Assembly (NCBI GenBank): GCA_903837605.1
Contig: CAILVF010000036.1
Coordinates: 8,186-72,185, forward strand
Length of the DNA stretch: 64,000 bases
DNA from: an uncultured Bacteroidales bacterium
GTDB taxonomy: Bacteria; Bacteroidota; Bacteroidia; Bacteroidales; FEN-979
Direction: 5' to 3'
In this document: one piece after another, positions 1 through 64,000 of the stretch
How the letters are laid out: every line of letters begins with the position of its first letter
Position numbering within the stretch: the first letter of the stretch is position 1
The notes under the pieces: model-generated
Database searches by the model: none
Told to the model about the DNA's origin: nothing
The model's input: the letters and a program-made list of their open reading frames with translations, nothing else
Made by a program: the position numbers and the translations under genes

Positions 1-2
1 AC

Positions 3-3000
3 TTGCTGTCGGTCTGGGCTGGTTCAGTTGCAAAAGGCGATCTTTCGTACCATGAGATTAACACTTCGGATGACGAGATCGGCAAACTGAATTCGAGTTT
101 TCGTTCAGTGGTTGATTCTTTCCGCGAGATCTCCGCCGTTTCAGCTTCCATGGCGGTAGGTGATTTTGAAAAGAAGGTCGCGGTGAGAGGGCCCGATGAC
201 CTCCTGGGCAGGTCGGTAAACGAGATGCTTGATAGTTTCAAGGCAGTGATCGGGCAGGCTACAAAGATTTCGCAGGGGGATTATAACGGGGAGATCAGTC
301 CCAGGAGCGATAAAGACAGCCTGGGAAAGGCTCTTCAGGTCATGACCGGGACCTTGCGTGAGAATTCAATCACGATGGGACAGCAGGACTGGCTGAAATC
401 AGGTATGGCTGAACTCAGCATGAAACTCAGCGGCGACAAATCCATCCATGATGTAACCCATGAACTGATCAAGTTTCTTGTCGGTTACCTTGACGGACAG
501 CTTGGCTTGTTTTACCTGGCGGATGAGCAGGATGAACTGGTTCTTACAGCCACTTATGCATTCCACGATCGTAAAGGTAATTTCAGCAGGCTGAAGATGG
601 GTGAAGGGCTCGTTGGACAAGCAGCCCTGGAAAAAGAGATCATCCTGTTCAGGGATGTGCAGGAGAATGCTGCCAGTCTCAATTTTGGAGTGGATGAGAA
701 GATCCCTCCCCACTTTATTATTGCCCCCCTGGTGTTTGAAAATAAGATTATAGGCGTAGTGCAGGTAGGTAAACTTGAACCGTTCACTCCTCTGCAGAAA
801 AAATTTGTCGAACAACTTCTTGAGCCTGTAGCGATATCGCTCAATACATCTACAGCCAGGGTGAAGGTAAAGCAGCTCCTCGACCAGACCCAGCAGCAGG
901 CCGAGCGTTTGCAGGTGCAGCAGGAAGAACTTCGTCAGACAAATGAAGAACTTGAAGAACAGACCAAGGCACTCAGGAGTTCCGAAGAAGCCCTTCAGGC
1001 CCAGCAGGAGGAATTAAGGGTGATCAACGAAGAGCTCCAGGAACGAACCAAAACGCTGGAACAGCAAAGAGATGACATCCGCATTAAAAACACAGAACTC
1101 ACCAAAGCACGGAATGAGATAGAAGAAAAGGCCAAGGATCTTGAATTTGCGAGCAAATACAAATCGGAATTCCTGGCGAATATGTCACATGAGCTCCGCA
1201 CTCCGCTCAACAGCATCATTGTCCTTTCTCAGTTGTTATCTGAAAACAAGAGGCAAAACCTTACCGACAAACAGATCGAGTATGCCGATACCATCAACAG
1301 CTCGGGCAGCGATCTGCTGGACCTGATCAATGAGATCCTTGACCTCAGCAAGATAGAGGCCGGCCGTATTGAGCTCCATCCCGAGACTATCGACCTGAAA
1401 GAGATATTGAACCAGATGGATATGTTTTTTAAACCCATGGTCGAAAAGAAAGGCCTCGGCTTCAACCTGCATATCGATGGGAAGGTGCCTTCAAATATCT
1501 TCGTGGATAACCAGAGGCTTCAGCAGATATTAAAGAACCTTCTTTCCAATGCGCTGAAGTTTACCGAGAAGGGATCCATTGCGCTGGAAGTAAGGAGACC
1601 GGCCGATGCGCTTGAACTAAGCGGTACGTCGCTGAAAATGGAATCCTCCCTGCTGTTCACTGTAACGGATACAGGGATAGGGATACCGAGGGATAAACTG
1701 AATATTATTTTCGAAGCCTTCCAGCAGGCCGACGGTACCACCAGCAGGCGTTTCGGTGGCACAGGACTGGGGCTCACAATTTCACGTTCTTTCGCACAGG
1801 TTATGGGAGGAGACATCCGCCTTATAAGCGAAGAAGGAAAAGGCTCTGTTTTCAGCCTTCTGCTCCCTGAGAAATATGAAGAAATCATTTCAAAGCAGGC
1901 ACACCAGAAACAAATCCAAACGCCTCCTGTTTCAATTCCTGCAGAACCAAAACACCGTCAGCCGAGGGCTTTAGCCAATGAGAACCCCCAGCATGACCAC
2001 AGGGATAACCTGCAAAAAGGGGATAAGATTTTACTGATCATCGAAGACGACCCGGCTTTTTCGAAAATCCTTTTCGACCTGGCTGAAGAGAAAGGCTATA
2101 AATGCCTGGTAGCGCAGGACGGGGAGAGTGGACTATATCTGGCCGACCTGCATGTGCCCAGCGCTATTGTGCTGGATATAGGTCTTCCGGGAATAGACGG
2201 ATGGGAGGTAATGGACAGGCTCCACAAGGATGCAAAAACAAGGCATATCCCAGTACACTTTATTTCGGCTATGGATAAGTCGAAGGAAGCCTTGCAGATG
2301 GGCGCTGTGGGATACCTGACTAAACCGGTCAGCATTGATAAACTCAGGGATGCCTTCGTGAGGATCGAAGATGTCATCTCCAAACCCATGAAAAAATTGC
2401 TGGTAGTCGATGACGATCCCGCAACTCAAATGAGCATTGTGGAACTTATAGGTAACGGAGATGTAACCACAACATCGGTTGGAGGAGGCGCCGAAGCTTA
2501 TCAGCTGCTCGAGAGAGAGAATTTCGATTGCCTGATCCTTGACCTGGGACTGAAGGATATGAGCGGATTTGAGCTGATTGAAAAAATCAGGGCAAACAAC
2601 AGGCTCGTAAACCTTCCTATCATTATTTATACCGGCAAGGACCTTTCGAGGGAGGAAGAAGACAAACTTCAAAAGTATGCCGACAGTATCATCATCAAAG
2701 GTATACGCTCGCCCGAACGCCTGCTTGCCGAGACATCGCTCTTCCTTCACAGGATAGAAGCCAATCTGCCCCAGGAAAAGCAGGATATGATCAGGATGCT
2801 ATACAGCCAGGAGGATGTTTTTCATGACCGTACAATACTGCTTGTTGATGACGATTCCCGGAATGTGTTTGCAATAACCGCAGTGCTTGAGGAGAGAGGG
2901 CTGAATGTCATCCCTGCAGGGAATGGCCGTGAAGGGATCGAAAAGCTCAGGGCCAATCCGGGGATAAACCTGGTGCTTATGGATATCATGATGCCTGAGA

Positions 3001-3194
3001 TGGACGGCTATGAAGCAATCGGGCTGATACGGAAGATGCAGAAATATGAGGACCTCCCGATCATAGCGCTTACGGCTAAGGCAATGAAGGAGGACAGGGA
3101 CCATTGTATTGAAGCAGGGGCGAATGATTACCTCGCAAAACCGGTCGACAGCCAAAAGCTGCTATCTTTGTTAAGAGTTTGGCTGTATAAGTAA
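3..3194 (+). CDS. Hybrid sensor histidine kinase (5' end outside window): three HAMP-like units - GAF - long Glx-rich coiled coil - HisKA - HATPase_c - three receiver domains
   Basis: ORF open at window edge. HAMP-like 'GDLSYHEINTSDDEIGKL','GDFEKKVAVRGPDDLLGRS','GDYNGEISPRSDKDSLGKA'. H-box 'FLANMSHELRTPLNS'. G boxes 'DTGIGIP','GGTGLGLTISR'. Receivers 'ILLIIEDD..VLDIGLPGIDG','LLVVDDD..ILDLGLKDMSG','ILLVDDD..LMDIMMPEMDG..LAKP'. Confidence 0.92.
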   Translation: MLSVWAGSVAKGDLSYHEINTSDDEIGKLNSSFRSVVDSFREISAVSASMAVGDFEKKVAVRGPDDLLGRSVNEMLDSFKAVIGQATKISQGDYNGEISPRSDKDSLGKALQVMTGTLRENSITMGQQDWLKSGMAELSMKLSGDKSIHDVTHELIKFLVGYLDGQLGLFYLADEQDELVLTATYAFHDRKGNFSRLKMGEGLVGQAALEKEIILFRDVQENAASLNFGVDEKIPPHFIIAPLVFENKIIGVVQVGKLEPFTPLQKKFVEQLLEPVAISLNTSTARVKVKQLLDQTQQQAERLQVQQEELRQTNEELEEQTKALRSSEEALQAQQEELRVINEELQERTKTLEQQRDDIRIKNTELTKARNEIEEKAKDLEFASKYKSEFLANMSHELRTPLNSIIVLSQLLSENKRQNLTDKQIEYADTINSSGSDLLDLINEILDLSKIEAGRIELHPETIDLKEILNQMDMFFKPMVEKKGLGFNLHIDGKVPSNIFVDNQRLQQILKNLLSNALKFTEKGSIALEVRRPADALELSGTSLKMESSLLFTVTDTGIGIPRDKLNIIFEAFQQADGTTSRRFGGTGLGLTISRSFAQVMGGDIRLISEEGKGSVFSLLLPEKYEEIISKQAHQKQIQTPPVSIPAEPKHRQPRALANENPQHDHRDNLQKGDKILLIIEDDPAFSKILFDLAEEKGYKCLVAQDGESGLYLADLHVPSAIVLDIGLPGIDGWEVMDRLHKDAKTRHIPVHFISAMDKSKEALQMGAVGYLTKPVSIDKLRDAFVRIEDVISKPMKKLLVVDDDPATQMSIVELIGNGDVTTTSVGGGAEAYQLLERENFDCLILDLGLKDMSGFELIEKIRANNRLVNLPIIIYTGKDLSREEEDKLQKYADSIIIKGIRSPERLLAETSLFLHRIEANLPQEKQDMIRMLYSQEDVFHDRTILLVDDDSRNVFAITAVLEERGLNVIPAGNGREGIEKLRANPGINLVLMDIMMPEMDGYEAIGLIRKMQKYEDLPIIALTAKAMKEDRDHCIEAGANDYLAKPVDSQKLLSLLRVWLYK

Positions 3195-3197
3195 GCT

Positions 3198-4043
3198 ATG
3201 AAGAAGTCGCAGGAAGAACAGCTGGAAAACCAGGATATCGAGATCAGGCTACTGATCCAGGCGATCTATGACAAGTACGGCTATGACTTCCGCAACTATT
3301 CCCAGGCTCATATCAAACGCAGGATGCTCAACCGTTTCCATCTTTCAGGCATGAGCTCCATTTCCCAGATGATCCATGAATCCCTGGTCAATCATAAATT
3401 CGTGGACCAGCTGCTGATGGACCTTTCCATCAACGTGACGGAGATGTTCAGGGATCCCTCGTTTTACAAGGCGGTGCGTGAACATGTCGTCCCTGTGCTG
3501 AAGACCTATCCTTTTATCAAGATCTGGCATGCCGGCTGTTCCAGCGGCGAGGAAGTGTATTCCATGGCCATTCTGCTGAAGGAAGAAGGTTTATACAACA
3601 GGACCCAGATCTATGCAACCGATTTCAACCCTGTCATCATCAAACAGGCGAAAGAAGGGATCTATCCTATAAACAGGATGAAGGACTTCACCCTGAACTA
3701 CCAGAGGGCGGGAGGAAAGGCTTCCTTTTCTGATTACTATACTGCGAATTACGAATCGGCCAAACTGCTGGATTCTTTCAAGAAAAACATTGTGTTTGCA
3801 ACACATAACCTGGTCACCGATTCGGTATTTGCCGAGGTCCATATGGTGGTTTGCCGCAACGTGCTCATTTATTTCGACCGCCAGCTGCAGGATAAGGTGA
3901 TCGGACTGTTCGCCGATTCCCTTACAGGAGGAGGGGTGTTATGCCTTGGATCGAAAGAAAACCTGCAGTTTTCTGGATATTACGATAACTTTGAGGGACT
4001 TGTGACCGGTGAGAGGATTTATATTAAAAAGTATAAGGTATGA
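3198..4043 (+). CDS. cheR: CheR-type protein-glutamate O-methyltransferase
   Basis: 281 aa. Has an N-terminal helical CheR_N-like region and the SAM-binding segment 'IKIWHAGCSSGEEVYSMAILL'. Also 'EMFRDPSFY' and 'CRNVLIYFD', typical of CheR. Starts 3 nt after the upstream kinase stop. Confidence 0.9.
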   Translation: MKKSQEEQLENQDIEIRLLIQAIYDKYGYDFRNYSQAHIKRRMLNRFHLSGMSSISQMIHESLVNHKFVDQLLMDLSINVTEMFRDPSFYKAVREHVVPVLKTYPFIKIWHAGCSSGEEVYSMAILLKEEGLYNRTQIYATDFNPVIIKQAKEGIYPINRMKDFTLNYQRAGGKASFSDYYTANYESAKLLDSFKKNIVFATHNLVTDSVFAEVHMVVCRNVLIYFDRQLQDKVIGLFADSLTGGGVLCLGSKENLQFSGYYDNFEGLVTGERIYIKKYKV

Positions 4044-4609
4044 CACCTGCCAGGAAATATAATGCGGTTGTTGTGGGGTCTTCGGCAGGAGGTTTGAATG
4101 CCCTGAAAACCTTGTTGCGGAACCTGAACAGGGATTTTAAATTTCCTGTGATCATTGTGCAGCATATAAGCCCTGATTCGGAAAATTACCTCATCCATAT
4201 TCTCAACGACCTGAAACGCCTTAAGGTTAAGGAAGCTGACGAAAAGGAACAGCCCCAGCCGGGCTATGCCTATGTGGCCCCGCCGAATTACCATCTCCTG
4301 GTTGAGCCCGACCAGACTTTCACCCTTACAATCGACGAAAGGGTGAATTATGCCAGGCCATCGATAGATGTGTTATTCGAAACGGCAGCTGAAGCCTACA
4401 GGGAACACCTCATCGGGATTATCCTGACCGGGGCGAATAATGACGGCAGCCTCGGGCTTAAACGGATCAAGGAGATGGGCGGACTGGCTATCGTTCAGGA
4501 CCCCGATACGGCCGAAGTGGACTCCATGCCCAAAGCAGCCATCCAGGCCTGCGCCGTGGATTACATTCTGCCGCTTGAGGAAATTTCAGCACTTTTGAAT
4601 AGTTTGTAA
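4040..4609 (+). CDS. cheB: CheB-type protein-glutamate methylesterase/glutamine deamidase, catalytic domain only (no receiver domain)
   Basis: 189 aa. Ser/His/Asp contexts 'VVVGSSAGGLNAL','IIVQHISP','LTGANNDGSLG'. ATGA start/stop overlap with cheR at 4040-4043. Confidence 0.87.
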   Translation: MTPARKYNAVVVGSSAGGLNALKTLLRNLNRDFKFPVIIVQHISPDSENYLIHILNDLKRLKVKEADEKEQPQPGYAYVAPPNYHLLVEPDQTFTLTIDERVNYARPSIDVLFETAAEAYREHLIGIILTGANNDGSLGLKRIKEMGGLAIVQDPDTAEVDSMPKAAIQACAVDYILPLEEISALLNSL

Positions 4610-4634
4610 CCGGATTGCCTTAATTATTGTGTTT

Positions 4635-6227
4635 ATGAGCCCCAAACCTAGGATACTGATAGTGGATGACAATGTAAGCAACATCATTGTCATTGAAGAA
4701 TTGCTTTCCGATCTGGATGTTGAACTTGTAAGAGCTAAATCGGGCCTGGAGGCTATCGAAAAAACAAAGCAGCTGGAATTCGCCCTCATCCTTATGGATG
4801 TGCAGATGCCGGGAATGGACGGTTTTGAAACCGTAGAGATCATCCGCCAGGATAAAAAAAATATCCTGCTCCCGATAATTTATATCACGGCAATCTATAA
4901 CGAAAATTATTACAGGACCAAGGGCATTAAGACAGGCGCTGTGGATTTTATTGCCAAACCCATTATCCCCGACCTGTTTATAGGGAAGGTCACTTTGTTT
5001 GTCAATCTGTACAAGCAACGTATTGTCCTTGAACAGGAAGTGATTAAGCGGAAAGAAGCTGAAGAGGAAATGAAAGTTGCCCGCGACCAGGCAAGGGAAG
5101 CGGCACATGCAAAGCAGCTGTTCCTTTCGACGATGAGCCACGAAATACGAACCCCTTTGAATGCCATTGTCAATACGGCTAAACTGTTGAAAGAGGAAAA
5201 CCCAAGGGAGGACCAGATAGAAGATCTCGAGATCCTTGAGTTCTCGGCCGAAAACCTCCTGCACCTGATCAACGATATACTCGACTTCTCGAAAATCGAT
5301 GCAGGCAAGATAGAGTTCGAGGCGATTGAATTCGAGATGAGAAAACTCATGAACGGGATCCACCAGAGTTTTGACTACCAGGCCACCCAGAAAGAAATTT
5401 CACTTGAGTTTATCCTTTCGCCGGATGTCCCGGATGTGATCATTGGCGATTCAGCACGCTTATCACAGATACTGATCAACCTGGTTGGCAATGCCATAAA
5501 ATTTACAGATAAGGGAAAAGTCATCGTGGAAGCCTCTTTGCTTGGAATCAGGGATAATACCGTTGATATTGTGATAAGGGTATCCGATACAGGGATAGGT
5601 ATTCCCGCTGATAAGCTGCAATTCGTGTTCGAAAGCTTTACCCAGGCCTCTTCGTCCACTACCCGCAAATACGGCGGCACCGGGCTCGGGCTGGCAATAA
5701 CCAAGAAGCTGGTTGAAATGCAGGGAGGAAAAATCGAAGTGAAAAGCAATTTAGGCCAGGGGAGCATCTTCTCGGTGACTATGCCTTTCATGCGCAGCGA
5801 GAAGACCCATCTCGACGAGGATATGCTGATGAAGGCAAGTTTCCAGAGCCTGGCAGGGTTAAGGGTTATGGTTGTTGAAGACAACCTCGTGAACCAGAAG
5901 ATCGTCTCTAAGTTTTTAATGAAGTGGGATGTGAATGTGGATGTGGCAGAGAACGGGAAAATAGCGGTTGAAAAGGCAAGGCGTAACACGTATGACCTGA
6001 TTTTAATGGACCTTCATATGCCCGAGATGAACGGGTATGATGCCACTTTCGAGATCCGGAAAATGGAAAATAATCCGAACAAAGACCTGCCGATTATCGC
6101 GCTGACAGCTTCAGCGTTTATTGAAGACCGCGAAAAGATCTATACTTACGGGATGAGCGGGTATATCATCAAGCCGTTCAATCCTTCGGAGCTGTACTGG
6201 AAGATAGCGCCTTTCATAAGGAAGTGA
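4635..6227 (+). CDS. Hybrid histidine kinase, REC - coiled coil - HisKA - HATPase_c - REC
   Basis: N-terminal receiver 'ILIVDDN..LILMDVQMPGMDG..AKP'. H-box 'FLSTMSHEIRTPLNAI'. 'DTGIGIP','GGTGLGLAITK'. C-terminal receiver 'VMVVEDN..LILMDLHMPEMNG..IKP'. ATG at 4635 preferred over GTG at 4629. Confidence 0.9.
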   Translation: MSPKPRILIVDDNVSNIIVIEELLSDLDVELVRAKSGLEAIEKTKQLEFALILMDVQMPGMDGFETVEIIRQDKKNILLPIIYITAIYNENYYRTKGIKTGAVDFIAKPIIPDLFIGKVTLFVNLYKQRIVLEQEVIKRKEAEEEMKVARDQAREAAHAKQLFLSTMSHEIRTPLNAIVNTAKLLKEENPREDQIEDLEILEFSAENLLHLINDILDFSKIDAGKIEFEAIEFEMRKLMNGIHQSFDYQATQKEISLEFILSPDVPDVIIGDSARLSQILINLVGNAIKFTDKGKVIVEASLLGIRDNTVDIVIRVSDTGIGIPADKLQFVFESFTQASSSTTRKYGGTGLGLAITKKLVEMQGGKIEVKSNLGQGSIFSVTMPFMRSEKTHLDEDMLMKASFQSLAGLRVMVVEDNLVNQKIVSKFLMKWDVNVDVAENGKIAVEKARRNTYDLILMDLHMPEMNGYDATFEIRKMENNPNKDLPIIALTASAFIEDREKIYTYGMSGYIIKPFNPSELYWKIAPFIRK

Positions 6228-6234
6228 AAGGTTG

Positions 6235-7320
6235 TCACATCCTGTTTTTTTCAAGCAGTGCCGCCGCTGCAGTATACGGACTGATATTCCCCGCGATGAC
6301 TTCTTTTTCGTAATACGCAAGGGACTGGGCGATGTCTTTTCGGCCGTAGAAATCACGTTTTATAGCCTGGTCAATGGTTTCGGTAAGCACCTGCCTGAAT
6401 TGTTCTTTACGCTGAAATTCGAAAAATCCGTTTGCTTTCGTGGTTTCCCTGTAGTTTTCTATGTAAGTCCACACCGTTTCAATACCCATCCTGGCCCGGG
6501 CCGAGCAAAGGTCAACCACCGGGTTCCAGCCGCTTTCGGCAGGCGGATATAAGTGAAGTGCGTTCTTGTATTCAACCCTTGCGGCTTTTGCTTTATTGAC
6601 ATTATCTCCGTCGGCTTTGTTGATGAAGATCGCATCGGCCATTTCCATGATCCCGCGCTTGATACCCTGGAGTTCATCACCTGCGCCCGCAAGCATGAGT
6701 AAAAGGAAAAAATCAACCATAGACCTGACCGTCGTTTCAGACTGGCCCACACCAACGGTTTCAACCAGGATCACGTCAAACCCAGCCGCTTCGCAGAGGA
6801 TGATGGTTTCCCTTGTTTTACGGGCAACACCGCCCAGGGAACCGGCCGAAGGGGATGGCCTGATATATGCTTTCGGGTTGACAGCCAGCTCTTCCATCCT
6901 TGTTTTATCGCCGAGGATACTGCCTTTGGAGCGTGTGCTGCTGGGGTCGATGGCAAGAACCGCGATCTGGTGATCCTGAGAAGTGAGAAACATCCCAAGC
7001 GCTTCGATAAAGGTGCTTTTACCTACTCCAGGAACCCCCGTGATGCCGATGCGAATTGATTTCCCTGAAAAGGGGAGGCAGGCATTGATGATTTCCTGGG
7101 CTTTTTGCTGATGGGAATGAAGCGAGCTCTCGACCATGGTGATCGCTTTGCTGAGGACAGTGCGGTTGCCAGACCTGATGCCATGAACAAATTCTTCGGT
7201 GCTCAGCGACTGGGGACGTTTTGCTTTAAGTTTCCTCAGTGCATCAGCATTTACAGGGCCGGGTTGTTCAATCCCATCCATCACATTCAGGGCCGATTTA
7301 AATTCCTTTTTTGGGTTCAT
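6235..7320 (-). CDS. meaB: Methylmalonyl-CoA mutase-associated G-protein chaperone (MeaB/ArgK family GTPase)
   Basis: 361 aa. P-loop 'GITGVPGVGKSTFIEALG'. 'VLAIDPSS..GSILGDKTRM','ILVETVGVGQSE' and 'FINKADG' (NKxD) match the MeaB/ArgK G-motifs. Confidence 0.88.
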   Translation of the reverse strand: MNPKKEFKSALNVMDGIEQPGPVNADALRKLKAKRPQSLSTEEFVHGIRSGNRTVLSKAITMVESSLHSHQQKAQEIINACLPFSGKSIRIGITGVPGVGKSTFIEALGMFLTSQDHQIAVLAIDPSSTRSKGSILGDKTRMEELAVNPKAYIRPSPSAGSLGGVARKTRETIILCEAAGFDVILVETVGVGQSETTVRSMVDFFLLLMLAGAGDELQGIKRGIMEMADAIFINKADGDNVNKAKAARVEYKNALHLYPPAESGWNPVVDLCSARARMGIETVWTYIENYRETTKANGFFEFQRKEQFRQVLTETIDQAIKRDFYGRKDIAQSLAYYEKEVIAGNISPYTAAAALLEKNRM

Positions 7321-7345
7321 CTTCCTGCCGTCATTATGCCGTCGG

Positions 7346-7380
7346 TTATCCGTTATCCATTATCCGGCACCCGGTATCTT
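7346..7380. repeat. Period-7 tandem repeat, 3 good + 2 degenerate units (TTATCCG TTATCCA TTATCCG GCACCCG GTATCTT)
   Basis: Read directly from the sequence. Lies 26-60 nt upstream of the meaB start, on the opposite strand. Confidence 0.8.
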
Positions 7381-7485
7381 GTCTTGTCCTAAAGTAGCCA
7401 TCCGGATGACCGATGCCCAAAAGTACAGAAAACCCGTGAATTGAAATATTTCGCCCAATCCTTTTAACATTCCGGGGAAAATTTC

Positions 7486-7493
7486 TATCTTTG
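7486..7493 (+). promoter_or_regulatory. Bacteroidota-type -7 promoter box TATCTTTG (TAnnTTTG)
   Basis: Matches the TAnnTTTG consensus. Ends 12 nt upstream of the tRNA-Lys 5' end. Confidence 0.55.
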
Positions 7494-7504
7494 CACCCCC
7501 AAAC

Positions 7505-7577
7505 CTCTCCGTAGCTCAGTTGGTAGAGCAATTGACTCTTAATCAATGGGTCCCAGGTTCGAATCCTGGCGGGGAGA
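7505..7577 (+). tRNA. tRNA-Lys(CTT): tRNA-Lys (anticodon CTT)
   Basis: Cloverleaf folded by hand. Acceptor ctctccg/cggggag (one G-U). D arm gctc-agttggta-gagc. Anticodon loop ct-CTT-aa. T arm ccagg-ttcgaat-cctgg. Discriminator A. CCA not encoded. Confidence 0.93.
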
Positions 7578-7583
7578 CAAAGA

Positions 7584-7616
7584 AAAGCCCATTCACGCAG
7601 TGTTTGGGCTTTTTTC
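7584..7616 (+). terminator. Rho-independent terminator after tRNA-Lys
   Basis: Stem aaagccca/tgggcttt around a 12-nt loop (7592-7603), followed by a T-run (tttttt). Confidence 0.75.
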
Positions 7617-7651
7617 GTGTTCGGGCCGGAACCAGTTCCGGCCCGAACACG
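7616..7651. repeat. Perfect 17-bp-stem palindrome/hairpin (cgtgttcgggccggaac-ca-gttccggcccgaacacg)
   Basis: Arms verified base by base as exact reverse complements with a 2-nt loop. A further hairpin, gcccgc-gaa-gcgggc, lies at 7665-7679. Confidence 0.85.
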
Positions 7652-7731
7652 GGAGAAGACCAAAGCCCGCGAAGCGGGCAGGGCTTTCCTTTAGCAACGA
7701 CCTTTTTTATGGATCATGAGCTCTGCGAACT

Positions 7732-7748
7732 AATCCTGGCGGGGAGAC
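7732..7748 (+). repeat. 17-nt exact direct copy of the tRNA-Lys 3' end (aatcctggcggggagac = 7562-7578)
   Basis: Exact match to the T-arm/acceptor 3' half plus discriminator region of the tRNA, 170 nt downstream. Followed by its own hairpin acttac..gtaagt plus a T-run. Confidence 0.85.
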
Positions 7749-8002
7749 CAGCATAATCAACGACTTACGAGTAAAATTGTAAGTGGTTTTTTATTGATAC
7801 AAACAAAAGGACAAACAAATAGTCGGATATTGACCATCTTCTACTATTGTTTGAGAGGATGTAAACTGCATATAATCTGATTTAGTCGTGTGGCCCGGCT
7901 CATGAATGAGAATTGGGCGAAAACACTCAGCATTACCATTTAAACTGTTACAAAAAGTACAATCTTTTTTTCATGGTTCGTTAATGTTACATACCATGGT
8001 TA

Positions 8003-9007
8003 TTATTTGTTCAGGAATTTTTGAGTTCTGTTTGCAGCATTTTGTCTGATATTGTAATAGTAAAAAGGATAATCAAAGCTATGGTAAACACCTTTTGGAA
8101 ACCCACTGAGTGAATCTAATATGGCTATTCTGGATTCATCGGCAGTTGAGCAAACCAATACCCCCTTTGTGATATCTACTCGGGCATCAGCATATTGTGA
8201 TATTTTCACCCATACTCCTGCCTTATTTGGAAAAAGCGATCCCAGGCCCTGTGAAGTGTCTGCTAAAGTTTCGCTTCTCGTCCAGGTGATAGGATTTATC
8301 ACAAGGCCAGTATCACCATATATTACAGGATTCACTCCGGTAAAACCATTTGCTTCGGTGTTATATGAAATAATCACTCCTGTATCATCAGGTCCAGTCG
8401 CAAATTTCAGGTGAGGATTAGCCTGGAGAAATGCTTTTGTAACAGGACCACCGATTACGTATGCCGCAATCATTCTGGAATAAACCTGCGGATTAGCTTT
8501 CAGGTATCCGGCTAAAATATTACAAACAATATTTGCTCCTTGTGAATGTCCGGCTAATATAAACGGGCGTCCCTGATTGAAATGCTTTATGTAGTAGTCG
8601 AAGGCCGCAGTAGCATCCGTTGTGGGAATTCCAGCGATCACATTTAATCGGTTATCAGGCGATGAGTTGTCTTGTCGGTAATAGGGTGAGTAAACATTAG
8701 CTGCGGTGTCAAAAGCAGTGGCTTGCCGTGCAAAGGCTGATGCTGCACCTGCCATCATAAGGGAGTCGTCAATTGCGCAAATCATTGAAGTTGAATTATT
8801 CTTTGTCCAGGACGTTGTTGGATATAAGTAAAAGACATCTGCTTTGTAAAGAGTCGCAGGCAATGACAGCCAATGAGCAGCTTGTGAATAATCAACCGAG
8901 GTTGAAACAGTGATTGTACTGCTACTTTTCTTGCAACCGTTGATAATAATTACTCCAAATCCCATTATGATTAAAGGGTAAATTAAGGTGCTGATTTTTA
9001 TTTTCAT
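8003..9007 (-). CDS. Secreted/lipoprotein alpha/beta-hydrolase (lipase/esterase-like, GxSxG 'GHSQG')
   Basis: 334 aa. Signal peptide plus Cys ('IINGCKK'). Nucleophile elbow 'LAGHSQGANIV'. Family assignment (DUF3089-like lipase) is from memory. Confidence 0.7.
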   Translation of the reverse strand: MKIKISTLIYPLIIMGFGVIIINGCKKSSSTITVSTSVDYSQAAHWLSLPATLYKADVFYLYPTTSWTKNNSTSMICAIDDSLMMAGAASAFARQATAFDTAANVYSPYYRQDNSSPDNRLNVIAGIPTTDATAAFDYYIKHFNQGRPFILAGHSQGANIVCNILAGYLKANPQVYSRMIAAYVIGGPVTKAFLQANPHLKFATGPDDTGVIISYNTEANGFTGVNPVIYGDTGLVINPITWTRSETLADTSQGLGSLFPNKAGVWVKISQYADARVDITKGVLVCSTADESRIAILDSLSGFPKGVYHSFDYPFYYYNIRQNAANRTQKFLNK

Positions 9008-9325
9008 TTTAGATTTTTAATTTGATGATTAAAGAAGCAGCAGAACTATAACGTTTTTCAAATCATGTCTTTTTTACGGGCATGGAATAACCCCTGAAAG
9101 AAACTTCGGGCTTAGCACATGTCAGGAGGAGGGACTTACATAGGTCTTTTTTGATGTTGGGAAGATGGTCACAGTTTATTTTTTGAACAAGTTAAAGATA
9201 CAACATAAAAATACCATTGCATGCAAAACGGATTTTATAAAAAGATTTTGCTAATCAGTTCAAAAATTAAACAATTGTAATCATGAATGGTTTTTCCTGA
9301 ATTTGCCATATTCCGATAACATCTA

Positions 9326-9333
9326 TATATTTG
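9326..9333 (+). promoter_or_regulatory. Bacteroidota-type -7 box TATATTTG
   Basis: TAnnTTTG match in the AT-rich spacer upstream of the 9426 gene. Confidence 0.4.
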
Positions 9334-9425
9334 TATATGATATGGGATGAGCAGAACCAATCACTCTGTGTCCTGAATCTGAGACTTTGGAAACAAACCA
9401 ATATTTAAACTTTAAAAACAATCAG

Positions 9426-9929
9426 ATGAAACATCTTCAAAAATCAGCATTAGTAATATTTCTGCTGTTTTGTTTATTGACGGCCGTATCTGCTTATTCA
9501 CAGACCGGTAAGACTGATAAAAAGCTGGAAGCAGAAGAAGCCTTTAAAAAGGAGATCACATCTGCTCTGGAACTTTGGAATACAATGGCTAAGAACAGAG
9601 ATGTGAATCATTTTATGGATTTATTTGATGAGAATGCAGATATTATCGTCGTGGGTTCCGACAGCGGGGAAGTCTTCAAAGGCAGAAATCAGATAGAAAC
9701 CTGGATGAAAATGTTATTTGCCCACCGCAGTTTTTCATGGGATATGAACCGGGTAGATATTCATCATAACGGGAATACGGCCTGGGTTTTTATGGATGGA
9801 AATATGATCGTTTCCAATGATAAAGGAAAAACTGTAAAATTTCCTTATCGTTTTACGGGTATTTTAGTGAAAGTTAAGAATACCTGGAAATGGAGGCTCT
9901 TTGACGGCTCGGTGCCGGGAGGGCACTGA
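9426..9929 (+). CDS. Secreted SnoaL/NTF2-like (DUF4440-type) protein
   Basis: Signal peptide 'MKHLQKSALVIFLLFCLLTAVSAYS'. The size and the pattern 'FMDLFDENADIIVVGS..', 'W..R..D' are typical of the NTF2-like fold. ATG at 9426 preferred over TTG at 9387. Confidence 0.55.
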   Translation: MKHLQKSALVIFLLFCLLTAVSAYSQTGKTDKKLEAEEAFKKEITSALELWNTMAKNRDVNHFMDLFDENADIIVVGSDSGEVFKGRNQIETWMKMLFAHRSFSWDMNRVDIHHNGNTAWVFMDGNMIVSNDKGKTVKFPYRFTGILVKVKNTWKWRLFDGSVPGGH

Positions 9930-9994
9930 ACTGTCTTCAGTTTTTCAGAATCCTGACCATTATAAAAAGGGAGATTATTAATCCGACACCGATA

Positions 9995-12925
9995 ATGAGA
10001 ACAAAAGCCATACTGATAACAGCAATTGCATTGATCGTTTTCAATGCCTTCTCCCAGAAACAGGGACAGGCCCGGATAGACTCCCTTCTAACACAATTGA
10101 ACAGGTCAAAGGAAGATACGAATAAAGTTAAGCTGCTGAACGAACTGAGCCTTACAGTCAGAGAAATCAATGCCGACGAAGGGATCAGTTACGCAATACA
10201 AGCTTTGTCGCTTGCCCAAAAACTTCACTGGCAGCCAGGTGTTGCTGATGCAAATGTTGTTCTTGGCATGAGTTACTTTTATGGCAAAACCAATTATACA
10301 GGTGCGATAGACTGTTATTTGAAATCATTGAAAATCAGTGAAGAAATCCATGATAATACCAGGATCGCAAAAAGCCTGAACCGCCTTGGATTATTTTACT
10401 CCAGGTTGTCGGATTATAAGAAAGCTTTGGACTATTACCAAAGGGCATTAAACATCGCAAAGGAAGAAGGGAATAAGAATGGCATGCAAAAGATCATGTT
10501 TAATATTGGCGAGATCTATCAAAAGCAATCAGACTATCCTAAAGCATTGGAAATATTCAACCAGGCACTGAAAATAAACCAGTCTATTGGAAATAAACCG
10601 GGATGCAGCAGGGCCTTAAATGCCATCGGTTTTATTTACCGGTTAATGAAAGATTTTAAAAGAGCCCATCAGTATTGTGAAGAATCCATTAAAATGTATG
10701 AAGCAGCAGGAGATCAAATATCACTGGCTGCAGAGTTGGAAGACATAGGAGATATGTACCGGCAGCAAACCGAGTACCTTAAGGCGCTGGAATATCTCTT
10801 TAAAGCGCTGAGAATTCAGAAAGAGTTAAATGAAAGAAGAAGTATTGCTTATAATTTCGGGGTGATCGCTTACACTTATTTCAAGATCGCAACCGACAGC
10901 AATACAACCGTATTGAATAAGCTTTTTTCCGGGAATAAAAAGGCCGCTGTGAAAATATGCATGACATATGCCGACAGTTCAATAGCAATCCAGAAGGAGC
11001 TGGGAGATCTTTATTACCTGCAGGATACCTATATTTCGATGAGCCGTGCCCTGGAGCAGCTCGGCGATTACAAGGGAGCTCTTGAAAACCTGAAACAATA
11101 TAACATCATCAGTGATTCGATTTTAAATGCCGACAGGGAGAAAAAGCTCACTCAGCTCTCGATGAAGTATGAATTCGATAAAAAGCAGGCAACCGACAGT
11201 TTGAGGCATGCAGTTGAAAACAACCTGAACCAGCTCCGCCTGCAGAAGCAAAAAACATTTACCTGGGCAGGTTTTATCGGCATGGCCCTGGTCGCATTTT
11301 TACTGTTCTTCGTATTTAAAAATTACAACAACCAGCGTAAATCCAATCTGCGGTTGCAAGCCGCTCAAAAGGAGATCCTGGAACAAAAAGAACGTGCCGA
11401 ACAAAGCGAAAGGTTCAAGCAGCAGTTCCTTGCCAACATGAGTCATGAGATCCGCACTCCAATGAATGCCGTCATGGGAATGACGAACCTGTTAATCGAT
11501 AAAAATCCCCGGGCCGACCAGCAGCATTACCTGGAAGGGATAAAAAAATCCTCCGATATCCTGCTGCACATCATTAACGACATCCTGGATCTGTCTAAAA
11601 TTGAGTCCGGAAAAATGGAACTTGAAAAAACAGACTTTTCCCTGCATCAAACTATTGAACAGGTAATAGAAACCATGCGGCATAAAGCCGATGAAAAAGG
11701 ATTGCATTTGCTGAGCGATATCAGTGACAGCATTCCCGATGTGCTTATTGGTGATCCTGTACGCTTGAACCAGATCATTCTGAACCTTGCGGGAAATGCC
11801 ATTAAATTCACTGAAAAAGGAAGTGTTGAGATCAAGGTTGAATTAGCCTCCGGGGACCCATCTTCACTGCTTAATCTCAGGTTTTCAGTCATCGATACCG
11901 GCATCGGGATCGCGGAAGATAAACTTGAAACGGTCTTTGAAAGTTTTAAACAAGCCAATTCATCGGATACCAGGAAGTATGGCGGTACAGTACTGGGGTT
12001 GAGCATCAGCAGGCAGCTGGTGGAATTGTATGGAGGGGATATAAAAATAGAGAGTGAAGAAGGAGCAGGCACAACGTTCTCATTTATACTCAATTTTGAA
12101 GAAGGTTCCGCAGTAAGATTGCATAAACAACTGAATGCTCTTGCACTTATTGACGGGCACATCCTGGACGGATTGAAAATTCTGATTGCCGATGATAACG
12201 AGTATAACAGGATAGTTGCCGAAGATACGCTGAGATCAAAAGCCAATGTTGCAATAGAAACCGCATCCAACGGGAATGAAGCAATTGAGTTACTTAAAGA
12301 GACAGACTTTGACGTGATATTAATGGATGTTCAGATGCCCGAAATGAATGGTTTTGAAGCAACCGGGTTCATCCGTGCGAACTTTTCTTCACCCAAAAAA
12401 GATGTTCCGATCATTGCTTTAACGGCAAGTGTACTGAGAACCGACCTCGACAAATGCAGGCAGGCTGGTATGAACTCGTATATTCCCAAGCCGTTTAATG
12501 CATCGCAACTTATCCGCGGCATTGCCGAGGTATTGGATATTAAAATAAGAACATTGGAGAATCCCGCAGAAGCAAAGGAAAAAGCTTCATCTGACCAGGG
12601 GAGGGTAACGGATATGTCATACCTCAAAACATTCTGCGAAGGTGACGGGAAGAAAATGCAAAAGTATATCGGCATGTTTTTACAATCAGCCCCGGTTCTC
12701 TTAGAAAAAGTAAACACGGCCATTGCTGCTTCTGATTTTGAGGAGGTAGCGAATCAGCTGCATGGTTTTAAGACTAAATTTATCATGATGGGTATGAAGA
12801 ACACAGGCATGCTGTCACTCCTCCTGGAACAGAAATACAGAAGTGAATCAAGACCAGGCACATCGCATGCAGAGATTAAAATCCTGCTTGCTGATGTTGA
12901 ACGCGCGATTATTGAATTAACATAA
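9995..12925 (+). CDS. TPR-repeat sensor hybrid histidine kinase (signal peptide - ~7 TPR - TM - HisKA - HATPase_c - REC - HPt)
   Basis: Repeated 'Y.KAL.Y..(Q/K)AL.I' TPR units. TM 'FTWAGFIGMALVAFLLFFVF'. H-box 'FLANMSHEIRTPMNAV'. 'DTGIGIA'. Receiver 'ILIADDN..VILMDVQMPEMNG..PKP'. C-terminal HPt-like 'QLHGFKTKF'. Confidence 0.88.
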   Translation: MRTKAILITAIALIVFNAFSQKQGQARIDSLLTQLNRSKEDTNKVKLLNELSLTVREINADEGISYAIQALSLAQKLHWQPGVADANVVLGMSYFYGKTNYTGAIDCYLKSLKISEEIHDNTRIAKSLNRLGLFYSRLSDYKKALDYYQRALNIAKEEGNKNGMQKIMFNIGEIYQKQSDYPKALEIFNQALKINQSIGNKPGCSRALNAIGFIYRLMKDFKRAHQYCEESIKMYEAAGDQISLAAELEDIGDMYRQQTEYLKALEYLFKALRIQKELNERRSIAYNFGVIAYTYFKIATDSNTTVLNKLFSGNKKAAVKICMTYADSSIAIQKELGDLYYLQDTYISMSRALEQLGDYKGALENLKQYNIISDSILNADREKKLTQLSMKYEFDKKQATDSLRHAVENNLNQLRLQKQKTFTWAGFIGMALVAFLLFFVFKNYNNQRKSNLRLQAAQKEILEQKERAEQSERFKQQFLANMSHEIRTPMNAVMGMTNLLIDKNPRADQQHYLEGIKKSSDILLHIINDILDLSKIESGKMELEKTDFSLHQTIEQVIETMRHKADEKGLHLLSDISDSIPDVLIGDPVRLNQIILNLAGNAIKFTEKGSVEIKVELASGDPSSLLNLRFSVIDTGIGIAEDKLETVFESFKQANSSDTRKYGGTVLGLSISRQLVELYGGDIKIESEEGAGTTFSFILNFEEGSAVRLHKQLNALALIDGHILDGLKILIADDNEYNRIVAEDTLRSKANVAIETASNGNEAIELLKETDFDVILMDVQMPEMNGFEATGFIRANFSSPKKDVPIIALTASVLRTDLDKCRQAGMNSYIPKPFNASQLIRGIAEVLDIKIRTLENPAEAKEKASSDQGRVTDMSYLKTFCEGDGKKMQKYIGMFLQSAPVLLEKVNTAIAASDFEEVANQLHGFKTKFIMMGMKNTGMLSLLLEQKYRSESRPGTSHAEIKILLADVERAIIELT

Positions 12926-12973
12926 AAGCTGGCGATCTTCCGATATTCATTATTTTTACAAAAAATATAAGCT

Positions 12974-13360
12974 ATGGACCTGGATATGCCAAAGAAAATT
13001 TTCATCGTGGATGATGATACAATGCTCACTGAAGCGCTTAAGGATTATCTCACACGCAATACCCTGAATGATATCTATATTTTCAATACTGGCGAAGAAT
13101 GCCTGAATCATCTCTCCGAAAACCCTGATGTCATCATCCTGGATTATTACCTTAACAGCGTTCAGAAAGATGCTGCTAACGGGATGGAGATACTGCAGGT
13201 GATAAAAAAACATTACCCGGGTATGCATGTCATCATGCTATCCAGCCAGGAGCATTATGCAATCGCGCTTCAAACTATTCAGAAAGGCGCCGAGCAATAT
13301 GTAGTAAAGGATGAGACTGCTTTCGAAAAGATCGCTTCGCTGATCAGGGAACTCAATTAA
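12974..13360 (+). CDS. Stand-alone response-regulator receiver (CheY-like)
   Basis: 128 aa. 'KIFIVDDD','VIILDYYL' and 'VVKD' give the D-D-K receiver pattern. No output domain. Confidence 0.82.
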   Translation: MDLDMPKKIFIVDDDTMLTEALKDYLTRNTLNDIYIFNTGEECLNHLSENPDVIILDYYLNSVQKDAANGMEILQVIKKHYPGMHVIMLSSQEHYAIALQTIQKGAEQYVVKDETAFEKIASLIRELN

Positions 13361-13368
13361 CCCTCGCC

Positions 13369-13800
13369 ATGAAAACGCCTAAACACTATTCACTGGTCCT
13401 GGTCATCCTGTGTTCCGTTATTTTTTCTTCAGTTGCATCAGCACAGTTTATTACGATCGCCCGAAAAATCAAATCGATGCATTCAGGGTCGACTGATGTC
13501 GCAACAGTTATCCTTGATGCAAAAACTTTTAAAGTATACTGGGCCGTGATTGACACCCTGACCACCAATCCCAAATTTAAAATAAGCCAGAGGGATAATA
13601 CAAAACGTTTCGTGGAATTCACTGCGGGAACTTGCAAGGTTTCAATGCAGGTTGATTCACTTGCTTCTGCCTTGTCGCAGATCACGGTTTCCTCAGCTCA
13701 TGCCGACAATGCAGAAAAGCAAACAACAGATATAGCAGTGGATGTTATACAGACGGTTTGCCAAAAGCTCGGTATAAAGTGCACACAGGATAAAAAGTAA
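13369..13800 (+). CDS. Hypothetical secreted protein
   Basis: 143 aa with signal peptide 'VLVILCSVIFSSVASAQ'. No motif recognised. Tightly follows the receiver gene. Confidence 0.5.
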   Translation: MKTPKHYSLVLVILCSVIFSSVASAQFITIARKIKSMHSGSTDVATVILDAKTFKVYWAVIDTLTTNPKFKISQRDNTKRFVEFTAGTCKVSMQVDSLASALSQITVSSAHADNAEKQTTDIAVDVIQTVCQKLGIKCTQDKK

Positions 13801-13817
13801 ATCCCGTCATAGTTTCC

Positions 13818-16112
13818 ATGAACAACTACCTGAAATTCCTGGTTTTATCTGTGATCATTTTTACCTGCGGATGCGGCCACAAAAAAGATGCACAGATCAC
13901 AAACCTTCTGATGCTGAAGGGAGGGAAGACTTTTGCAGTTCCCACAGGAACAGCCGCCGACCAGTTCGTGCTGAAGAAATTTCCTGATGCAAAAATAGAA
14001 TATTACAACAGTGTGCTTGATTGTTCCATGGCTGTGAAGGATGGGAAAGCCGATGCGGCAGTCTATGACCTTCCTGTTCTGAAAAATATTGCTGCAAAAA
14101 ATGGGGGCCTCATCGTTTTAGATGAACTGCTGTTTGATGATCAGTACGGATTTGCGGTCCGCCCCGACGACAAAGCCCTGAAATCTGCAATGGACGAAGT
14201 CCTTGCCCGGTTAAAATCAGACGGCACATACCGGGAGATGCAGAAACGCTGGTTCCCCGATAAGGGGAACCCCGGCCCCATGCCTGAAATCAAATTCACA
14301 AATGAAAAAGGCGTGCTCAGATTTGGAACTGCAGCTGTAACAGAACCTATGTCCTATGTCGACAGCAGCAAGCAGGTTGTCGGATTCGATATCGAATATG
14401 CCTCCTACATTGCTAAGAAATCAGGGAAAGTCCTGGAGATAGTCAACATGGAATTCGGGGCCATGATCCCTGCCCTGATTTCCGGCAAGGTCGATATGAT
14501 CGGCGCCGGACTGTCTATCACGGAAGAAAGGGCAAAGAAAGTCCTTTTTTCTCAAAGCTACTATCCAAGCGGTATTGCTGCGGTAGTGAAAGATAACCGA
14601 GAAAAGAAAAAAGCAACAACCGAATCCAAAATGAAAACCCTCGCCGATATAAAAAACAGGCGGATAGGGGTGTTGCTTGGAAGTATCCATGACGCTTATG
14701 CAACGAAACAGTTCCCCAATGCAACGATCTTTCAGTATCCGAATCTCTCCGATCTGCTGTTTGGCCTGAACTCTGATAAAGTGGATGTGGCATTCACTGA
14801 CCAGACATCGGTTAAGGATATCTTCAGTAAAAATCCCGGGCTTGGGATCCTGTCCAAAAACATATTTACGGTTAACATCGCAGCAGGATTTGACAAGGAT
14901 AATGATCAGCTGAGAAAACAGTTCAACGCTTTTCTTAAGGAGATCAGGTCGAACGGTGTTTACAAGGACCTGGTCGACCGCTGGATGGATAAAGGGCTGG
15001 AAGAAATGCCCGGGATTAAAGGAACGAACATCAATGGCCAGCTCAAAGTCGGCGTTGTAAGTGACCTTGGAATGCCTTCCACAATAATGAAAAACGGCCG
15101 TTTGATTGGTTTTGACATTGAACTGGCCCAGCGGTTTGCAGCATATATCCACAAGGAATTCGTCCCGGTCGACCTGCAGTTCGGGAGCCTGCTTGCATCG
15201 GTCTCGACCAATAAGATTGATATCATCATGAGTTCTTTGATGGTAACCGATGAACGCAAAAAACAGATTGATTTTTCCGACCCGTATTATGAATCAGGCG
15301 TCAGCATCATTGCAAAGAAAAATAACATTGATAGTAAAACCCTTTCGGGATCAGGAACTCCTGATGAATATCCTGAAGATGAAAATGGTAATGGTAATGT
15401 CTCTTTCTTCAAAGCCGTTTCAAACAGTTTCTACAACAACATCATCCTTGAAAAAAGGTATTTGAGTATCCTTGACGGGTTAAAAGTCACTATGCTCATT
15501 TCAATCCTTGCTGCAATACTGGGAACGCTGATCGGCTCGCTGGTATGCTACATGAGGATGTCTAAAAGCAGGTTCCTTTCACGATCAGCAAGTGTGTATA
15601 TCTCCATATTGCGCGGGACACCTGTATTGGTTCTGCTGATGATCATATATTATGTTGTTTTTGCTTCGGTGAATATCAATCCGGTTGTCGTGGCCGTAAT
15701 TGCATTCTCCCTGAATTTCGGCGCTTATGTATCGGAGATGTTCAGGACTTCTATAGAAAGCATAGATAAAGGGCAGAAGGAGGCTGCAATTGCAGGAGGC
15801 TTCTCTAAAATCCAGACATTCACTTACATTATCCTCCCCCAGGCTTTGCGCCATATCCTTCCGGTCTATAAAGGGGAATTTATTTCGCTCCTCAAAATGA
15901 CCTCCATTGTAGGGTATATAGCAGTCCAGGATCTTACCAAGGCGAGCGATATTATCCGCAGCCGAACGTTTGACGCTTTTTTCCCATTGATCATGGTTGC
16001 GGTATTGTATTTATGCATTGCATGGTTGTTTACCTGGGCCCTTGGTTTGATCGAGATTTCGGTGGATCCTAAAAGAAGACGCATAAGGAGAACAGAGGAG
16101 GCAAAGCCATGA
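13818..16112 (+). CDS. Amino-acid ABC importer, substrate-binding domains fused to the permease (GlnP/HisM-type TMD); non-canonical SBD half-domain order
   Basis: 764 aa. Signal/lipobox 'IIFTCGC'. SBP_bac_3-like segments cover aa ~27-146 (C-terminal two-thirds only), ~165-390 (complete) and ~408-503 (N-terminal part only). Gly/Glu/Asn linker. The permease carries the EAA-type loop '[28 protein letters not shown]'. Confidence 0.85.
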
Positions 16113-17191
16113 TCAAAGTAAGAAACCTTTCAAAGCATTTTGGAGAACTGGTGGTCCTGAAAGATATCAGTACGGATATCAGTAAAGGAGAGGTGATCTC
16201 TGTGATAGGGCCCTCAGGAACGGGAAAAAGCACCTTCCTCCGCTGCCTCAACCTGCTGGAGGTCCCTACCGGCGGAAGCATTTTTATTGATGATGTTCCC
16301 CTGCTTGATAAACATACCGACGTGCCAAAACTAAGGCAGAAAATGGGTATGGTTTTTCAGTCGTTTAATTTGTATTCACATCTGACGGTGTTGGAAAACC
16401 TGACCATAGGCCCGGTCAAACTTTTGGGAATGAAAAAGGTGGAAGCCGATGAAAAAGCTCATGAGCTTCTTAAGATAGTGGGCCTTGCCGAAAAAGCATA
16501 CAGCTTTCCCGATGAACTCTCAGGCGGACAAAAACAAAGAGTGGCTATTGCCCGATGCATGGCCATGGAACCTGAAATCCTGCTCTTTGATGAACCTACT
16601 TCGGCCCTTGACCCGACCATGGTCAGCGAGGTGCTGGCTGTGATACGCCGACTGTCAAGGGAAGGGATGACCATGATCATCGTAACACATGAAATGGAAT
16701 TTGCCAGGAACACATCGAGCCGGGTGTTTTATATGGACGAAGGACTGATTTATGAAGAAGGAACACCTCAGCAGATCTTTGATAATCCGCAGAAAGAAAA
16801 AACAAAAGCATTCATCAACCGGATACGCAGCCTGAATTGCCATATTACAAGCAGCGATTATGACTTGTATGGCTTGCAGGGCGAAATGGAAGTATTTTGC
16901 GAAAAACATATGCTTACCAGGAGGGTCACAGGATATGTATTGCATATTGCTGAAGAGTTGCTGGTACTTCAAAAGGACCTCTCGGATGTCAGCCTCAGCC
17001 TTTCTTATTCTGAAAAAGAAGGAGATGTGGAATTGAAATGCGATAGTGCCGGGCTTCCTTTTAATCCTCTTAAGGAAGATGCCCTCGAAGATGATATCGG
17101 GCTGAAACTGATCAGGGGAAGATGCAGGAGCGTTGATTATTTCTATGAAGGAGGGAGGAATATTCTCCTTCTCAGGATCAAAGGCGAATAA
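16109..17191 (+). CDS. Amino-acid ABC transporter ATP-binding protein (GlnQ-like) with ~120-aa C-terminal extra domain
   Basis: Walker A 'GPSGTGKST'. Q-loop 'MVFQSFNL'. Signature 'LSGGQKQR'. Walker B '[12 protein letters not shown]'. H-loop 'IVTHEM'. ATGA overlap with the permease gene. Residues 241-360 lie beyond the canonical domain. Confidence 0.9.
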
Positions 17192-17342
17192 ATGCCTCCG
17201 GAAGCCTGATCAGGGTATCCTGAAATTGCGATTTTCCCGCTTTCTATTTAACAAAATTTGAAAATTAATAAATATTTAACTTAGAATGTTAGGTAATTGA
17301 TAAGGGTTTTTTATATTCGCATCCTGTTTAATATTCATTTTT

Positions 17343-20105
17343 ATGTTGATGAAGATCAGAGGTAATAGTATGACGCTTCCGGGAATAATTTTATTCCTTG
17401 TTATAGTGATCTTAGGAATAATATATGTGCATTATACCTGGAAAAGGTTTGAAAACGACAGAGCGGAAAAGGTAATGGAAATCGCACAGTCCATTGAAGC
17501 TACCTTGCCAAAAGCTGACCTGAAGATGCTTGAAGCCAAACCCGGAGATATAGCTAAACCCCAGTATACGTTGATCAAAAACATCCTGAAAGCAATAATC
17601 AGGATCGATCCCAATGTCAGGTTTGCCTACCTGTATAATGAACAGAAAGGGAAAATATATTTCTATGCTGATTCTGAAGCCGAAAATTCCCCTGATTATT
17701 CTCCTCCCGGCCAGGAATATACTGAAGCCATGCCGGAATATCTCTTGCCGTTGACAAACGGAAAGGCACTGATCGCCGGTCCTGTTTCAGACCGCTGGGG
17801 GGTATGGGTTTCTGTACTGGTTCCAATTAAAGATGGTGCAAACAGCAGTCCGTATGCGGTTTTTGGAATGGATTATAATGCAAAATCCTGGAATTCATTT
17901 TTGTTATTTGAAGTATTTCAATCCTGTGTTTTAGTGATTTTACTTCTCCTTGCATTTTTCTTTTTGCTGATAATCCAGGCTAAGAACAAATCACTAAAAA
18001 ATGATATTATAGAGCGGAAGCTGGCGGGTGAGGCGCTTTTGCAAAGCCAGGGGCGTACCCGTCTTCAGCGTAATGCAATTGCAAGGATCGCCCTTGACGA
18101 GGTTATTGCTTTCGGTTCGCTTACCCAGTCATTGAATCGGCTTACCGAAGAAGTTGCATCGGCGATCAGGGTTTCGCGCGCAAGTGTCTGGCTCTATACG
18201 GAAGATAAGGCTGCATTGCAATGCAGCTCCCTGTATGAAGCCGAAGCAAATCGCCACAGCTCGGGAATACTTTTAAAGAGCGCTGATTATCCGAGGTATT
18301 TTGAAGCTATTAAAAGGGAAAGCAGGATCAATGCCGACGAAGCACAAACTGACCTGCGAACCAGTGAATTTGCCGAGGGGTATCTTAAACCACTCGGAAT
18401 AAGTTCAATGCTGGATGCAGGAATTACCATTGAAGGTAAGCTAAAGGGAGTTGTGTGTTTTGAACATACCGGGGAGAAGCGCATCTGGCATCCTGATGAG
18501 GAATCTTTTGCAAGCACTGTGGCATCTATCGTTGCTCAGATACTTTCCAATAATGTACGCAAACTTGCAGAAGATGCACTGAGGGTCAGCGAAGAAAAAT
18601 ACCGCAATATTTTCGAAAATGTCCAGGATGTTTTTTACCAAACCGATCTTTCAGGGATTGTGCGGGAAATAAGCCCGTCCATCAAATATTTTTCACAGTT
18701 TAACAGGGAGGAAATTCTAGGATTCTCAGTCGACAAATTGTATAAAAGTCCGGAGGACAGGGATAATCTGATCAATGAAATTTTGAAAAATGGCGAACTC
18801 AGGGATTATGAACTCACCCTGAGGACAAAATCAGGCGTAACCAGGAGTGCTTCAATTAACGCAAGATTAATTTATGATGCCCAGGGTAATCCCCACCATA
18901 TCGACGGAGCCATCAGGGATATCACTGAAAGAAAACAGGCGGAAGCTGACCTGATCAAAGCTAAAGAACGTGCGGAAGAAAGCGATCGGCTTAAATCGGC
19001 GTTTCTTGCCAATATGAGCCACGAGATACGCACCCCCATGAACGGGATCCTTGGCTTTGCCGGCTTGTTGAAGGAACCCGGCCTGACCGGGGAAGATCAG
19101 CAGGAATATATAAGGATCATTGAGAAAAGCGGGGCCCGCATGCTTAATATTATCAATGACATCGTTGATATTTCAAAAATAGAATCGGGCTTGATGGAAG
19201 TTGATATTAAAGACTCTGACATCAATCATCAGATGGAGTACATCTATAATTTCTTCAGACCTGAATTTGACAGGAAGAAAATACAGTTTTCATTAAAAAA
19301 CGGTCTGCCTTCAAATGAAGCCACCATCAAAACAGACCGCGAAAAGATCTATGCCATTCTTACCAACCTGGTTAAAAATGCCAATAAATATACCAACCAT
19401 GGTTCAATAGAATTCGGGTACAATAAAAAAGATTCATTTCTTGAATTCTATGTTAAAGATACAGGCATCGGGATCCCGCTTGACAGGCAGGAAGCCATTT
19501 TCGAGCGGTTTATCCAGGCTGATATTTTCGACAAGCATGCATTGCAGGGAGCCGGGCTGGGATTGTCAATAACAAAAGCTTATGTGGAAATGCTTGGCGG
19601 TAAAATCTGGGTTGAAAGCAAAGAAGGGGAAGGTTCAACTTTCTTTTTCACTCTTCCGTATAATGCAGGGGTGCAAAAACCAACCATCGCTCCTGCTAAT
19701 GAGCATATCGTGCAAAGTACAGGGCGAATTGAAAATCTGAAGGTTTTAATTGCAGAAGACGATGAAATATCGGTAATGTTCCTGACCAAATCATTGAAGG
19801 GATTTGTTAAAGAAATTCTTATTGTAAAGACAGGTATGGAAGCTGTGGAATTTTGCAGCAATCATCCTGATACAGATCTCGTATTAATGGATATCGGGAT
19901 GCCCGAAATGAACGGATATGAAGCTACAATGAGAATACGTCAGTTCAACAAGGAAGTGGTCATTATCGCTCAAACTGCATTTGGTCTTTTAGGCGACAGG
20001 GAGAAAGCCCTGGATGCCGGATGCGATGATTATATTTCAAAGCCGATAGAAGGAGATTCATTAATAAGGCTGATACACAAATATTTCAATAATCAAACAG
20101 ATTAA
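17343..20105 (+). CDS. Sensor hybrid histidine kinase (TM - extracytoplasmic domain - TM - GAF - PAS - HisKA - HATPase_c - REC)
   Basis: Two TM segments ('LPGIILFLVIVILGIIYV','VLVILLLLAFFFLLII'). PAS 'YRNIFENVQDVFYQTD'. H-box 'FLANMSHEIRTPMNGILGF'. 'DTGIGIP','GAGLGLSITK'. Receiver 'VLIAEDD..LVLMDIGMPEMNG..SKP'. Confidence 0.9.
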   Translation: MLMKIRGNSMTLPGIILFLVIVILGIIYVHYTWKRFENDRAEKVMEIAQSIEATLPKADLKMLEAKPGDIAKPQYTLIKNILKAIIRIDPNVRFAYLYNEQKGKIYFYADSEAENSPDYSPPGQEYTEAMPEYLLPLTNGKALIAGPVSDRWGVWVSVLVPIKDGANSSPYAVFGMDYNAKSWNSFLLFEVFQSCVLVILLLLAFFFLLIIQAKNKSLKNDIIERKLAGEALLQSQGRTRLQRNAIARIALDEVIAFGSLTQSLNRLTEEVASAIRVSRASVWLYTEDKAALQCSSLYEAEANRHSSGILLKSADYPRYFEAIKRESRINADEAQTDLRTSEFAEGYLKPLGISSMLDAGITIEGKLKGVVCFEHTGEKRIWHPDEESFASTVASIVAQILSNNVRKLAEDALRVSEEKYRNIFENVQDVFYQTDLSGIVREISPSIKYFSQFNREEILGFSVDKLYKSPEDRDNLINEILKNGELRDYELTLRTKSGVTRSASINARLIYDAQGNPHHIDGAIRDITERKQAEADLIKAKERAEESDRLKSAFLANMSHEIRTPMNGILGFAGLLKEPGLTGEDQQEYIRIIEKSGARMLNIINDIVDISKIESGLMEVDIKDSDINHQMEYIYNFFRPEFDRKKIQFSLKNGLPSNEATIKTDREKIYAILTNLVKNANKYTNHGSIEFGYNKKDSFLEFYVKDTGIGIPLDRQEAIFERFIQADIFDKHALQGAGLGLSITKAYVEMLGGKIWVESKEGEGSTFFFTLPYNAGVQKPTIAPANEHIVQSTGRIENLKVLIAEDDEISVMFLTKSLKGFVKEILIVKTGMEAVEFCSNHPDTDLVLMDIGMPEMNGYEATMRIRQFNKEVVIIAQTAFGLLGDREKALDAGCDDYISKPIEGDSLIRLIHKYFNNQTD

Positions 20106-20187
20106 TCCTGAAATATATCTTGTTGTTTGACAAACATCTCTTTAACTTTGAAGATGGGTTTTTGGGGTTTCCGAAAAATTGTTCAAT

Positions 20188-21330
20188 ATGAAAACAGAGC
20201 AGAGCGTATTTTCAGTAGAAAAAGGATGGGTGAGGAAAAGCGAGAGCGCACTTGGTAAATTGGCAGGCCTTGTTTTCCTGTATGGCAATAAAGACCTCCT
20301 TAAAGAACAACTTCATATTGATCATGTGAAAAAGGAATACCCAAATGCCCAGGTCATCGGTTGTTCTACTTCCGGCGAGATCTGCCAGGAAGAGGTCTTT
20401 AACAACAGTATTGTTTGCACGGCAGTTTGGTTTGAAAAGACCATTGTCGAAATTGCAGCCGAACATATCGGTTCTATGGATGACAGCTTCGTGATCGGGG
20501 AAAAACTGGCAGACCGGCTCGACAAGGAACAGCTGGTGCATATCATGATCCTTTCCGACGGCCTGAATATCAACGGTAGTGAACTTACCAAAGGGCTGAA
20601 CAAACGGCTTGGTGAAAGGATCCCTGTTACCGGAGGTTTAGCAGGGGATCAGGCCAACTTTAACGAAACCCTAATTGTGCATAACAGCACCGGCCGGAGC
20701 AACATTATCCTCGCAATAGGGTTCTATGGGAAAGACTTAAGCGTAGGATACGGATCAATGGGAGGATGGGATTCGTTTGGTGTCGACAGGGAGGTTACCC
20801 GGTCAAAAGGAAATATCCTGTATGAACTGGATGGACTGCCGGCCCTGGAACTTTATAAACGGTACCTTGGCAGCCACGCCGCTGATCTCCCGGCTTCGGC
20901 CCTGCTGTTTCCCCTCAGCCTCCGAATGCAGGGATCTGAAACGGCTCTTGTGCGTACCGTCTTGTCGGTTAATGAAGAGGATGGGAGCATGGTTTTTGCC
21001 GGAGATATTCCCCAGGGAGAACATGTTCGCCTAATGAAGGCGAATTTTGAACGATTACTTGACGGGGCTAACGGGGCAGCAGAAATGATGAAGACAAGCC
21101 TCCGAAACCTGACTCCTGACCTGGCTATACTGATCAGTTGCGTAGGCCGTAAACTTGTATTAAAACTGAGAGTGGAAGAAGAACTGGAACGTGTTCGTGA
21201 AGTAACCGGAAATTCAACGGTATTAACAGGCTTCTACTCCTACGGGGAAATTTGCCCCACGAAACCGTTTGTGAACCATTGTGAACTGCATAATCAAACC
21301 ATGACGATCACTGCTTTCAAGGAAAATTAA
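20188..21330 (+). CDS. FIST-domain sensory protein (FIST_N + FIST_C)
   Basis: ~380 aa. 'AQVIGCSTSGEI' and the C-terminal 'FYSYGEI' are characteristic FIST motifs. ATG at 20188 preferred over TTG at 20179. Confidence 0.75.
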   Translation: MKTEQSVFSVEKGWVRKSESALGKLAGLVFLYGNKDLLKEQLHIDHVKKEYPNAQVIGCSTSGEICQEEVFNNSIVCTAVWFEKTIVEIAAEHIGSMDDSFVIGEKLADRLDKEQLVHIMILSDGLNINGSELTKGLNKRLGERIPVTGGLAGDQANFNETLIVHNSTGRSNIILAIGFYGKDLSVGYGSMGGWDSFGVDREVTRSKGNILYELDGLPALELYKRYLGSHAADLPASALLFPLSLRMQGSETALVRTVLSVNEEDGSMVFAGDIPQGEHVRLMKANFERLLDGANGAAEMMKTSLRNLTPDLAILISCVGRKLVLKLRVEEELERVREVTGNSTVLTGFYSYGEICPTKPFVNHCELHNQTMTITAFKEN

Positions 21331-21340
21331 TTCCTCCGAT

Positions 21341-23626
21341 TTGGAAAATAATTTAAATAAACTGCTTCAACGCCAGCTAAAAAGGCGCTTCGGATCATCA
21401 GACAATATCCCTGATGAGCTTAAAGGAATTATTCAGGATATAAGCCAGACATACAATAATTATGAAGAAGATGCCGGGCTGCTTCAGAATTCCATTGAAA
21501 TAAGTTCACAGGAGCTTCGTGATGCATTTTTAAAACACAAAAATGATGCAGAGACCAGGAAGGAAACGTTAAACAGGATTAAAGAAGCTATCAATGCACT
21601 TAATCCTCCCGGACAAAACGGGGTCACCGACACTAATGATGATCCCTCCCATCTTTTCAAATCACTGATAAAATTAATAGAAGAGCGTAAGCAGGCAGAA
21701 GAAGACCTGCAGGAAAGCAACCGTAAATGGGAAGCCATCATCTCTGCTTCTCCTGATGGGATCGGAATGGTTTCGCCGGATGGTAAGATCCAGCTGATAT
21801 CAGAAAAACTCGCGACCTTGTACGGCTATTCGGTTGAAGAACTGAATAATTACATTGGCAGCTCCCTTATGGAGTTTATTGATCCTTCAAACCACTCTCT
21901 GTTAATTGAAAATATCCGCAAATTGCTCTCAGGGGAGAGCGATATACGCCTCTCTGAATATCTTGCGGTTAAAAAGGACAAAAGCAGGTGTTATATTGAT
22001 ATTAATTCAACAGTCTTATTTGATCATCAGGGAAACCCGGTGAGTATCCTTTTTGTTGTGCGTGATATAACCGACCGCAAACAGGCTGAGGAAACGCTGA
22101 ATAACGAACGTACGCTTTTCAGAACGATCATTGACCTCATCCCCGATGCGGTTTATGTTAAAGACTTCACAGGAAGAAAGATACTTGCCAACCCCAAGGA
22201 AATACAGTTTGCAGGGGTGAATTCTGAAACCGAGATAATTGGCAAGACTGACTTTGACCTTTATAATTTTAATGAGGCTTCCCTTTTCTGGGAGGAAGAT
22301 AAGTCTGTACTTACCACGGGAAAACCGGTTCTCAATGCTGAGAGTTTTCTGACCGACAGGGATGGGAAAATGCACTGGATACTGGTTTCAAAGGTGCCTT
22401 TTTTTGACATGCATGGTAAAATAACCGGAATTGTCGGGGTTACACATGATATCACAGAAAGGAAACTTGTGGAGCAGGAACTCCTTAAATCAAAGGAAAA
22501 AGCAGAAGAAAGCGACCGCTTGAAATCGGCATTTCTTGCAAACATGAGCCATGAGATAAGGACACCGATGAATGGGATCCTCGGTTTTTCCAAACTTCTT
22601 AAAGAACCAAAACTAACAGGAGAGGAACAACAGGAGTATATACAGATCATCGAAAAAAGCGGCGCCCGCATGCTTAATATCATCAATAATATTATTGATA
22701 TTTCGAAAATTGAATCAGGCCAGATGGAGGTTTCAATTTCTGATGCAAACATCAATGATCAGATCGAATATGTATATACTTTCTTCAAACCTGAGGCTGA
22801 ACAGAAAGGAATACACCTCCTTGTTGAATTGGGCCTGCCTTCTGAAGAAGCCGTGATCAGGACCGATCAGGAAAAGATTTATGCGATCCTGACCAACCTG
22901 GTTAAGAATGCGGTTAAATATACCAATGAGGGTACCATCGTATTTGGTTATAAGAAGAAAAAAGGATTCCTTGAATTTTTTGTCAGAGACACCGGCATAG
23001 GAATTCAAAGTCACAGGCACGATGCCATTTTTGAACGGTTTATCCAGGCAGATATTTCCAATAAACAGGCGATTGACGGAGCCGGCCTGGGCCTCTCAAT
23101 CACCAAGGCCTATGTTGAGATGCTTAATGGGAATATCTGGGTTGAAAGCCAGGAAGGAAAAGGATCGGTCTTTTATTTCACGATACCATACAAAGTTGAG
23201 ATTGCCGACTCAGCAGAGTCTGCTGTCCAGGTTTTATTTGACGGAGAAACAGGCCCGGTTAATGATCTGAAAGTACTGATTGTCGAAGATGATGAAGCAT
23301 CGGCCTTATTCCTGAAAGTATCTGTTAAATTATTCAGTAAGGAGTTGTTAAAGGCCAAGTCGGGCCTGGAAGCAGTTGAGATATGCCGTAACAACCCTGA
23401 CATTGATCTTATCCTTATGGATATCAGGCTGCCTGTAATGAACGGATATGAGGCTACACGACAGGTACGTCAATTCAATAAGGATGTGGTGATAATTGCT
23501 CAGACTGCTTATGGTCTTGTAGGTGACAAAGAAAGAGCATTGGAGTCGGGATGTAATGACTATATTTCAAAGCCAATCGACACCGACGAATTGATGGGGA
23601 TAATAAAAAAACATTTCAGGAGCTGA
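21341..23626 (+). CDS. Cytoplasmic hybrid histidine kinase (helical N-term - 2x PAS - HisKA - HATPase_c - REC), paralog of 17343..20105
   Basis: No TM segment. PAS 'KWEAIISASPDGIGMV' and 'LFRTIIDLIPDAVYVKD'. H-box 'FLANMSHEIRTPMNGILGF'. 'DTGIGIQ','GAGLGLSITK'. Receiver 'VLIVEDD..LILMDIRLPVMNG..SKP'. The start is a TTG, so the exact start is uncertain. Confidence 0.85.
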   Translation: MENNLNKLLQRQLKRRFGSSDNIPDELKGIIQDISQTYNNYEEDAGLLQNSIEISSQELRDAFLKHKNDAETRKETLNRIKEAINALNPPGQNGVTDTNDDPSHLFKSLIKLIEERKQAEEDLQESNRKWEAIISASPDGIGMVSPDGKIQLISEKLATLYGYSVEELNNYIGSSLMEFIDPSNHSLLIENIRKLLSGESDIRLSEYLAVKKDKSRCYIDINSTVLFDHQGNPVSILFVVRDITDRKQAEETLNNERTLFRTIIDLIPDAVYVKDFTGRKILANPKEIQFAGVNSETEIIGKTDFDLYNFNEASLFWEEDKSVLTTGKPVLNAESFLTDRDGKMHWILVSKVPFFDMHGKITGIVGVTHDITERKLVEQELLKSKEKAEESDRLKSAFLANMSHEIRTPMNGILGFSKLLKEPKLTGEEQQEYIQIIEKSGARMLNIINNIIDISKIESGQMEVSISDANINDQIEYVYTFFKPEAEQKGIHLLVELGLPSEEAVIRTDQEKIYAILTNLVKNAVKYTNEGTIVFGYKKKKGFLEFFVRDTGIGIQSHRHDAIFERFIQADISNKQAIDGAGLGLSITKAYVEMLNGNIWVESQEGKGSVFYFTIPYKVEIADSAESAVQVLFDGETGPVNDLKVLIVEDDEASALFLKVSVKLFSKELLKAKSGLEAVEICRNNPDIDLILMDIRLPVMNGYEATRQVRQFNKDVVIIAQTAYGLVGDKERALESGCNDYISKPIDTDELMGIIKKHFRS

Positions 23627-23672
23627 TATATAACAGGCTGCCGGCCGGGTGTTTGAAACGTGCCCGGGAATC

Positions 23673-24119
23673 TTATCCTTTCTTGACCCTTACGGCATTC
23701 ATACCTTTAAAGCTGCGCTCTGTCTCAAAAATGACGGTATCGCCTTCCTTGATCTCTTCACTCACATTGTTCACGTGTACGAAGTATTTCTCCTGGTTTT
23801 CAGAATCTTTTATAAAACCGAAGCCTTTTGCAGCGTTGAAAAATTCGACCCTGCCTTTGCGTATTGCATTGGCCTCTTCAACTTCCCTTTTGGGAACACC
23901 TATCTGTATGCTCTCGGGATTGATCTTCTTTCTATGGGCGGGATCGGGAGGAGTATCGGTGATGCGTCCGTTTTCATCAACATAGGCGATCATGTTGTCA
24001 AGCCCTCCACCGGGAGAGTTTGCCTTACGTTCAGCAAGTTTCTGTTGTTTGTCAACGCGTTTCTTTAAGCGTTTTTTCTCTTTTTCTCTTTTACTGAATG
24101 TTTCTTGTGAACTCGCCAT
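23673..24119 (-). CDS. Cold-shock-domain protein with ~80-aa basic N-terminal extension
   Basis: The C-terminal 65 aa, 'GRVEFFNAAKGFGFIKD..YFVHV', contain the RNP1-like KGFGFI and RNP2-like VFVH-type motifs. The N-terminus is Lys/Arg/Glu-rich. Confidence 0.85.
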   Translation of the reverse strand: MASSQETFSKREKEKKRLKKRVDKQQKLAERKANSPGGGLDNMIAYVDENGRITDTPPDPAHRKKINPESIQIGVPKREVEEANAIRKGRVEFFNAAKGFGFIKDSENQEKYFVHVNNVSEEIKEGDTVIFETERSFKGMNAVRVKKG

Positions 24120-24198
24120 TAATGTTTGTTTAGGATTTCAATTGATGTGCAAAGGTACGATAATAAACCAGATACGCGCTAATATTCAGTGAATCTGC

Positions 24199-24206
24199 TA
24201 TTTTTG
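24199..24206 (+). promoter_or_regulatory. Bacteroidota-type -7 box TATTTTTG
   Basis: TAnnTTTG match 38 nt upstream of the 24244 start codon. Confidence 0.45.
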
Positions 24207-24243
24207 CACGGCGGTTTAGGGCTTTAAGAATTCTGAAGGGAAT

Positions 24244-24951
24244 ATGAACAATATCGTTACCCGGACATTCGGAGTGGATTTTATCTTCTTCGACCTTCTT
24301 TTTCTCCTTTGCTGGATTACTTTCCTGGTCTGGAAAAAGTATTTTACTGCAATACGATGGGGATTAGCCGGCTGGATCATTTATATTTTCATCGATTATT
24401 TGCTTTGGTATCGCATCCTTGGATCACGGCATTATTCGGGCCCCCTTGACTCCAGGCTATTCTTTGCCTGGTTTTGTTTTTCTCCCGGCTTTGTCCAGTT
24501 TTCATATGTGATTGTGATGTTTGAAAAAAGAAGCATTCGTGAAGCAGTGTTCTGGACTTTGTTATTTTACTGCGGATGGACTGCCGTGGGTTTTCTGTCG
24601 CAATGGATCCCTTTGGATGATACACTGATCAGGGTGTCCCGCGATATGGGAAAAGGCAACCAGAGATGGATCATGGGAGGGATGGCGCTACTGAATCTTC
24701 TCATAGGGATCATCATGGTGGTGAGGCGCACATTAAAATGGAAGGACCTTCTGTATCTTTTCCTCGTGGGAACACTGGTTGAATTTGCCCTGGAATTTTC
24801 CCTGCTGGCGTCGGGGATCAGGCTTGAACAGGGTCAATGGAGTTTAAGCATGATGCTGGTGAACGCCCTTATAGAATTCAATTGCGGGATTATCATGATG
24901 TATATTATCTGGAAATTTCTTTTCGGAAAAAGTGGTAATTTTGCATTCTGA
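24244..24951 (+). CDS. Polytopic membrane protein, unknown function
   Basis: 235 aa with ~6-7 hydrophobic, Trp/Phe-rich segments. No motif recognised. Its stop abuts the next gene's ATG (24949-24951 / 24953). Confidence 0.6.
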   Translation: MNNIVTRTFGVDFIFFDLLFLLCWITFLVWKKYFTAIRWGLAGWIIYIFIDYLLWYRILGSRHYSGPLDSRLFFAWFCFSPGFVQFSYVIVMFEKRSIREAVFWTLLFYCGWTAVGFLSQWIPLDDTLIRVSRDMGKGNQRWIMGGMALLNLLIGIIMVVRRTLKWKDLLYLFLVGTLVEFALEFSLLASGIRLEQGQWSLSMMLVNALIEFNCGIIMMYIIWKFLFGKSGNFAF

Positions 24952-24952
24952 A

Positions 24953-25762
24953 ATGAATAAAGAGAAAGACCATATTACCAGGTTTTTACTGGAATCAAAC
25001 GAGTATACTACCCCGGCGGATACCCATCGTTTCCTGTTTGACAGGCTTGCCCTGAATACAAGGATCTATTTCATGAGCCGGTATGTGGGTATTTGTTTTT
25101 CGACCCGGAGCGCCGCCATCAAAGGACTTTATGATACCGGCTACTGGGTGTCGTCTTCCCATGATATTTTCAGGCTGATTGAGGGTTGCGGGGGCCGCTT
25201 CCGGATTACAGGCCAGGAAAATATCAGGAACTGTGAAGGGCCGGTGGTTTTCATCAGCAATCACATGAGTACGCTTGAGACCATGATCTTCCCGGGGATC
25301 ATTCAGCCCTTAAAAGATGTGACGTTCATTGTAAAAGACGCCCTCGTGAGACATTGGGTTTTCGGCGCTGTTATGCGTTCCCGCAATCCTATCGTATTAA
25401 GCCGGAGCAAACCAAGGGAAGATTTCAGTATCGTGATGGAAGAGGGATTGAAGAGAATCTCCAATGGGATCTCGGTGATTGTTTTTCCGCAACATACACG
25501 AAGAACCCAATTCAGTCCTGAAGAGTTCAATACCATGGGGATAAAACTTGCCGCCCGTGCCGCCGTGCCTGTAATCCCGGTTGCGATAAAAACCGATTTC
25601 TGGGGAAACGGCAGGTTCACCGGGTACCTGGGCCCTGTCAACCGTGAAAAAACAATACATATTGCATTCGGCGAACCATTCAGGGTAAAGGGGTCAGGAA
25701 AGGAAGACCATCAGAAAGTAATTCAATACATTCAGTCCTGCCTCAAACAGTGGAAAGATTAA
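24953..25762 (+). CDS. Lysophospholipid (PlsC-family) acyltransferase
   Basis: 'FISNHMSTLETM' is an HX4D/E-type catalytic box. 'VIVFPQHTR' is the FPEGTR-like block. 'VIPVAI' also fits. ATG at 24953 chosen. Confidence 0.75.
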   Translation: MNKEKDHITRFLLESNEYTTPADTHRFLFDRLALNTRIYFMSRYVGICFSTRSAAIKGLYDTGYWVSSSHDIFRLIEGCGGRFRITGQENIRNCEGPVVFISNHMSTLETMIFPGIIQPLKDVTFIVKDALVRHWVFGAVMRSRNPIVLSRSKPREDFSIVMEEGLKRISNGISVIVFPQHTRRTQFSPEEFNTMGIKLAARAAVPVIPVAIKTDFWGNGRFTGYLGPVNREKTIHIAFGEPFRVKGSGKEDHQKVIQYIQSCLKQWKD

Positions 25763-25778
25763 GCATTATTGCAGAGGC

Positions 25779-27263
25779 TTACCTGCTTATTCCGAATATT
25801 TTCCTGAAATGATATCCGTAAATCGAAAATGTTACGGCATCAACAACAAGATTAGGGCGCCTGAAAATGGTCCAGGCCATGAAAGTCCAGTAATCCCTTC
25901 TTCCTTTATTTAGCATCCCTATAATTATAAGGGATTTGAGGAATCCCATCAGTGCAGTGGAATCAATTTTTGATGCATTATATTTTCTTGGCCTGTAATT
26001 CAAAAATAACCGTCTTATGCGTTTATAATAGGGTTTTGTCGTATAAATATTATAAATAATATCATTATACCCTTTTAAAAGTTCGTGGGAATTCATCCTC
26101 GGAATAAAATTCATGGAGGAATCGGTATTGTTACCGCTGGCCTCCACCGTGAGCCTGTTCTCGGCCTCGAGCCGTTTATACAGTTTTGTGTTTTTTGGTG
26201 CATTCAATAATCCTACCATGGCAGAAACAATCCCGCTTTGCTGGATGAAATCTATCTGTTTCTGAAAAACCCCGGGTGTGTCACTGTCGAAGCCAACAAT
26301 AAATCCGCCTGAAACCTGTAACCCGGCATACTGTATCTTTTTTACGCTCATTAACATATCCCTGTTCTTGTTCTGAAACTTGTTGCAGTCAGACAGGGAT
26401 TTTTCCTCGGGAGTTTCAATACCGATAAAAGCTGAGTTAAATCCTGAATCAACCATCAGTGACATCAGCTCAGGGTCGTCGGAAAGGTTTATTGAAGACT
26501 GTATCGTAAATGAGAAAGGATATTTATGGTGTCTCATCCATGATATCATGGCCGGCAACAGTTCGGTTTTTACTTCCTTCTTATTACCGATGAAATTATC
26601 GTCAACAATTGACACAGGCCCCCTCCAGTTGAGGCTGTATAGTATGTCAAGCTCCCTGAGCACCTGGCTGGTATTTTTCATCCTCACCTTATGCCCGAGA
26701 AGTGAGGTGATCTCGCAGAAATCACATGAAAAAGGGCAGCCGCGTGAAACCTGGATGCTCATGGAAGCATAGACTCCCATCGAGAGTAAATGGTAATCGG
26801 GCACCGGGCTCGAGGTGATTTCAGCATATTCACCGGTACTGTATATTCTTTCCGGAGTCTTACCTGCTTCAAGATCTGCCAGGAACAAGGGCAGTGTGAT
26901 CTCAGCCTCATTTAAAATGAAATGGTCGATCTGCGGATAGTTGTCGAATTCCTGGGTGAACAGCGGGCCGCCGGCAACAATTTTAACTTTATGTTTCAGG
27001 CATTCTTCGATGATCCCGCTGACCGATTCCTTCTGTATATACATGGCGCTGATAAAAACGTAGTCGGCCCAAAGGATGTCGGCGGTATGAAGCGGTGAAA
27101 CATTCATATCAACCAGTTTCTTCTTCCAGATTGACGGGAGCATTGCCGATACGGTGATCAAACCAAGGGGAGGAACACCTGCTTTCTTGGAAATAAACCG
27201 CAGTGCATGCCTGAAACTCCAGAATGAATCAGGATAATCGGGATATATCAGCAATACATTCAT
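25779..27263 (-). CDS. Cobalamin-binding (class B) radical SAM enzyme with C-terminal DUF4070-like region
   Basis: The N-terminal Rossmann-like B12 domain runs 'MNVLLIYPDYP..GLITVSAML..ISAMY..KIVAGGP'. Radical SAM cluster motif 'GCPFSCDFCE' (CxxxCxxC). Start moved to the ATG at 27263, which removes the overlap with the upstream gene. Confidence 0.85.
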   Translation of the reverse strand: MNVLLIYPDYPDSFWSFRHALRFISKKAGVPPLGLITVSAMLPSIWKKKLVDMNVSPLHTADILWADYVFISAMYIQKESVSGIIEECLKHKVKIVAGGPLFTQEFDNYPQIDHFILNEAEITLPLFLADLEAGKTPERIYSTGEYAEITSSPVPDYHLLSMGVYASMSIQVSRGCPFSCDFCEITSLLGHKVRMKNTSQVLRELDILYSLNWRGPVSIVDDNFIGNKKEVKTELLPAMISWMRHHKYPFSFTIQSSINLSDDPELMSLMVDSGFNSAFIGIETPEEKSLSDCNKFQNKNRDMLMSVKKIQYAGLQVSGGFIVGFDSDTPGVFQKQIDFIQQSGIVSAMVGLLNAPKNTKLYKRLEAENRLTVEASGNNTDSSMNFIPRMNSHELLKGYNDIIYNIYTTKPYYKRIRRLFLNYRPRKYNASKIDSTALMGFLKSLIIIGMLNKGRRDYWTFMAWTIFRRPNLVVDAVTFSIYGYHFRKIFGISR

Positions 27264-27276
27264 ATTTCCTTTCAGA

Positions 27277-28365
27277 TCAGGCTTTATAAACCGGGTAATC
27301 GGTATAGCCCTTTGCATCAGCAGTATAAAACAAGTCCATATGTAGATCCTGTGATAAAGGCCAGTTGTTTTTCAGCCTTTCCACTAGGTCAGGATTATTG
27401 ATAAACGGGCGACCAAATGCAATCAGGTCACCCAACCCGCTTTGAATATCTTTCTCGGCTCTTTCCTTGTCATATGCTCCTGACAGAATGATATCATTTT
27501 TAAAATTGTTCCGGATGAGGTTCTTGATCTTTAGGGGAACTTCCGGGGCTCCCATTGCAGAATGATCAACAATATGGATATATACAATTCCAAGCTTGTT
27601 GAGATGATAGGAAAGATAATTATAAGTAGCGTCGATTTCGGGATAAAGAGGCATGTCGCTTGCAACTCCGTAAGGGGATAAGCGGATCCCGGTTTTTCTG
27701 CTTCCGATTTCATCGGCAACAGCAGCCACTATTTCAAGGACAAAACGGCTGCGGTTTTCAATGCTGCCCCCATACTTATCTTTACGGATATTGCTGACAG
27801 GCGACAAAAACTGCTCCAGCAAGTACCCATTGGCTGCATGCAGTTCAACACCATCGAATCCCGCCTCTACTGCATTCTTTGATGCAGCTACAAATTGTGC
27901 TGTTGTTTGTACAAGGTCTTCTGCTGACATCTCCTTAGGAACAGGAAAATCCTGCATCTTTTGCAAGTCAGTCCACATCTGTCCGGAAGCTTTTACAGCC
28001 GAAGGTGCAATTATTTGAGCCCCTGCAGGCATGTTAAGGCGATGGCTTATTCTACCCGTATGCATAAACTGAACAAAAATCTTTCCCCCGGCGTCATGCA
28101 CTGCCGCAGTGGTCTTTTTCCATCCCTCCACCTGCTTTGTGCTATAGATCCCGGGTATCCGGGCATAACCCAAACCATTGGGCGATGGAGAAGTTCCCTC
28201 TGTTATAATTAACCCAGCACTTGCCCTTTGTTTATAATATTCTGCCATTAGCTCAGTTGGAATATTCCCATTAGCCCTGCACCTTGTCATAGGCGCCATT
28301 ACTATATGATTTATTAATTCAACTGATCCAATTTCTATTGGAGAGAATATTTTGTACGTGTTCAT
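27277..28365 (-). CDS. Old Yellow Enzyme family NAD(P)H:flavin oxidoreductase / alkene reductase (NemA/OPR-like)
   Basis: 362 aa. 'HIVMAPMTRCRA','FVQFMHTGR','GVELHAANGYLLEQFL','FGRPFINNPDLV' are OYE hallmarks. Confidence 0.88.
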   Translation of the reverse strand: MNTYKIFSPIEIGSVELINHIVMAPMTRCRANGNIPTELMAEYYKQRASAGLIITEGTSPSPNGLGYARIPGIYSTKQVEGWKKTTAAVHDAGGKIFVQFMHTGRISHRLNMPAGAQIIAPSAVKASGQMWTDLQKMQDFPVPKEMSAEDLVQTTAQFVAASKNAVEAGFDGVELHAANGYLLEQFLSPVSNIRKDKYGGSIENRSRFVLEIVAAVADEIGSRKTGIRLSPYGVASDMPLYPEIDATYNYLSYHLNKLGIVYIHIVDHSAMGAPEVPLKIKNLIRNNFKNDIILSGAYDKERAEKDIQSGLGDLIAFGRPFINNPDLVERLKNNWPLSQDLHMDLFYTADAKGYTDYPVYKA

Positions 28366-28471
28366 ATCGCCTTTTTGTTAATTTAATGTTCCTGTTGAAA
28401 ACTTAGCTCACCAGCTGTTCCCGGCCCCGGAATTATAAATAGATTTTCCCGCTCTCAAATTGGTCTGGAAA

Positions 28472-28819
28472 TTATTCGTACCCGCTTTTTATAATGGTAG
28501 AAATCATTTTGAATCTTTTATTTGCTTTTACACTGTTTGATGTATGTGCAGGGATTATAATTGATTGGCCGGTTTCTAATAAATTAGAAGCCCCGTCAAT
28601 CACTATTTCAGCACTCCCGTCGATGATCTGGACAAAGGTGTCGAAGGGAATAGTTTTTTCAGCCATGGCTTCACCACTGTCACATGAAACAGCCGTGACG
28701 TTTCCCGTTGTCTTTTTTATTATTGTCTTGATGACCACTGCATTGGGAACATATTCAATGATCTCAACAATAATAAAGGCCTTCGACTTCTGAATTTCGT
28801 TGGATAAAACAGGTTTCAT
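28472..28819 (-). CDS. Small cupin-domain protein
   Basis: 115 aa with a beta-rich cupin_2-like pattern ('FVQIIDGSAEIVIDG..LETGQSIIIPAHTSNSV'). Confidence 0.6.
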   Translation of the reverse strand: MKPVLSNEIQKSKAFIIVEIIEYVPNAVVIKTIIKKTTGNVTAVSCDSGEAMAEKTIPFDTFVQIIDGSAEIVIDGASNLLETGQSIIIPAHTSNSVKANKRFKMISTIIKSGYE

Positions 28820-28899
28820 GGGTAAATTGAATTACCCGACAAAGGTCAGGACCTTTATCCCCGGAAACATTACACAATTATGGGAATAAGTTACATTAT

Positions 28900-29460
28900 T
28901 CACACATTGCCCAATGCCTCACGCCTTTTCTTTTTAAGCTGTTTGAAGTGGGAAGGAGTGAGCCCTGTAATTTTTTTGAACTGGTTTGACAGATGGGCTA
29001 CACTGCTGTAATGAAGTTTATAGGCAATTTCGGTGAGACTAAGCTCGTCGTAAACGAGTAATTCTTTTACCTTTTCAATTTTATGGGCCAGGTAAAACTT
29101 CTCAATAGTCGTCCCTTTAACCTCAGTAAAAAGATTGGAAAGATAGGTGTAATTATGATTAAGTTTTTCGGCCAGGTAATCTGAAAGATTTATTTTAATC
29201 TGGTCTTCGGTGTAATGGACCAGTTCGATGATGACCATTTTGATCCTTTCTACAAGGAGGCTCTTTTTATCATCCATCAATTCAAGCCCCGACTTTCTCA
29301 AGGCAATATCCAGCTCTGCCAGTTGCTGTTCTGATATATCATCCTTAATATCAGCCTCACCCAGGTCTACAGCAACATAATGAACGCCCAGCTTTTTCAA
29401 CTCGGCTTTTACAACCATTTTACAACGGATGCAAACCATATTTTTGATATAGAGCTTCAA
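28900..29460 (-). CDS. AraC-family transcription regulator with N-terminal HMA/ferredoxin-like CxxC domain
   Basis: The C-terminus has an AraC HTH ('LTEIAYKLHYSSVAHLSNQFKKITGLTPSHF'). The N-terminus reads 'MKLYIKNMVCIRCKMVVKAELKKLG'. Confidence 0.8.
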   Translation of the reverse strand: MKLYIKNMVCIRCKMVVKAELKKLGVHYVAVDLGEADIKDDISEQQLAELDIALRKSGLELMDDKKSLLVERIKMVIIELVHYTEDQIKINLSDYLAEKLNHNYTYLSNLFTEVKGTTIEKFYLAHKIEKVKELLVYDELSLTEIAYKLHYSSVAHLSNQFKKITGLTPSHFKQLKKKRREALGNV

Positions 29461-29528
29461 TGAATCATAGGGCTTTCAGTAAAAGTATTAATTTATTTCA
29501 AGAAAGTCAAATTTTATAATTCCGGGAT

Positions 29529-30539
29529 TCAGCTGAATTTTAATTTCCTGAAACTCACCATCTCCTGGGTTTTTTCATTCCATAAACGGAAAGTAAGAGT
29601 CTTGAAACCGGGCCAGAACCTCAGGGGTTTGATGCCGTTGAACATGGCGTTCTCCTGGTGGCATTTCGAGAGGTTATAATTGGGAATGAGGGGACTGAGA
29701 TGATGAATATGGTGGAACCCGATATTGCCTGTGAAATATTGAAGGACAGCTGGGAGCTCGTAATAAGAACTTCCTTCCAGCGCCACTTGTTTATAATTCC
29801 AGTTCTCGTTCCTGGCCCAGAGAGTAGGGTTGAACTGGTGCTGAACATAAAACAGCCAGAAACCAAGGATGCCGGCTATGTAAATAACAGGAAACTGTAC
29901 CAGGATGAACGCTTTCACGCCAATCAGCAGGCTCATTGAAACAGCAATCAGCAGCAGGCCTGCATTGGTTATATAAACGCCCATCCGCCCTTTCTGATCC
30001 ATATGTTTTTTTGTGAACCTGTTGCCTATAAGGAATACGTAAAGAGGACCGATACCGAACATGGTAAGGGGATTCCTGTAAAACCTGTAAACAACCTTTC
30101 TCCAGCGCGAACTTTCTTTATACTCATCCACGGTCATGGTCCATACATCACCGGTTCCCCTTTTATCAAGATTCCCAACGGTTTCATGATGGATATAATG
30201 GTTTTTTGACCAGCTGTAATATGGCGTAAATGTGAGGATCCCCAATAAGATCCCTGTAATGTTGTTCAGCTTTCCCGATTTGAAAAAGGAACCATGTCCA
30301 CAGTCATGAAAGATTATAAATAAGCGTACAAGCATTCCGGCCGCAGGAATTGAAAGCCCGAGAGTGATCCAGTAGGAAACGGAAAGGCTTAAATACATTA
30401 AAAATAAGGCAAGAAAGTAAAGCAGGAGGTTGGAGGTCAATTGCACCCAGCTCCTCAGACGGTTCGGGTGGTTGTACCTTTTGACTATCTGCACCCAGGA
30501 CATTTCGGGTATCGCATTTTGGAGATTCAAAGAACTCAT
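29529..30539 (-). CDS. Membrane fatty-acid desaturase (three His-box di-iron family)
   Basis: His boxes 'HDCGH','HYIHHE' and 'HHIHHL' with hydrophobic spans between them. ATG at 30539 preferred over the upstream TTG. Confidence 0.85.
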   Translation of the reverse strand: MSSLNLQNAIPEMSWVQIVKRYNHPNRLRSWVQLTSNLLLYFLALFLMYLSLSVSYWITLGLSIPAAGMLVRLFIIFHDCGHGSFFKSGKLNNITGILLGILTFTPYYSWSKNHYIHHETVGNLDKRGTGDVWTMTVDEYKESSRWRKVVYRFYRNPLTMFGIGPLYVFLIGNRFTKKHMDQKGRMGVYITNAGLLLIAVSMSLLIGVKAFILVQFPVIYIAGILGFWLFYVQHQFNPTLWARNENWNYKQVALEGSSYYELPAVLQYFTGNIGFHHIHHLSPLIPNYNLSKCHQENAMFNGIKPLRFWPGFKTLTFRLWNEKTQEMVSFRKLKFS

Positions 30540-30651
30540 GATAAATAAAATAAAACACAAAGGTACGACATATAACTGCCAATTGTTTGTTTAGATCAAA
30601 TTAAAATAAACAAACCTCCGGCCGGAATGTGTCAAAAACAGGTTTATTCAG

Positions 30652-30659
30652 TATGTTTG
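30652..30659 (+). promoter_or_regulatory. Bacteroidota-type -7 box TATGTTTG
   Basis: TAnnTTTG match 38 nt upstream of the MFS gene start. Confidence 0.45.
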
Positions 30660-30696
30660 TATATGACATTATGATCAAACAAAATAAGGGATACTT

Positions 30697-32004
30697 ATGA
30701 CAGGCATTCCTGTTTCTGATATTCAGGGCTTGCGGCCGAAACTGCTTAACGAATCCTTAACCATAACCAGGGTCCATTACAAGATCCTGGGCATGAGCTG
30801 GGCCGGCTGGGTATTTGATTTTTACGATCTTATACTGTTCACCTTTCTGCTGATCCCTATCTCAAAAGAGTATAATTTTTCGAATCTGCAGATGTCGTAT
30901 GTGCTTGGCGCCAGCCTTGCAGCAACAGCAATAGGAGGGGTTATCTTCGGAGTACTGTCTGACCGTTTCGGCCGCAAACCGGTATTACAATGGACTATCC
31001 TGACTTATTCCATAGGTACGTTTCTCTCGGGCTTTGCAGGGAGTTTCTGGCTGCTGATGGTTTTCAGGGTGCTTACAGGCCTGGGTGTAGGCGGGGAATG
31101 GGGTACAGGGCAGACATATATAGGTGAAACATTCCCTGCAAAGGTCCGCGGACGTTATTGCGCCATGATGCAAACCGGCGCCCCGCTTGGTATTGCACTT
31201 GCTTCCATAGTGGGAGGACTCATCTCTCCGCATATTGGCTGGAGGGCCTGTTTCTTCATTTCACTTCTCCCGGCTGTTATGGTCCTGTTTATCAGGAGGC
31301 ATCTGCCTGAATCTGACTTATGGCTTCTCAGGAAAAAAGCAACCAAAAAGGACCCTGCAAAAGGCAGTTATAAAAGAAATAAAACTGTTCAGCAGTTTCA
31401 GGAGCTCCTGTCGGTGGAAAACAGGAAATATTTTATTCTTGGCCTGGTGCTGGCAGTCTTCGATATGTCGGCATACTGGCTTACCTACTCATGGATGCCC
31501 GGCTACCTTCATGCTGAAAGGCATTTTACACTCACCAAATCGGCATTCTGGATTCTTGTAACCCAAACGGGGGGATTCCTGGGCTACCTCATCTTCGGGT
31601 TTGTTGCTGACCGCCTGGGCAGGCGGCCGGCATACAGCATGTATTCGGTGATCATGGCCCTCGGACTGGTCATGGTAACGATATTCTGGGATGTCATCGT
31701 GATCTACCCGCTGATTATACTTGCTTTCATGTTCATGGTAGGATTCGGAACCGGGATGTTCGGCGGATTTGGTTCACTGTTTTCAGAGCTTTTTCCCACT
31801 TCAGTGCGCAGTACGGCAATGGGATCTGCGTTCAATCTTGCAAGGGGGATACAGTTCTTCACCCCTGTCATCATTTCCATTATTGCCGTGAAATACGGGC
31901 TTGGAGGAGGGATCTCGCTGGCGGCTTTGTTTGCACTGCTGACAGGTGCATGGATATGGACCTTTCCTGAAACCAGGCAAAAAAAGCTGTACTCCGGGGA
32001 TTAA
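30697..32004 (+). CDS. MFS transporter (12-TM, sugar-porter/metabolite:H+ symporter-like)
   Basis: 435 aa. The MFS loop motif occurs twice ('GVLSDRFGRKP','FVADRLGRRP'). 'GEWGTGQTYIGETFPAKVRG' also fits. Confidence 0.85.
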   Translation: MTGIPVSDIQGLRPKLLNESLTITRVHYKILGMSWAGWVFDFYDLILFTFLLIPISKEYNFSNLQMSYVLGASLAATAIGGVIFGVLSDRFGRKPVLQWTILTYSIGTFLSGFAGSFWLLMVFRVLTGLGVGGEWGTGQTYIGETFPAKVRGRYCAMMQTGAPLGIALASIVGGLISPHIGWRACFFISLLPAVMVLFIRRHLPESDLWLLRKKATKKDPAKGSYKRNKTVQQFQELLSVENRKYFILGLVLAVFDMSAYWLTYSWMPGYLHAERHFTLTKSAFWILVTQTGGFLGYLIFGFVADRLGRRPAYSMYSVIMALGLVMVTIFWDVIVIYPLIILAFMFMVGFGTGMFGGFGSLFSELFPTSVRSTAMGSAFNLARGIQFFTPVIISIIAVKYGLGGGISLAALFALLTGAWIWTFPETRQKKLYSGD

Positions 32005-32049
32005 AACTAATTCATTATTATTATCTTTGATAATCAATGAGCAAGGGTC

Positions 32050-33105
32050 ATGAAACGAAAGCTGGTATTTTTTGGCATAATCGGGGTGATCATCATACTG
32101 CTGCTGATCAGGATATTTTCAGGTTCAGGCAGTAAAAAGACCGAAGCGGCTGCGGCCTTAAAACCGGTCGTCCCTGTCGAAGTGTTTATCGCCCGCGATA
32201 CTTCCATGGTATACCAGCTCTCCACCATCGGCTCTTTAAGGGCCAATGAAAGCGTGGAAATCGTAAGCGAGATCAGCAAAAAAGTCATTACGGTCCACCT
32301 GAAAGAAGGCTCATCGGTGAGCCGGGGGCAACTGCTTTTCAAGCTTGATGATGCGGAAATCGTTGCAAGGATAAACAAGCTGACTATAGAGGAAAAGCTT
32401 GCATCAACAAATGAAACCAGGCAAAAAGCACAGTTAGCCAAGGGCGGGATCAGCCAGGAGCAATACGATGAAACCCAGAACCACCTGAACACCATCAGGG
32501 CTGAAATAGAGATTCTGAAGGTTGATCTCTCGAAAACTGAGATCAGGGCCCCGTTTGCAGGCAAGATAGGGGTAAGGAACGTCAGCGAAGGAGCGCTTGT
32601 CAACCCGAACATGGTTTTGGCCAGTCTCCAGGATGTGAGTAAAATAAAAATTGATTTCTCAATTCCCGAGCGTTATGCCGGGGACCTTCACCAGGGTTCG
32701 GGGATTTCATTTACAACCGATTATTCAACCAAAGCCTATAAAGCGGTAATTGAAGCCGTGGAACCCGATGTGGAAAAAAAGACCAGGACGATCTTATTGC
32801 GTGCTGTATGTGAAAACAGGGATGGCAGCCTGGTCCCGGGAGCTTCGGTGAGGGTTGAACTCAACCTGCTGGCCCTGGATAAAAAACTTTTCATTCCTAC
32901 TGCAGCCCTTATCCCTACAGTGAAAGGATATGACGTTTACCTGATGAAATCAGGCAAAGCGGTCCTCCAGCCTGTAACAACAGGGATCCGGAACAAGCTT
33001 TCGGTCCAGATAGTTGAAGGCCTGGCACTGGGTGATACCATCGTTGTGACAAATCTTCTCAGAATAAAACCCGATTCCCCCCTGAAGCTGGTGAAACTGA
33101 ATTAA
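32050..33105 (+). CDS. RND efflux periplasmic adaptor (membrane fusion protein, HlyD family)
   Basis: 351 aa. N-terminal TM, coiled-coil hairpin, and 'IRAPFAGKIG' lipoyl-like motif. Confidence 0.88.
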   Translation: MKRKLVFFGIIGVIIILLLIRIFSGSGSKKTEAAAALKPVVPVEVFIARDTSMVYQLSTIGSLRANESVEIVSEISKKVITVHLKEGSSVSRGQLLFKLDDAEIVARINKLTIEEKLASTNETRQKAQLAKGGISQEQYDETQNHLNTIRAEIEILKVDLSKTEIRAPFAGKIGVRNVSEGALVNPNMVLASLQDVSKIKIDFSIPERYAGDLHQGSGISFTTDYSTKAYKAVIEAVEPDVEKKTRTILLRAVCENRDGSLVPGASVRVELNLLALDKKLFIPTAALIPTVKGYDVYLMKSGKAVLQPVTTGIRNKLSVQIVEGLALGDTIVVTNLLRIKPDSPLKLVKLN

Positions 33106-33106
33106 T

Positions 33107-36100
33107 ATGAGTCTCTCATCCGTCAGTATTAAAAGGCCGGTCCTGGCAATTGTATTCTCCCTGCTGATCGTTATTTTCGGACTGGTCAGCTATTCATACC
33201 TGGGTATAAGGGAATACCCTGCAATGGATCCACCCATTGTTACGGTTACCACCAATTATTCGGGGGCGAATGCCGAGATCATACAGGCCCAGATCACCGA
33301 ACCTCTTGAAGATGCCATCAACGGTATTGAAGGGATCAGGGTGCTGTCTTCAATTTCCAATGACCAGACCTCCCTCATCACGGTTGAATTCAACCTGGGC
33401 AACGATATGGAAGCCGCAGCCAATGATGTGCGCGACAGGGTATCCAAAACCATCAGCCAGCTCCCCAAGGATGTTGACCCGCCCATCGTTGAGAAGCTGA
33501 GCGCCAACACCAACGCGATCATTTTCATGGTCATCCGCTCATACCAGCATAATATCATGGAGGTGAATGCCCTGATGGAAAACGTGATCAAGGAAAGGCT
33601 TCAGACTATCCCGGGGGTGGGCGACATCAAGATCTTCGGCGAAAAAAATATTCGATGAGGCTCTGGCTGGATCCATATAAAATGGCATCCTGCGGCATCA
33701 CCACCCTTGACATCCAGAAAGCAATAGCGAGGGAAAATATCGAGCTTCCTTCAGGACGTGTTGAGGGGAATATGACCGAGCTTACTATCCGAACCCTGGG
33801 CCTCATGCAAAGCCCCGAACAGTATAACAATATGATCATACGTCAGGAAGGCGGGAACATCATCCGCCTGAGCGACATCGGCACCGCAGAGCTGTATCCC
33901 CAAAACGACCGCTCTACCGTGATGATGGACCTGCTGCCTGTCCTGATCATTGGTGTGGTGCCCCAGAACAACGCGAACAATGTGGCTATTGCCGATGAGT
34001 TTTACCGCAGGATGGCGAAAATGAAAGATGAGATCCCGGCCGAATATTCTATCAGCATCGGTTATGATTTTACCAAATTCGAGAGAAAAGCCGTAAAGGA
34101 AGTCCGCCAGACCATCCTTCTTTCGCTCATACTGGTGATCCTGATCATCTTCTTCTTCCTGCGAGACTGGAGGTCTACCATTATACCTGTCGTTGCGATC
34201 CCGGTCTCGCTTATAGGGGCTTTTATCCTGATGGCCCTGTTCGGGCTTTCCATCAATGTGCTTACCCTGCTGGCGGTGGTCCTGGCGATAGGACTGGTAT
34301 GCGATGATGCCATCATTGTGCTTGAAAATATCCACGCAAAAGTCAGTAAAGGCATGCACCCGCTTACAGCCGCCAACGAAGGGATGAACGAGATTTTCTT
34401 TGCGGTTATCTCAACGACCATAGTGCTGGCGGCTGTTTTCATACCGGTGATGTTCCTGCAGGGCCTGGTAGGCAGGCTTTTCAGGGAATTTGCGATCGTG
34501 GTTGCAGGTTCTGTGATGATATCAGCTTTCGTTGCCCTGACCCTTTCGCCAATGATGTGTTCCCGTATTTTGAAACCCCGGGACGACAGAAAACCAAACT
34601 GGCTCATCCGCACTACAGATCCCTTCTTTGAATACCTCAACAAGGCTTACGTAAGTTCCCTGGAAAATTTCCTGAAACGCAGGTGGATGGCATTGCCCCT
34701 CTTCCTGGCCATTACCGCGCTGATCTATGTGTTTTACAAGTCCCTTCATTCGGAACTGGCTCCTTTCGAGGACCGCAATAACATACGTATCCCTACTCTT
34801 GCACCTGAAGGTTCCACGTATGAGTTCATGGATAAATACATGGCCAGGGTGGATAAATATTTCAGGGATTCGGTACCTGAGGTGTCAACCTATTTTTATA
34901 TGATCTCGCCCAGTATGGGGGCAAGGGATAATCCGAACAAGGGCATGGAAATAGTTTACCTTCAGGATGCGGAAAAACGAAAACGCGGCCAGCATGAAAT
35001 TTTCGTTAAAGCAGCCAGGGAACTTCAGCAGATCACGGGGATCCGCTGTTTCCCCTTCGAGCCGCCTACAATAGGCGACAGGTTCTCGGGCCAGCCGCTG
35101 CAGTATGTGCTGCAGGCGCCCAACCTGGTGATGCTCAAAGATGTATTGCCCCACTTTCTCGAGGAGGCAAGGAAACTGCCGATACTGCAGTTTGTAGATG
35201 CCGATTTCAAGATCAACAAGCCTGAACTGAGGATCACGGTGAACCGCGACAAAGCCTCGCTTCTGAACGTCTCTACAGAGGAAATAGCCCGTACGCTGCA
35301 GCTCAGCCTGAGCGGGCAACGGTATGAATATTTCATTTTCGAGGGCAAGCAGTACGAGATCATAGGCCAGCTTATGCCCAGGTTCCGCAACGACCCGGAT
35401 GCATTAAAAGCCCTCTATGTAAGAAGCATGAAAGGAGACCTTGTTCCCCTGGATAACCTCATCAGGGTTGAGGAAAATATCAATCCGGCCGCAATCTATT
35501 CTTATAACCGCTATATCTCGGCAACCATTTCGGCAGGCCTTACCCAGGGGGCGACCCTTGGCGACGGCATCAGGGAGCTCGACAGGATAGCAAAGGAGAT
35601 CCTTCCGCCGAATATAAAAACCAACCTCGCAGGGCAAAGCCGCGATTACAGGGAAAGTTCATCAAGCCTGATCTTCGTATTCATTCTCGGGATCATCCTG
35701 ATCTTCCTTATCCTTGCCGCCCAGTTCGAAAGTTTCGTTGACCCTTTCATCATCCTGCTTACAGTCCCCCTTGCTATTGCAGGCGCCTTGTTCTCACTAT
35801 GGTATTTTAAACAAACCCTTAATATTTTCAGTGAGATCGGGATCGTCATGCTGATAGGACTGGTCACAAAGAACGGGATCCTCATCGTCGAATTTGCAAA
35901 CCAGCGAAAACAGGCCGGGCTGGCTAAACTCGGGGCGGTGCAGGCTGCGGCGGCATCGAGGTTCAGGCCTATACTCATGACCTCATCGGCCATGGTGCTT
36001 GGAATACTCCCCATCGCCCTGAATATTGGGGCTTCTTCGGAAAGCCGGCAGTCTCTGGGGATTGCGGTGGTAGGCGGACTGATCTTCTCCACTTTCCTTA

Positions 36101-36156
36101 CGCTATTTATCATTCCTGCATTCTATACGTTCTTATCCCGGGATATAAAAAAATGA
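33107..36156 (+). pseudogene. RND (AcrB/HAE1-type) efflux permease, reading frame interrupted at an A7 tract (ORFs 33107..33658 and 33655..36156)
   Basis: The 183-aa N-terminal piece ('SIKRPVLAIVFSLLIV..') and the 833-aa remainder ('MRLWLDPYKMA..') together give ~1016 aa of contiguous AcrB-like sequence. The frames differ by -1 at ggcgAAAAAAAtattcgATGagg. Confidence 0.85.
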
Positions 36157-37460
36157 GGAGAAATACATTCATCATCGGGATTATTCTGATTTTCGGGGCA
36201 TGCACAATGCAGGCCCAGGACCTCCTGACTATCGACCGGGCGATTGAGATAGGGTTGTCAAATAATTACGGGATCAATATTGCCAAAAATTCACAGCAGA
36301 TCTCCGTTAACAACGCTACGCCTGGAAATGCAGGGATGCTGCCGAAGATCGATCTGAATGCCGGGTATGCTCATGGGCTGAGCAACGCAAAAGTCTCGAA
36401 CCTGGCGGGCTACGAGCTTGAAAACTCAAAAGCGAACTCCGATCTTTTCACTGCAGGCATCAACCTGAACTGGACGGTCTTCGACGGGCTTAAGATGTTC
36501 ATTACTTATGACAAGCTGAAAAAGCTCGAAGAGATTGGAGATCTTAATGTGAAGATATCTGTTGAACGCACCCTGGCAAGGATCATGGCTGCCTACTATG
36601 AAATAATACGCCAGGAAAAGGAAACGGAGATCATGAAGGACCAGGTCGGGATCTCGGAGTTCAGGCTTGAACTGGCCAGGCTTAAATATGAGACAGGCAG
36701 CGGTTCAGAGCTTGAATACCTTAAAGCAAGGGTGGAACTGAATGCCGATATAGCAAACCTTTCGAGCCAGAAGACCGTTTACATGAACTCCCTGGCTACC
36801 CTCAACGAACTGATGGCAAGGGATGTCACCTCTAAATTCACGGTAAAGGACACCATCCTTATCAATTACAAGCTGAACTATGATTCCTTAAGGGCCGGGA
36901 TGCGCGAAGCTAACAGGAACCTGCTCCTGTACAACAGGAACATAGATGTAAGCGCTCTGGATATGAAATCGGCCAGGGCTGTGCAATGGCCCACTATCGG
37001 CCTTACGACTGGCATAAATTACCTGAACAACCAGACTGAAGCGAACATCGTCAACTACAACCGGAATTTCGGGGCTGTGGTGGGAGTTACGGCTTATATG
37101 AACATTTTCGACGGGCTGAACCTCCAGAGGGATTACAGGAATGCAAAAATTTCCTATGCTTCTTCAGAACTGGAAGTGAAACAATTGGAAAACCAGCTCG
37201 AGGCCCACCTGCTAAGGATCTATAATGAATACCTGAACCAGCTGGAACTTTTAACATTTGAAAAGGAAAATGTTACCCTGGCCGATAAAAATATGGATAT
37301 TGCAAAGGAAAGTTTTGAAGTGGGGGCCATCTCCTCCCTACAGCTGCGGGAGATCCAGAAGAACCTGCTCGACGCCAATACACGCCTTGTGGATGCGGAG
37401 TTCAGAACTAAACTGACCGAGACGGCACTGCTCCTGATCAGCGGTAAATTGTTAAAGTAA
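36153..37460 (+). CDS. TolC-family outer-membrane efflux protein
   Basis: 435 aa with a signal peptide and two OEP-type repeats. ATGA-type overlap with the RND gene. Confidence 0.85.
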   Translation: MRRNTFIIGIILIFGACTMQAQDLLTIDRAIEIGLSNNYGINIAKNSQQISVNNATPGNAGMLPKIDLNAGYAHGLSNAKVSNLAGYELENSKANSDLFTAGINLNWTVFDGLKMFITYDKLKKLEEIGDLNVKISVERTLARIMAAYYEIIRQEKETEIMKDQVGISEFRLELARLKYETGSGSELEYLKARVELNADIANLSSQKTVYMNSLATLNELMARDVTSKFTVKDTILINYKLNYDSLRAGMREANRNLLLYNRNIDVSALDMKSARAVQWPTIGLTTGINYLNNQTEANIVNYNRNFGAVVGVTAYMNIFDGLNLQRDYRNAKISYASSELEVKQLENQLEAHLLRIYNEYLNQLELLTFEKENVTLADKNMDIAKESFEVGAISSLQLREIQKNLLDANTRLVDAEFRTKLTETALLLISGKLLK

Positions 37461-37527
37461 TTTGAAGGCGGATCAGGAATTAACAATGATCTGGCAAACA
37501 GGCAAATTCTTCAATTTTGACGGCGGA

Positions 37528-38373
37528 TCACTTTATCATCGGAGCCCTTACCTGCTCCGCAATTGCGACTATTCCTGCCGCTTTGCTTTGAGGTATCGCT
37601 TTGCCTGATCCAAGCCCGTAATCGGTGAATATCGGTTTCAGCCTGGCCAGTTCATCAGCTACAGGCTTGATGTTCGAGTCATTGCTGTATTCAGCCAGGA
37701 TGCGCGTGAGTTTGTTGAAGCTCTCTTTTTGCCTGTATATGATCGAAGCGATCCCGCTGTTATCCTGTGCAGCCTGGCATAAGGATGAGGCAATATACAA
37801 TCCCTCCACAAATGCCCCGGCTGCCACCAGCACGGCCACCTGGTTGCGGTTGTTCCTCCTCAGGAAATCGCCGGTTTCCCCGAAAAACCTTTTAACCAGG
37901 GCAACAAGGCTGTCACGGTTGTTTTTAACCAGCTCCACCCTCGCGGGCAGGGATTTGTCATAAACACCCGCGATACCGAGATCACCGGCCAGCTTGCCGG
38001 TACAGAACAGGAATTTATCGGTTTCATCGGCCCTCTTATAAGTCGAAGAATAGGCCAGGTCGGCGTTGTAAATCCCCAGGTTCAGGGCTTTGGTTTTAGC
38101 GGTGAAATACCTGTTGACATTAGCCGGGTTATTGGTAAGGCTGAAAAGATAAGGGGCCTTTGCTTCCTGGAGCAGCATGGAAACTTCAAACGGGGTCGGG
38201 AAACGGTTTAAAATATCCTGGGTCTCGGGCGACAGGATGATCTCCTGTTTAATAATGTCGGAACCTGATTCATCCGCCCCTGAAGGATTGTCACCCGAAT
38301 TATTGCAGGCAGGCAGGATTGCCAGTGATAAAATCAAAAACCGGAATTGACGATTGACCCTGGAAATATTCAT
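37528..38373 (-). CDS. Hypothetical lipoprotein (mostly alpha-helical)
   Basis: Lipobox 'LAILPAC'. No motif recognised. Confidence 0.55.
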   Translation of the reverse strand: MNISRVNRQFRFLILSLAILPACNNSGDNPSGADESGSDIIKQEIILSPETQDILNRFPTPFEVSMLLQEAKAPYLFSLTNNPANVNRYFTAKTKALNLGIYNADLAYSSTYKRADETDKFLFCTGKLAGDLGIAGVYDKSLPARVELVKNNRDSLVALVKRFFGETGDFLRRNNRNQVAVLVAAGAFVEGLYIASSLCQAAQDNSGIASIIYRQKESFNKLTRILAEYSNDSNIKPVADELARLKPIFTDYGLGSGKAIPQSKAAGIVAIAEQVRAPMIK

Positions 38374-38610
38374 ATGTCTGTTCTTGAATTTTAATGGCTT
38401 AAATATAATTATTTTCCGGGGATAATATACCGGTTTCTTTTAATTCTCCCTGTTCCGGTTTCTCTCAAGAACTATGGGCGCCTGAAACATTCAGGTATTT
38501 TACCACTTAATTATTTTTATATAGACTTTATACAAATTAGCATTCAGGTATTGACATATACTAAATGTTTTATATTTTTAACATCAATAAATCTTTAAAG
38601 CCAGTCATTT

Positions 38611-39720
38611 ATGGAGAATCAGCGCCTTACATTTTATGAGGAACTCAAAGGGAAAGGGGTTTCCCGCCGTGATTTCCTCAAATTCTGCACTACCATGGCG
38701 GCCTTTTTAGGCTTAGAAGCCAGCGGTGTTGCCCAGATTGCAAAAGCTTTTGAAACCAAGCCACGGCTGCCGGTCATCTGGTTTCATTTCCAGGAATGTA
38801 CGTGTTGCAGCGAATCCTTTATAAGGGCATCACATCCCATTGTTGCCGATATCGTACTGGATAAAATTTCACTTGATTACCAGGAGACGCTGATGGCAGC
38901 TTCCGGGGCTCCGGCCGAAGAAGCTTACAAGGCAGTGATGGCTAAATTTCCCGGTGAATACATTGTAATGGTGGAAGGCTCCATCCCGACTGAGAATGAG
39001 GCGTACTGCTGCATAGGCGGACGAAGTGCGCTGCAGATCCTGCAGGAAGCTGTTAAAAATTGCAAGGCCGTTGTAGCCTGGGGCAACTGTGCTTCAGCCG
39101 GCTGCGTTCAGGCCGCAAGCCCGAATCCCACAGGCGCCAAACCTGTGCATAAAGTGATCAGCGGCAAGCCCGTGATCAATGTCCAGGGCTGTCCTCCCAT
39201 TGCCGACGTAATGGCTGGCGTGGTGGTTCACCTGTTGACTTTCGACCGTATCCCCCAGCTCGACGGGATGAATAGGCCCAAAGCATTCTATTCAAGAAGG
39301 GTGCACGACACCTGTTACCGCAGGGCCAATTTTGATGCCGGTTTGTTTGTCGAGTCATTCGACGATGACGGCGCCAAGAGAGGGTATTGCCTCTATAAAA
39401 TGGGCTGCAAGGGTCCGGTTACCTACAACTCCTGCGGTATCATCAAATGGAACGACAGCGTGAGTTATCCTATCCAATCGGGGCATCCCTGCATAGGTTG
39501 CGCCGAGGAAGGGTTCTGGGACAACGGTCCGTTCTACCAGCACCTCCCGGGTGTTGCAGGTTTTGGAATCGAAACTACAGCCGACAAGGTAGGACTGGGG
39601 CTGGGCATTGGAACGGCAGTAGGTATCGCCGCTCATGCCATTGTCACCAATGTGCGCAAGCATAAAGAGATAATCAATGAACCTGAGGAAGGTTCAGCAG
39701 TTGAAACCAAGAAAGAATAA
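38611..39720 (+). CDS. hyaA: [NiFe] uptake hydrogenase small subunit (Tat-exported, membrane-anchored, group-1 type)
   Basis: Tat motif 'SRRDFLKF'. FeS ligands 'ECTCCSES','GNCAS','GCPP'. C-terminal TM anchor 'GLGLGIGTAVGIAAHAIV'. Confidence 0.93.
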   Translation: MENQRLTFYEELKGKGVSRRDFLKFCTTMAAFLGLEASGVAQIAKAFETKPRLPVIWFHFQECTCCSESFIRASHPIVADIVLDKISLDYQETLMAASGAPAEEAYKAVMAKFPGEYIVMVEGSIPTENEAYCCIGGRSALQILQEAVKNCKAVVAWGNCASAGCVQAASPNPTGAKPVHKVISGKPVINVQGCPPIADVMAGVVVHLLTFDRIPQLDGMNRPKAFYSRRVHDTCYRRANFDAGLFVESFDDDGAKRGYCLYKMGCKGPVTYNSCGIIKWNDSVSYPIQSGHPCIGCAEEGFWDNGPFYQHLPGVAGFGIETTADKVGLGLGIGTAVGIAAHAIVTNVRKHKEIINEPEEGSAVETKKE

Positions 39721-39725
39721 GAGCC

Positions 39726-41444
39726 ATGGCAGACAGAATCGTAATAGATCCCATCACCCGTATTGAAGGTCACCTGCGGGTTGAAATCGAAGTAAAAGAT
39801 GGTAAGATAACCGACGCATACAGTGCCGGCACCATGGTGCGCGGCATCGAGACCATACTCAAGGGCCGCGACCCGCGTGATGCATGGGCCTTTGTAGGCC
39901 GTGTATGCGGTGTTTGTACATCCACGCATTCACTCACCTCGGTGAGGACGGTTGAAAACGCCCTTGGGATAGCGGTACCTCCAAATGCCGAGCTTATCCG
40001 TAACCTCATGGCCAATGCCCTGTATATCCAGGACCATGTGGTCCATTTTTACCAGCTGCATGCCCTCGACTGGGTAGATGTGGTATCGGCGCTTAAAGCC
40101 AATCCTGCCGAAGCCTCAAAAATCGCCCAGAGCATTTCCCCCTGGCCGAAGAGTTCGGTCGGATATTTCTCAGATATTCAGAAACGCTTTAAGAATTTCG
40201 TAGCCAGCGGACAGCTTGGCATTTTTGCCAACGGTTACTGGGGGCATAAAGCATACAAACTTCCGCCGGAAGTGAACCTTATTGCCGTGGCACATTATCT
40301 TGAAGCCCTTGAATGGCAAAAGGAACTGGTGAAAGTACATACGGTTTTCGGCGGGAAAAATCCTCACCCGAATTATCTCGTCGGCGGCGTTCCCTGCTCC
40401 ATAAATATTGATGAAGCCAATGCCGTAAATGCCGAACGGCTTGCTTTTGTAGGCAAACTTTTTGAAGATGCCAAAACCTTCGTGGACCAGGTTTATATTC
40501 CCGACCTTCTCGCTGTTGCTTCTTTCTATAAAGACTGGGGAGCCATTGGCGGAGGCCTCACGAATTACCTGGCTTTCGGCGATTTCCCGTCCAACGGGTA
40601 TAATAATCCCGACAGTTTCAAGATGCCAAGGGGAGCCATACTCGGACGCGACCTGAGCAAGATCCATGAAGTTAAGGCTGAAGACCCGGAACAGATCCAG
40701 GAATACATCAACAATTCATGGTATGAATATTCGAAGGGGAATGCGGCCGGACTGCATCCCTGGGATGGTGAGACCAAATTCAATTATACAGGCCCCAAAC
40801 CCCCTTACGAACATCTTGATTTTTCAAAACAGTACAGCTGGGTGAAGACCCCGCGCTGGAGAGGACATCCTATGGAAGTCGGTCCGCTTGCCAGGACACT
40901 TGTAGGATACGCCTCAGGCCGTGCCGATTATAAAGAGGTGGTTGAATTTGCCCTGAAAACACTGGATGTCCCTGTTGCCGCTTTATTCTCGACCCTGGGC
41001 CGCACCGCAGCAAGGGGACTCGAAACAAAGCTCACCTGCGGATGGGCTCTGGAATTCTACCAGCAGCTTCTCGCTAATATCAAGAACGGCGATTCACGTA
41101 CACAAAATAATGTGAAATGGGATCCCGAAACCTGGCCGAAACAGGCAAAAGGCATTGGAATGGTTGAAGCTCCCCGCGGAGCTTTATCGCATTTCATCGT
41201 GATCGAAGATAAAAAGATAGCCAACTACCAGCTCGTAGTCCCTACGACCTGGAATGCTTCGCCACGCGACGCAAAAGGACAACGGTCGGCATATGAGGAA
41301 TCACTGATCGGCACACCGATCGCCGATCCCAAAAACCCGCTGGAAGTGCTGAGGACGATCCATTCTTTCGACCCCTGCCTTGCCTGCGCAGTGCACCTGT
41401 ATGATGAAGACGGAACTACTATTCATGAGATGAAATCCTATTAA
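39726..41444 (+). CDS. hyaB: [NiFe] hydrogenase large subunit
   Basis: N-terminal 'DPITRIEGH' and 'RVCGVCTSTH'. C-terminal 'DPCLACAVH', followed by a cleavable tail. Confidence 0.95.
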   Translation: MADRIVIDPITRIEGHLRVEIEVKDGKITDAYSAGTMVRGIETILKGRDPRDAWAFVGRVCGVCTSTHSLTSVRTVENALGIAVPPNAELIRNLMANALYIQDHVVHFYQLHALDWVDVVSALKANPAEASKIAQSISPWPKSSVGYFSDIQKRFKNFVASGQLGIFANGYWGHKAYKLPPEVNLIAVAHYLEALEWQKELVKVHTVFGGKNPHPNYLVGGVPCSINIDEANAVNAERLAFVGKLFEDAKTFVDQVYIPDLLAVASFYKDWGAIGGGLTNYLAFGDFPSNGYNNPDSFKMPRGAILGRDLSKIHEVKAEDPEQIQEYINNSWYEYSKGNAAGLHPWDGETKFNYTGPKPPYEHLDFSKQYSWVKTPRWRGHPMEVGPLARTLVGYASGRADYKEVVEFALKTLDVPVAALFSTLGRTAARGLETKLTCGWALEFYQQLLANIKNGDSRTQNNVKWDPETWPKQAKGIGMVEAPRGALSHFIVIEDKKIANYQLVVPTTWNASPRDAKGQRSAYEESLIGTPIADPKNPLEVLRTIHSFDPCLACAVHLYDEDGTTIHEMKSY

Positions 41445-41447
41445 GCC

Positions 41448-42167
41448 ATGAGAAACCGTTCAGTCCCTCTGCGTGAAGTGCATGTTTGGGAGTTGCCTGT
41501 CCGCCTCTACCATTGGATCAATGCACTATGTATCGTATCACTCTGCATCACCGGTTACATCATAGGTAACCCGCCGGCCCTGATGAGGGGTACGGAAGCC
41601 TATTTCAATTACTGGATAGGAATAGTCCGTTTTATCCATTTTGTCACGGCTTTCCTGTTTTTCTTCAACTTCCTGTTCAGGATCTACTGGGGTTTTGTGG
41701 GAAATGAATTCTCGCGCTGGTATAATTTCATACCCCTTAAACGCTGCCAGTGGAAGGAAATGCTCGAGGTCATCAAGGTTGACGTACTTCAGCTTACAAA
41801 TAAAAAGATTGATTCGATAGGGCATAACTCCCTGGCCAGCTTCATCTATTTCATTACCTTCCTGATCTTCCTTCTGCAATGCCTTACCGGCTTCGGGATG
41901 TATGCTGCCATGAGCAGCGCCTTCCTGCCGAAGATGTTTGCATGGGTGGTGCCATTCCTGGGAGGTGATATGCAGGTACGCCAGATCCATCATCTGCTGA
42001 TGTGGGGGTTCATCCTCTTTGCCATGGTGCATATGTACCTGGTATTCTATCATGACTATATCGAACGCAGGGGAGTTACTTCCTCCATGATCGGCGGATG
42101 GAAATTCATCGAAGAAGATGTGATCGAGCGTCATGATAACCGGACCGAGGAATGTCCTAAGGACTGA
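41448..42167 (+). CDS. hyaC: Ni/Fe-hydrogenase b-type cytochrome subunit
   Basis: 239 aa, 4 TM. 'RLYHWINALCI' and conserved His residues ('FIHFV','QIHHLLMW'). Confidence 0.88.
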   Translation: MRNRSVPLREVHVWELPVRLYHWINALCIVSLCITGYIIGNPPALMRGTEAYFNYWIGIVRFIHFVTAFLFFFNFLFRIYWGFVGNEFSRWYNFIPLKRCQWKEMLEVIKVDVLQLTNKKIDSIGHNSLASFIYFITFLIFLLQCLTGFGMYAAMSSAFLPKMFAWVVPFLGGDMQVRQIHHLLMWGFILFAMVHMYLVFYHDYIERRGVTSSMIGGWKFIEEDVIERHDNRTEECPKD

Positions 42168-42187
42168 CACACTCAAGTATATCTCAT

Positions 42188-42658
42188 TTGCCTGAAATAC
42201 AAAACGACATCCTGGTTCTCGGGATTGGTAACCTGTTGATGAACGATGAAGGTGTGGGCATCCATGCCGTGAACAGGCTTGAAAAGGAGGGAGGCATTCC
42301 CGGGGCCGACCTTATGGATGGCGGAACAGGAGGCTTTCACCTTCTGGGCCATATTCAATCCTACAAAACCATCATTTTTATTGACGCTTCCCTGGATCAT
42401 TTTCCTGCCGGGCATGTGAGGGTGCTCCATCCGCGTTTTGCTAAGGATTTTCCAAGGCAGTTAAGCGCCCATGAGATAGGTTTGAAGGACCTGCTGGATT
42501 CGGCCATACTCCTGGGGAATATGCCGAAACTATACCTGGTTGCGGTTTCGGTAAAGGATTTCCAGGATATGGGCATGGACCTCTCGGCGGATGTGGAAGC
42601 GGCTATCCCTGAAGTGATGAAATGTGTTAGAGAAATAGTCGAGGAGATTGTCTCATAA
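42188..42658 (+). CDS. hyaD: Hydrogenase maturation endopeptidase (HyaD/HybD family)
   Basis: 'ILVLGIGNLLMNDEGVGIH','FIDA' and 'HE(I)G' motifs. TTG start. Confidence 0.85.
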   Translation: MPEIQNDILVLGIGNLLMNDEGVGIHAVNRLEKEGGIPGADLMDGGTGGFHLLGHIQSYKTIIFIDASLDHFPAGHVRVLHPRFAKDFPRQLSAHEIGLKDLLDSAILLGNMPKLYLVAVSVKDFQDMGMDLSADVEAAIPEVMKCVREIVEEIVS

Positions 42659-43531
42659 CTGCTTTTCCAGCCAGTCGTACCATTCTTTCATCCCTTCCCC
42701 GGTCTTTGCCGACATCAGGATGAACTCCAGTTTCGGGTTTAGTTGCTGTGCATATCTCTTTGCCGTTTCCACACTGAAATCAACATAGGGCAGGAGGTCG
42801 GTTTTATTGATGATGCATAGATCCGACGACTGGAACATATAAGGGTACTTTATGGGTTTGTCATCCCCCTCGGTCACACTGATCACAACCACCCTTTTCT
42901 TTTCCCCCAGGTCAAACATCGCAGGACATACAAGGTTCCCCACATTCTCGATGAACAGGACGGAATGGTTTTCGACAGGAAGTTTTTTTAGGGCCAGCTG
43001 TATCATGTTTGCATCGAGATGGCATCCGTTTCCGGTATTGATCTGGATCGCGGGAGCCCCCGATTTCTCAATCCTGTCGGCATCCCTCGCCGTTTGCTGA
43101 TCACCCTCGATTACAAAGATCTTCCTTTTTGAGACAAGTGCCTGAATGGTTTTTTCAAGTATACTGGTCTTGCCGGATCCGGGGGAACTTACCAGGTTCA
43201 GGCAAAGCACTTCCTTCCCTTCAAAATAACCACGGTTCCTCTCGGCCAGGCGGTTGTTTTCCGACAGGATGTCGATGTTGAGAGGGATCTCTTTTTTTTC
43301 GTGATGATCGTGATGGCCGTGATGATCGTGATCATGGGGATGCCCGTGGACATGAGGGTGGGAATGCTTGTGGCCATCGTGCTCATGCTCATGGTAATGT
43401 TCGTGAGCATCATGTTTATGGGTGTGTGGGTGAGCGGGGCCTTCGTGTTCGTGGGAATGTTCGTGATGATTATGATGAGGATCATGTATTTTGAAGTCAT
43501 CCGGTTTTCCGCATCCGCAGGTTTCGCACAT
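42653..43531 (-). CDS. hypB: Hydrogenase nickel-insertion GTPase HypB with His-rich N-terminal domain
   Basis: 'CETCGCG' N-terminal Cys motif. ~30 His in the first ~85 aa. P-loop 'SSPGSGKTS'. 'NKTDL'. Confidence 0.93.
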   Translation of the reverse strand: MCETCGCGKPDDFKIHDPHHNHHEHSHEHEGPAHPHTHKHDAHEHYHEHEHDGHKHSHPHVHGHPHDHDHHGHHDHHEKKEIPLNIDILSENNRLAERNRGYFEGKEVLCLNLVSSPGSGKTSILEKTIQALVSKRKIFVIEGDQQTARDADRIEKSGAPAIQINTGNGCHLDANMIQLALKKLPVENHSVLFIENVGNLVCPAMFDLGEKKRVVVISVTEGDDKPIKYPYMFQSSDLCIINKTDLLPYVDFSVETAKRYAQQLNPKLEFILMSAKTGEGMKEWYDWLEKQL

Positions 43532-43552
43532 AAGCTCTCTTTTTAATTAAAT

Positions 43553-43894
43553 TTATTCTCCAACCATTGATATCACCCTGAACTCCTGTCCGCCCCTGAT
43601 CTCCGAGGGGAAGGAGCCGCAGCCGGGGCAGCTGTCAAGCCTGTTTCTCATTTCGAATTCCCTTTCACAGGATTTACAAATCCCTGTTCCGGGGCTTCGG
43701 TTCAGGCGTATTTCAGCCTTGCCGAGTATTGTCTCTTTTGTCAGGAGTTCCAGGGCCCATTGAAAAGCATCCGCTTCAACACCGCTGAGGTCACCCACTT
43801 CAATAAGAACCTCCTGTATCCCTGATAAGCCGTTTTTCCTGGCCTCTTCAGTGACAAGGTTGATTACGTCCGTTGCAAGCGACAGTTCATGCAT
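43553..43894 (-). CDS. hypA: Hydrogenase nickel metallochaperone HypA
   Basis: 113 aa. 'MHELSL' N-terminus and two CxxC pairs ('CKSCE','CPGCG'). Confidence 0.93.
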   Translation of the reverse strand: MHELSLATDVINLVTEEARKNGLSGIQEVLIEVGDLSGVEADAFQWALELLTKETILGKAEIRLNRSPGTGICKSCEREFEMRNRLDSCPGCGSFPSEIRGGQEFRVISMVGE

Positions 43895-43906
43895 CCTTTA
43901 AGATTT

Positions 43907-44929
43907 TCAGCAAATGCGGGGTAAAGGATCGCCTGAAAGAGAGTCGATGATGCGCTTCCCCCCTGTTTCAGTAACAAGCACCACCTTGCCCGGATGGTCA
44001 CTTACGACCTTCCCGATAATGGCGCTGTGTATTCCAAGTTCATGTTTACTCATGATCTTCAGGATTCGTTCACATTCTTTTTCGGCAGCAACAATTAAAA
44101 CCTTGCCTTCGTTGGCCACGTACAGTGGGTCAAACCCGAGAAGCTCACACATGGCCTTCACGCCTTTCCCTACAGGTAATGCTGCTTCGTCAAGGCTTAT
44201 CCCGAATTTCTTTGAAGCAGTAAGCTCGTTCAGTACCGTAGCAACTCCGCCCCTGGTTGGATCGCGCATGAATTTTACCGAAGTGGTATGGTCAAGCACT
44301 TCCCCGATCAGGTGGTTGAGGCTGGCACAATCAGAGACAACAGGAGTTTTAAAGTTGAACGATTCCCTGGCATTCATTACAGCCATGCCATGCTCTCCAA
44401 TGGGCCCGTTGATCAGTATGAGGTCGCCAGGTTTAATGCTCCTGAATTTTCCTGCAAGCCGCTTTGCCTTGTTTATCCTTCCGATACCTGCCGTATTGAT
44501 AAAGAGTTTATCGCATTTGCCTTTGTTGACGACTTTGGTATCACCGGTAACAATAAGCACTCCTGCTTTTTTTGCCTCGGCAGCAAGAGAAATCACTATG
44601 GTTTCGAGATCCTTCATGGGATAGCCTTCCTCTATGATGAAGGAAACGCTTATAAACATCGGCTTTGCACCGGAAACAGAGAGGTCATTCACGGTCCCGC
44701 AAACAGCAAGTTTGCCTATATTACCTCCCGGGAAGAACAGGGGATCGATCACGAATGAATCTGTTGTAAACGCAATCTCCTCTGAGCCGGGAGTCAGGAT
44801 AGCCGAATCGCTTTGCTGCTTCAGTATTTTATTTCCGAAATGTTTAACAAACAAACCGGTGATCAGCTCATGCATTTTAAGTCCCCCGTTGCCATGGCTC
44901 AGCAGTATTTTCTCTTCTTTCCGGTTCAT
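43907..44929 (-). CDS. hypE: Hydrogenase maturation protein HypE (carbamoyl dehydratase)
   Basis: 340 aa, PurM-like, with the C-terminal 'PRIC' motif. Confidence 0.93.
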   Translation of the reverse strand: MNRKEEKILLSHGNGGLKMHELITGLFVKHFGNKILKQQSDSAILTPGSEEIAFTTDSFVIDPLFFPGGNIGKLAVCGTVNDLSVSGAKPMFISVSFIIEEGYPMKDLETIVISLAAEAKKAGVLIVTGDTKVVNKGKCDKLFINTAGIGRINKAKRLAGKFRSIKPGDLILINGPIGEHGMAVMNARESFNFKTPVVSDCASLNHLIGEVLDHTTSVKFMRDPTRGGVATVLNELTASKKFGISLDEAALPVGKGVKAMCELLGFDPLYVANEGKVLIVAAEKECERILKIMSKHELGIHSAIIGKVVSDHPGKVVLVTETGGKRIIDSLSGDPLPRIC

Positions 44930-46005
44930 GAGCGGTATTTATAATAGGTTGAACAGGTTCCTTCCCCAGAGACCATGCAGGCCCCGACCGGGTCGGCAGG
45001 TGTGCATTTCTTTCCAAACAGCCTGCAGTCATGGGGTGTTTTCAGTCCCCTCAGTATCATCCCGCAGATGCACCCTTTTGGTTCAGGGGCAACAGGAACA
45101 TCAAGGGGATACAAACGTTCCGTATCAAAATCGGAAAAGCCCGGCCGTATTTTTAATCCGCTTAGCGGTATCATTCCAAGCCCCCTCCATCTGTCATCCT
45201 TCAGCTCAAATACCTTTTTCAGCAGCTTTTGAGCGATGGGGTTCCCTTTCTCCTGCACCACTCTCTGGTACTGGATCTCGATTTTGGGCTTCCCGGCTTC
45301 AACCTGTGATATTAGCATCAGTATAGCCTGCATCATATCGACCGGCTCAAAGCCTGCTACAACCACTCCGAGCCCGAATGACACAGGCAGGTCCTTGTAA
45401 ATTGAGGTTCCCGTGATGGCGGTGACATGGCCCGGGGCTATGAAGCCGTTGATTTTTACCCCTTCAATTACAAGCGCTTTCATGACCGGTGGCATCACTT
45501 TATGGGCGCTCAATACCGAGAAATTACGGATCTTTCTTTTTTTCGCTTCAACAATGGCAGCAGCCGTAAGCGGGGCCGTGGTCTCAAAACCTATACCGAG
45601 AAAAATTACCTTGTTGCCGGGGTGCTTCAATGCGATTTCAAGAGATTCAAGTACTGAGTATACAATGCGGATGTCATATCCCGAAGCCTTTTCTTTCTCC
45701 AGGGAGGAGGCGGATCCGGGCACCCGTATCAGGTCTCCATAGGTCGTGATGATCGCCCCAGGCATCCTGGCATAAGCAATAGCCGTGTCGATGAAATGCT
45801 GGCCCGAAACGCAGACCGGGCATCCCGGTCCCGACAAAAGGTGTATGTTCGGCGGGAGAAGCGAAAGAAGGCCGAACCTGTGAATAGCCATGGTGTGGCC
45901 CCCGCAGACCCCCATCAGAGAGATCTCCTTTTTGGAAATCCTTTTAATTTCTTCGGAGATCCCTGTTATAAGCTCCTTTTTCCTGTATTCGTCAATGTAC
46001 TTCAT
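44926..46005 (-). CDS. hypD: Hydrogenase maturation protein HypD
   Basis: 359 aa. 'GPGCPVCV','GFETT' and 'C..PADPVGACMVS.EG.C' motifs. Confidence 0.93.
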   Translation of the reverse strand: MKYIDEYRKKELITGISEEIKRISKKEISLMGVCGGHTMAIHRFGLLSLLPPNIHLLSGPGCPVCVSGQHFIDTAIAYARMPGAIITTYGDLIRVPGSASSLEKEKASGYDIRIVYSVLESLEIALKHPGNKVIFLGIGFETTAPLTAAAIVEAKKRKIRNFSVLSAHKVMPPVMKALVIEGVKINGFIAPGHVTAITGTSIYKDLPVSFGLGVVVAGFEPVDMMQAILMLISQVEAGKPKIEIQYQRVVQEKGNPIAQKLLKKVFELKDDRWRGLGMIPLSGLKIRPGFSDFDTERLYPLDVPVAPEPKGCICGMILRGLKTPHDCRLFGKKCTPADPVGACMVSGEGTCSTYYKYRS

Positions 46006-46009
46006 GAAC

Positions 46010-46234
46010 TTATCCGGGTCTGGATCTTTCTTCTTCGACTAATAACCTCATCGTTTCCTTCGCTTCTTCCTCATCCACTTTCTGGATGGCAAAGCCGGCA
46101 TGCAGCATCACATAATCCCCTGCTTTTATATCTTCGAGAAGCAAAAGGCTTGCATGGTATTCAGTGTCTTCAATCATCACAAGGGCCGTGGCCCCTTCAA
46201 CACGTATTACTTTCGCAGGTATGGCTAAACACAT
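46010..46234 (-). CDS. hypC: Hydrogenase assembly chaperone HypC
   Basis: 74 aa with N-terminal 'MCLAIPAKV'. Confidence 0.92.
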   Translation of the reverse strand: MCLAIPAKVIRVEGATALVMIEDTEYHASLLLLEDIKAGDYVMLHAGFAIQKVDEEEAKETMRLLVEEERSRPG

Positions 46235-48507
46235 TTCATTTCCCTCCTTTTTGCCGCAACCGCCAATTGCCCAAGGGCAATTCCACCGTCATTGGACGGT
46301 ACGGCAGCATGTGAAAATACCTCAAAATTATTATACATCAAAAGGGCAACAGCCCCTTCCAGCAGGTATTTGTTCTGGAAAACTCCCCCCGAAAGCACGA
46401 CCTTGTTGATCCCTTCGCGCAGGCGGATCCCGTTTACAGTTTCAAAGATAATGGAAGTTATAGTATTGTGGAACTTCGATGCGATAATTGATTTACCGAA
46501 GCCCTGAACGATATCGTCAACAATGCCGCGAAGAACTTCATCCATGACGATCACTTCTCCTGCCTTCCATTTGTATGTTTCTTTGCATCCGGGCACAACA
46601 AGTGACTCAAGCAGCATGGGCCCCTGTGAGGGGAAAGCGGCGACCTGGCATATCCCGAGAAGGGAGGCAACAGCATCAAAAAACCTTCCTGCACCTGAAG
46701 TCAGGGGGCAGTTGATCTTTCGCTCCATCATGCTGATCAGCATAGTTGCATTTTCAGCCTTGGTCTGGCGATGCAAGGGGAGGTCCATCTTCAGGAACTC
46801 TTTTCCATATACCTTGTACAGCCAGGAAACAGCCATCCTCCAGGGTTCTTCGCTTGCACTGTCGCCCCCTGGAAGCGGAAGGTATTCAAAATGGCATACC
46901 CTGTTGTATTCATTAAGGTTGCATACCAGGAATTCAGATCCCCATATGTTACCGTCATCACCCAAACCGGTTCCGTCGAATGCAACGCCTATTACCTTTT
47001 CGTCGAGCTTGTTCTCGGCCATGCAGGAGGTGATATGGGCGTGATGATGTTGTATGCTGATGACGGGCAGGTTCCCAAAACCCGCTGCCGTTCTGGTGGA
47101 AATATAATCGGGATGCAGGTCAACAGCCAGCAGGGCAGGTTTGACGCGGAAGAGCTTAATGAAACGGTCCAGTGTCTGCTCGTAGAACAAGGTTGTTTCC
47201 AGCCCCCTGAGGTCGCCGATATGCTGGCTGAGGAAGGCTTTGTTCCCCTTTCCCACGCAGAAACAATTCGAAAGTTCTGCCCCGAATGCCAGGATCCCTT
47301 CGGTGTCAAGTGCTGTGCGCACAGGTGAAGGCACATAGCCGCGTGAGCGCCTGAAGACCCTCTCCTTTCCGCTTATGATCCTGACCACCGAATCATCGGT
47401 GCGGTTGAAAATATCCCGGTTATGAAGCAGCACCGCATCGGTGCATGAAGCGAATTGTTGCAGGGCTTCCTCATTGCCGATAAGTATGGGCTCGCTGCTG
47501 AAGTTGCCGCTGGTTAATACTATGGCGGGGGTTTTGAGCTTTCTGAACAGCTGGTGATGAAAGGGCAGATAGGGAAGCATGATGCCAAGCAGGTTCAGGC
47601 CCGAATTAATATTTGAGGCAAGACGCTTGCCTCCCTCAGGTTCTTTAACATCCAGGAGTACTATGGGCCGCCTCCATGAAGTAAGCGAAGTTTCTTCGGT
47701 GGGGTTGATGTTAGCAAACTCACGGGCCGTCTCAAGGTCGCGGAACATAACTGCAAAGGGTTTTTCCTCCCGGTTCTTCAACACCCTAAGTTTCGAAACG
47801 GCTGCTTCGCTAAAGGCATCGCAGGCCAGGTGCATCCCGCCCAGTCCTTTTACTGCAACGATACCTGATCGGTCAATACAATCAGCCACAGTGTTAATTA
47901 TGTCATTGATCCCTGTTCCTGTGCGCTCAAGTCCCCTGTACAGCTCATACACGGGTCCGCAAACAGCACAGGCCACGGGTTGTGCATGGAAGCGGCGGTC
48001 GGTAACCTCTTCATATTCCTTCCTGCAGGCGGGGCACATTGTGAACGGAGCCATGGTGGATTTCGCCCTGTCGTAGGGCAGATCTCTGATTATCGTGAAA
48101 CGTGGTCCGCAGTTGGTACAATTTACAAAGGAATAATCCAGTCGGTTCCCTTCACGTTCAATATCTTCAAGGCATTCACTGCAAACCGCAATATCGGGGC
48201 TGATCTCGGTGATTTCATCCGAAACATCATTGCTTTTTAAGATCTGAAATCCCCTGAATTTTTCTGCTTTAGTTTCTTCGGTAATTATATTCTGAATGAT
48301 GGCAGCCGGGGGAGCCTCCTGAGACAGGGAATGCATGAACCCCTCAATATTCAAAAGATCCCCGCTGATACAAATACGAACATCCCGGTTGGTATTCAGG
48401 ACCCATCCTGCAAGGTTATGCCTGAGTGCGATACGGTAAATAAAAGGGCGGAATCCAACTCCCTGTACCAGGCCGGTGACGGTGATCAGAAGTGTTTGTT
48501 CAGGCAT
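46225..48507 (-). CDS. hypF: Carbamoyltransferase HypF
   Basis: 760 aa. Acylphosphatase-like N-terminus ('VTGLVQGVGFRPF'), two zinc-finger CxxC pairs ('CSEC','CTNCGPR','CPAC','CAVCGP'), and YrdC-like and Kae1-like regions. Confidence 0.93.
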   Translation of the reverse strand: MPEQTLLITVTGLVQGVGFRPFIYRIALRHNLAGWVLNTNRDVRICISGDLLNIEGFMHSLSQEAPPAAIIQNIITEETKAEKFRGFQILKSNDVSDEITEISPDIAVCSECLEDIEREGNRLDYSFVNCTNCGPRFTIIRDLPYDRAKSTMAPFTMCPACRKEYEEVTDRRFHAQPVACAVCGPVYELYRGLERTGTGINDIINTVADCIDRSGIVAVKGLGGMHLACDAFSEAAVSKLRVLKNREEKPFAVMFRDLETAREFANINPTEETSLTSWRRPIVLLDVKEPEGGKRLASNINSGLNLLGIMLPYLPFHHQLFRKLKTPAIVLTSGNFSSEPILIGNEEALQQFASCTDAVLLHNRDIFNRTDDSVVRIISGKERVFRRSRGYVPSPVRTALDTEGILAFGAELSNCFCVGKGNKAFLSQHIGDLRGLETTLFYEQTLDRFIKLFRVKPALLAVDLHPDYISTRTAAGFGNLPVISIQHHHAHITSCMAENKLDEKVIGVAFDGTGLGDDGNIWGSEFLVCNLNEYNRVCHFEYLPLPGGDSASEEPWRMAVSWLYKVYGKEFLKMDLPLHRQTKAENATMLISMMERKINCPLTSGAGRFFDAVASLLGICQVAAFPSQGPMLLESLVVPGCKETYKWKAGEVIVMDEVLRGIVDDIVQGFGKSIIASKFHNTITSIIFETVNGIRLREGINKVVLSGGVFQNKYLLEGAVALLMYNNFEVFSHAAVPSNDGGIALGQLAVAAKRREMKCV

Positions 48508-48573
48508 CCGGATAAATCATATTCAGAAATGTAAAATTATATATATTTATATTTTTTTTGACAAAATTCTTAT

Positions 48574-49302
48574 ATGCTGACATTCCTGACAGGCTTTATT
48601 GCCAGTATTGCCCATGTTGTTACAGGCCCCGATCATCTTGCAGCTGTCACTCCTCTTGCCATCGACAGCCGCAAAAAATCATGGATGATTGGATTTTCCT
48701 GGGGGTTGGGGCATACCATAGGGATGCTGCTGATAGGCTTGTTATTTATCCTTTTTAAGCAATACCTCCCAGTGGAAGCGATCTCGAAACACAGTGATAC
48801 CGTGATCGGGGTTTTGCTTATAGGAATTGGAAGCTGGGCCATCCTGAGGACTTACCTTCACCACTCCCATGGGAACCGGCCTCATTCGCATTTCCATACC
48901 AGGCCTTTTTTATATGCGCATATTCATAAACACACCCATTCACATGGTGAAGGCCACCAGGAAAGCCGCAACGGTGATCATGACCATCAGCATACGGGCA
49001 CTGTCAGGCAAAATGCTTTTACTGCTCTTTTTATCGGTATCATCCATGGTTTTGCGGGCTTCAGCCATTTGTTCGCCCTGCTGCCTTCCCTCGCACTCCC
49101 CACAGTCATTGCTTCAGTGATCTATGTTTCGGCATTTGCAGCAGGAACCATCCTTACCATGGTGTTGTTCGCCCTGATCCTTGGAGCAGTGGCTTATAAA
49201 GCTGCAGCAGAGAACAGGCAGAGATTTTTAAAGTGGTTTACTCTTACAGGGGGTTTCCTGGCGATCTGTATTGGGATTTTATGGCTCATCCACCCTGTTT
49301 GA
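48574..49302 (+). CDS. Putative nickel/cobalt permease (UreH/NiCoT/HupE-like) with His-rich central loop
   Basis: 242 aa, ~6 TM. TM1 signature 'HVVTGPDH' (H-x5-DH). The loop 'HHSHGNRPHSHFH..HIHKHTHSHGEGH..DHDHQH' is His-rich. Sits next to the hyp genes. The exact family is uncertain. Confidence 0.6.
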   Translation: MLTFLTGFIASIAHVVTGPDHLAAVTPLAIDSRKKSWMIGFSWGLGHTIGMLLIGLLFILFKQYLPVEAISKHSDTVIGVLLIGIGSWAILRTYLHHSHGNRPHSHFHTRPFLYAHIHKHTHSHGEGHQESRNGDHDHQHTGTVRQNAFTALFIGIIHGFAGFSHLFALLPSLALPTVIASVIYVSAFAAGTILTMVLFALILGAVAYKAAAENRQRFLKWFTLTGGFLAICIGILWLIHPV

Positions 49303-49363
49303 TAGTGGGTTACTGATGAAGCCTTCCCTTAAATCAAGGTCAATGACCTGAATAAACCTGGTG

Positions 49364-50554
49364 TTACAGTATGAATGCCAGGAAAAGTCCGGCGGTCACC
49401 GCGCTGCCTATGATCCCAGCAATATTCGGGGCCATTGCATGGCTGATGAGGTGGTTGGTTGAATCCTCTTTTTGTCCCATCTCATGTGCAATCCTTGCCG
49501 AATCGGGCACGGCAGCCACGCCGGCGGCGCCTATCAGCGGATTGATCTGGTTTTCTTTCTTAAGGAAAATGTTCATGACCTTGGCGAATATGATACCGCC
49601 TGCAGTTGCGACCATGAATGACAATGCGCCAAGCACGAAAATAAGTATGGATTCCCATTTCAGGAAGACATCCGCCTGGGTAGAAGCTCCAACGGTGATC
49701 CCGATAAGGATGACAAGGATGTCGATCATGACTGTTGAAACCGTACCGGCCAGTTGTTTGGTAAGGCCTGATTCTTTAAGGATGTTCCCGAAGAAGAACA
49801 TGCCGAGAAGGGGCAGAGAAGCCGGGGCAACAAAAGCAGTGAGGAGGAGGAATACAAGCGGGAAAGCGATCTTTTCATTGCGGCTCACGGTGCGCTGTGG
49901 CTTCATCCTGATAAGCCTTTCCTTTTTTGTTGTGAGGAGTTTCATGATGGGAGGCTGGATCACTGGAACCAGGGCCATATAAAGGTAGGCAGCGATGGCT
50001 ACAGGGCCGATAAGCCCCTGAACTTTTGCCGCCGCGGGCAGGTTGCCTAATCCGGCAGCAAGCTGTGAGGTCAGAAAGATAGCCGTGTTCCCGTCGGCCC
50101 CGCCGATGATGGCAATGGATGCAGAATGTGCAATCGGGAAACCGAGGATGATGGCTCCGAGAAAAGTCACCAGTATGCCTACCTGTGCCGCAGCCCCGAG
50201 GATGATGAGCTTCGGATTGGCGATCATGGGGGAAAGGTCGACCATTGCGCCAAGCCCTAGAAAGATAAGTGCCGGATATATGCCCTTCAGCACGCCAAAA
50301 AATAAGTAATGAAGGATGCTTCCTTCGGCATATATCCCGAGAGGATATGGGGTTGAATGCATGAAAGGGATGTTCCCGATCACGATACCTACGGCCAGTG
50401 GGATCAGCAATATGGGTTTGAGGTTGAATTTGATGGCAAGCACGATCAGCGATATACCCACCAGTATCATGATGCCGTTGTCCCAGTATAAATTTGAGAA
50501 CCCGGTATCGGCCCAGATGCCCTGGAACAAATTATTTATAAGGAGGAGTTTCAT
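49364..50554 (-). CDS. mmdB: Na+-translocating decarboxylase beta subunit (OadB/MmdB/GcdB family)
   Basis: 396 aa, polytopic. 'GIGADGNTAIF'-like 'IIGGADGNTAIF' and 'AAGVAAVPDSAR' are typical of the beta pump subunit. Confidence 0.88.
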   Translation of the reverse strand: MKLLLINNLFQGIWADTGFSNLYWDNGIMILVGISLIVLAIKFNLKPILLIPLAVGIVIGNIPFMHSTPYPLGIYAEGSILHYLFFGVLKGIYPALIFLGLGAMVDLSPMIANPKLIILGAAAQVGILVTFLGAIILGFPIAHSASIAIIGGADGNTAIFLTSQLAAGLGNLPAAAKVQGLIGPVAIAAYLYMALVPVIQPPIMKLLTTKKERLIRMKPQRTVSRNEKIAFPLVFLLLTAFVAPASLPLLGMFFFGNILKESGLTKQLAGTVSTVMIDILVILIGITVGASTQADVFLKWESILIFVLGALSFMVATAGGIIFAKVMNIFLKKENQINPLIGAAGVAAVPDSARIAHEMGQKEDSTNHLISHAMAPNIAGIIGSAVTAGLFLAFIL

Positions 50555-50566
50555 AGCTGTTCGCCT

Positions 50567-50998
50567 TTATTCTATTTCCACTAATACGTCGTTCTGGGCA
50601 ACTGTCTGTCCGGGTTTTACATTGACCAGCCTGATCGTGCCGTCTTTTTCCGACAGGACATTGTTCTCCATCTTCATGGCTTCCATCGTAAGCAGTTTCT
50701 GTCCCATGGCTACTTTGTCGCCCGGCTTGACAAGGACCGTGATGATGGTTCCCGGCAGGGGGGCTTTGATGGCCATATTGCTGGTCTGCGACTGTGTTTT
50801 CGGGATCCTTGCTTCCCTGGGGGATGGCTTGGGCGGCTCGGCGCGGACCAGGGTCGGCGTTTTCGTGAGTTTGAGTTCACGCTGTACTTCCACATTGTAT
50901 AGCGTTCCGTTCACTTCCACTTTGGCAGTGTTCTCTTCAAATCCGAGGATGTCAACCTCGTAATTGTTCCCGTTGATCGTGAATGAAAACTTTTTCAT
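50567..50998 (-). CDS. mmdC: Biotin carboxyl carrier protein of the decarboxylase
   Basis: 143 aa. Pro/Ala-rich linker and biotinylation motif 'EAMKMEN'. Confidence 0.9.
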   Translation of the reverse strand: MKKFSFTINGNNYEVDILGFEENTAKVEVNGTLYNVEVQRELKLTKTPTLVRAEPPKPSPREARIPKTQSQTSNMAIKAPLPGTIITVLVKPGDKVAMGQKLLTMEAMKMENNVLSEKDGTIRLVNVKPGQTVAQNDVLVEIE

Positions 50999-51034
50999 AT
51001 CGTGAATTCTATATTTTCAAATTTCGCTATTTCT

Positions 51035-51406
51035 CTACCAGTGTTTCATCACATTAAAAATGTTGTAGAACTTGGAACTCCAGGGGGAATATGTACGTGA
51101 CACCTTCTTTATGGTCATCACATATTTTTCCTGGTCGTGCAGCTCTGAAAAGAAAAGATAAAGGGCTGCTGCAATAGCCGCATTTTCCTCTCCCGTCATC
51201 ACCACTTTTAACGGAGCGGCCGCTGCAGGGGGTGTTTCCTTCTTCAGCCTCCTTGTCCTCATGTAGTCGCGGATTGCATGAAAGCGCACCATCAGGAAGG
51301 CCATGGCCGAAAGGGTTAGAAGTACGATGCAATACCCGAGTATGGTAAGGATGAGGGTCTGGCTGCCAATAAGCGTCGGATCGAATGCAATAAACAGGGT
51401 TCTCAT
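51035..51406 (-). CDS. Small membrane subunit (OadG/MmdD-like gamma/delta subunit)
   Basis: 123 aa. One N-terminal TM, an Ala/Pro linker and 'EENAAIAAALYLF', typical of OadG-family proteins. Lies between the alpha and BCCP genes. Confidence 0.65.
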   Translation of the reverse strand: MRTLFIAFDPTLIGSQTLILTILGYCIVLLTLSAMAFLMVRFHAIRDYMRTRRLKKETPPAAAAPLKVVMTGEENAAIAAALYLFFSELHDQEKYVMTIKKVSRTYSPWSSKFYNIFNVMKHW

Positions 51407-51420
51407 AAGGTTTGTGATGA

Positions 51421-52977
51421 TTACAAAGGAATATTGCTGTGTTTCTTAGGAGGAAGGGTGTCTTTCTTTGTCTGAAGGGTTTGCAGGGCCCTTATGATCC
51501 TGAACCTGGTGTTCCTTGGTTCGATCACATCGTCGATGAAGCCGTAACGTGCGGCATCGTATGGATTCGCGAACTTGTTCTTATATTCCAGCTCCTTCTC
51601 GTTCATGTATTTTACTTTTTCGCGGGGATCGGTGATCTCGCTGATCTTCTTGCCCTCGAGGATCTCGATTGCGCCTTTGGGGCCCATCACGGCGATCTCG
51701 GCGCTCGGCCAGGCATAATTGATGTCGGCACGCAGCTGTTTGCAGCCCATCACATCATGAGCCCCTCCGTATGATTTCCTGAGTGTGATAGTGATCTTGG
51801 GAACGGTTGCTTCGCCATAGGCAAACAGCAGCTTGGCCCCGTGGATGATGATACCTCCGTATTCCTGGAGGCTGCCGGGAAGGAAGCCGGGCACATCGAC
51901 CAGGGTAATGATGGGGATGTTGAATGCATCACAGAACCTTACGAACCTTGCTGCTTTGCGGGAGGCTTCTATATCGAGCACACCTGCCAGGTAATTGGGC
52001 TGGTTGGCCACAATACCGCAGGAAATGCCGTTGAACCTGGCAAAACCCACCACGATGTTCTTGGCATAGTGCTGGTGGACTTCCATGAACTCATGATCGT
52101 CGACTACAAGGTAGATCACGTCCTTTACATCATATGGCTGGTTTGGATTGGCCGGGATGATCTCGTTAAGTGCGTCTTCAATACGGTCGATGGGGTCAAG
52201 GCATTCGGCCTGGGGAGGGTCTTCAAGGTTGTTCTGGGGCAGGTATGATAAAAGCTTGCGGATCATCAGCAGTCCTTCGTCTTCATTCACGACCCTGAAA
52301 TGGGCCACACCCGACTTGGTCGAATGTACTGTTGCTCCGCCGAGGTCTTCGGTAGTGATATCTTCCCCTGTCACGGTCTTGGTCACCTTTGGCCCGGTCA
52401 CAAACATATAGCTGGTCTTTTCGCTCATGATCACGAAATCGGTAAGGGCGGGGGAGTAGACTGCCCCTCCGGCGCACGGACCAAAAATCGCCGAGATCTG
52501 GGGGACCACCCCTGAAGCGGCTATGTTCCGCATGAATATCTCGGCATAACCGGCCAGGCTGTTCACGCCTTCCTGTATACGGGCACCACCGCTGTCGTTG
52601 ATCCCGATCACCGGCGCACCGACCTTGATGGCCTGGTCCATGATCTTGCAGATCTTGCGGGCAAAGGTCTCCGATAAGGATCCCCCGAATACAGTGAAAT
52701 CCTGGGCAAAGACGAAAACAACCCTTCCGTCGATTGTCCCGCGGCCGGTAACAACCCCATCGCCCATGTAATGCTCGTTCTCAAGCCCGAAATCGGTGCA
52801 ACGATGTGTTACGAACATATCGTACTCCTCAAAACTGCCTTCGTCAAGAACCTTCTCTATCCTTTCCCTGGCAGTGAATTTACCTTTTTTATGCTGGGAT
52901 TTTATACGGTCTTCACCGCCCCCTTTCCTGGCTTCTTCGCGCTTGTTGAGTAACTCCTCAATTTGATTTTGTTTCAT
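51421..52977 (-). CDS. mmdA: Methylmalonyl-CoA decarboxylase alpha subunit / acyl-CoA carboxyltransferase (12S-type, PccB family)
   Basis: ~518 aa from '[10 protein letters not shown]'. 'GKFTARERI','[12 protein letters not shown]' and 'GGAYDVM'-like 'GGAHDVM' are carboxyl_trans motifs. ATG at 52977 chosen. Confidence 0.9.
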
Positions 52978-53122
52978 AAATAACAGTGTGAAAAAATTAA
53001 CAACACTAAAGGCCTGCAAGTTAGTGGAAATTTCGTTTCTTTATATAGTTCAGAGTTTAAAAACAAAAAAAATATTCCGGAAAAAGTTTTCTAATCATAA
53101 AAAGACCAATTATTTAAATGCT

Positions 53123-53130
53123 TAACTTTG
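53123..53130 (+). promoter_or_regulatory. Bacteroidota-type -7 box TAACTTTG
   Basis: TAnnTTTG match 44 nt upstream of the 53174 start. Confidence 0.45.
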
Positions 53131-53173
53131 CATTTGTTATTTTATTAACAGTAATTTTAACAACCTCTGAACC

Positions 53174-54910
53174 ATGTCTCGCCGAAAACTACTGATAAGG
53201 GATCTCACCCTCCGCGACGGACAGCAGTCCCTCTTTGCAACACGAATGACCCAGGAGCAGGTCGACAGGGTGCTCCCTTTCTATAAGGACGCCGGCTTTT
53301 ATGCCATGGAAGTATGGGGAGGCGCAGTCCCCGACAGCATTATGCGGTATCTTCATGAAAACCCCTGGACCAGGCTTGAAAAAATTAAGGAATCCATAGG
53401 AGATGTCTCCAAACTCACTGCCCTTTCGCGCGGCCGCAACCTCTTCGGCTACAATCCCTATCCCGATGAAGTGATAGAAGGCTTCAACCGCAATGCAGTT
53501 AAATCAGGCATTGGAATCATGAGGATTTTCGATGCCCTGAATGATGTCGATAACATGAAATCGACCATTAAATATGTAAAGGAAAGCGGTGGTATGGCCG
53601 ACTGTGCCATCAGTTTTACTGTAGATCCCAAGTTCAGCACAAGGCAGAAAGTAAGGTCCTGGATCCACCTCAAGGCGCTGCCGCATGATATTTTCACCAC
53701 TGATTATTTTATGGAAAAAGCCCGGCAGCTGGAAGCCCTCGGCGCCGATATGATCAGCATCAAGGATATGGCCGGGCTGATCCCCCCCATACAATCAGGC
53801 GAAATGATACGAAGGATGAAAGCCGAACTCCGCGTCCCCATCGATTTCCATACTCATTGCACCCCCGGCTACGGGCTCGCCTCGGTTCTCATGGCCATCA
53901 TCAACGGGGTGGATGTGGTTGATACCAGCATCTGGCATTTTGCAGGCGGACCGGCCGCACCGGCTTTTGAACTGATACAGATCTTCTGCGACAAGCTGGG
54001 GATTGATACGGGCGTTGACAGGATGGCTGTTAAAAAGATAGACAACGAACTTAAAGAGATCAGGGCCGAACTTAAGGAGTTTGACACTACTGCCTTCCCG
54101 AAGGAATTCGACATTACGAACTACAAGCTCTCCAAAGAGGTCAACCGCCTGTTTATACAGGCCATATACCTTGCAAAACATGATAAGGAACCCGAACTTC
54201 TCCAGGTTTGCCAGGAAATTGAAAAAACGTTCGGCTTCCCCGAACCTGATGAGGAAGTGAAAAGGGCAGAGATCCCTGGCGGTATGTACACTAATATGCT
54301 GGCCCAGCTAAAACAGCTTAAACTGGACCACCTGCTTCCCCGGGTTCTCGAACTTGTTCCCCTGGTCCGCATCAAATCGGGCTGCCCCCCATTGGTCACC
54401 CCAACATCCCAGATCGTAGGCGTTCAGGCGGTCAACTGTGTGATTGATGAAAACAAAGGACAGGCATTTTTCACCACGAAATCGATACAATTCGTAAACC
54501 TGGTCAAAGGCATGTACGGCAGAACGCCCATTCCCGTTGACCCCGATTTCAGGGAACTGCTTACCGGCGTCAGGGAGGAAACTCCTTACGATACGAAAAA
54601 CTACAGGAAACAGGAGAATACTGTTTTTGAGGATTATGGCGGATTACGACTGGCGGAGAACGAAAAGGATGAACTGCTGCTCGAGCTTTTCCCGACCGTG
54701 GCCCGCGATTTCCTGCAGAATTGCGTCGAGGATAAGTACACCACCAATATATGGGCTATTGAAGAAGAGAAGCGCCGCAAAGCCCGCGAGGCACGTGAAG
54801 CATACGACCGCCTGAGCCCGGAAGAAAAACAGAAACGCCTTATGGAAGGCCTTTACCACTGGTACGATGTGCAGGGTGAGGACGAAGAGGAAGCCCTGGG
54901 AAGATCGTAG
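53174..54910 (+). CDS. Oxaloacetate decarboxylase alpha / transcarboxylase 5S-type carboxyltransferase, without biotinyl domain
   Basis: 578 aa. 'IRDLTLRDGQQS' (HMGL-like TIM barrel). 'HTHCTPG' metal site. 'KDMAGL' (carbamylated-Lys region). PYC_OADA-like middle region. The C-terminus is a charged tail with no (A/V)MKM motif. Confidence 0.85.
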   Translation: MSRRKLLIRDLTLRDGQQSLFATRMTQEQVDRVLPFYKDAGFYAMEVWGGAVPDSIMRYLHENPWTRLEKIKESIGDVSKLTALSRGRNLFGYNPYPDEVIEGFNRNAVKSGIGIMRIFDALNDVDNMKSTIKYVKESGGMADCAISFTVDPKFSTRQKVRSWIHLKALPHDIFTTDYFMEKARQLEALGADMISIKDMAGLIPPIQSGEMIRRMKAELRVPIDFHTHCTPGYGLASVLMAIINGVDVVDTSIWHFAGGPAAPAFELIQIFCDKLGIDTGVDRMAVKKIDNELKEIRAELKEFDTTAFPKEFDITNYKLSKEVNRLFIQAIYLAKHDKEPELLQVCQEIEKTFGFPEPDEEVKRAEIPGGMYTNMLAQLKQLKLDHLLPRVLELVPLVRIKSGCPPLVTPTSQIVGVQAVNCVIDENKGQAFFTTKSIQFVNLVKGMYGRTPIPVDPDFRELLTGVREETPYDTKNYRKQENTVFEDYGGLRLAENEKDELLLELFPTVARDFLQNCVEDKYTTNIWAIEEEKRRKAREAREAYDRLSPEEKQKRLMEGLYHWYDVQGEDEEEALGRS

Positions 54911-54930
54911 ATTGCTCGCAGCTTACTTCG

Positions 54931-55737
54931 CTATTTCTTCGTAAGGCTTAACCGGTAATACTGCCAGCTGGAATAAATAGCTTTTATTGTCACCGTGGAT
55001 GAAGTGTCGACCACGAACTCGCTAAGCCCGATCGGATGCAGGGGGGTGGCCCAGTCGTAAGTATAGCCCAGCCTCGTCCATGGGTAGGCATTCGTTTTAC
55101 TGGTGTCATACTTGTTCAGTAGCTCATTCTGGAACCAGTCCCTGTGCTTCTGGCTTACCCAGGATGGAAAATAAAGGTCAGCCTCATGGTCGGTAACCTC
55201 GGGATCAGGAGTAGGGCGGAACAGGTTCCCGGGATATACCCAGTATTCAACAAAGAAGTTGTTTTTGGTGTTGGGCTGCATCCCCAGTACCTGGGCTATC
55301 CTGAGATGCAGCTGATTGCTGTCGGTAAACGAATTTTTTTTCATGAAATCCAGCATCTCAGGGGCAGTGGTTATCCAGGAATTGTAAGCCGGGTTGTTGC
55401 TTGTTTTGATTGTTTTTCCAACAGGCCAGAACTGGGTTGAAGTCTGTTTCATCCATGAGACCACGAGAACCCTCGGCCTGCCAAGGGAATCTTTCGACCA
55501 CACCATGTTGCCCTGCCCGGCTGAACTGTCGGCATAATAGACCACGGCGATAAGGTTGCGCGAGATCTCCCATGGTTCCGCATATTTCGCATCCATTACA
55601 GCAAGCTTGTACCGTTTCATCAGGGCTGCAGTATCGGTACCGGCCGGGGTGTAAGGGGTATATTCCGTCTTTTTACAGGCCGAAACAAAAAGGATGGAAA
55701 TGATAAGCGTGGCTGAAAATAGGTTCAACTTTTTCAT
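54931..55737 (-). CDS. Hypothetical lipoprotein
   Basis: Lipobox 'LFVSAC'. 268 aa, Trp/Tyr-rich. No motif recognised. Confidence 0.55.
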   Translation of the reverse strand: MKKLNLFSATLIISILFVSACKKTEYTPYTPAGTDTAALMKRYKLAVMDAKYAEPWEISRNLIAVVYYADSSAGQGNMVWSKDSLGRPRVLVVSWMKQTSTQFWPVGKTIKTSNNPAYNSWITTAPEMLDFMKKNSFTDSNQLHLRIAQVLGMQPNTKNNFFVEYWVYPGNLFRPTPDPEVTDHEADLYFPSWVSQKHRDWFQNELLNKYDTSKTNAYPWTRLGYTYDWATPLHPIGLSEFVVDTSSTVTIKAIYSSWQYYRLSLTKK

Positions 55738-55820
55738 ATCAGGGAATTTTAATGCAAGTTACTGAATTCTCAAACCGGAACCAATAGCTGAAACCCTGTT
55801 TAACAATCCTGTAAAAACAT

Positions 55821-56894
55821 TTACCGCTTTTTTTTCTTTGCCCTCAGATATTGTTTCGGCCATTCTGTAATGTCTCCCAGATCATCCGCAGCATGCAGCG
55901 GGAAATACGGATCGCGAAGGAATTCACGGGCCATCAGGATGATGTCGGCCTGGCCTTGTGCGAGTATGCTTTCGGCCTGGACCGCAGTGGTGATCAGCCC
56001 AACGGCACCGGTAAGGATACCGGTTTCTTTCCTGACGGTTTCGGCCAGTTTTACCTGGTAGCCGGGCTCGATCGTAATACTCACACCGGGGATAATGCCT
56101 CCCGAAGAACAGTCCATCAGGTCGACCCCGGCTTCTTTGAGTATTCGCACCAGGGCCACCGAGTCGGCGACAGTCCATCCGCCATCCGCCCAGTCGGTGG
56201 CAGAGATCCTCACAAATAATAAATATTCAGGAGGGATCTCAGCCCTGATCCCGTCGACGATCTCAAGCAGGAGACGGATGCGGTTTTCAAATGAACCCCC
56301 GTATTCGTCGTTCCGCTTATTGCATAAAGGAGAGAGGAATTCATGCAGGAGGTAGCCGTGTGCCGCATGGATTTCGATGATCCGGAAGCCCGCTTCAACC
56401 GCCCGTTTTGCTGCTGCTATAAAGTCCCGGCGGACTTTGGCAATGCCTTCTGTGCTTAAGGTTGCCGGAACTGCAGTGTCGGCTGAAAAAGGAATTGAAC
56501 CGGGAGCAACAGGTTCCCATCCTCCCTCTGAAGGCGCCAGCAAACGCTCCCCTTTCCATGGGGCATCATAACTTGCCTTACGCCCTGCATGTGCCAGCTG
56601 TATGCCGGGAACAGAACCCTGCTCACTGATAAATGAGGTTATTTTCTTAAGAAAAGGGATATGCTCGTCTTTCCATATGCCTATATCGGCCGTGGAAATA
56701 CGGCCTTCGGGTGAAACAGCGGTGGCCTCGGAAATGACAGCTGCAGCTCCTCCAACGGCCCGGCTGCCAAGGTGTACCAGGTGCCAGTCATTGGCAAATC
56801 CGTCCTTACCTGAATACTGGCACATGGGTGAAACAACCAGTCGGTTTTTCAATTGGGTGCCCCGTATTTTTATTGTGCTGAAAAGCGTGCTCAT
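55821..56894 (-). CDS. Old Yellow Enzyme family NADPH dehydrogenase (YqjM/NamA-like)
   Basis: 357 aa. 'VVSPMCQYS','LAHAGRK','EIHAAHGYLLHEFLSP' and 'MAREFLRDPY'. Confidence 0.88.
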   Translation of the reverse strand: MSTLFSTIKIRGTQLKNRLVVSPMCQYSGKDGFANDWHLVHLGSRAVGGAAAVISEATAVSPEGRISTADIGIWKDEHIPFLKKITSFISEQGSVPGIQLAHAGRKASYDAPWKGERLLAPSEGGWEPVAPGSIPFSADTAVPATLSTEGIAKVRRDFIAAAKRAVEAGFRIIEIHAAHGYLLHEFLSPLCNKRNDEYGGSFENRIRLLLEIVDGIRAEIPPEYLLFVRISATDWADGGWTVADSVALVRILKEAGVDLMDCSSGGIIPGVSITIEPGYQVKLAETVRKETGILTGAVGLITTAVQAESILAQGQADIILMAREFLRDPYFPLHAADDLGDITEWPKQYLRAKKKKR

Positions 56895-56919
56895 AATGTA
56901 TCTAAATTTTAAATCCTGT

Positions 56920-56927
56920 TATATTTG
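56920..56927 (+). promoter_or_regulatory. Bacteroidota-type -7 box TATATTTG
   Basis: TAnnTTTG match 22 nt upstream of the ATG at 56949. This argues against the ORF-track start at 56925. Confidence 0.45.
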
Positions 56928-56948
56928 TATACCGCAAAATACAAATCT

Positions 56949-58361
56949 ATGAAAAAGAATCTGACACGGCGTGAAGCGCTCAAAACCCTCGGGCTGACGA
57001 TAGGGGGGGCTGCCATCGGCATACAGGGGTTTTCCCGGACCGCCGACAATACATTGGAATATTCACTGGGGCTTGACGAGGTTTTCAAACCTATCGACAA
57101 TAAGCTTGGAAGGCCGATTACCGCCATCACTTGCGGGGCGGGCAACAGGGGTAATGTGTACGGAGGGTATGCTGCAAATTTCCCGGAGCAGATCAAGATC
57201 ATAGGTGTTGCAGAACCTATCCCCATAAGGAATGAGAGATATGCAAAAATTCATCAGATCCCCGAGGGAAACAGGTTCAGGACCTGGGAGGATGTCTTCA
57301 GCAGGCCGAAATTCGCCGATGTCATCATCATCACCATGCCCGACAACCTGCATTATGTGCCCTGCATGAAGGCCCTTGAAATGGGCTATGATGTGCTGCT
57401 CGAAAAACCTATGGCACAGAGCGAGCAGGAATGCAGGGATATCCTTGCCATGGTGAAAAAGACCGGGAGGATAGTTGCGATCTGCCATGTGCTCCGCTAT
57501 TCACCTTATTTTGTGAAGATGAAAAAACTTATTGCCGATGGTGCGATAGGTGAACTTGTAAGTTTTCAGCATATGGAACCGATTTATCATATCCATATGT
57601 CCCATTCCTATGTGCGCGGCAACTGGCATAATTCAAAAGAAACAACCCCCATAATCCTGGCCAAGTCCTGCCATGACCTGGATATTCTCAGGTGGATGAT
57701 TGGAAAACCATGTAAAAGCATTGCAGCAATGGGCGACCTGAAATGGTTCAGGAAGGAAAATGCCCCTGCCGGAAGCACCGACCGCTGCATGAACGGCTGC
57801 GCCGTGGAAGCCAATTGCCCGTATTCAGCCTTAAAGGTATATGCTGCTTCAAGGGATTGGACCTATGTATTCGATCTTCCTGATGATAAGGACAAGCAGC
57901 AGGATGCAGTGATGGAATACCTGCGCACAACCAATTACGGCCGCTGCGTGTACCGCATGGATAACGACCAGCCCGACCATTATATCACTTCGATCCAGTT
58001 CGAAGACAGCATCACTGCGAATTTCTCCATGGAAGCCTTTACTTCTTATGGCGGCCGCCGCACCCGGGTTATGGGCTCCATGGGCGACATGGTTGGCGAT
58101 ATGGAGGAACTGACGCTTACCGATTTCAGGACAAAAAAATCGGTGAAACTCGTTCCCGCCGCCGAGGATGTTGACAAACTCAAAACCAGCGGGCATGGGG
58201 GAGGCGACTGGAACCTGATGCGCGATTTTATTCTTGCCGTTTCAAACCAGGATCCCAAATACCTCACTTCCACTATCGACCAGTCCATCGAAAGCCATGT
58301 CATGGGATTTGCAGCTGAGAAAAGCCGCGCTACCCAGCAGATCATTCAGGTAAGGATGTAA
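56949..58361 (+). CDS. Tat-signal Gfo/Idh/MocA-family NAD(P)-dependent oxidoreductase
   Basis: 'TRREALKTLGLTIGGAAIG' twin-arginine signal, followed by a Rossmann fold and 'EKP' motif ('VLLEKPMA'). Confidence 0.82.
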   Translation: MKKNLTRREALKTLGLTIGGAAIGIQGFSRTADNTLEYSLGLDEVFKPIDNKLGRPITAITCGAGNRGNVYGGYAANFPEQIKIIGVAEPIPIRNERYAKIHQIPEGNRFRTWEDVFSRPKFADVIIITMPDNLHYVPCMKALEMGYDVLLEKPMAQSEQECRDILAMVKKTGRIVAICHVLRYSPYFVKMKKLIADGAIGELVSFQHMEPIYHIHMSHSYVRGNWHNSKETTPIILAKSCHDLDILRWMIGKPCKSIAAMGDLKWFRKENAPAGSTDRCMNGCAVEANCPYSALKVYAASRDWTYVFDLPDDKDKQQDAVMEYLRTTNYGRCVYRMDNDQPDHYITSIQFEDSITANFSMEAFTSYGGRRTRVMGSMGDMVGDMEELTLTDFRTKKSVKLVPAAEDVDKLKTSGHGGGDWNLMRDFILAVSNQDPKYLTSTIDQSIESHVMGFAAEKSRATQQIIQVRM

Positions 58362-58370
58362 GGAAAATAC

Positions 58371-58393
58371 GAACGCCCCGCAGGGGGGCGTTC
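58371..58393 (+). terminator. Stem-loop terminator candidate (gaacgcccc-gcagg-ggggcgttc)
   Basis: 9-bp GC-rich perfect stem starting 10 nt after the stop codon. No strong T-run follows. Confidence 0.55.
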
Positions 58394-58723
58394 AAGCATT
58401 CTTGCTTTTATCCGTTAAACGGATCTTTTTATTGAGCCGTGGGCTCTCTGAACCGCATCAGGGTCTCCCCCGATGTGCACAAAACTTACATTTTGTAACC
58501 TGTTTCTTTTTTTCTTTTTGTCAGATTAATTCTGGTACAAATGTAATCCTGCCGGAACCGTTTGTCAAGGGGTTTTAACATTTTTTAACTCTTGGGATAT
58601 CAACAGCCTCCTGTTCAATTTTTTCAGGTTCTTCCGGAATAAAGTGTTCAAATAATGAGTATATCCTCAAACATGTAAGCAGGATATTTTTCCTCCTTCT
58701 TTTGGTTTTATTTAGAATTATTA

Positions 58724-58731
58724 TAAATTTG
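58724..58731 (+). promoter_or_regulatory. Bacteroidota-type -7 box TAAATTTG
   Basis: TAnnTTTG match 19 nt upstream of the scoA start. Confidence 0.45.
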
Positions 58732-58749
58732 TGAAAGATTCTTTATCAC

Positions 58750-59442
58750 ATGAACAAAGTAGTACAAAACGCCCGGGAAGCGATACTCGGAATTGAAAGC
58801 AACATGACCCTGATGCTGGGTGGTTTCGGCCTCTGCGGCATACCCGAAAACTGTATCTCGGCCCTTGCTGCCTCTGACATTACAGGACTTACCTGTATAT
58901 CAAACAATGCCGGGGTCGACGGATTTGGCCTTGGCATGCTCCTGCGCAAACACCAGATCAGGAAAATGATATCCTCATATGTAGGAGAGAACAAGGAATT
59001 TGAACGGCAACTGCTAAGCGGCGAACTGGAAGTCGAGCTGATCCCCCAGGGAACCCTTGCTGAACGTTGCCGGGCCGGGGGGGCCGGGATCCCTGCCTTT
59101 TACGTCCCTGCAGGTTACGGAACTGAAGTGGCTGAGGGTAAACCGGTGAGGAAATTCGAAGGCAAGATGTATCTCGAAGAGCAATGGCTCAGGGCCGACT
59201 TCGCGATCGTCAAAGCCTGGAAAGGCGATACCAGCGGGAACCTTGTATACAGGAACGTTGCCAACAATTTCAACCAGTCTATGGCCATGGCCGGCAGGAT
59301 CACTATTGCCGAAGTTGAGGAACTTGTCCCGGTAGGGAGCCTGGATCCCAACCATATCCATACCCCGGGTGTGTTTGTTCAAAGGATCTTCCAGGGAGTA
59401 AATTACGAGAAGAGAATAGAGTTTATGACGACCAGGGACTAA
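58750..59442 (+). CDS. scoA: 3-oxoacid (succinyl-CoA:acetoacetate) CoA-transferase subunit A
   Basis: 230 aa. 'MLGGFGLCGIPE' and 'GELEVELIPQGTLAER'. Confidence 0.9.
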   Translation: MNKVVQNAREAILGIESNMTLMLGGFGLCGIPENCISALAASDITGLTCISNNAGVDGFGLGMLLRKHQIRKMISSYVGENKEFERQLLSGELEVELIPQGTLAERCRAGGAGIPAFYVPAGYGTEVAEGKPVRKFEGKMYLEEQWLRADFAIVKAWKGDTSGNLVYRNVANNFNQSMAMAGRITIAEVEELVPVGSLDPNHIHTPGVFVQRIFQGVNYEKRIEFMTTRD

Positions 59443-59443
59443 C

Positions 59444-59478
59444 GTCACTCATGGCTCATGCCTCATGGCACATGGCTC
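59444..59478. repeat. Period-7 tandem repeat, 5 units (GTCACTC ATGGCTC ATGCCTC ATGGCAC ATGGCTC)
   Basis: Read directly from the sequence. Begins 2 nt after the scoA stop codon, in the scoA-scoB spacer. Confidence 0.85.
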
Positions 59479-59513
59479 AACTTAATTAACAATAGTCAAC
59501 GATAATCATTATT

Positions 59514-60170
59514 ATGGCTTTAGATAAAACCGGAATAGCAAAACGCATTGCAAGGGAGCTGCGCGACGGGTATTATGTGAACCTGGGAATCGGGATCCCC
59601 ACCCTGGTAGCGAATTATGTCCCCAAAGGCATGCAGATCATCCTTCAATCTGAAAACGGGCTGCTTGGTATAGGCCCTTTCCCCTCCAAAGATGAAGTTG
59701 ATCCGGACCTTATCAATGCAGGTAAACAAACCATAACGGCCTTGCCTGGGGCTGCATTTTTCGACTCCTCCATGAGTTTTGCAATGATACGGGGCGGGCA
59801 TGTCGACCTTACCGTGCTCGGGGCTTTTGAAGTTTCTGAAACCGGGGATATTGCCAGCTGGAAAATCCCGGGAAAACTGGTCAAGGGAATGGGTGGCGCA
59901 ATGGACCTCGTTGCATCGGCCCGCAATATCATCGTGGCTATGATGCATACCAACCCCCAGGGCGAATCGAAACTGCTGAAGAAATGTACACTGCCGCTTA
60001 CCGGATTAGGAGTGGTGAAACGTATAGTCACCGACCTCGCAGTGCTGGATGTTACCCCCGATGGGTTCAGGCTCCTCGAACGGGCGCCGGGCGTGAGTAT
60101 CGAACAGATCAAAGCTGCCACCGAAGGCCGCCTTATCATCGAAGGCGACATTCCCGAAATTATCGTTTAA
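59514..60170 (+). CDS. scoB: 3-oxoacid CoA-transferase subunit B
   Basis: 218 aa with catalytic-Glu motif 'LQSENGLLG' (SENG). Confidence 0.9.
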
Positions 60171-60193
60171 ACTCACCATCTCACAATTGCAAT

Positions 60194-61354
60194 ATGCCCC
60201 ACTATTACACCCTCGGACAAATCCTACCTAAACGGCATACCGTCTTTCGCAGGCCCGACGGGGGGTTATATGCTGAACAGCTGGTCTCAACCGAAGGGTT
60301 CTCAGATTTGTATTCCCTGGCTTACCATTGCAGCCAGCCCACCCAGGTTCTTAAGATCGACCCTGCTTATCCTGCAGCCCCTTTGATTGCCGACCAGGAC
60401 AATATGCAGCACAGGCTTTTTAAAGGTTTTGACCTGGCCCGGGCCGATGACTATCTCGAATCGCGCATCCCTGTTCTGGTGAATGCCGACTGCCAGATCA
60501 GCCTTGCAGCTCCCCGCCTTTCCATGAATGAATATTTCTATAAAAATTCGGGGGCGGATGAGATGGTGTTTGTTCACATGGGCGGAGGAGTCCTCAGGAC
60601 AATGTACGGCAATATAACCTTCAAACCCGGCGACCACCTTGTAATCCCACGAGGAGTCATTTACCAGTTCAGGTTCTCATCCGCCGACAACAGGCTTTTT
60701 ATTGTTGAATCCCCTCAGCCGCTCAGGTTCCCTAAAAGGTATATGAACAAGGAAGGGCAACTGCTGGAGCATGCTCCTTTTTATGAACGCGATATCCGCA
60801 AACCGTCGGAACTTGAAACCCATGAAGAAAAAGGGGACTTCCTCGTTAAGATCAAACGCGGAGGGAAAATCTGGCCATACCATCATGCGACCCACCCCTT
60901 TGATTTGATTGGCTGGGACGGATGTCATTATCCTTATGCCCTGTCGATCCACGATTTCGAGCCGATCACCGGCCGCCTCCACCAACCCCCGCCGGTACAC
61001 CAGACATTTGAAAACCAGGGCTTCGTGGTTTGCGCTTTCGTGCCCCGGCTGTATGATTACCATCCCCAGTCCATACCTGCTCCATACAACCACAGCAACG
61101 TGGATTCCGATGAGGTTCTGTATTACGTGGAAGGCGATTTCATGAGCCGGAACAATATTCAGCAGGGAAATCTCACTCTTCATCCCAAAGGCATTGTGCA
61201 TGGGCCACACCCGGGAGCAGTGGAACGAAGCATAGGAGCAAAAGAAACTAAAGAACTGGCGATCATGGTCGATACTTTCAAACCGCTTATGATCACACAG
61301 CAGGCTTTTACGATCGAAGATCCTGATTATTACCGGTCGTGGCTGGAAAAGTGA
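60194..61354 (+). CDS. hmgA: Homogentisate 1,2-dioxygenase (short bacterial type)
   Basis: 386 aa from 'MPHYYTLGQILPKRHT'. Cupin core with 'PYNHSNVDSDEVLYY' and 'LHPKGIVHGPHPG'. The ORF-track extension from 59984 overlaps scoB and is not used. Confidence 0.82.
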   Translation: MPHYYTLGQILPKRHTVFRRPDGGLYAEQLVSTEGFSDLYSLAYHCSQPTQVLKIDPAYPAAPLIADQDNMQHRLFKGFDLARADDYLESRIPVLVNADCQISLAAPRLSMNEYFYKNSGADEMVFVHMGGGVLRTMYGNITFKPGDHLVIPRGVIYQFRFSSADNRLFIVESPQPLRFPKRYMNKEGQLLEHAPFYERDIRKPSELETHEEKGDFLVKIKRGGKIWPYHHATHPFDLIGWDGCHYPYALSIHDFEPITGRLHQPPPVHQTFENQGFVVCAFVPRLYDYHPQSIPAPYNHSNVDSDEVLYYVEGDFMSRNNIQQGNLTLHPKGIVHGPHPGAVERSIGAKETKELAIMVDTFKPLMITQQAFTIEDPDYYRSWLEK

Positions 61355-61400
61355 TGCAGGATACAGGATGCAGGATGAGTCAAATCCTGTATCCCGCATC
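61353..61400 (+). terminator. 17-bp-stem hairpin built from heptamer repeats (TGCAGGA TACAGGA TGCAGGA ... inverted copies), overlapping the hmgA stop
   Basis: gatgcaggatacaggat (61353-61369) pairs with atcctgtatcccgcatc (61384-61400) with one mismatch and a 14-nt loop. The function (terminator, attenuator or mRNA stabiliser) is not determined. Confidence 0.6.
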
Positions 61401-61430
61401 TGATAATCATTAACCAATAACAATTAAAAT

Positions 61431-62525
61431 ATGCAAAATGATTTTCTACCGATAAACGGAACCGATTACGTCGAATTTTATGTGGGCAACGCCAGGCAGG
61501 CCGCTCATTATTACCAGTCGGCCTTCGGCTTTCAGCCTCTGGCTTATGCCGGGCTTGAAACCGGGCTCAAAGACCGTACTTCCTATGTGCTGAGGCAGGA
61601 TAAAATAACTTTCGTCCTCACCAGTTCAATGGTCCCAGGATCCATGATCTCGGAACACTGCAAACTGCATGGCGACGGCATTAAAGTGATTGCACTGTGG
61701 GTTGACGACGCACGGAAATCTTATGAGGAAACCGTGAAGCGGGGAGCGAAATCATATTTTGAACCTTATGCTTCCAGTGATGAACAGGGCGAGGTAGTGC
61801 TTTCAGGCATACATACCTATGGCGACACCGTGCATATTTTTGTTGAGAGGAAGAACTACAAAGGCGCTTTTCTTCCCGGTTTTACCGGGTGGGATCCTGT
61901 ATATAAACCTTCTTCAGTTGGATTAAGGTATGCTGATCACATTGTAGGCAATGTCGGTTGGGGTGAAATGGACACCTGGGTTGATTTTTATCATGAGGTG
62001 ATGGGATTCAACCAGCTGATCTCTTTCGACGACAACGATATTTCAACCGAATACACGGCCTTGATGAGCAAGGTAATGGCCAGCAGCAATATGTACATTA
62101 AATTCCCGATCAACGAGCCGGCTAAAGGCCTGAAGAAATCCCAGATAGAGGAATACCTTGATTTCTATCACGGTCCCGGCGCCCAGCATGTGGCTATGGC
62201 TACCGACAATATCATTGAAACCGTTATCGCCCTGAAAAGCCGGGGAGTTGAGTTTCTCAGGGTCCCTGACTCCTATTACGACACACTGCCTGACCGGGTC
62301 GGCAAGATCGATGAGGCCATGGCACCGATAAAGGAGCACGGGATCCTGGTCGACCGCGATGAAGAGGGCTACCTGCTGCAGATCTTCAGCAAGCCGGTTG
62401 AAGACAGGCCTACCGTATTTTACGAGATCATCCAGAGAAAAGGTGCAAAGTCCTTCGGCAAAGGCAATTTCAAGGCATTGTTCGAATCGATTGAGCTGGA
62501 GCAGGGCAGGCGCGGAACCTTATAA
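61431..62525 (+). CDS. hppD: 4-hydroxyphenylpyruvate dioxygenase
   Basis: 364 aa. 'VEFYVGNARQAAHYY' and 'AQHVAMATDNI'. C-terminal 'FYEIIQRKGAKSFGKGNFKALFESIE'. Confidence 0.92.
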   Translation: MQNDFLPINGTDYVEFYVGNARQAAHYYQSAFGFQPLAYAGLETGLKDRTSYVLRQDKITFVLTSSMVPGSMISEHCKLHGDGIKVIALWVDDARKSYEETVKRGAKSYFEPYASSDEQGEVVLSGIHTYGDTVHIFVERKNYKGAFLPGFTGWDPVYKPSSVGLRYADHIVGNVGWGEMDTWVDFYHEVMGFNQLISFDDNDISTEYTALMSKVMASSNMYIKFPINEPAKGLKKSQIEEYLDFYHGPGAQHVAMATDNIIETVIALKSRGVEFLRVPDSYYDTLPDRVGKIDEAMAPIKEHGILVDRDEEGYLLQIFSKPVEDRPTVFYEIIQRKGAKSFGKGNFKALFESIELEQGRRGTL

Positions 62526-62551
62526 AGATGCAAACGAAACTGCGATAAAGC

Positions 62552-63823
62552 ATGGATAACCTAAACGATCAGCATTTGAAATCCTGGCTCCCGTCGGAAG
62601 CTGGCAGCGATTTCCCGATACAGAATCTTCCCTTCGGGATATTCAGGAAAGGTGTGAGCTCCCCTCATGCGGCCACGCGCCTTGGAAATACGGTGATCGA
62701 CCTGTTTGCCCTGGCTGAACACGGGTTTCTTGACGGACTGGGAATCGACCCGGGGGTGTTCAACTATTCTTCCCTGAATCCCTTTATTGAGCTTGGAAAA
62801 CCCTATTGGCGTTCATTACGCAAGCAACTGGCCCTGCTTTTCGGTTCAGACAATACAGAAGCCTGCGGCAGGATCGGCAGCACGAATGATATACTTTACA
62901 ATGCAGCAGCGGTTCAAATGTTGATGCCCGTGAAGGTTGGTGATTATACCGACTTTTATTCCAGCCTTGAACACGCTACCAATGTGGGGTGCATGTTCCG
63001 CGATCCGGCTAATGCCTTGCTCCCGAACTGGAAACATCTCCCGGTAGGATACCACGGGCGGAGCTCATCCATTGTTGTTTCGGGAACTGCTATCCACCGT
63101 CCAAAAGGGCAAACAAAACCTCCCGATTCAGATACTCCTGTTTTCGGCCCTTCAAAGGAGCTGGATTTTGAACTGGAATTGGCTTTTATTACCGGGAAGA
63201 AAACCGCGCTTGGAACTTCAGTAAGCACGGCCGATGCCGAAGACCATATCTTCGGGATGCTGCTGTTCAACGACCTTTCGGCAAGGGACATTCAGCGATG
63301 GGAGTATGTTCCCCTGGGACCTTTCCTGTCAAAGAATTTCGGGTCGGTGGTCTCTCCCTGGATCGTGACCCTCGATGCCCTTGAACCGTTTCGTGTTCCC
63401 GGCCCTGCGCAGGATCCCGAAGTATTGCCCTACCTTCGGTTCAGCGGTTCTCATAATTTCGATATTCAGATGGAGGTGTTCATCCAGGCTGAAGGACAAA
63501 CTGAATTCAGGGTTTGCAGTTCAAACTATAAATACATGTATTGGAACCTTGCCCAGCAGCTGGCTCACCAAACGGTGAACGGCTGCAATATCAGGGTTGG
63601 CGATATGTATGCATCAGGAACGGTCAGTGGCCCAACCCCCGGTTCTTACGGATCGATGCTGGAGCTTGCCTGGAAAGGAACAAAACCAATAAAAATGCCC
63701 GATGGCAGCGAACGCAGCTTTATCAATGATAATGATTCGGTCATCATGAAAGGATATTGCGAAAAGCCCGGACTAAGGATTGGCTTCGGGGAAGTGGCAA
63801 CGAAGATACTTCCGGCATTGTAA
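62552..63823 (+). CDS. fahA: Fumarylacetoacetase
   Basis: 423 aa. N-terminal 'FPIQNLPFGIF'. 'DFELELAF','NDLSARDIQ.WEY.PLGPF' and 'GDMYASGTVSG'. Confidence 0.92.
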   Translation: MDNLNDQHLKSWLPSEAGSDFPIQNLPFGIFRKGVSSPHAATRLGNTVIDLFALAEHGFLDGLGIDPGVFNYSSLNPFIELGKPYWRSLRKQLALLFGSDNTEACGRIGSTNDILYNAAAVQMLMPVKVGDYTDFYSSLEHATNVGCMFRDPANALLPNWKHLPVGYHGRSSSIVVSGTAIHRPKGQTKPPDSDTPVFGPSKELDFELELAFITGKKTALGTSVSTADAEDHIFGMLLFNDLSARDIQRWEYVPLGPFLSKNFGSVVSPWIVTLDALEPFRVPGPAQDPEVLPYLRFSGSHNFDIQMEVFIQAEGQTEFRVCSSNYKYMYWNLAQQLAHQTVNGCNIRVGDMYASGTVSGPTPGSYGSMLELAWKGTKPIKMPDGSERSFINDNDSVIMKGYCEKPGLRIGFGEVATKILPAL

Positions 63824-63860
63824 ACAAAGAAAGGAACAATGACTCTTGAATCGAAATCCT

Positions 63861-63895
63861 GGTCATCGTTCACCAGTCACCAGTCACTGTTCACC
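63861..63895. repeat. Period-7 tandem repeat, 5 units (GGTCATC GTTCACC AGTCACC AGTCACT GTTCACC)
   Basis: Read directly from the sequence. Lies 38 nt after the fahA stop and 12 nt before the next ATG. Confidence 0.85.
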
Positions 63896-63906
63896 CCTAC
63901 ACAGAT

Positions 63907-64000
63907 ATGGAAAACAACAAAGAATACCTCCGCTTTGACCCAAAGGAACTCAGCATCCCTAAGCTGCAGGGACTTGTCCAGGCTGCTGTTGCCCCAAGAC
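63907..64000 (+). CDS. 5' end of a gene running out of the window (possibly a flavin-reductase-domain protein)
   Basis: 'MENNKEYLRFDPKELSIPKLQGLVQAAVAPR..'. The '..L.....V.PRP' pattern resembles the N-terminus of flavin reductase-like domains. Only 31 codons are visible. Confidence 0.35.
   Translation, partial: MENNKEYLRFDPKELSIPKLQGLVQAAVAPR

Follow-up and report, generated by a model that had tools for sequence, protein, structure and literature searches.

The window, a 64,000-nucleotide stretch of DNA from an uncultured Bacteroidales bacterium (GCA_903837605.1, CAILVF010000036.1:8186-72185), begins with four closely packed genes that all lie on the + strand. The first, HK1 (3..3194), encodes a hybrid sensor kinase that is RsbK/CfcA-like, and the window carries only its C-terminal 1063 aa. 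It is followed by a gene for a CheR-type SAM-dependent protein-glutamate methyltransferase, an RsbM orthologue (3198..4043; 281 aa; Pfam CheR_N and CheR), and by a CheB gene that consists of a stand-alone methylesterase/deamidase catalytic domain (4040..4609; 189 aa; Pfam CheB_methylest only). The fourth gene encodes a second hybrid kinase, HK2, with the layout REC-HisKA-HATPase-REC (4635..6227; 530 aa from the ATG at 4635, with its H at 5139-5141). Read off the sequence, HK1 and CheR are separated by a 3-nt gap (TAA-GCT-ATG), and CheR and CheB overlap by ATGA at 4040-4043. The gap between CheB and HK2 is 25 nt to the ATG at 4635 or 19 nt to a GTG at 4629, and ATG is the start in the gene calls of relatives. 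The initial annotation had described this co-directional packing and the order of a hybrid kinase with three receivers, CheR, a catalytic-domain-only CheB, and a REC-HisKA-HATPase-REC kinase. The + strand ORFs bear out the former, and Pfam agrees with the latter for all four proteins, counting five receivers in the operon. Beyond HK2 lies a divergent MeaB GTPase gene. Pfam found no PP2C/SpoIIE or anti-sigma genes among the ten next proteins, and no PP2C or sigma-factor genes adjoin the operon.

HK1 is truncated by the start of the window. Its full-length relatives are 1434 aa long and ~90% identical across the 1063 aa present, and they place TM1, a periplasmic domain of ~285 aa, and TM2 in the ~371 aa upstream. 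A full-length relative has no Pfam match to CHASE3 at E <= 0.01. The domains assigned by Pfam to HK1 are HAMP, GAF, HisKA, HATPase_c, and three Response_reg. HK1 had been called a poly-HAMP protein; within its HAMP region (3..407), Pfam calls a single HAMP (aa 34-78), and three D-x-[IL]-G motifs ~40 aa apart (aa 24, 66, and 105) suggest three HAMP-like units. The GAF domain (438..842; aa 146-280; GAF_2, E = 1.8e-14) leads into a signalling helix, or heptad coil, which occupies the region between GAF and the H-box (876..1160; aa 292-386). HisKA (aa 387-454) and HATPase_c (aa 502-623) follow at 1161..1871, with the phospho-acceptor H396 at 1188-1190, and the three receivers (aa 675-781, 797-907, and 944-1053) lie at 2025..3161.

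The signalling helix is unusually rich in Glx, as had been noticed at first reading for the coil N-terminal to the H-box. Glx makes up 40% of residues 296-372 compared to 14% of the whole protein, Leu occurs at each seventh residue, and HK1 is the sole ORF of the window with at least two xEEL motifs inside 80 aa. The coil contains two near-invariant modules of the form Q-Q-E-E-L-x-x-x-N-E-E-L-E-E-Q, in which Leu occupies heptad position d and the Glu-Glu pairs occupy the exposed b/c positions, 7 residues apart. Module 1, LQVQQEELRQTNEELEEQ, spans aa 303-320 (909..962), and its predicted methyl-accepting residues are E309 (927-929) and E316 (948-950). Module 2, LQAQQEELRVINEELQER, spans aa 331-348 (993..1046), with E337 (1011-1013) and E344 (1032-1034) as candidate methylation sites. 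The residues Q306, Q307, E308, E309, N314, E315, E316, and Q320 of module 1, and Q334, Q335, E336, E337, N342, E343, and E344 of module 2, are identical in 39-41 of 41 orthologues. The conservation of block 301-320 is 0.88, which is exceeded only by the H-box block (0.92), and the ATP-binding boxes score lower. In a coil-family search, 982 clusters at 50% identity matched the HK1 coil, and nearly all of the best 150 are (HAMP)n-GAF-coil-HK-(REC)n proteins or fragments thereof. The HK1 coil defines a single protein family. By motif search, a coil of this type is absent from every other kinase of the window and of related loci.

Sequence comparison shows intact catalytic residues in both enzymes. 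The SAM-binding, FR(D/E), and CRNV(L/M)IYFD motifs of E. coli CheR are conserved in the window CheR. With RsbM the window CheR shares 50% identity over 265 aa (E = 1e-100), versus 26% with E. coli CheR, and it is an RsbM-type enzyme, nearer RsbM than chemotaxis CheR. In the window CheB, CheB_methylest spans residues 10-185 of 189, and Pfam finds no receiver domain. S15, H42, and D135 of this protein never vary, and they line up with the Ser of GASTGG, the His of QHM, and the Asp of GNDG in E. coli CheB. The best 120 homologues of this CheB are all ~190 aa long and have the same single domain.

The initial annotation knew of no defined substrate for such a pair. This is outdated: in the sigma-B stress module of Bacillus cereus (Chen et al. 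2012, 2015; de Been et al. 2010, 2011), the CheR-type enzyme RsbM is published as methylating the signalling helix (S-helix) of the hybrid kinase RsbK, which is thus a defined substrate other than an MCP. The rsbK and rsbM sequences used here were recovered from metagenome contigs of the B. cereus group. HK1 and RsbK share 34% identity over 726 aa (E = 2e-116), and the RsbK segment TEELQVQSEELQTQAEEL aligns with ERLQVQQEELRQTNEEL of HK1. The Glu-Glu heptads of RsbK align with the near-invariant HK1 coil block QQEELRQTNEELEEQ, and E438/E439 and E445/E446 of RsbK stand opposite E308/E309 and E315/E316 of HK1. Among these, E439 and E446 are the residues reported to be methylated in RsbK. Module 2 aligns with RsbK AEELRTTNEQLE.

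The absence of MCP, CheA, and CheW genes from the 64 kb had been claimed by eye, and it holds when every six-frame ORF of the window is searched by phmmer with Tar, Tap, CheA, and CheW of E. coli. No MCP or CheW match was obtained in the window, and the CheA query hit just ordinary kinases, and these weakly (E >= 2.7e-4). The queries are sensitive enough, since the same ones pick up MCPs in Clostridium, Azospirillum, and Caballeronia loci. Upstream of the window start, the gene content was taken from relatives with 98% identical CheB. These have TerC, which overlaps the start of the kinase, then a divergent glutamine synthetase and HSP20, and no che genes upstream of the kinase. A wider set comprised 80 species-level loci found through CheB, of which 38 have at least 6 kb on both sides. 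CheA and CheW occur in none of the 80 (loci up to 20 kb), and MCP fragments occur in two, both from Clostridium.

The linkage between the two enzymes and the kinase is kept across relatives. In 76 of the 80 loci, CheR lies directly upstream of a ~190-aa CheB. The coil kinase is present in 42 of the 80 and in 25 of the 38 well-flanked loci, on either side of CheR-CheB depending on the lineage, and HK2 is conserved beside the pair in many loci. The combination of CheR, receiver-less CheB, and GAF-coil-kinase spans Bacteroidota, Ignavibacteria, Calditrichia, Clostridia, Halanaerobiales, Desulfovibrionaceae, Alpha- and Betaproteobacteria, and Deinococcus. In the reverse direction, starting from the kinase gave 14 plasmid loci. 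CheR adjoins the kinase in nine of these, and at least seven have the full order of HK, CheR, CheB, and a REC protein or kinase. The initial annotation had named a chemotaxis gene set just upstream, or a lack of conserved synteny, as evidence that would overturn its reading, and neither is what the relatives show.

In this operon, a membrane sensor kinase comes with a dedicated methyl-adding enzyme, CheR, and a dedicated methyl-removing one, CheB, and therefore the kinase, not a chemotaxis receptor, is the probable methylation target. The action of CheR and CheB on the Glx-rich coil of HK1 rather than on an MCP, as proposed in the initial annotation, is supported by the conserved synteny, the near-invariant Glu-Glu pairs, and the RsbM/RsbK homology. 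Judged from the sequences, the operon probably encodes a two-component sensor that is tuned in its sensitivity by reversible methylation of glutamates on the kinase. HK1 is a transmembrane kinase that consists, in order, of the periplasmic sensor, the HAMP units, GAF, the long signalling helix, the DHp/CA core, and the three receivers. The RsbM-type CheR would use SAM to methylate the second Glu in the pairs, with E309 and E316, and perhaps also E337 and E344, as the predicted sites in window numbering. The receiver-less CheB would hydrolyze the methyl esters and may also deamidate neighbouring Gln. By analogy with RsbK, methylation would alter helix packing and favour inhibitory docking of a receiver on DHp, which would lower the output, and demethylation would re-open the kinase. 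HK2 may act further down the phosphorelay or as a partner within it.

An alternative, which is unlikely, is that CheR and CheB modify another protein, such as one or more of the five receivers, HK2, or a TerC-associated target, and that the coil is conserved for other reasons. In its favour, Salmonella CheR is reported to methylate the response regulator PhoP on Glu/Asp pairs (PMC8546571), and many Bacteroidales loci keep TerC-CheR-CheB without the coil kinase, often with HK2 and sometimes kinase-free. TerC-CheR-CheB is found with no coil kinase within 10 kb in 11 of the 38 well-flanked loci, and therefore CheR and CheB may act in trans or on another target. The covered sequence has no kinase of any sort in seven of the 80 loci. 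On the other hand, HK2 has no Glx heptad coil by motif search and its linker has no conserved Glx pattern, a kinase signalling helix is the only experimentally defined target of the RsbM-type CheR subfamily, and conservation in HK1 outside its catalytic parts peaks at the aligned Glu-Glu pairs.

There is little probability that the coil serves only as a structural or signalling helix, passing GAF/HAMP movement on to DHp, with CheR and CheB regulating the pathway and the Glu-Glu pairs serving helix mechanics or receiver docking. The MCP site consensus used here was [ASTG]2-x2-[EQ]2-x2-[ASTG]2, and it speaks for this reading that the regular expression has no match in HK1 or HK2 and four matches in Tar, at all four known sites. 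The REC domain of RsbK interacts with its S-helix/HK region, which likewise speaks for it. Moreover, five of the 14 kinase-found loci (Azospirillum, Caballeronia, and three actinobacteria) hold at least one copy of the motif with no CheR or CheB within 8 kb, and the motif therefore has a role independent of these enzymes. Against a purely structural role, the same Glu-Glu heptads occur on the RsbK helix, which is published as the region methylated by RsbM. In addition, among the loci examined, those with CheR and CheB usually have at least two motif modules, whereas those without have one module or degenerate copies.

It is very improbable that CheR and CheB serve MCPs encoded elsewhere, as an orphan pair for chemotaxis adaptation that lies between two kinases incidentally: the catalytic motifs of both are complete and Pfam places them in the CheR and CheB families, but the kinase linkage is kept across many phyla in the absence of CheA and CheW from the 80 related loci, the CheR is closer to RsbM than to E. 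coli CheR, the CheB lacks the receiver that couples CheB to CheA, and the source is an uncultured lineage of Bacteroidota, in which flagellar chemotaxis systems are rare.

If the kinase is indeed the methylated protein, the operon may show adaptation. Feedback, if any, would operate through the preference of the enzymes for one conformation of the helix and not through CheB phosphorylation, because the CheB has no receiver. It is possible, though on balance doubtful, that a receiver-less CheB and an RsbM-type CheR confer true reversible adaptation, i.e., a memory of the past stimulus level, by this conformational feedback in organisms without any chemotaxis machinery, and that the QQEEL/NEEL heptads are a self-substrate of the widespread fused CheB-CheR-kinases as well. 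In that case, these heptads would constitute a general 'methyl-accepting kinase' code parallel to MCPs.

The proposed system resembles canonical chemosensory adaptation in having the same enzyme families with conserved catalytic residues, a presumed substrate that is a dimeric helical region downstream of a TM-HAMP input, and Glx pairs 7 residues apart on an exposed face. In contrast, the window has no MCP signalling domain, CheA, or CheW, its CheB has no N-terminal receiver, the HK1 coil falls outside the MCP site consensus, and the presumed modified protein is the kinase itself.

In the fused CheB-CheR-(PAS)-histidine kinases, the CheR domain is immediately followed by a heptad coil akin to that of HK1, NEE[LIF]xx[ST]. 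This likeness had been pointed out in the initial annotation and is confirmed by Flavobacterium loci, where the fused CheB-CheR-kinase proteins have the coil NEEIVSSNEEFQTLNEELETSKEEIEATNEEL and share clusters with separate CheR, CheB, and coil kinase. The fusions differ in being a single polypeptide instead of separate genes, and their coil precedes PAS, whereas that of HK1 lies between GAF and the H-box. There are no fused CheB-CheR-kinases among the best 150 of the 982 matches to the window coil.

The cfcABCDE cluster of Pseudomonas putida, which encodes the kinase CfcA, CfcB/CfcC (CheR/CheB), and CfcD, is a published analogue that contains both CheR and CheB, likened here by gene order and description. 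Its description is similar in the multisensor GAF hybrid kinase, CheR/CheB, and REC-containing protein, and the four-gene Cfc-type order is also found on plasmids of Rhizorhabdus, Sphingobium, Brucella anthropi, Agrobacterium, and others. CfcB and CfcC are reported as uninvolved in chemotaxis, and mutants in other cfc genes retained the CfcA-dependent phenotype (unpublished results, quoted in a paper). The Cfc literature examined makes no mention of CfcA methylation. Unlike the full-length HK1 relative, which has no CHASE3 match, CfcA is described with CHASE3. The output of the P. putida system is the diguanylate cyclase CfcR (c-di-GMP), of which no counterpart was identified in the window.

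RsbK-RsbM shares with HK1 and its CheR the layout of the kinase (membrane sensor, HAMP, GAF, signalling helix, HisKA, HATPase, and REC), the heptad spacing of aligned Glu-Glu pairs in both helices, and a co-oriented CheR-type methyltransferase gene immediately downstream of the kinase, which was also seen in the recovered B. cereus-group contigs. HK1 has three receivers and no Pfam CHASE3, against a single receiver and a CHASE3 sensor in RsbK. The RsbK helix consists of five consecutive Glx heptads, and that of HK1 of two double modules with an insert between them. In B. cereus, no methylesterase is paired with RsbM and the chemotaxis CheB does not affect the system, whereas the window has a receiver-less CheB that overlaps cheR. 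The B. cereus output runs through RsbY (REC-PP2C) and sigma-B partner switching, and its place beside the window genes is taken by a second hybrid kinase; this RsbY/sigma-B output is a defining trait of the pathway in B. cereus rather than of the kinase/methylase pair. The principle of kinase methylation is already known from RsbK/RsbM, and the window operon adds a member of a little-studied type.

The segment 3..6227 is filled by four plus-strand ORFs, namely the hybrid histidine kinase HK1 (3..3194), CheR (3198..4043), CheB (4040..4609), and a second hybrid kinase, HK2 (GTG 4629 or ATG 4635 to 6227). Read directly from the sequence, the HK1/CheR junction is TAA-GCT-ATG with a 3-nt gap, the stop codon of CheR and the start codon of CheB overlap in ATGA, and 25 nt separate CheB from ATG 4635, where gene calls in relatives place the beginning of HK2. 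The four co-directional, tightly packed genes described in the initial annotation are thus confirmed. By Pfam, HK1 contains HAMP, GAF, HisKA, HATPase_c, and three receivers, the second gene contains CheR_N and CheR, CheB consists of CheB_methylest alone (176 of 189 residues), and HK2 is REC-HisKA-HATPase-REC. In NCBIfam, HK1 and HK2 resemble only generic BarA/TorS-like hybrids, under every cut-off, and CheR and CheB likewise score under the chemotaxis CheR and CheB cut-offs. The window edge truncates HK1 at its 5' end. Matches to the exact CheB sequence are two contigs of ~2 kb, and the context was taken from a 98% identical relative. In contigs with the 98% identical CheB, the HK1 homologue is 1434 aa long, and the 1063 aa common to both kinases are ~90% identical. 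The extra 371 residues comprise two hydrophobic helices flanking a ~285-aa segment, and the topology is therefore receptor-like.

Among all 351 six-frame ORFs of the window, phmmer with E. coli Tar, Tap, and CheW finds neither an MCP nor a CheW, and the E. coli CheA query gives only weak ATPase-type matches to ordinary kinases. The sensitivity of these queries is adequate, as shown by the MCPs that they pick up in loci of Clostridium, Azospirillum, and Caballeronia. Upstream of HK1 in close relatives are TerC, a divergent glutamine synthetase, and HSP20; the upstream che set that would have refuted the initial reading is thus not found there. The ORFs, Pfam domains, and phmmer searches together uphold the operon make-up and the missing chemotaxis core noticed at the outset. 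The downstream neighbor is a convergent MeaB GTPase.

CheR and CheB appear to be active, judging from their conserved motifs. Across 15 homologues the CheB residues S15, H42, and D135 are invariant, and their aligned counterparts in E. coli CheB are the Ser of GASTGG, the His of QHM, and the Asp of GNDG. In CheR, the SAM-binding motif (AGCSSGEEVYS versus AAASTGEEPYS), the FR(D/E) Arg, and CRNV(L/M)IYFD are conserved. Every one of the best 120 CheB homologues has a single domain and a length of ~190 aa, and most originate from Bacteroidota MAGs.

The Glx-rich coil between the GAF domain and the H-box of HK1 is the candidate substrate. Residues 296-372 are 40% Glx versus 14% overall, and Leu occurs at every seventh residue from L303 through L380. 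Two modules are shared by 39-41 of 41 orthologues: Q306-Q307-E308-E309-L310...N314-E315-E316-L317...Q320 and Q334-Q335-E336-E337-L338...N342-E343-E344-L345. Their Glu-Glu pairs occupy the exposed heptad positions b and c. The conservation of the 20-aa block 301-320 (0.88) exceeds that of the ATP-binding boxes (~0.80) and is surpassed only by the H-box block (0.92); such constraint on the surface would not be expected of a passive linker. The MCP-type methylation consensus, used as a regex, is absent from the coil and recovers 4/4 sites in Tar. The coil motif is also absent from HK2, from the window's four further kinases, and from neighboring kinases of related loci.

With the coil alone as query, 982 clusters are matched among 1.84 billion representatives, and, among the best 150, almost every match shows the layout (HAMP)n-GAF-coil-kinase-(REC)0-3 or is a fragment thereof. 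Named members of the coil family come from Bdellovibrionales, Spirochaetales, Desulfobulbaceae, Myxococcales, and Bacteroidales. A search for RsbK, a hybrid kinase of B. cereus, through the cluster names of ten representative proteins returned taxonomy alone, covering the first four of these groups. The number of modules varies between loci (L048:4820-8851, L079:5433-9122, L080:1967-9089), with three or four QQEELR..NEEL modules in one Clostridia and one Calditrichia kinase, and in the Desulfovibrionaceae locus CheR-CheB is preceded by a tandem pair of coil kinases.

The initial annotation also pointed to a related heptad code in fused CheB-CheR-kinases, and this holds for Flavobacterium. Four loci (L059:16865-20542, L063:17226-20540, L068:17123-20539, L086:3-2720) encode such a fusion alongside separate CheR, CheB, and coil kinase genes, with further PAS kinases in the clusters. 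The fused protein has its own NEE[LIF] heptad coil directly C-terminal to the CheR domain (NEEIVSSNEEFQTLNEELETSKEEIEATNEEL). A fusion of the HK1 coil itself to CheB or CheR is not present in the best 150 representative matches.

The linkage of these genes was followed from CheB in a scan with one genome per species. It gave 330 loci, and a uniform domain search was applied to 80 retained from them. They come from Bacteroidales, Flavobacterium, Chitinophagales, Ignavibacteria, Calditrichia, Clostridia, Halanaerobiales, and Desulfovibrionaceae. CheR lies directly upstream of CheB in 76/80 loci, some kinase is present in 69/80, and a (HAMP)-GAF-kinase-REC2-3 protein with the coil in 42/80. MCP fragments occur in two of the 80, both Clostridium, and CheW or CheA-specific domains in none. 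In Bacteroidales and Clostridia the coil kinase precedes CheR-CheB, and in Flavobacterium and Ignavibacteria it follows them; the linkage outlasts rearrangement, which argues for a functional link.

TerC is present in 33/80 loci, where the order TerC-(HK1)-CheR-CheB-(HK2) recurs with the convergent MeaB GTPase, and the end of the TerC gene overlaps the HK1 start in close relatives (L004:3793-4854). Where at least 6 kb is available on each side (n=38), 25 loci have a coil kinase, 11 have TerC without a coil kinase, and two have neither. Many Bacteroidales loci show TerC-CheR-CheB, with or without HK2, and no coil kinase nearby, and a few are without any kinase. The complete chromosome OY759717.1 is one example of TerC-CheR-CheB lacking an adjacent coil kinase. 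This suggests a link between the CheR/CheB pair and TerC that lies outside every explanation offered here.

Starting from the kinase instead, a tblastn search of plasmids with its GAF-coil-kinase part as query gives 243 records at a query coverage of 80% or more, and 14 of these loci, from ~13 genera, were examined. CheR adjoins the kinase in 9/14. The full order kinase-CheR-CheB(~190 aa)-REC protein/kinase is found in at least seven of the 14 (Rhizorhabdus, Sphingobium, Neorhizobium, Brucella anthropi, Agrobacterium, Allorhizobium, Cupriavidus), and a Deinococcus plasmid has CheR without CheB. In the remaining five (Azospirillum, Caballeronia, and three actinobacteria), no CheR or CheB is encoded within 8 kb of the kinase, and the kinases carry one coil-motif copy or degenerate copies; the motif is thus retained without CheR/CheB in some homologues. 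The actinobacterial plasmids or replicons (L090, L096, L100) encode HAMP-HAMP-GAF-kinase-REC homologues with one QQEEL..NEELEEK copy. In Streptomyces rimosus (L090), the one annotated actinobacterial locus, the kinase is followed by a SpoIIE-family phosphatase gene, an arrangement resembling RsbK-RsbY but without a methylase.

Beyond the operon, a DUF3089 protein with a lipoprotein-like N-terminus is encoded on the minus strand at 8003-9007, between the meaB neighbor and the next kinase, and has a counterpart at the equivalent position in the related locus L006. A 976-aa TPR-HisKA-HATPase-REC-Hpt hybrid kinase and a single-domain receiver (12971-13357) follow at 9995-13357. This kinase, which carries the only Hpt domain near the operon and is conserved downstream in L006 and not in the relatives L004 or L005, could be a partner in the operon's phosphorelay. 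The region 13818-23626 is a dense signaling neighborhood, comprising a 764-aa fusion of SBP_bac_3 (amino-acid-binding type) domains with an ABC permease domain, an ABC ATPase, a GAF-PAS-kinase-REC protein (17343-20105), a FIST-domain protein (20179-21330), and a PAS-PAS-kinase-REC protein (21341-23626). G+C is 0.39-0.44 at ~8000-30000 versus 0.47-0.50 on either side. After meaB, L004 and L005 have small hypothetical genes, a DDE transposase, and an HTH_17 protein, and L006 matches the window; a variable region seems to begin just downstream of meaB.

Methylation of a kinase helix is established for RsbK of B. cereus, a hybrid kinase of the layout CHASE3-HAMP-GAF-S-helix-HK-CA-REC. The CheR-type enzyme RsbM methylates its signaling helix and sigma-B signaling is repressed; methylation makes the receiver domain interact more strongly with the S-helix/DHp region. 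RsbK-like kinases, 127 in number, have been noted in 10 phyla. Metagenome contigs were searched with a 38-nt rsbK stretch rebuilt from primers in the PMC4574943 supplement, and eight match it exactly. The kinase encoded on them is 896 aa long and has H505 and D827, agreeing with the published values (PMC4574943). Downstream of it comes a 285-aa CheR-type protein, a 380-aa REC protein is on the opposite strand in most contigs, and CheB is absent from all eight. The recovered S-helix reads TEELQVQSEELQTQAEELQMQAEELRTTNEQLE, with Glx pairs at 431/432, 438/439, 445/446, 452/453, and 459/460. Chen et al. in 2012 reportedly mapped RsbK methylation to E439 and E446, and in the recovered protein each of these positions is the second residue of a Glu-Glu pair in the heptads, consistent with the reported sites. 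The window CheR is 50% identical to the recovered RsbM over 265 aa (E = 1e-100), and each is ~26% identical to E. coli CheR. RsbK and the full-length HK1 relative share 34% identity over 726 aa (E = 2e-116), and local alignment places E308/E309 and E315/E316 of HK1 opposite E438/E439 and E445/E446 of RsbK.

The proposal that CheR and CheB act on the kinase coil instead of an MCP is supported by this homology, the synteny, the coil conservation, and the intact catalytic residues. In each exposed Glu-Glu pair of the HK1 helix, the RsbM-type CheR would methylate the second residue, and CheB would strip these methyl groups. Methylation would then change helix packing and receiver docking and, with them, kinase output, and HK2 may join the phosphorelay. 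The candidate sites are E309/E316 and E337/E344, corresponding to E680/E687 and E708/E715 of full-length HK1; the direction of the effect, the action of CheB on the same sites, and any adaptation are likewise putative. In chemotaxis systems, the CheB catalytic domain is known to be active in isolation, and adaptation can rest on enzyme preference for particular receptor conformations. A receiver-less CheB is therefore compatible with feedback. Methylation-based adaptation is textbook knowledge for chemoreceptors and, to our knowledge, almost unstudied in ordinary two-component kinases. The locus and its candidate sites make it directly testable whether a histidine kinase can adapt like an MCP. 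The coil also offers a sequence signature for finding kinases of the methylatable type, and the labels 'chemotaxis protein CheR/CheB' are misleading in Bacteroidota and on many plasmids.

Besides RsbK/RsbM, no kinase is found in the literature searched as a CheR or CheB substrate, and this pair is the only case found with biochemistry on kinase methylation. In P. putida, the cfcABCDE genes begin with the CHASE3/GAF hybrid kinase CfcA, which is required for activation of the diguanylate cyclase CfcR, followed by a CheR/CheB pair reported to have no part in chemotaxis; CfcA methylation is not mentioned in the Cfc literature found, later papers included. The principle is thus already known from publications on RsbK/RsbM, and the gene arrangement has a published precedent in Cfc. 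RsbM has no partner methylesterase and is called an 'orphan' enzyme, whereas the present locus and several hundred relatives place a full CheR and CheB writer/eraser pair beside the kinase. What the locus adds to both known systems is this paired demethylase together with a precisely defined, highly conserved candidate site.

Follow-up and report, generated by a model that had tools for sequence, protein, structure and literature searches.

On which protein do CheR and CheB act when their genes lie directly behind a hybrid sensor histidine kinase whose signalling helix carries a repeated, glutamate-rich coil? The window analyzed here, a stretch of 64,000 nucleotides from an uncultured Bacteroidales bacterium (contig CAILVF010000036.1), raises this question with a four-gene cluster on one strand, encoding the kinase, CheR, CheB and a REC-HisKA-HATPase-REC hybrid kinase (REC-HK-REC), in which 4 nt separate the kinase from cheR, cheR and cheB overlap, and 20 nt follow before REC-HK-REC (Table 1). 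A scan of 34 window ORFs turned up no MCP, CheA or CheW. We propose, from homology and gene context, that the coil is probably the signalling helix at which a hybrid histidine kinase of the RsbK / CfcA / MAC2 type accepts methyl groups.

Table 1. Kinase segments and neighbouring genes in the window
Feature	Position (nt)	Strand	Details
Hybrid sensor histidine kinase	3..3194	+	ORF; N terminus cut off by the window edge
Single continuous helix	789..1244	+	Residues 263-414; GAF C-terminal helix, coil and DHp helix 1 (His396)
Repeat unit 1	891..974	+	Residues 297-324, best frame: QQQAERLQVQQEELRQTNEELEEQTKAL
EEL heptads of repeat unit 1			E308-E309-L310, E315-E316-L317
Repeat unit 2	975..1058	+	Residues 325-352: RSSEEALQAQQEELRVINEELQERTKTL
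EEL heptads of repeat unit 2			E336-E337-L338, E343-E344-L345
Degenerate coil continuation	1059..1187	+	Residues 353-395; heptad register runs on into DHp
CheR-type protein-glutamate O-methyltransferase	3198..4043	+	281 aa; Pfam CheR_N + CheR
CheB methylesterase, catalytic domain only	4040..4609	+	189 aa; Pfam CheB_methylest 10-185
REC-HisKA-HATPase-REC hybrid kinase	4629..6227	+	Pfam; final gene of the tight four-gene cluster

The window CheR had B. subtilis CheR as its best PDB match (5ftw, E=1.6e-32) and retains the AGCSSGEE and CRNVLIYF motifs; at 86.9 against 435 bits, it falls under the NCBIfam CheR cut-off. CheB matched PDB 3sft (E=2.8e-35) and retains the GSSAGG, VQHI and NNDG motifs, and it has no receiver domain: of the 340 positions in the NCBIfam CheB model, only 154-332 are aligned. 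Neither enzyme had an NCBIfam equivalog, nor did the kinase at cut-off, and a database look-up with the window CheR matched only metagenome contigs of 1-1.6 kb that hold no upstream kinase sequence. REC-HK-REC is likely the phosphorelay partner of the kinase, and a 541-aa homologue of it is encoded between kinase and cheR in two related loci (L003 and L006). The EEL coil is present in one of the five window kinases, being absent from REC-HK-REC and the other three.

Pfam placed HAMP (residues 34-78), GAF (146-280), HisKA (387-454), HATPase (502-623) and three REC domains on the kinase, with the coiled signalling helix between GAF and HisKA. An earlier note on this DNA had described two 28-residue units there, at 918-1085 on the forward strand, a segment whose translation matches the residues it quoted exactly and which ends about 35 residues ahead of phospho-His 396. 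The repeat is genuine, with 14/28 identical residues as originally framed, but that frame was slightly off: in an offset-28 self-comparison, the best match was between residues 297-324 and 325-352, with 17/28 identical, and all other offsets from 1 to 49 gave at most 11/28. Neither full shuffles (0/5000) nor shuffles preserving heptad positions (0/5000) reached 17/28, so the 28-residue period exceeds what composition or a 7-residue pattern would produce. At the DNA level the units are identical at 44/84 positions, and third codon positions match in 9/28, which is at chance and led us to reject a recent DNA duplication as the source; the in-frame internal duplication claimed in the note is borne out and is, from these codons, ancient and maintained by selection on the protein. 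Beyond unit 2, the d positions 359, 366, 373 and 380 are hydrophobic (L, I or V), and the register continues into the DHp with L391 and L398 at a and M394 at d, placing His396 at f. Pfam coiled-coil matches to the repeat segment (CC149, ATG14 and others) were weak, generic and below cut-offs, and were dismissed as meaningless.

AlphaFold2, run as a monomer on a 48-sequence alignment, predicted a helix at model residues 124-275 (kinase residues 263-414, pLDDT above 90) with no hairpin and a pLDDT of 91-96 across the coil. An antiparallel hairpin of the two units, in the style of MCP helices, was rejected on account of this straight helix and of the 7-28-residue indels, which are confined to one side. 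Every d position is a Leu, polar residues (Q/N/T/E) occupy a, and the Glu-Glu pairs stand at b/c; conserved polar residues are found at a (Q, N, T/S/A, E/Q, recurring every 28 residues) and at g. Because the structural model is a monomer, we infer from the heptad pattern that the pairs at b/c face outward. The Gln-Gln pairs fall at g/a, on the interface side, and are therefore probably structural rather than modification sites, so the proposal that Glx pairs line one face of the coil holds for the Glu-Glu pairs and fails for the Gln-Gln pairs.

Comparison of 80 homologous loci from at least 10 phyla linked the length of the coil to the presence of cheR. In 46-47 of 53 long-coil loci, cheR is the next gene downstream on the same strand, usually with cheB, against 1/18 among relatives whose coil is 21-28 residues shorter (Fisher p about 5e-10). 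Since a cheR-linked coil seeded the search, clade membership accounts for part of this association. The contrast recurs within Bacteroidota, Actinomycetota and Betaproteobacteria; six long-coil loci have no cheR, and 35 related loci show a kinase-cheR-cheB arrangement like that of the window. The cheR-linked relatives have two or more 28-residue units with two xEEL heptads each, and their N-terminal sensor modules vary (CHASE3, 4HB, poly-HAMP or PAS). From where GAF ends, the His lies 117+7n residues away in 70/71 loci, all coil alignment indels are multiples of 7, and one heptad (356-362) is absent from 29/49 cheR-linked relatives. Length thus changes only by whole heptads, so that the GAF-to-kinase register is preserved, in keeping with the earlier suggestion that the coil sets length and register between GAF and DHp.

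Conservation was counted by column in 49 cheR-linked relatives. Unit 1 keeps E309 (47/49), E316 (41/49), L310 and L317 (47-48/49), Q307 (39/49) and N314 (47/49), unit 2 keeps E337 (46/49), Q335 (39/49) and N342 (49/49), and the c-position Glu are the best conserved acidic residues of the coil. Position 344 is E in 27/49 and Q in 17/49; we downgraded this interchange from a signature of CheB deamidation to weak evidence because the Q forms mostly come from one, mainly proteobacterial, group and vary in step with other changes. Ala replaces several b-position Glu in the proteobacterial clade linked to cheRB, where the SEE stretch reads SQA. One-unit relatives that lack CheR, Streptomyces poly-HAMP/GAF hybrid kinases (which we take to be OsaA-like) among them, also conserve the equivalents of E309 and E344, so that conservation alone is no proof of methylation and the Glu motif has a structural role independent of it.

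These data bear directly on the alternative that fares best, in which the coil does no more than fix spacing and register as a signalling helix, with CheR and CheB acting on another part of the kinase, on REC-HK-REC or on a receptor outside the window. A motif retained, c-position Glu included, in relatives without cheR agrees with such a role, as does a strictly heptad-quantised length, which is what a mechanical linker would need; the coil sequence also departs from the MCP consensus, and the N terminus of the kinase falls outside the window. However, the N-terminal sensors differ among cheR-linked relatives, the extra coil unit tracks with cheR linkage, and the 34 ORFs scanned include no MCP. 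CheB-CheR fusion kinases (MAC1) carry a NEEL-heptad coil with invariant EE pairs that hhalign matched, in sequence order, to the window coil at 95.1% (E=3.4e-8; at most 1.4% for reversed or shuffled coils), and the only parts they have in common with MAC2-type kinases are the coil and the kinase core. RsbK, moreover, is methylated on this helix (PMC4574943), and we consider a pure linker unlikely.

Alternatively, the extra 28-residue unit might serve mainly to dock CheR, CheB or the REC domains of the kinase itself, rather than as a modified site, a reading that we regard as quite improbable. The REC domain of RsbK partly contacts the S-helix, and more strongly with RsbM co-expressed (PMC4574943), and three REC domains are present in the window kinase against none in CheB; yet docking and modification are compatible, since the RsbK helix is itself methylated (PMC4574943), and the invariant EE pairs of the fusion proteins suggest substrate residues. 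The idea that the repeat is a chance or compositional trait of a Glu/Gln-rich coiled coil with no specific meaning deserves almost no credence, for although spurious internal similarity is common in coiled coils and identity is also raised at offsets 7, 14, 21 and 35, it is already refuted by the heptad-preserving shuffles and by a two-unit pattern whose individual positions are conserved in at least 10 phyla.

We return to methylation of the signalling helix as the preferred reading. Being the signalling helix of a known kind of kinase that carries its own CheR and CheB, the coil is a plausible target of the adjacent enzymes, as the earlier note had supposed, and cheR linkage, the fusion coil and the RsbK precedent all speak for it; both ideas of that note, target and register, had already been anticipated in the literature. 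In the dimer, the coil would form a marginally stable parallel coiled coil in which the Glu at b and especially at c (E309, E316, E337, E344) would face the solvent and be methylated by the co-operonic CheR, with the receiver-less CheB removing the methyl groups. Charge neutralisation would alter how stable the helix is or how it packs or, by the proposal made for RsbK, how the kinase's own REC domains dock, and the resulting shift in the on/off balance of the kinase would give the phosphorelay an adaptation or memory input. A more tentative extension, possible but in our judgment somewhat unlikely, is that gain of a 28-residue, four-heptad module (two xEEL heptads, register kept) makes an ordinary GAF-to-kinase signalling helix, the one-unit form found without CheR, tunable by CheR and CheB, that the number of modules or heptads sets the number of methylation sites, and that feedback comes when the kinase's three REC domains dock on the helix once methylated, a route suggested by the window CheB having no receiver domain. 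If true, this would be an adaptation circuit wired unlike that of chemotaxis, in non-flagellated Bacteroidales.

Bacterial chemotaxis has its textbook memory device in reversible glutamate methylation, and the family discussed here attaches this device directly to ordinary two-component kinases, for stress (RsbK) or for biofilm and c-di-GMP (CfcA). The window adds a member from an uncultured Bacteroidales bacterium that has a methyltransferase as well as an esterase lacking a receiver. The comparative data also yield E309, E316, E337 and E344 as candidate methylation sites and a simple rule, that coil length is heptad-quantised and the extra unit accompanies cheR. These results can serve annotation and experiment design, and they overturn nothing.

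RsbK of B. cereus is methylated on its S-helix by the CheR-type RsbM, as seen in vitro with 14C-SAM (PMC4574943). It shares with the window kinase the order sensor-HAMP-GAF-S-helix-HisKA-HATPase-REC and a CheR-type gene after the kinase. The S-helix between GAF and HisKA is homologous to that of RsbK-type kinases, as seen with two Bacillales loci of the RsbK-RsbM-RsbY type (L060 and L076, with a kinase, CheR only and a REC-PP2C regulator): tblastn of the window coil found them at E=2e-23 and E=2e-21, respectively, with 50% coil identity. Counting back 59 and 66 residues from their His leads in each case to the second Glu of a SEEL heptad, E337 of the window kinase lying 59 residues N-terminal of its own His. 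We take the methylation sites of B. cereus RsbK to be Glu439 and Glu446; a literature search for the methylated residue numbers found none, and a protein-database search seeded with the Bacillales loci returned mostly short fragments, B. cereus RsbK not being among the matches. RsbM is an orphan methyltransferase without an esterase, whereas the window has CheB. RsbK, with one REC domain, feeds a PP2C/sigma-B partner switch; in the window, the kinase has three such domains and is accompanied by a second hybrid kinase. The coil of the Bacillales loci is also 14-21 residues shorter and made of repeated SEELQxQ heptads instead of two 28-residue units. The window ORFs scanned include neither a SpoIIE/PP2C protein nor a REC-PP2C (RsbY) output with a sigma-B partner-switch module, and since the partner is REC-HK-REC, the locus is a relative of the RsbKMY module and not a member of it.

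In P. putida, cfcABC comprises a hybrid kinase gene followed by CheR and CheB genes without a role in chemotaxis (PMC4951495), the same gene set as in the window, and CfcA (PP_3761; cfcABCDE) is a CHASE3/GAF-type hybrid kinase. Two P. putida-group loci (L026 and L029) have a two-unit coil with cheR-cheB directly downstream and a His at 496 from a Met, matching the reported His496 of CfcA. They have one heptad fewer before the DHp than the window kinase; unit 2 of the proteobacterial clade reads QQAELEQTNxQLEE, with SQA for the SEE stretch, and the output of CfcA is the diguanylate cyclase CfcR. No report of CfcA methylation was found in the literature examined.

MCPs such as Tsr and Tar also have 7-residue-spaced Glx pairs at outward b/c coiled-coil positions, which CheR and CheB modify. 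The second residue of an MCP pair is the modified one, and in the window coil the second residue (c) is the better conserved. In MCPs, however, the helices pack as an antiparallel four-helix bundle, the sites are surrounded by small residues, and signals pass via CheW to a separate CheA, whereas the window coil would be a single parallel helix per subunit that leads directly into the kinase; neither CheA nor CheW is encoded nearby, and Pfam gave no MCPsignal match at E<0.01. The continuous window helix has no signalling-domain hairpin tip for CheA/CheW binding. The MCP methylation consensus of Alexander and Zhulin (2007) is reportedly [ASTG][ASTG]xx[EQ][EQ]xx[ASTG][ASTG], and by inspection no Glx pair in residues 297-352 has small residues at both flanks. 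The OsaA-like Streptomyces kinases have a homologous GAF-coil-HisKA core, the heptad register and the conserved Q/N/L positions, but their coil is 21 residues shorter, with one unit and no cheR or cheB within 8 kb; in other cheR-less relatives the coil is 28 residues shorter.

MAC1 and MAC2 are methyl-accepting coiled-coil classes from Wuichet and Zhulin 2010 that MiST3 uses, for which no Pfam model exists (PMC6943060). MAC proteins combine receptor and kinase in one, with CheB/CheR associated (MAC2) or incorporated (MAC1) (PMC6943060; bioRxiv 10.1101/2022.05.07.491037). The 2022 preprint terms them experimentally uncharacterised (bioRxiv 10.1101/2022.05.07.491037), a label that overlooks the RsbK work. 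This MAC2 arrangement is exactly what the window locus shows: sensor and histidine kinase domains lie in one protein (Pfam), with no CheA or CheW in the ORFs scanned, CheR and CheB genes stand beside the kinase on the same strand, and the Glx-pair coil resembles that of MAC1 in both the conservation table and the controlled hhalign comparison. By its architecture and fusion-coil similarity, the window kinase appears to be of the MAC2 type. The system is not a new kind and belongs to a known kind of sensor kinase.

Re-translation of window positions 918-1085 (+) matched exactly the translation quoted in the earlier note, which had read it as two consecutive 28-residue units. The duplication is real, but its frame was slightly off: a scan of all offsets gave a better frame starting nine residues upstream, where residues 297-324 (QQQAERLQVQQEELRQTNEELEEQTKAL) and 325-352 (RSSEEALQAQQEELRVINEELQERTKTL) are identical at 17/28 positions, compared with 14/28 in the original frame, and all other offsets from 1 to 49 in the coil self-comparison gave at most 11/28. 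As 17/28 was reached by 0/5000 full shuffles and 0/5000 shuffles in which each residue kept its heptad position, the 28-residue period is real and exceeds the underlying 7-residue pattern. A recent slip was ruled out as the origin of the repeat by the DNA identity of the units (44/84, with only 9/28 third codon positions matching), and the duplication is old and kept at the protein level.

Besides the domains tabulated below, Pfam places a HAMP domain upstream of the coil and HATPase and three receiver domains downstream. Leu (or Ile) occupies one constant heptad position from residue 303 to 380, and taking this as d gives a register that runs unbroken into the dimerization helix (L391 a, M394 d, L398 a), with the phospho-acceptor His396 at f. 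AlphaFold2, using a 48-sequence alignment, predicted a single unbroken helix over residues 263-414 (pLDDT 91-96 over the coil), and no hairpin was seen in the coil of this monomer model. In the same register, the Gln-Gln pairs 306-307 and 334-335 fall at g/a, on the interface side, and the Glu-Glu pairs 308-309, 315-316, 336-337 and 343-344 at b/c. Since the AlphaFold2 model is a monomer, we infer the dimer interface; in a parallel dimer the b/c pairs would face outward.

Features of the coil-bearing kinase and of the genes that follow it
Feature	Position	Strand	Remark
Kinase ORF	3..3194	+	Open at the window's left edge; at least 1063 residues
GAF	residues 146-280		Pfam; N-terminal to coil
HisKA	residues 387-454		Pfam; C-terminal to coil
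CheR gene		same strand	Directly after kinase, 4-nt gap
CheB gene		same strand	Overlaps CheR gene
REC-HisKA-HATPase-REC gene		same strand	20-nt gap after CheB

CheR retains its SAM-binding motifs, and the 189-residue CheB retains the Ser, His and Asp motif regions. This CheB lacks a receiver domain, since full-length CheB models match it over their catalytic half only. The closest Bacteroidales relatives have identical gene content in a different order, with the REC-HK-REC gene between kinase and cheR (L003 12327-13949, L006 12292-13899) and not after cheB as in the window. No MCP, CheA or CheW was found among the 34 of 53 non-overlapping window ORFs searched against Pfam, and the EEL-heptad coil is absent from the window's four other histidine kinases. 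A dense signalling cluster at 9995-23623 (+) encodes a TPR-HK-REC-Hpt kinase, a lone receiver, a GAF-PAS-HK-REC kinase, a FIST protein, a PAS-HK-REC kinase and, together with its ATPase, an ABC permease that carries fused solute-binding domains; none of the cluster's kinases has the EEL coil. Elsewhere, an AcrB-type RND transporter gene lies in two frames at 33107-36153 (+), with 33107-33655 covering positions 2-180 of Pfam ACR_tran and 33655-36153 positions 184-1020. The break directly follows a seven-A run (~33643-33649), and the split is a frameshift, which reflects either an error of assembly or a pseudogene. NiFe hydrogenase small and large subunits and the maturation protein HypF (38611-41441 and 46228-48507) suggest an anaerobic, hydrogen-using organism.

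Searching one genome from each species for the window coil yielded 80 loci, distributed over Bacteroidota, Pseudomonadota, Cyanobacteria, Bacillota, Actinomycetota, Gemmatimonadota, Nitrospirota, Chloroflexota, Planctomycetota, Bdellovibrionota and other phyla. A CheR gene adjoins the kinase in 49 of them, directly downstream and on the same strand in 47/49; the exceptions are L011, with a convergent fusion gene, and L039 (543-1985 and 3568-3843), where CheR-CheB are found upstream of the kinase and a PAS-like region takes the place of GAF ahead of the coil. CheB is also present in 35/49, receiver-less as judged from its short ORF in all except the L011 fusion. The remaining 14/49 have CheR only, which agrees with the "orphan methyltransferase" status of RsbM, the Bacillus cereus enzyme; among them are Bacillales, Paenibacillus, Pedobacter, some Burkholderiales, Nitrospira and Calothrix, and even at permissive thresholds no CheB was found within 8 kb in L009, L013, L022, L030, L036, L041-L043, L057, L058, L060, L062, L070 or L076.

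The distance that separates the His from the last strand motif of GAF was 117+7n in 70/71 measurable loci (117, 124, 131, 138, 145, 152 and 159; 145 in the window), and all indels in the coil alignment are multiples of seven. CheR is present in 46-47/53 loci with a distance of at least 131 versus 1/18 with 117 or 124 (Fisher p ~5e-10), an association that is partly a clade effect because the search started from a coil that is itself cheR-linked; the same contrast is seen within Bacteroidota, Actinomycetota and Betaproteobacteria. The short coils, which include those of Streptomyces poly-HAMP kinases of ~1840 residues, are without exactly 21 or 28 residues, that is, one unit. In the Beggiatoa sp. 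PS fragment P0105, roughly seven nearly identical heptads (QNQKETL QIQTTEL QNQKAEL QSQTEEL ...) extend the coil, showing that the helix can also lengthen by single heptads.

Among the 49 cheR-linked sequences, the d-position Leu is almost invariant, the a positions follow a 28-residue pattern (Q307, N314, T/S/A/G 321, E/Q 328, Q335, N342, A/T/S 349), and the g positions Q306, Q320, S327 and Q334 are 86-98% conserved. The best-kept acidic residues are the c-position Glu directly before Leu (E309 47/49, E316 41/49, E337 46/49), with 27 E and 17 Q at position 344, also c. Their b-position partners are less constant and often Ala in the proteobacterial clade, so the expectation that Glx pairs would be kept in cheR-linked relatives was borne out for the second Glu in every pair and only in part for the first. 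One-unit relatives without cheR conserve the counterparts of E309 and E344 equally well, and methylation cannot be proved from Glu conservation alone. The main rival reading, in which the coil serves solely as a linker and the targets of CheR and CheB lie elsewhere, we consider unlikely.

The coil is the sole element besides the kinase core that is common to the separate-gene and fusion architectures; in the separate-gene type, the sensor modules differ (CHASE3, four-helix bundle, poly-HAMP or PAS). The Nostoc locus L011 also encodes a CheB-CheR-coil-PAS-kinase fusion, and a database search seeded with it returned >7500 such proteins. In 45 diverse fusions the post-CheR region reads NEEIxSSNEELQSTNEELETAKEELQSTNEELxTxNEEL, with invariant Glu-Glu pairs, and profile-profile comparison with the cheR-linked kinase coil gave 95.1% probability (E=3.4e-8, 65 columns), versus <=1.4% for reversed or column-shuffled controls. 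In L011 (10001-10339 and 13101-17372, -), a poly-HAMP kinase with a two-unit coil and no cheR of its own is convergent to the fusion gene, whose CheB-CheR might act on it in trans. Protein matches such as P0030, P0105, P0159 and P0164 carry the precomputed Pfam accessions PF28159.1, PF28019.1 and PF28256.1; PF28159.1 is assigned to both separate-gene and fusion proteins and may be a Pfam model built recently for the coil.

In the structural model one helix joins the sensor to the kinase, and its register was kept through evolution. The polar residues of its a layers are conserved, and cheR-linked forms carry additional xEEL heptads. Regulation by methylation of this helix is, as a whole mechanism, probable in our view. 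The dimer would be a marginally stable parallel coil in which CheR would methylate the exposed c-position Glu, and perhaps the b-position Glu, and the receiver-less CheB would strip the methyl groups. Charge neutralization could change helix packing or, as has been proposed for RsbK, the way in which the kinase's own REC domains dock; this would bias the kinase as well as the REC-HK-REC relay downstream of it.

Kinases of this kind are named methyl-accepting coiled-coil (MAC) kinases in MiST3, MAC1 with fused and MAC2 with associated CheB/CheR (PMC6943060). A 2022 preprint that also uses the name terms the class experimentally uncharacterised (10.1101/2022.05.07.491037); contrary to this, it does have a studied member, B. 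cereus RsbK. RsbK is a CHASE3-HAMP-GAF-S-helix-HK-CA-REC protein whose S-helix is methylated by RsbM, a CheR-type enzyme encoded beside it, and which is held off by methylation together with its C-terminal REC domain; the authors of that work count 127 RsbK-like kinases in 10 phyla (PMC4574943, citing Chen et al. 2012). The P. putida cfcABCDE genes are another member, with a CHASE3/GAF hybrid kinase, CfcA (His496), and a CheR/CheB pair without a chemotaxis role, cfcB/cfcC (PMC4951495). Two of our loci, L026 and L029, have CfcA's His496 numbering, and L060 (Mesobacillus) and L076 (Planococcaceae) are RsbK-type modules in which kinase and REC-PP2C regulator are accompanied by CheR but not by CheB. 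We take the RsbK methylation sites to be Glu439 and Glu446, with His505 as the His, that is, 66 and 59 residues before it. In L060 and L076 each of these positions holds the second Glu of a SEEL heptad, the two heptads being consecutive, and in the window kinase the position 59 residues before His is occupied by E337, likewise a second Glu, in the QQEEL of unit 2. Homology to a system that has been studied biochemically, together with comparative genomics, supports the earlier note's proposal that the coil is the CheR/CheB target. This interpretation is not new, and the locus is an uncultured Bacteroidales-like representative of the class; the clean heptad quantization, the tie between cheR and the extra 21-28 residues, and the four named candidate sites (E309, E316, E337 and E344) may add to what is known.

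Follow-up and report, generated by a model that had tools for sequence, protein, structure and literature searches.

The window, a 64,000-nucleotide stretch of DNA from an uncultured Bacteroidales bacterium, contains two overlapping genes on the forward strand (13818..17191). The first, an intact ORF at 13818..16112 (+), encodes a protein of 764 aa, and the second, which shares 4 bp with the first, encodes an ATPase. The layout of the 764-aa protein was confirmed as a lipoprotein signal, a C-terminal part of a substrate-binding domain (C-part), an N-terminal part (N-part), a second C-part, a second N-part and a permease. This C-N-C-N order had been described in the earlier note, and both the order and the boundaries given there proved correct, with self-BLAST, NCBIfam and PDB coordinates in agreement. 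The features of the locus are as follows:

13818..13874 (+), lipoprotein signal peptide and lipobox (aa 1–19, with C19), from the sequence and family conservation
13896..14255 (+), C1 (aa 27–146), C-terminal part of the fold (lobe 2 and the return to lobe 1), from self-BLAST, PDB and HMM matches
14256..14309 (+), connector 1 (aa 147–164), leading from the former C-terminus to the former N-terminus within unit 1, pLDDT 92–95
14310..14591 (+), N1 (aa 165–258), N-terminal part of the fold, made up of lobe 1 plus the first crossover strand
14592..14633 (+), flexible linker between units 1 and 2 (aa 259–272), with low pLDDT and variable across the family
14634..14993 (+), C2 (aa 273–392), C-terminal part of unit 2, containing Asp328, from self-BLAST and the half-domain HMM
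14994..15035 (+), connector 2 (aa 393–406), pLDDT 90–92
15036..15326 (+), N2 (aa 407–503), N-terminal part of unit 2, containing Phe455 and Arg480, from self-BLAST, PDB and HMM matches
15327..15449 (+), Gly/Glu/Asn-rich linker and pre-membrane helix (aa 504–544), pLDDT <50 at aa 508–528
15450..16067 (+), permease domain (aa 545–750), from Pfam, TIGR01726 and Foldseek
16109..17191 (+), GlnQ-like ATPase (360 aa), matching NF007027 (GlnQ) with E 2e-90 over aa 1–239

We analysed the limits of the domains using NCBIfam and PDB coordinates and custom half-domain HMMs. The binding module matched PF00497 (SBP_bac_3) with E 3e-66, and Pfam Lig_chan-Glu_bd also matched the binding domain; the Pfam profile coordinates were set aside because PF00497 was listed with 132 profile positions, against a match of 225 aa. 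In self-BLAST, aa 37–150 resembled aa 281–393, the C-terminal part of the middle domain (29% identity, E 5e-16), and aa 403–512 resembled aa 161–270, the N-terminal part (32% identity, E 3e-19), while no similarity was detected between the first and third segments. Matches to PDB sequences placed aa 22–150 on residues ~112–240 of canonical binding proteins (for example, 118–228 of TmArgBP, domain E 1.7e-13) and aa 406–509 on residues ~7–104, with aa 163–390 spanning one whole binding domain. Likewise, the NCBIfam profiles aligned aa 19–149 with positions 137–273 of 302 in GltI, aa 406–503 with profile positions 37–138 of 259, and aa 164–390 with positions 23–250 of 250 in TIGR01096, and a half-domain HMM matched C1 at aa 32–147 (E 8e-46). 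Since the first and third segments cover only half of the profiles and of the PDB proteins, they are half-domains, and the candidate explanation that each is a complete but divergent domain was excluded.

The lipobox is supported by the family alignment, in which G18 and C19 are nearly invariant. A lipobox-like motif was present in 174 of 266 relatives, with a median distance of 10 aa from the Cys to the first C-part; in the query, the first C-part begins approximately 10 residues past Cys19. The upstream ORF (13369..13800) encodes a 143-aa secreted protein, unrelated according to a Pfam search, and scanning of the 3 kb upstream of 83 genomic loci revealed a same-strand N-part in none. The upstream assembly error or frameshift that, as the earlier note had cautioned, might hide a missing N-part is thus ruled out. 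More generally, an origin of the order in an assembly error, a frameshift, a wrong start or a pseudogene, or in whole but divergent outer segments, is scarcely credible: the reading frame is unbroken and carries a lipobox of its own, its profile coordinates represent true half matches, and the identical order recurs across many phyla (266 proteins, 83 loci).

In the survey of homologues, as suggested by the earlier note, all 266 full-length relatives examined but two start with a C-part and have an N-part last before the permease, the two exceptions being N-terminally truncated fragments. The number of C-N units per relative ranged from 1 to 7. The 120 closest proteins had (CN)2, (CN)3 or (CN)4 followed by the permease, and the 147 new representatives (50%-identity clusters drawn from the best 150 matches) ranged from CN to (CN)7, also followed by the permease. 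At the level of genomic loci, a regular pattern was found in 78 of the 83, counting three with an extra divergent unit (CNCN in 55, CNCNCN in 20 and CNCNCNCN in 3); two further loci had C first and N last in an irregular pattern, and one locus (L077) ended with an unmatched C. The spacing between the N-part and the permease was 18–50 aa in the family. Matching stretches in species-representative genomes numbered 282, mostly from Bacteroidota, and the other host labels included Acidobacteriota, Verrucomicrobiia, Desulfobacterota (Deltaproteobacteria), Syntrophomonas, Methylobacter and Nitrotoga. With at least 147 new 50%-identity clusters among the best matches, the family is large; it is apparently undescribed.

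Two readings of the order had been offered in the earlier note, namely, two tandem circularly permuted binding domains, or one domain split by the insertion of a second. In the latter, N1 and C2 would form an ordinary domain, and the orphan C1 and N2 would reassemble, closing the ectodomain into a ring. The repeats are paralogous and either pairing has the same contact pattern, so module-phase and similarity-correlation tests were used to judge which halves pair. Units consisting of one C-part followed by one N-part occur by themselves. One relative (P0249) is a complete signal-C-N-permease gene with its own ATPase, preceded by a thiolase gene and a terminator-like hairpin. In three others (P0200, P0127 and P0122), the permease is followed by an extra membrane helix and then by a C-N unit ending at the C-terminus of the protein. 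Moreover, three genomes of the Syntrophomonas group encode a stand-alone lipoprotein of ~260–266 aa, composed of a C-part, a connector and an N-part, which shows 62% identity to query aa 7–259 and ends precisely where the unit does.

Gains, losses and duplications of units were always in the C-N phase. The last N-part of two-unit proteins is orthologous to N2 of three-unit proteins (66% identity) and not to N3 (38%), so the two classes differ by a [C3-N3] block, and the four-unit proteins contain a duplicated [C2-N2]. Under the split-domain reading, C1 would therefore pair with N2 in two-unit proteins but with N3, only 38% identical, in three-unit proteins. The similarity of N-parts tracked that of the preceding C-part (r 0.50, and 0.80 for within-protein paralogues) rather than that of the following C-part (0.25 and 0.26, respectively). 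The C-to-N connector was 14–17 aa family-wide (sd 1.2, n=786) with a conserved motif, whereas the N-to-C junction ranged from −2 to 58 aa (sd 5.3, n=517) with variable sequence. In two-unit relatives, P147, G150, M155 and P156 of connector 1 were invariant and P152 and P154 nearly so; in the 'MP.I' motif of connector 2, P398 and I400 were invariant and M397 nearly invariant. The length of the connector alone does not discriminate between the readings, because it is about equal to the 14-aa inter-domain linker of GlnP.

We also compared the units with GlnH. When GlnH was permuted at residue 98/99, units 1 and 2 aligned with it end to end with scores of 260 and 269, while native GlnH aligned over only half of its length, with scores of 153 and 165; together with the autonomy of the unit, this is the pattern expected of a putative permuted binding protein. 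N1+C2, however, is colinear with native GlnH as a complete domain sequence (score 257), and N1-C2 is colinear with canonical proteins over the full length, so a domain-swapped alternative is sterically conceivable. In addition, C1 and N2 could meet, because both ends of the chain are held at the membrane.

Three-dimensional packing was assessed by prediction, as read from pLDDT, pTM and Foldseek statistics rather than from contacts or PAE. The full-length AlphaFold model had an overall pLDDT of 85, with values >90 through both C-to-N connectors. Values <50 within the ectodomain were found only at aa 264–268 and 508–528, the former lying in the N1-C2 junction, the least confident ectodomain stretch of the model. 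Compared with canonical binding proteins by Foldseek, the full-length model aligned over 186–267 columns with an rmsd of 15–25 Å and a TM of 0.3–0.46, indicating that N1+C2 is not packed as one canonical domain. The C1-N1 unit modelled alone was compact (pLDDT 95.4, pTM 0.88); its HisG matches had the same columns, rmsd and TM as those of the full-length model, and its alignments with close homologues were half-length or of high rmsd. The structure prediction proposed in the earlier note thus speaks against a canonical N1+C2 domain and for a C1-N1 unit that is compact alone, although it shows the packing of the halves indirectly. Taken together, the C-N-phase changes, the stand-alone and terminal C-N units, the widely varying N-to-C junction and the models make a domain split by insertion very improbable, and support two tandem circularly permuted binding domains.

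Pairing between molecules was also considered, in which half-domains would swap across the chains of a homodimer or in a run-on manner along the chain. TmArgBP, which is among the best PDB matches, is known to form swapped dimers. A homodimeric transporter is expected by analogy with GlnPQ (PMC8025302), and such a swap would be invisible to monomer predictions. On the other hand, the connector is conserved, fixed in length and confidently modelled, C1-N1 reaches its high pTM by itself, and the stand-alone lipoproteins do without a partner chain; a swap between chains hence appears very improbable. Tandem permuted domains within one chain remain our preferred reading.

With respect to ligand binding, Phe213, Ser233 and Arg238 of N1 align with Phe50, Thr70 and Arg75 of GlnH, and the invariant Asp84 of C1 aligns with Asp157. 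R238, R480, D84, D328, F213 and F455 were invariant or nearly so in the alignment of relatives. In GlnH, we take R75 to be the Arg that contacts the alpha-carboxylate and D157 the Asp that binds the alpha-amino group, with the numbering verified by alignment. The conserved Arg of the N-part and Asp of the C-part suggest that each unit binds an alpha-amino acid.

The permease domain matched BPD_transp_1 (PF00528, E 3e-21) and TIGR01726, the HEQRo-type N-terminal 3-TM segment, for which its 78 bits exceed the cutoff of 42.2, and contains an EAA coupling motif at aa 655–675; a helix is predicted at aa 530–543, before the permease. No C-part follows the permease, as the query protein ends 14 aa past it. 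The ATPase possesses the Walker A, signature, Walker B and H-loop motifs (VTHEM among them), and its score of 302 bits falls short of the GlnQ equivalog cutoff of 379. A corresponding ATPase partner of 360–363 aa was also found downstream in those relatives' loci whose neighbourhood was inspected, and the C-terminal extension of ~120 aa was present in 76 of the 83 loci. For this extension, the best Pfam match had only E 0.27 (HATPase_c_2), and no PDB match was obtained. Beyond the ATPase, no conservation of the gene neighbourhood was seen in the loci of the relatives examined. In some genomes, as at locus L001, translational coupling links the operon to a partner-switching module (SpoIIE, HATPase_c_2 and STAS). 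The combination of a BPD_transp_1 permease with an EAA motif, an adjacent ATPase, and SBP_bac_3 domains with the Arg and Asp suggests import of polar amino acids; by analogy, since each chain has two units, a homodimeric transporter would possess four binding sites.

Binding domains with separated halves are found in ionotropic glutamate receptors and GluR0, whose membrane domain interrupts the binding domain between its halves (S1-channel-S2). These domains are homologous to those of the query, and their two sequence halves likewise lie apart in the chain; in the query, by contrast, each half would pair with its neighbour through a short connector. The closest architecture is that of Lactococcus lactis GlnPQ, in which tandem SBD1-SBD2 are fused to the permease, forming a homodimer with several binding sites (PDB 6H30; PMC8025302). 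As in GlnPQ, the query system consists of two genes, with tandem SBP_bac_3 domains fused N-terminally to a BPD_transp_1 permease and a GlnQ-like ATPase, and query aa 22–391 are colinear with 6H30 residues 97–457 by PDB sequence match. The linkers of GlnP comprise 14 aa between the last lobe-1 helix and the first strand of the following domain and 19 aa to the permease (PMC8025302). However, the GlnP domains run from N to C, whereas the query units run from C to N with linkers at lobe 2 beside the hinge, and neither the query nor the relatives examined have an N-part first and a C-part before the permease. The query also differs in its N-terminal lipid anchor, in belonging to a family with 1 to 7 units, and in the ~120-aa tail of its ATPase. 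The best permease match was Art(QN)2 of Thermoanaerobacter (PDB 4YMS–4YMW; sequence E 4e-36, model TM 0.79 with 4yms_C/D by Foldseek), which, unlike the query, uses a separate canonical binding protein (4YMX).

Naturally permuted binding proteins have been described in other clusters. TpMglB-2 of Treponema pallidum ('Type Ic / Cluster Bc') is a circularly permuted, lipid-tethered binding protein of an ABC importer, and its authors suggested that it became permuted as an adaptation to being tethered (PMC4990184); unlike the query, it is a type I (cluster B) sugar binder of unrelated sequence, with a single domain that is not fused to a permease. The type II bilobed folds of the glycine-betaine binders OpuAC/ProX, ModA and CysB are related by circular permutation (PMC2395249). 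The C1-N1 model matched OpuAC (2B4L, 2B4M), among other structures, over the full length, though weakly (TM ~0.45); this group differs from the query in cluster and ligands, and no tandem arrays are described in PMC2395249. Our search of the literature on permuted amino-acid binding domains or importers with more than two fused domains, incomplete in coverage, yielded precedents only in other families. The view in the earlier note that the topology was unfamiliar therefore holds for amino-acid importers as far as the literature was searched, but not for binding proteins at large, in which circular permutation is already known; its occurrence in an amino-acid importer family is apparently new.

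Based on these results, the gene pair 13818..17191 very probably encodes a type I polar-amino-acid ABC importer of the GlnPQ/HisQMP/ArtQN kind (TC 3.A.1.3), with fused binding domains that are naturally circularly permuted. What the computations show is that the parts follow the C-N order, that this order is conserved across the family, that units behave as C-N modules and that C-N units exist autonomously. Each unit would start in lobe 2 right after the first inter-lobe crossover strand, traverse lobe 2 and go back into lobe 1 along the second crossover; a Pro-rich connector of fixed length (~16 residues) would then link the former C-terminus to the former N-terminus, and the chain would form lobe 1, finishing with the first crossover strand. 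Neighbouring units would be linked lobe 2 to lobe 2 via short variable linkers, with the first unit tethered ~10 residues from the lipidated Cys and the last ~40 residues from the permease. A unit would presumably dock on the permease dimer and trigger ATP-driven uptake as in GlnPQ. As for the origin, a canonical tandem N-C-N-C-permease ancestor may have lost its first N-part and last C-part, the classical duplication-and-truncation route to permutation, by which the ancestral inter-domain linker would have turned into the intra-domain connector.

The permutation might itself be functional, not neutral, although we regard this as unlikely. Both tether points would be shifted from lobe 1 to lobe 2 near the hinge, with up to seven domains strung between the lipid anchor and the permease, such that the opening and closing of neighbours, or the order of delivery to the translocator, could be mechanically coupled; together with the C-terminal domain of the ATPase, the array might add sensing or regulation to uptake.

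For annotation, the finding means that a protein listed with three SBP_bac_3 stretches actually holds two complete binding domains. The fused tandem domains of GlnPQ serve as a model for several receptors competing for one ABC translocator. The family described here has the same parts with another wiring, being permuted, tethered at lobe 2 and anchored at both ends, with up to 7 domains per chain and 14 per dimer, and it is a naturally occurring test case for the influence of tether position and domain number on docking and transport. It would also represent a clean case of permutation by duplication and truncation, of which the presumed intermediate, canonical tandem domains, is still extant.

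Based on comparisons of the query protein with itself, with solved structures and with NCBIfam profiles, we delimited the parts of the fused importer. C-part and N-part denote the C-terminal and N-terminal parts of the SBP_bac_3 binding domain, and a unit is a C-part plus the following N-part. The features concerned are as follows.

13369..13800, upstream of the query gene: secreted protein, 143 aa, no family match
13818..16112, + strand: fused importer ORF (query), intact, 764 aa
aa 1-19 of the query: lipoprotein-type signal, Cys at 19
aa 545-750, C-terminal end of the query: BPD_transp_1 permease domain (Pfam E 3e-21; TIGR01726 above cutoff)
16109..17191, next after the query gene: GlnQ-like ABC ATPase gene, 360 aa, 4-bp overlap with the query gene

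In self-BLAST, aa 37-150 resembled aa 281-393 (E 5e-16) and aa 403-512 resembled aa 161-270 (E 3e-19), and no likeness was detected between the two end segments. Among solved structures, canonical binding proteins matched aa 22-150 only over residues ~112-240 and aa 406-509 only over residues ~7-104, and aa 163-390 gave a whole-domain match; the NCBIfam profile coordinates agreed. The C-N-C-N order that the earlier note had proposed between signal and permease was thus borne out by all three comparisons. The half matches in structure and profile coordinates ruled out that the first and third segments are divergent whole domains. An N-part hidden upstream was also ruled out, since the upstream ORF (13369..13800) encodes the unrelated secreted protein. 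Pfam counts three SBP_bac_3 stretches, against the two complete binding domains present; PF00497 is listed as a profile of 132 positions although the match spans 225 residues, and its coordinates are therefore unusable for delimiting half-domains.

A search of 5.8 billion proteins yielded 935 matches, the best 120 of which, in length classes of ~760, 993 and 1233 aa, were probed with the N-part, C-part and permease (T) of the query. These were assigned to CNCN-T (20, query included), CNCNCN-T (75) and CNCNCNCN-T (25), the sole exception being one N-terminally truncated fragment. The lipobox Cys of the relatives lies ~10 residues ahead of the first C-part. Searching 1.84 billion cluster representatives exhaustively with HMMER added 147 new proteins among the best 150 listed. 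Scanned with half-domain HMMs, they comprised CN-T (2), (CN)2-T (57), (CN)3-T (54), (CN)4-T (22), (CN)5-T (3), (CN)6-T (2) and (CN)7-T (1, with 2009 aa), the rest being three CN...T-CN variants and three fragments; none of the 147 showed the canonical N-first architecture. Most of the 282 matching stretches in species-representative genomes belonged to Bacteroidota (Bacteroidales, Prolixibacteraceae, Lentimicrobiaceae, Draconibacterium), the closest being a Bacteroidota MAG with 94% identity. Other labels were Acidobacteriota, Verrucomicrobiia, Deltaproteobacteria/Desulfobacteraceae, Syntrophomonas, Ignavibacteriales, Methylobacter svalbardensis, Candidatus Nitrotoga fabula and Thermotogaceae. 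On the sequences surveyed, the C-first order of the query is a trait of the whole family, whose public names are generic (e.g. 'ABC transporter permease subunit', 'substrate-binding protein/permease').

Six lines of evidence, bearing indirectly on packing, agree that each C-part would pair with the N-part after it. The first is the existence of autonomous C-N units. One relative, P0249 (506 aa), consists of signal, C, N and permease; its gene is accompanied by its own 363-aa ATPase, and the thiolase gene upstream on its contig closes with a stop codon, after which comes a terminator-like hairpin. In P0200 (785 aa), P0127 (1007 aa) and P0122 (1174 aa), the permease is followed by an extra membrane helix and a C-N unit reaching the last residues of the protein. 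Such variants carry binding domains on both sequence sides of the permease; one with a binding unit after the permease lies at locus L086 (4001-6358), with the ATPase gene next, as usual. Three Syntrophomonas-group genomes encode a stand-alone lipoprotein of ~260-266 aa (C-part, connector, N-part), 62% identical to query aa 7-259 and ending (...GGIAALVKE) exactly at the unit boundary. Its gene is divergent from the transporter gene, and no ATPase gene was found within 3 kb downstream in these loci (L042, L044, L045).

L042 1841-2641, - strand: stand-alone lipoprotein, one permuted unit, orthologue of unit 1; equivalents in L044 and L045

The second and third lines are module phase and junctions. 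C1 and N1 were orthologous across every length class. The last N-part of two-unit proteins showed 66% identity to N2 of three-unit proteins versus 38% to N3, and is the orthologue of N2, so that the two classes differ by a C3-N3 block; in four-unit proteins, C2-N2 is duplicated. Across 274 internal N-parts, similarity tracked that of the preceding C-part (r 0.50; 0.80 for within-protein paralogues) and much more weakly that of the following one (0.25 and 0.26). The C-to-N connector within a unit measures 14-17 aa (sd 1.2, n=786) with a conserved Pro-rich 'MP.I' motif, versus -2 to 58 aa (sd 5.3, n=517) for the unconserved N-to-C junction between units.

The remaining lines come from structure prediction. 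A full-length model, predicted by AlphaFold2 from an alignment of 120 sequences (mean pLDDT 85.4), exceeded pLDDT 90 through both C-to-N connectors; its only ectodomain stretches under 50 were aa 264-268 (N1-C2 junction) and aa 508-528 (permease linker). In Foldseek against PDB, its permease matched 4YMS (TM 0.79), and canonical amino-acid binding proteins aligned over 186-267 columns with rmsd 15-25 A and TM 0.3-0.46, indicating that N1 and C2 do not form one domain in the model. C1-N1 alone (aa 24-262) was predicted to fold with pLDDT 95.4 and pTM 0.88. Its HisG matches shared column counts, rmsd and TM with those of the full-length model (6fua_D: 246 columns, 7.2 A, 0.50 versus 248 columns, 7.5 A, 0.49), which points to the same compact unit in both. 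N1-C2 also reads as a colinear domain sequence, which makes one domain split by an inserted complete domain, or a swap of half-domains between chains, sterically possible; both clash with all six lines, which favour tandem circularly permuted domains.

Over their full length, units 1 and 2 aligned with a version of E. coli GlnH permuted at residue 98/99 (scores 260 and 269), whereas alignment with native GlnH covered only half of each (153 and 165); the numbering of the GlnH sequence used fits the published binding residues. Lobes were placed from the known type II binding-protein fold and predicted secondary structure. Lobe 2 opens with a short helix and strand, and the new N-terminus is placed there, in corresponding stretches of C1 and C2; the new C-terminus is where the long first crossover strand ends (aa 249-258 and 491-500 in the model). 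The cut is thus predicted in the loop after hinge strand 1, which would keep both inter-lobe crossovers within a unit, and the connector is predicted to close the old termini in lobe 1. Natural circular permutation of binding proteins has precedents in TpMglB-2, a type I sugar binder in which the authors tie it to membrane tethering (PMC4990184), and among glycine-betaine binders, ModA and CysB (PMC2395249). In our non-exhaustive literature search, no account turned up of SBP_bac_3 domains that are permuted, of tandem arrays built from permuted domains, or of importers in which more than two domains are fused.

The GlnQ-like ATPase carries a C-terminal extension of ~120 aa (window 16823-17191, aa ~239-360), possibly a regulatory domain, that is conserved alongside the transporter: tblastn matched it at 76 of 83 loci, with a median identity of 58%. 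No PDB match was found, and the best Pfam match was a faint HATPase_c_2 (E 0.27). Directly upstream of a three-unit family member lies a partner-switching module (L001 3347-6004, chromosome OW818649.1) of a Cache-HAMP-SpoIIE phosphatase, an HATPase_c_2 kinase and a STAS protein. Their stop and start codons overlap one another and the transporter gene, which suggests co-expression of transporter and signalling genes in that genome. Signalling genes also flank the query operon, a neighbourhood not conserved in the other loci examined (L001, L002, L084, L086).

Within 9995-13800, upstream: membrane-spanning hybrid histidine kinase, 976 aa, histidine-kinase core and receiver region; putative TPR-repeat N-terminus and Hpt-like C-terminus, as read from the translation
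Within 9995-13800, upstream: stand-alone response-regulator-like protein, 128 aa
Within 17343-20105, downstream: hybrid histidine kinase, 920 aa

We file the query system as a putative polar-amino-acid ABC importer, a function assigned by homology only. The query departs from the canonical domain order of GlnP; its likeness to GlnPQ would lie in the way of working. The GlnP SBD1-SBD2 tandem, including its linker, is colinear over residues 97-457 with query aa 22-391, and loss of the first N-part and last C-part from a canonical tandem ancestor would be the most economical origin. By homology, the importer would comprise two chains, each with a lipid anchor, two permuted domains and a permease, plus two ATPases. 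The residues holding the alpha-amino acid in relatives (R238/R480, D84/D328, F213/F455) are invariant or nearly so; from their retention in each unit we infer four amino-acid sites per complex, which would supply the permease dimer with substrate in the manner of GlnPQ (PMC8025302). Other family members carry seven (P0124, 2009 aa), six (P0133 and P0180, ~1760 aa) or five (P0153, P0157 and P0178, ~1500 aa) tandem permuted units per chain. If the transporter is homodimeric, a complex of the seven-unit relative would hold as many as 14 binding domains.

Follow-up and report, generated by a model that had tools for sequence, protein, structure and literature searches.

The window analysed here is a 64,000-nt stretch of DNA from an uncultured Bacteroidales bacterium (contig CAILVF010000036.1, positions 8,186 to 72,185, forward strand). 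It carries a catabolic operon, scoA-scoB-hmgA-hppD-fahA, which is followed by a flavin-reductase gene (PF01613), and, in another part, meaB and a tRNA-Lys gene that diverge from a common spacer. The gene names scoA, scoB, hmgA, hppD, fahA and meaB, which the original prediction had assigned from the sequence letters, were all borne out by Pfam. Re-reading the sequence, we found four head-to-tail heptamer arrays in the spacers beside these genes, at the coordinates and with the units that had been reported apart from the extent of array 4, and Tandem Repeats Finder also returned four period-7 arrays. The genes, the arrays and two associated repeats are the following.

meaB: 6235-7320 (-), Pfam
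Array 4: 7346..7366 (-), divergent spacer between meaB (-) and tRNA-Lys (+), TTATCCG TTATCCA TTATCCG on the forward strand, sequence read
tRNA-Lys: 7505-7578 (+), Rfam match at 7505-7577
scoA: 58750-59442, Pfam
Array 1: 59444..59478 (+), scoA-scoB spacer, GTCACTC ATGGCTC ATGCCTC ATGGCAC ATGGCTC, sequence read
scoB: 59514-60170, Pfam
Possible decayed relic: 60174..60186 (+), scoB-hmgA spacer, CTCACCA TCTCAC, best period 8, score 5
hmgA: 60194-61354, Pfam
Array 2: 61353..61377 (+), hmgA-hppD spacer, GATGCAG x3.6, sequence read and Tandem Repeats Finder
Inverted partner of array 2: 61384..61400 (+), ATCCTGT ATCCCGC ATC, about 2.4 complementary heptamers, 3' hairpin arm
hppD: 61431-62525, Pfam
fahA: 62552-63823, Pfam
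Array 3: 63861..63895 (+), spacer between fahA and the flavin-reductase gene, GGTCATC GTTCACC AGTCACC AGTCACT GTTCACC, sequence read

Array 1 consists of five heptamers with the consensus CTCATGG / ATGGCTC and begins 1 nt past the scoA stop codon TAA (59440-59442); Tandem Repeats Finder places it at 59448-59479 with the unit CTCATGG, a period of 7, 4.6 copies and a score of 50. Array 2 reads TGCAGGA TACAGGA TGCAGGA at 61355-61375 (period 7, 3.6 copies and a score of 43 in the same program) and overlaps the hmgA stop codon TGA (61352-61354). Array 3 is made of five degenerate heptamers with a perfect core of TCACCAG (2.6 copies, 63870-63887, Tandem Repeats Finder). It begins 37 nt past the fahA stop codon, and the next ATG lies 12 nt beyond its end. 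The operon arrays had been described as starting 1-38 nt after stop codons, which is correct for arrays 1 and 3 but not for array 2 with its overlap. On the sense strand of meaB, array 4 reads GGATAAT GGATAAC GGATAAC, with its end 25 nt upstream of the meaB start codon; Tandem Repeats Finder gives 7345-7366, unit GTTATCC, period 7 and 3.1 copies. Its earlier extent of 7346-7380 was too long, as there are three units only and 7367-7380 is not repeat. The site had also been called the meaB leader; it does lie upstream of meaB, but in a spacer shared divergently with tRNA-Lys. Each array has its own unit, as had been noted: the four units read are unrelated, and no motif common to them is evident.

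Four further complete assemblies of the strain have array 1 in identical form; another contig, the fifth, stops inside it. Exact look-ups of the ScoA and FahA proteins gave no copy-number differences in the window's own arrays across 5-6 assemblies of the strain. Since the arrays are identical in independent assemblies of one strain, they are not assembly artefacts.

To count arrays by one criterion for all periods, we used a self-match scan (+1 for a match, -2 for a mismatch) in which a score of at least 10 defines an array. The scan detected four period-7 arrays in the window and 0-1 at each other period from 4 to 12; arrays 1, 3 and 4 score 13, 11 and 11, respectively. The excess is non-random. 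The chance expectation in the window is 0.09 per period (100 second-order Markov shuffles), and the probability of four or more period-7 arrays is ~2.5e-6 (Poisson from this mean), or ~6e-9 with a spacer-specific expectation (1.05 per 192 kb, i.e. ~0.02 for 3.5 kb). It is also restricted to spacers. All four arrays fall inside the 37 spacers of at least 12 nt, which together make up 3,537 nt, and the sole coding matches at period 7 are two-copy ones at 14346-14360 and 56175-56190 with scores of 8-9, below the threshold of 10; the observation that the arrays lie outside coding sequence is thus upheld. Across the 37 spacers scanned, no further one rises above a score of 5 at period 7. The statement that the other spacers are free of arrays therefore stands, although it had counted about 29 spacers in all. 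The segment at 60174-60186, which alone is at chance level, is listed as a possible relic because the orthologous scoB-hmgA spacers of four relatives (L001, L003, L086 and L090) hold TTTCRCT / TTTCACCA arrays. A 9-nt repeat at 43299-43332 in the window is coding and specifies a His/Asp-rich peptide.

Relatives were collected by two protein scans. Using HppD against one genome per species, we obtained 80 Bacteroidota loci with a best match of 85% amino-acid identity, and a scan of metagenomes with HmgA added 80 further loci, the best at 83%. A best HppD match of only 85% means that the window's species is absent from the species representatives, and as the closest metagenome HmgA is at 83%, micro-evolution was studied in relatives only. 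The close relatives are all Bacteroidota MAGs. The spacer set assembled from about 150 related Bacteroidota loci comprises 1,194 non-redundant spacers (192 kb), in which the arrays are distributed over the periods as follows.

Period 5: observed 1, expected 0.7
Period 6: observed 1, expected 0.6
Period 7: observed 96, expected 1.05
Period 8: observed 33, expected 0.9
Period 9: observed 10, expected 0.35
Period 10: observed 4, expected 0.6
Period 11: observed 3, expected 0.75
Period 12: observed 5, expected 0.55

Arrays in these 1,194 spacers thus exceed expectation by factors of ~90, 37 and 29 at periods 7, 8 and 9, respectively, with no excess at periods 5 and 6, and period 7 accounts for 96 of the 158 spacer arrays. 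The original prediction had suggested comparing period 7 with its neighbours and spacers with coding sequence. In this comparison the excess lies at 7-9 and not at 5-6, and 117 of the 143 period-7 arrays of the relatives fall in non-ORF DNA, itself 11% of the sequence. Arrays inside ORFs are mostly of period 6, 9 or 12. The strict period of 7 that had been assumed has to be given up, as genuine 8-mer and 9-mer arrays are present in the relatives and both periods are in excess in their spacers. The spacer spectrum therefore indicates that the trait is lineage-wide and sharply bounded below at 7, but not strictly heptameric.

Arrays were also found where the original prediction had proposed to look for them, at the orthologous spacers of close relatives. 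Few spacers of the scoA-scoB-hmgA-hppD-fahA operon are without an array in the closest relatives: L001 has one in all five operon spacers, and L003, L004, L026 and L088 have arrays in most of them. L086 has none at scoA-scoB, where its spacer is 20 nt, or between fahA and the next gene, where it is 12 nt. The units themselves turn over between species. At scoA-scoB the unit is CTCATGG in the window, TTGTACA in L001 and AATCGTA in L003, L004 and L026. At hmgA-hppD the unit GATGCAG, with period 7, is common to the window and L001, where the array is orthologous; L089 and L002 have GAATGCAG with period 8, and L003, L004, L026 and L088 have CAATGCAAA with period 9, both built on a RATGCA core. This core is kept at hmgA-hppD in at least eight species, whose flanking enzymes are 77-85% identical, through period shifts of 7, 8 and 9. 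In other relatives the array of this spacer is replaced, by GAATTTC/GAATATT in L086, by TGGCGGAA in L005 and by TAGCGAT in L091. Between fahA and the next gene, L001 carries CGTGAAC/CGTGACT units together with inverted GGATCAC units, and by eye the units of array 3 in the window are the reverse complement of the L001 5'-arm family. Some units are widely shared: GAATATY, AATCGTA and ATTTCGC recur at several unrelated spacers, within and across genomes; arrays of GAATATY are found in seven loci of different species, and the 14-kb locus L004 alone has them at up to nine sites and in both orientations.

A pair of closely related loci reveals how the arrays change. L095 and L096 share 99.6% identity over 7.2 kb, and of the two arrays in their hmgA-hppD spacer one differs in length by seven units (49-50 nt) and the other by two (14 nt), the remainder of the spacer being almost the same. 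At a greater distance, L004 and L026 (89% identity) have units in common with unlike copy numbers. Such indels of whole units are the signature of slipped-strand or unequal-exchange dynamics. Variation of unit number between strains, which the original prediction had raised, is therefore real for L095 versus L096 but does not extend to the window's own arrays. With 3-5 imperfect copies each, the latter look like old, decaying arrays, because they are short, imperfect and invariant between assemblies. Relatives can have far longer arrays that are perfect, such as one of 21 GAAGTGG copies in L014.

We then considered the gene context of the arrays. The original prediction had tied them to the catabolic cluster; in the relatives, however, the trait is both genome-wide and lineage-wide. 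In spacers that do not belong to the operon, the density is 0.55 arrays per kb where the flanking genes converge, 0.35 where they are co-directional and 0.51 where they diverge. With densities this similar, the arrays depend neither on a start codon downstream nor on a position between cistrons, i.e. they are independent of gene context, and a function specific to intercistronic sites was rejected on this ground. Arrays outside the operon have 26% G+C, compared with 35% for the rest of their spacers. Roughly 41 of the 76 arrays in co-directional spacers overlap the stop codon of the upstream gene (22 arrays) or begin no more than 10 nt from it. A strand bias at the RNA level is weak only: the purine content of the sense strand is 0.545, with 41 purine-rich against 23 pyrimidine-rich arrays, and in relatives the same unit can be found in both orientations. 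The operon does stand out in one respect. Compared with the remaining spacers of each locus, its spacers are 3.7 times likelier to carry an array (Mantel-Haenszel p = 2e-7, stratified by locus), a ratio that shared ancestry inflates since orthologous arrays are not independent. In the window, three of five operon spacers have an array versus one of 32 others. Periodic sites of the HutP-like NAG-N4 kind were rejected as a general rule, as AG recurs every 7 nt, by eye, in array 2 and part of array 3 only.

Array 2 and the segment at 61384-61400 form an inverted pair with 17-nt arms that are 94% complementary and lie 14 nt apart. The predicted RNA fold of 61350-61432 reaches -26.4 kcal/mol (z = -4.9), and none of 200 shuffles folds as well, so that the window has a hairpin at one site. 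No significant RNA fold was obtained for array 1 (z = -0.64), array 3 (z = -0.74) or array 4 (z = 0.02). The hmgA-hppD spacer of L001 has a like hairpin architecture at -37.6 kcal/mol (z = -8.4), and its fahA-next gene spacer folds at -45.1 kcal/mol (z = -5.8). The architecture at hmgA-hppD is kept in the window, L001 and L086, the last of which builds it from other units (GAATTTC/GAATATT) and follows it with T8. More broadly, 23 of 96 arrays in the relatives have an inverted partner array within 150 nt, versus 2 in a reverse-only control. Such pairs fold very strongly, as the L001 values illustrate. Single arrays can instead fold worse than shuffles, as in L088 (z = +1.95) and L004 (z = +0.63). 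We examined whether the array 2 hairpin could be a Rho-independent terminator; it is followed by TGATAATCATT and not by a T-run, it is absent from the terminator scan, and it is no canonical terminator. Hairpins or terminators also fail as a general explanation, since only the hmgA-hppD fold is significant among the four and no array has a terminator-like site. An Rfam 15 scan of the whole window at gathering thresholds returned tRNA only, with no match at any array. A small ORF running through array 2 was likewise rejected, as the 19-codon ORFs seen in the window and L001 are too short and are confounded by the hairpin.

Heptamers of the STRR kind were reportedly described in cyanobacteria by Mazel in 1990. 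Like the arrays studied here, STRR are 7-bp tandem units in spacers, also inside operons, and some make hairpins with a following inverted array. The hmgA-hppD hairpin of the window is a direct structural analogue of the STRR hairpin between hupS and hupL, which has been suggested to act on transcript stability or translational coupling (PMC2670836); the likeness to STRR that the original prediction drew is therefore apt, extending to hairpins between cistrons. STRR, which belong to filamentous cyanobacteria, differ in that a single genome uses a few fixed units over and over, at a great many loci, whereas the window holds four different units, each used once within 64 kb, and units are reused in some relatives only (L004, L026 and L088; GAATATY). 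By unit reuse in the 64-kb window and by taxon (Bacteroidota), the arrays are not STRR proper, and they are best read as a Bacteroidota counterpart of cyanobacterial STRR.

The further statement that no equivalent had been described for Bacteroidota was not quite right. MacGregor (2015) described TAACTGA direct repeats in Beggiatoaceae, Cyanobacteria and five Bacteroidetes, and 'other heptamer direct repeats' in spacers of Gramella, Aequorivita and Elizabethkingia (PMC4679880). These too are intergenic heptamers, in 2-6 copies, often near start or stop codons, and contigs end in them (PMC4679880). The TAACTGA family has one unit and a forward orientation bias upstream of start codons, whereas the arrays here are diverse with a weak bias. 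They do not belong to that family: L001-L165 contain no exact dimer, and the window has 2-mismatch matches only, the nearest being array 4, whose units, read as TAACGGA on the strand of meaB, have one mismatch each. The GGGAATC and GGGGAYT heptamers of Xanthomonas and Nostoc lie between the same genes in related species (Rehm 2015, PMC4692102). They resemble the present arrays in extensive length and sequence variation and in occurring at times as inverted pairs able to form stem-loops (PMC4692102), but they are G-rich and quadruplex-forming, whereas the window units lack G-tracts and the relatives' arrays are AT-rich.

The broader class is that of long simple-sequence repeats (LSSR; Mrazek, Guo and Shah 2007). 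As described in PMC4679880, PMC4692102 and PMC4060949, LSSR are head-to-tail units of 5-11 nt, with 7 the commonest, that exceed expectation and are mainly intergenic; genes tolerate periods in multiples of 3, the number of copies varies, and the class is patchily distributed over the phylogeny. The arrays of the window and its relatives qualify as heptanucleotide LSSR in being tandem 5-11 nt units beyond chance, with period 7 dominant and concentrated between genes; they also agree in the periods tolerated in genes and in a patchy distribution. Polymorphism of unit number was seen for L095/L096, while the window arrays are identical in all assemblies of the strain. Heptanucleotides are the dominant class of long simple-sequence repeats in many bacteria, with polymerase slippage proposed as their origin (Mrazek 2007, as quoted in PMC4679880 and PMC4692102). 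Among the ten genomes that in 2007 had the most 5-11 nt repeats, as relayed by PMC4679880, there were no Bacteroidota. Peculiar to the Bacteroidota arrays are the lack of excess at periods 5-6, the abutment on stop codons and the enrichment in one catabolic operon. The class of slippage-generated intergenic heptanucleotide repeats is thus already known; what is new here is its breadth in environmental Bacteroidota, the sharp 7-9 nt spectrum and the persistence of arrays in a catabolic operon.

We consider it fairly likely, with a probability of about 0.6, that the arrays are heptanucleotide long simple-sequence repeats produced by slippage in unconstrained spacer DNA and passively transcribed. 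A 7-base spacer segment would be duplicated head to tail, and slipped-strand mispairing or unequal exchange at replication would then add whole units to the array or remove them. The process would be active over a large part of environmental Bacteroidota, giving mainly 7-nt units and some of 8 or 9 nt, but not of 5 or 6. Why 7 nt should be preferred may lie in the replisome or in mismatch repair, as proposed in the literature; mismatch-repair efficiency drops for loops >3 nt (Huang and Mrazek 2014, PMC4060949). Presumably neutral, arrays would persist only where nothing else is encoded, and they would adjoin stop codons because the free DNA of a tight operon spacer is that after the stop and upstream of the next gene's initiation region. 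Within the polycistronic mRNA they would be carried along passively, single arrays as unstructured RNA. An array beside its own inverted copy, as at hmgA-hppD, would form a long, register-tolerant hairpin that may secondarily stabilise or insulate the upstream cistron. Among the three roles offered in the original prediction (binding sites for a single-strand-binding protein, mRNA processing or stability elements, and slipped-strand by-products), the last has the best support, from whole-unit differences between strains, unit turnover, the lack of preference for a spacer type and the weak strand bias. Some observations strain the slippage reading. The 3.7-fold operon enrichment does not fit a purely neutral view, and the persistence of RATGCA exceeds neutral expectation at such divergence; here the hmgA-hppD array may be seeded again and again by a unit that is tied to the stop-codon region, where the sequence is constrained. 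Nor is the sharing of units across spacers and genomes, such as GAATATY, predicted by independent slippage, and the conserved inverted-pair architecture hints at selection for structure.

Operon enrichment and the RATGCA core, conserved over periods 7-9 at hmgA-hppD, would be natural if the arrays were RNA elements selected inside operons, serving as periodic single-strand-binding platforms with ~7 nt per domain (cold-shock-domain or S1 OB-folds) and/or as stabilising or insulating hairpins that tune re-initiation or cistron stability. The same holds for the 41 of 76 co-directional arrays at or near an upstream stop, for units common to several spacers and genomes, and for a hairpin architecture that is conserved in the window, L001 and L086 despite different sequence. 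That single arrays in L088 and L004 fold worse than shuffles points to open RNA, CspB binds one protein per heptamer (PMC4679880), and for the hairpins of hupS-hupL effects on stability or coupling have been proposed. However, arrays are equally dense (0.55 per kb) in convergent spacers, where no start codon follows, and the units are highly diverse (the window's four without a common motif) and occur in both orientations with a weak strand bias. Moreover, arrays have been lost unreplaced from both short spacers of the close relative L086, and a significant fold is lacking in all window arrays but array 2. On balance we regard selected RNA elements as unlikely, while taking them seriously. A bolder form of the idea would make the arrays phylum-wide intercistronic elements in which each 7-9 nt unit docks one OB-fold domain (cold-shock or S1), post-stop arrays hold the mRNA open and inverted pairs lock a hairpin, thereby setting re-initiation and the stability of cistrons in Bacteroidota, whose initiation is not guided by Shine-Dalgarno pairing. 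Such docking would explain the operon enrichment, the persistence of RATGCA through period shifts and the sharp lower limit at 7 nt; we hold it to be decidedly doubtful.

The recurrence of GAATATY at up to nine L004 positions in both orientations and in seven loci of different species, the inverted pairing of about a quarter of the arrays and the breaking of relatives' contigs at arrays could suggest that the arrays are scattered copies or remnants of a MITE- or REP-like element, mobile or spread by recombination, that is composed of an array and its inverted copy, with the window arrays as decayed half-elements. This origin is very unlikely: no shared flanks, target duplication or transposase were seen, each window array has its own unit, and strains differ by whole units rather than by presence or absence of an element. 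In addition, orthologous positions are kept while the units drift, which implies evolution in place and not insertion. Slightest of all is the chance that the arrays are contingency (phase-variation) loci or operator repeats for a transcription factor, in which a gain or loss of units would change the spacing of promoters or operators and so switch expression of the tyrosine-catabolic genes or meaB. Unit number does vary between strains of relatives, array 4, 25 nt ahead of meaB, falls within a divergent promoter region, and intergenic heptamer repeats are described, in the account given by PMC12721329, as driving phase variation in Haemophilus. The window arrays, by comparison, have 3-5 short, imperfect copies that are invariant in all assemblies of the strain, so that they were not classed as phase-variable contingency repeats. 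Three of the four lie inside the operon downstream of stops rather than at promoters, and no sigma-70-like promoter coincides with them in a scan whose models do not cover Bacteroidota promoters. A 7-bp period sets successive sites on different faces of duplex DNA, which also counts against operators.

If slippage is indeed the source of the arrays, the heptanucleotide-repeat trait of cyanobacteria, Xanthomonas and Beggiatoaceae would also be common to many environmental Bacteroidota. The sharpness of the spectrum, with nothing at 5-6, ~90-fold excess at 7 and a fall over 8-9, bears on why 7 nt is favoured as a slippage unit in bacteria. Were the arrays selected instead, they would represent a new layer of operon-internal regulation in a phylum with atypical translation initiation. 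In practical terms, arrays break short-read assemblies, and the contigs of relatives do break at them; they are also usable as strain-typing markers. About 6% of the non-operon spacers in the sampled loci carry an array, and this fraction rises to ~20% in array-rich genomes.

Tandem arrays with units of 7-9 nt are enriched in the tyrosine-catabolic scoA-scoB-hmgA-hppD-fahA operon, whose spacers are 3.7 times likelier to carry one than are spacers elsewhere in the same loci (p = 2e-7 by Mantel-Haenszel test; window spacers in 59443-63907 together with L001-L165, loci collected mostly from Bacteroidota relatives). In the window itself, an array is present in 3/5 operon spacers versus 1/32 others. 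Some of this 3.7-fold enrichment may come from the common descent of orthologous arrays. The catabolic cluster extends past the window end, as fahA is directly followed by a flavin-reductase-family gene and, after a 16-nt spacer, by another gene.

Window 63908-64000 and L166 3761-4414: flavin-reductase-family gene (PF01613), directly after fahA

At the end of hmgA, the stop codon overlaps an ATG in the sequence TGATG, opening a 19-codon ORF that traverses the heptamer hairpin of the hmgA-hppD spacer in both the window and the relative L001.

Window 61352-61413, + strand: 19-codon ORF, peptide MQDTGCRMSQILYPASDNH*
L001 7342-7403: 19-codon ORF, peptide MQDAGCRIKQILHPGSCIQ*

This ORF could encode a coupling or leader peptide, or could be a mere by-product of a stop-free repeat. 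In L086, the orthologous spacer (7165-7260) has a hairpin in which units of a different sequence (GAATTTC/GAATATT) pair with their complement. A T8 run follows the hairpin, which with this tail looks like an intra-operon intrinsic terminator or attenuator.

The arrays also coincide with ends and junctions in assembled sequence. L084 (1-1476; Logan SRR8496325), which matches the strain of the window, aligns to window 58448-59477 at 100% identity through the final base of the scoA-scoB array, beyond which its sequence and ORF are unrelated to the window. Either the assembly is chimeric at the repeat, or the junction marks a rearrangement breakpoint. Contigs of relatives begin or end inside heptamer or octamer arrays (L009 1-75, L002 1-54 and the 3' end of L149), indicating that short-read assemblies are broken by such arrays, and array-rich genomes may therefore be under-sampled.

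The long spacer that separates meaB from a DUF3089 gene holds both the array near meaB and a tRNA gene.

Window 7342-7366, - strand (meaB sense): array with units TAATGGA TAACGGA TAACCGA
Window 7505-7578, + strand: tRNA-Lys, anticodon CTT

Each unit of this array differs by 1 mismatch from the TAACTGA repeat, which has been described in Beggiatoaceae, cyanobacteria and some Bacteroidetes at sites 5' of start codons (PMC4679880), a likeness that may be coincidence. A mechanically called ORF spanning the array and the tRNA gene (7346-7663, - strand) was rejected as spurious because the tRNA-Lys occupies that spacer.

Fainter or coding repeats were also seen elsewhere in the window.

Window 51022-51034, + strand: period-8 trace ATTTCGCTATTTC, chance-level
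Window 60174-60186, + strand: period-8 trace CTCACCATCTCAC, chance-level
Window 43299-43332, - strand: period-9 repeat, TCGTGATGA x3.8, within an ORF

Both chance-level traces are similar to the ATTTCGCT / TTTCACCA unit family, of which L001, L003 and L090 have clear arrays, and they may be relics of decayed arrays. The period-9 repeat is an in-frame coding repeat of ordinary type, and its product is a His/Asp-rich stretch, HPHDHDHHGHHDHH, possibly a metal-binding tail.
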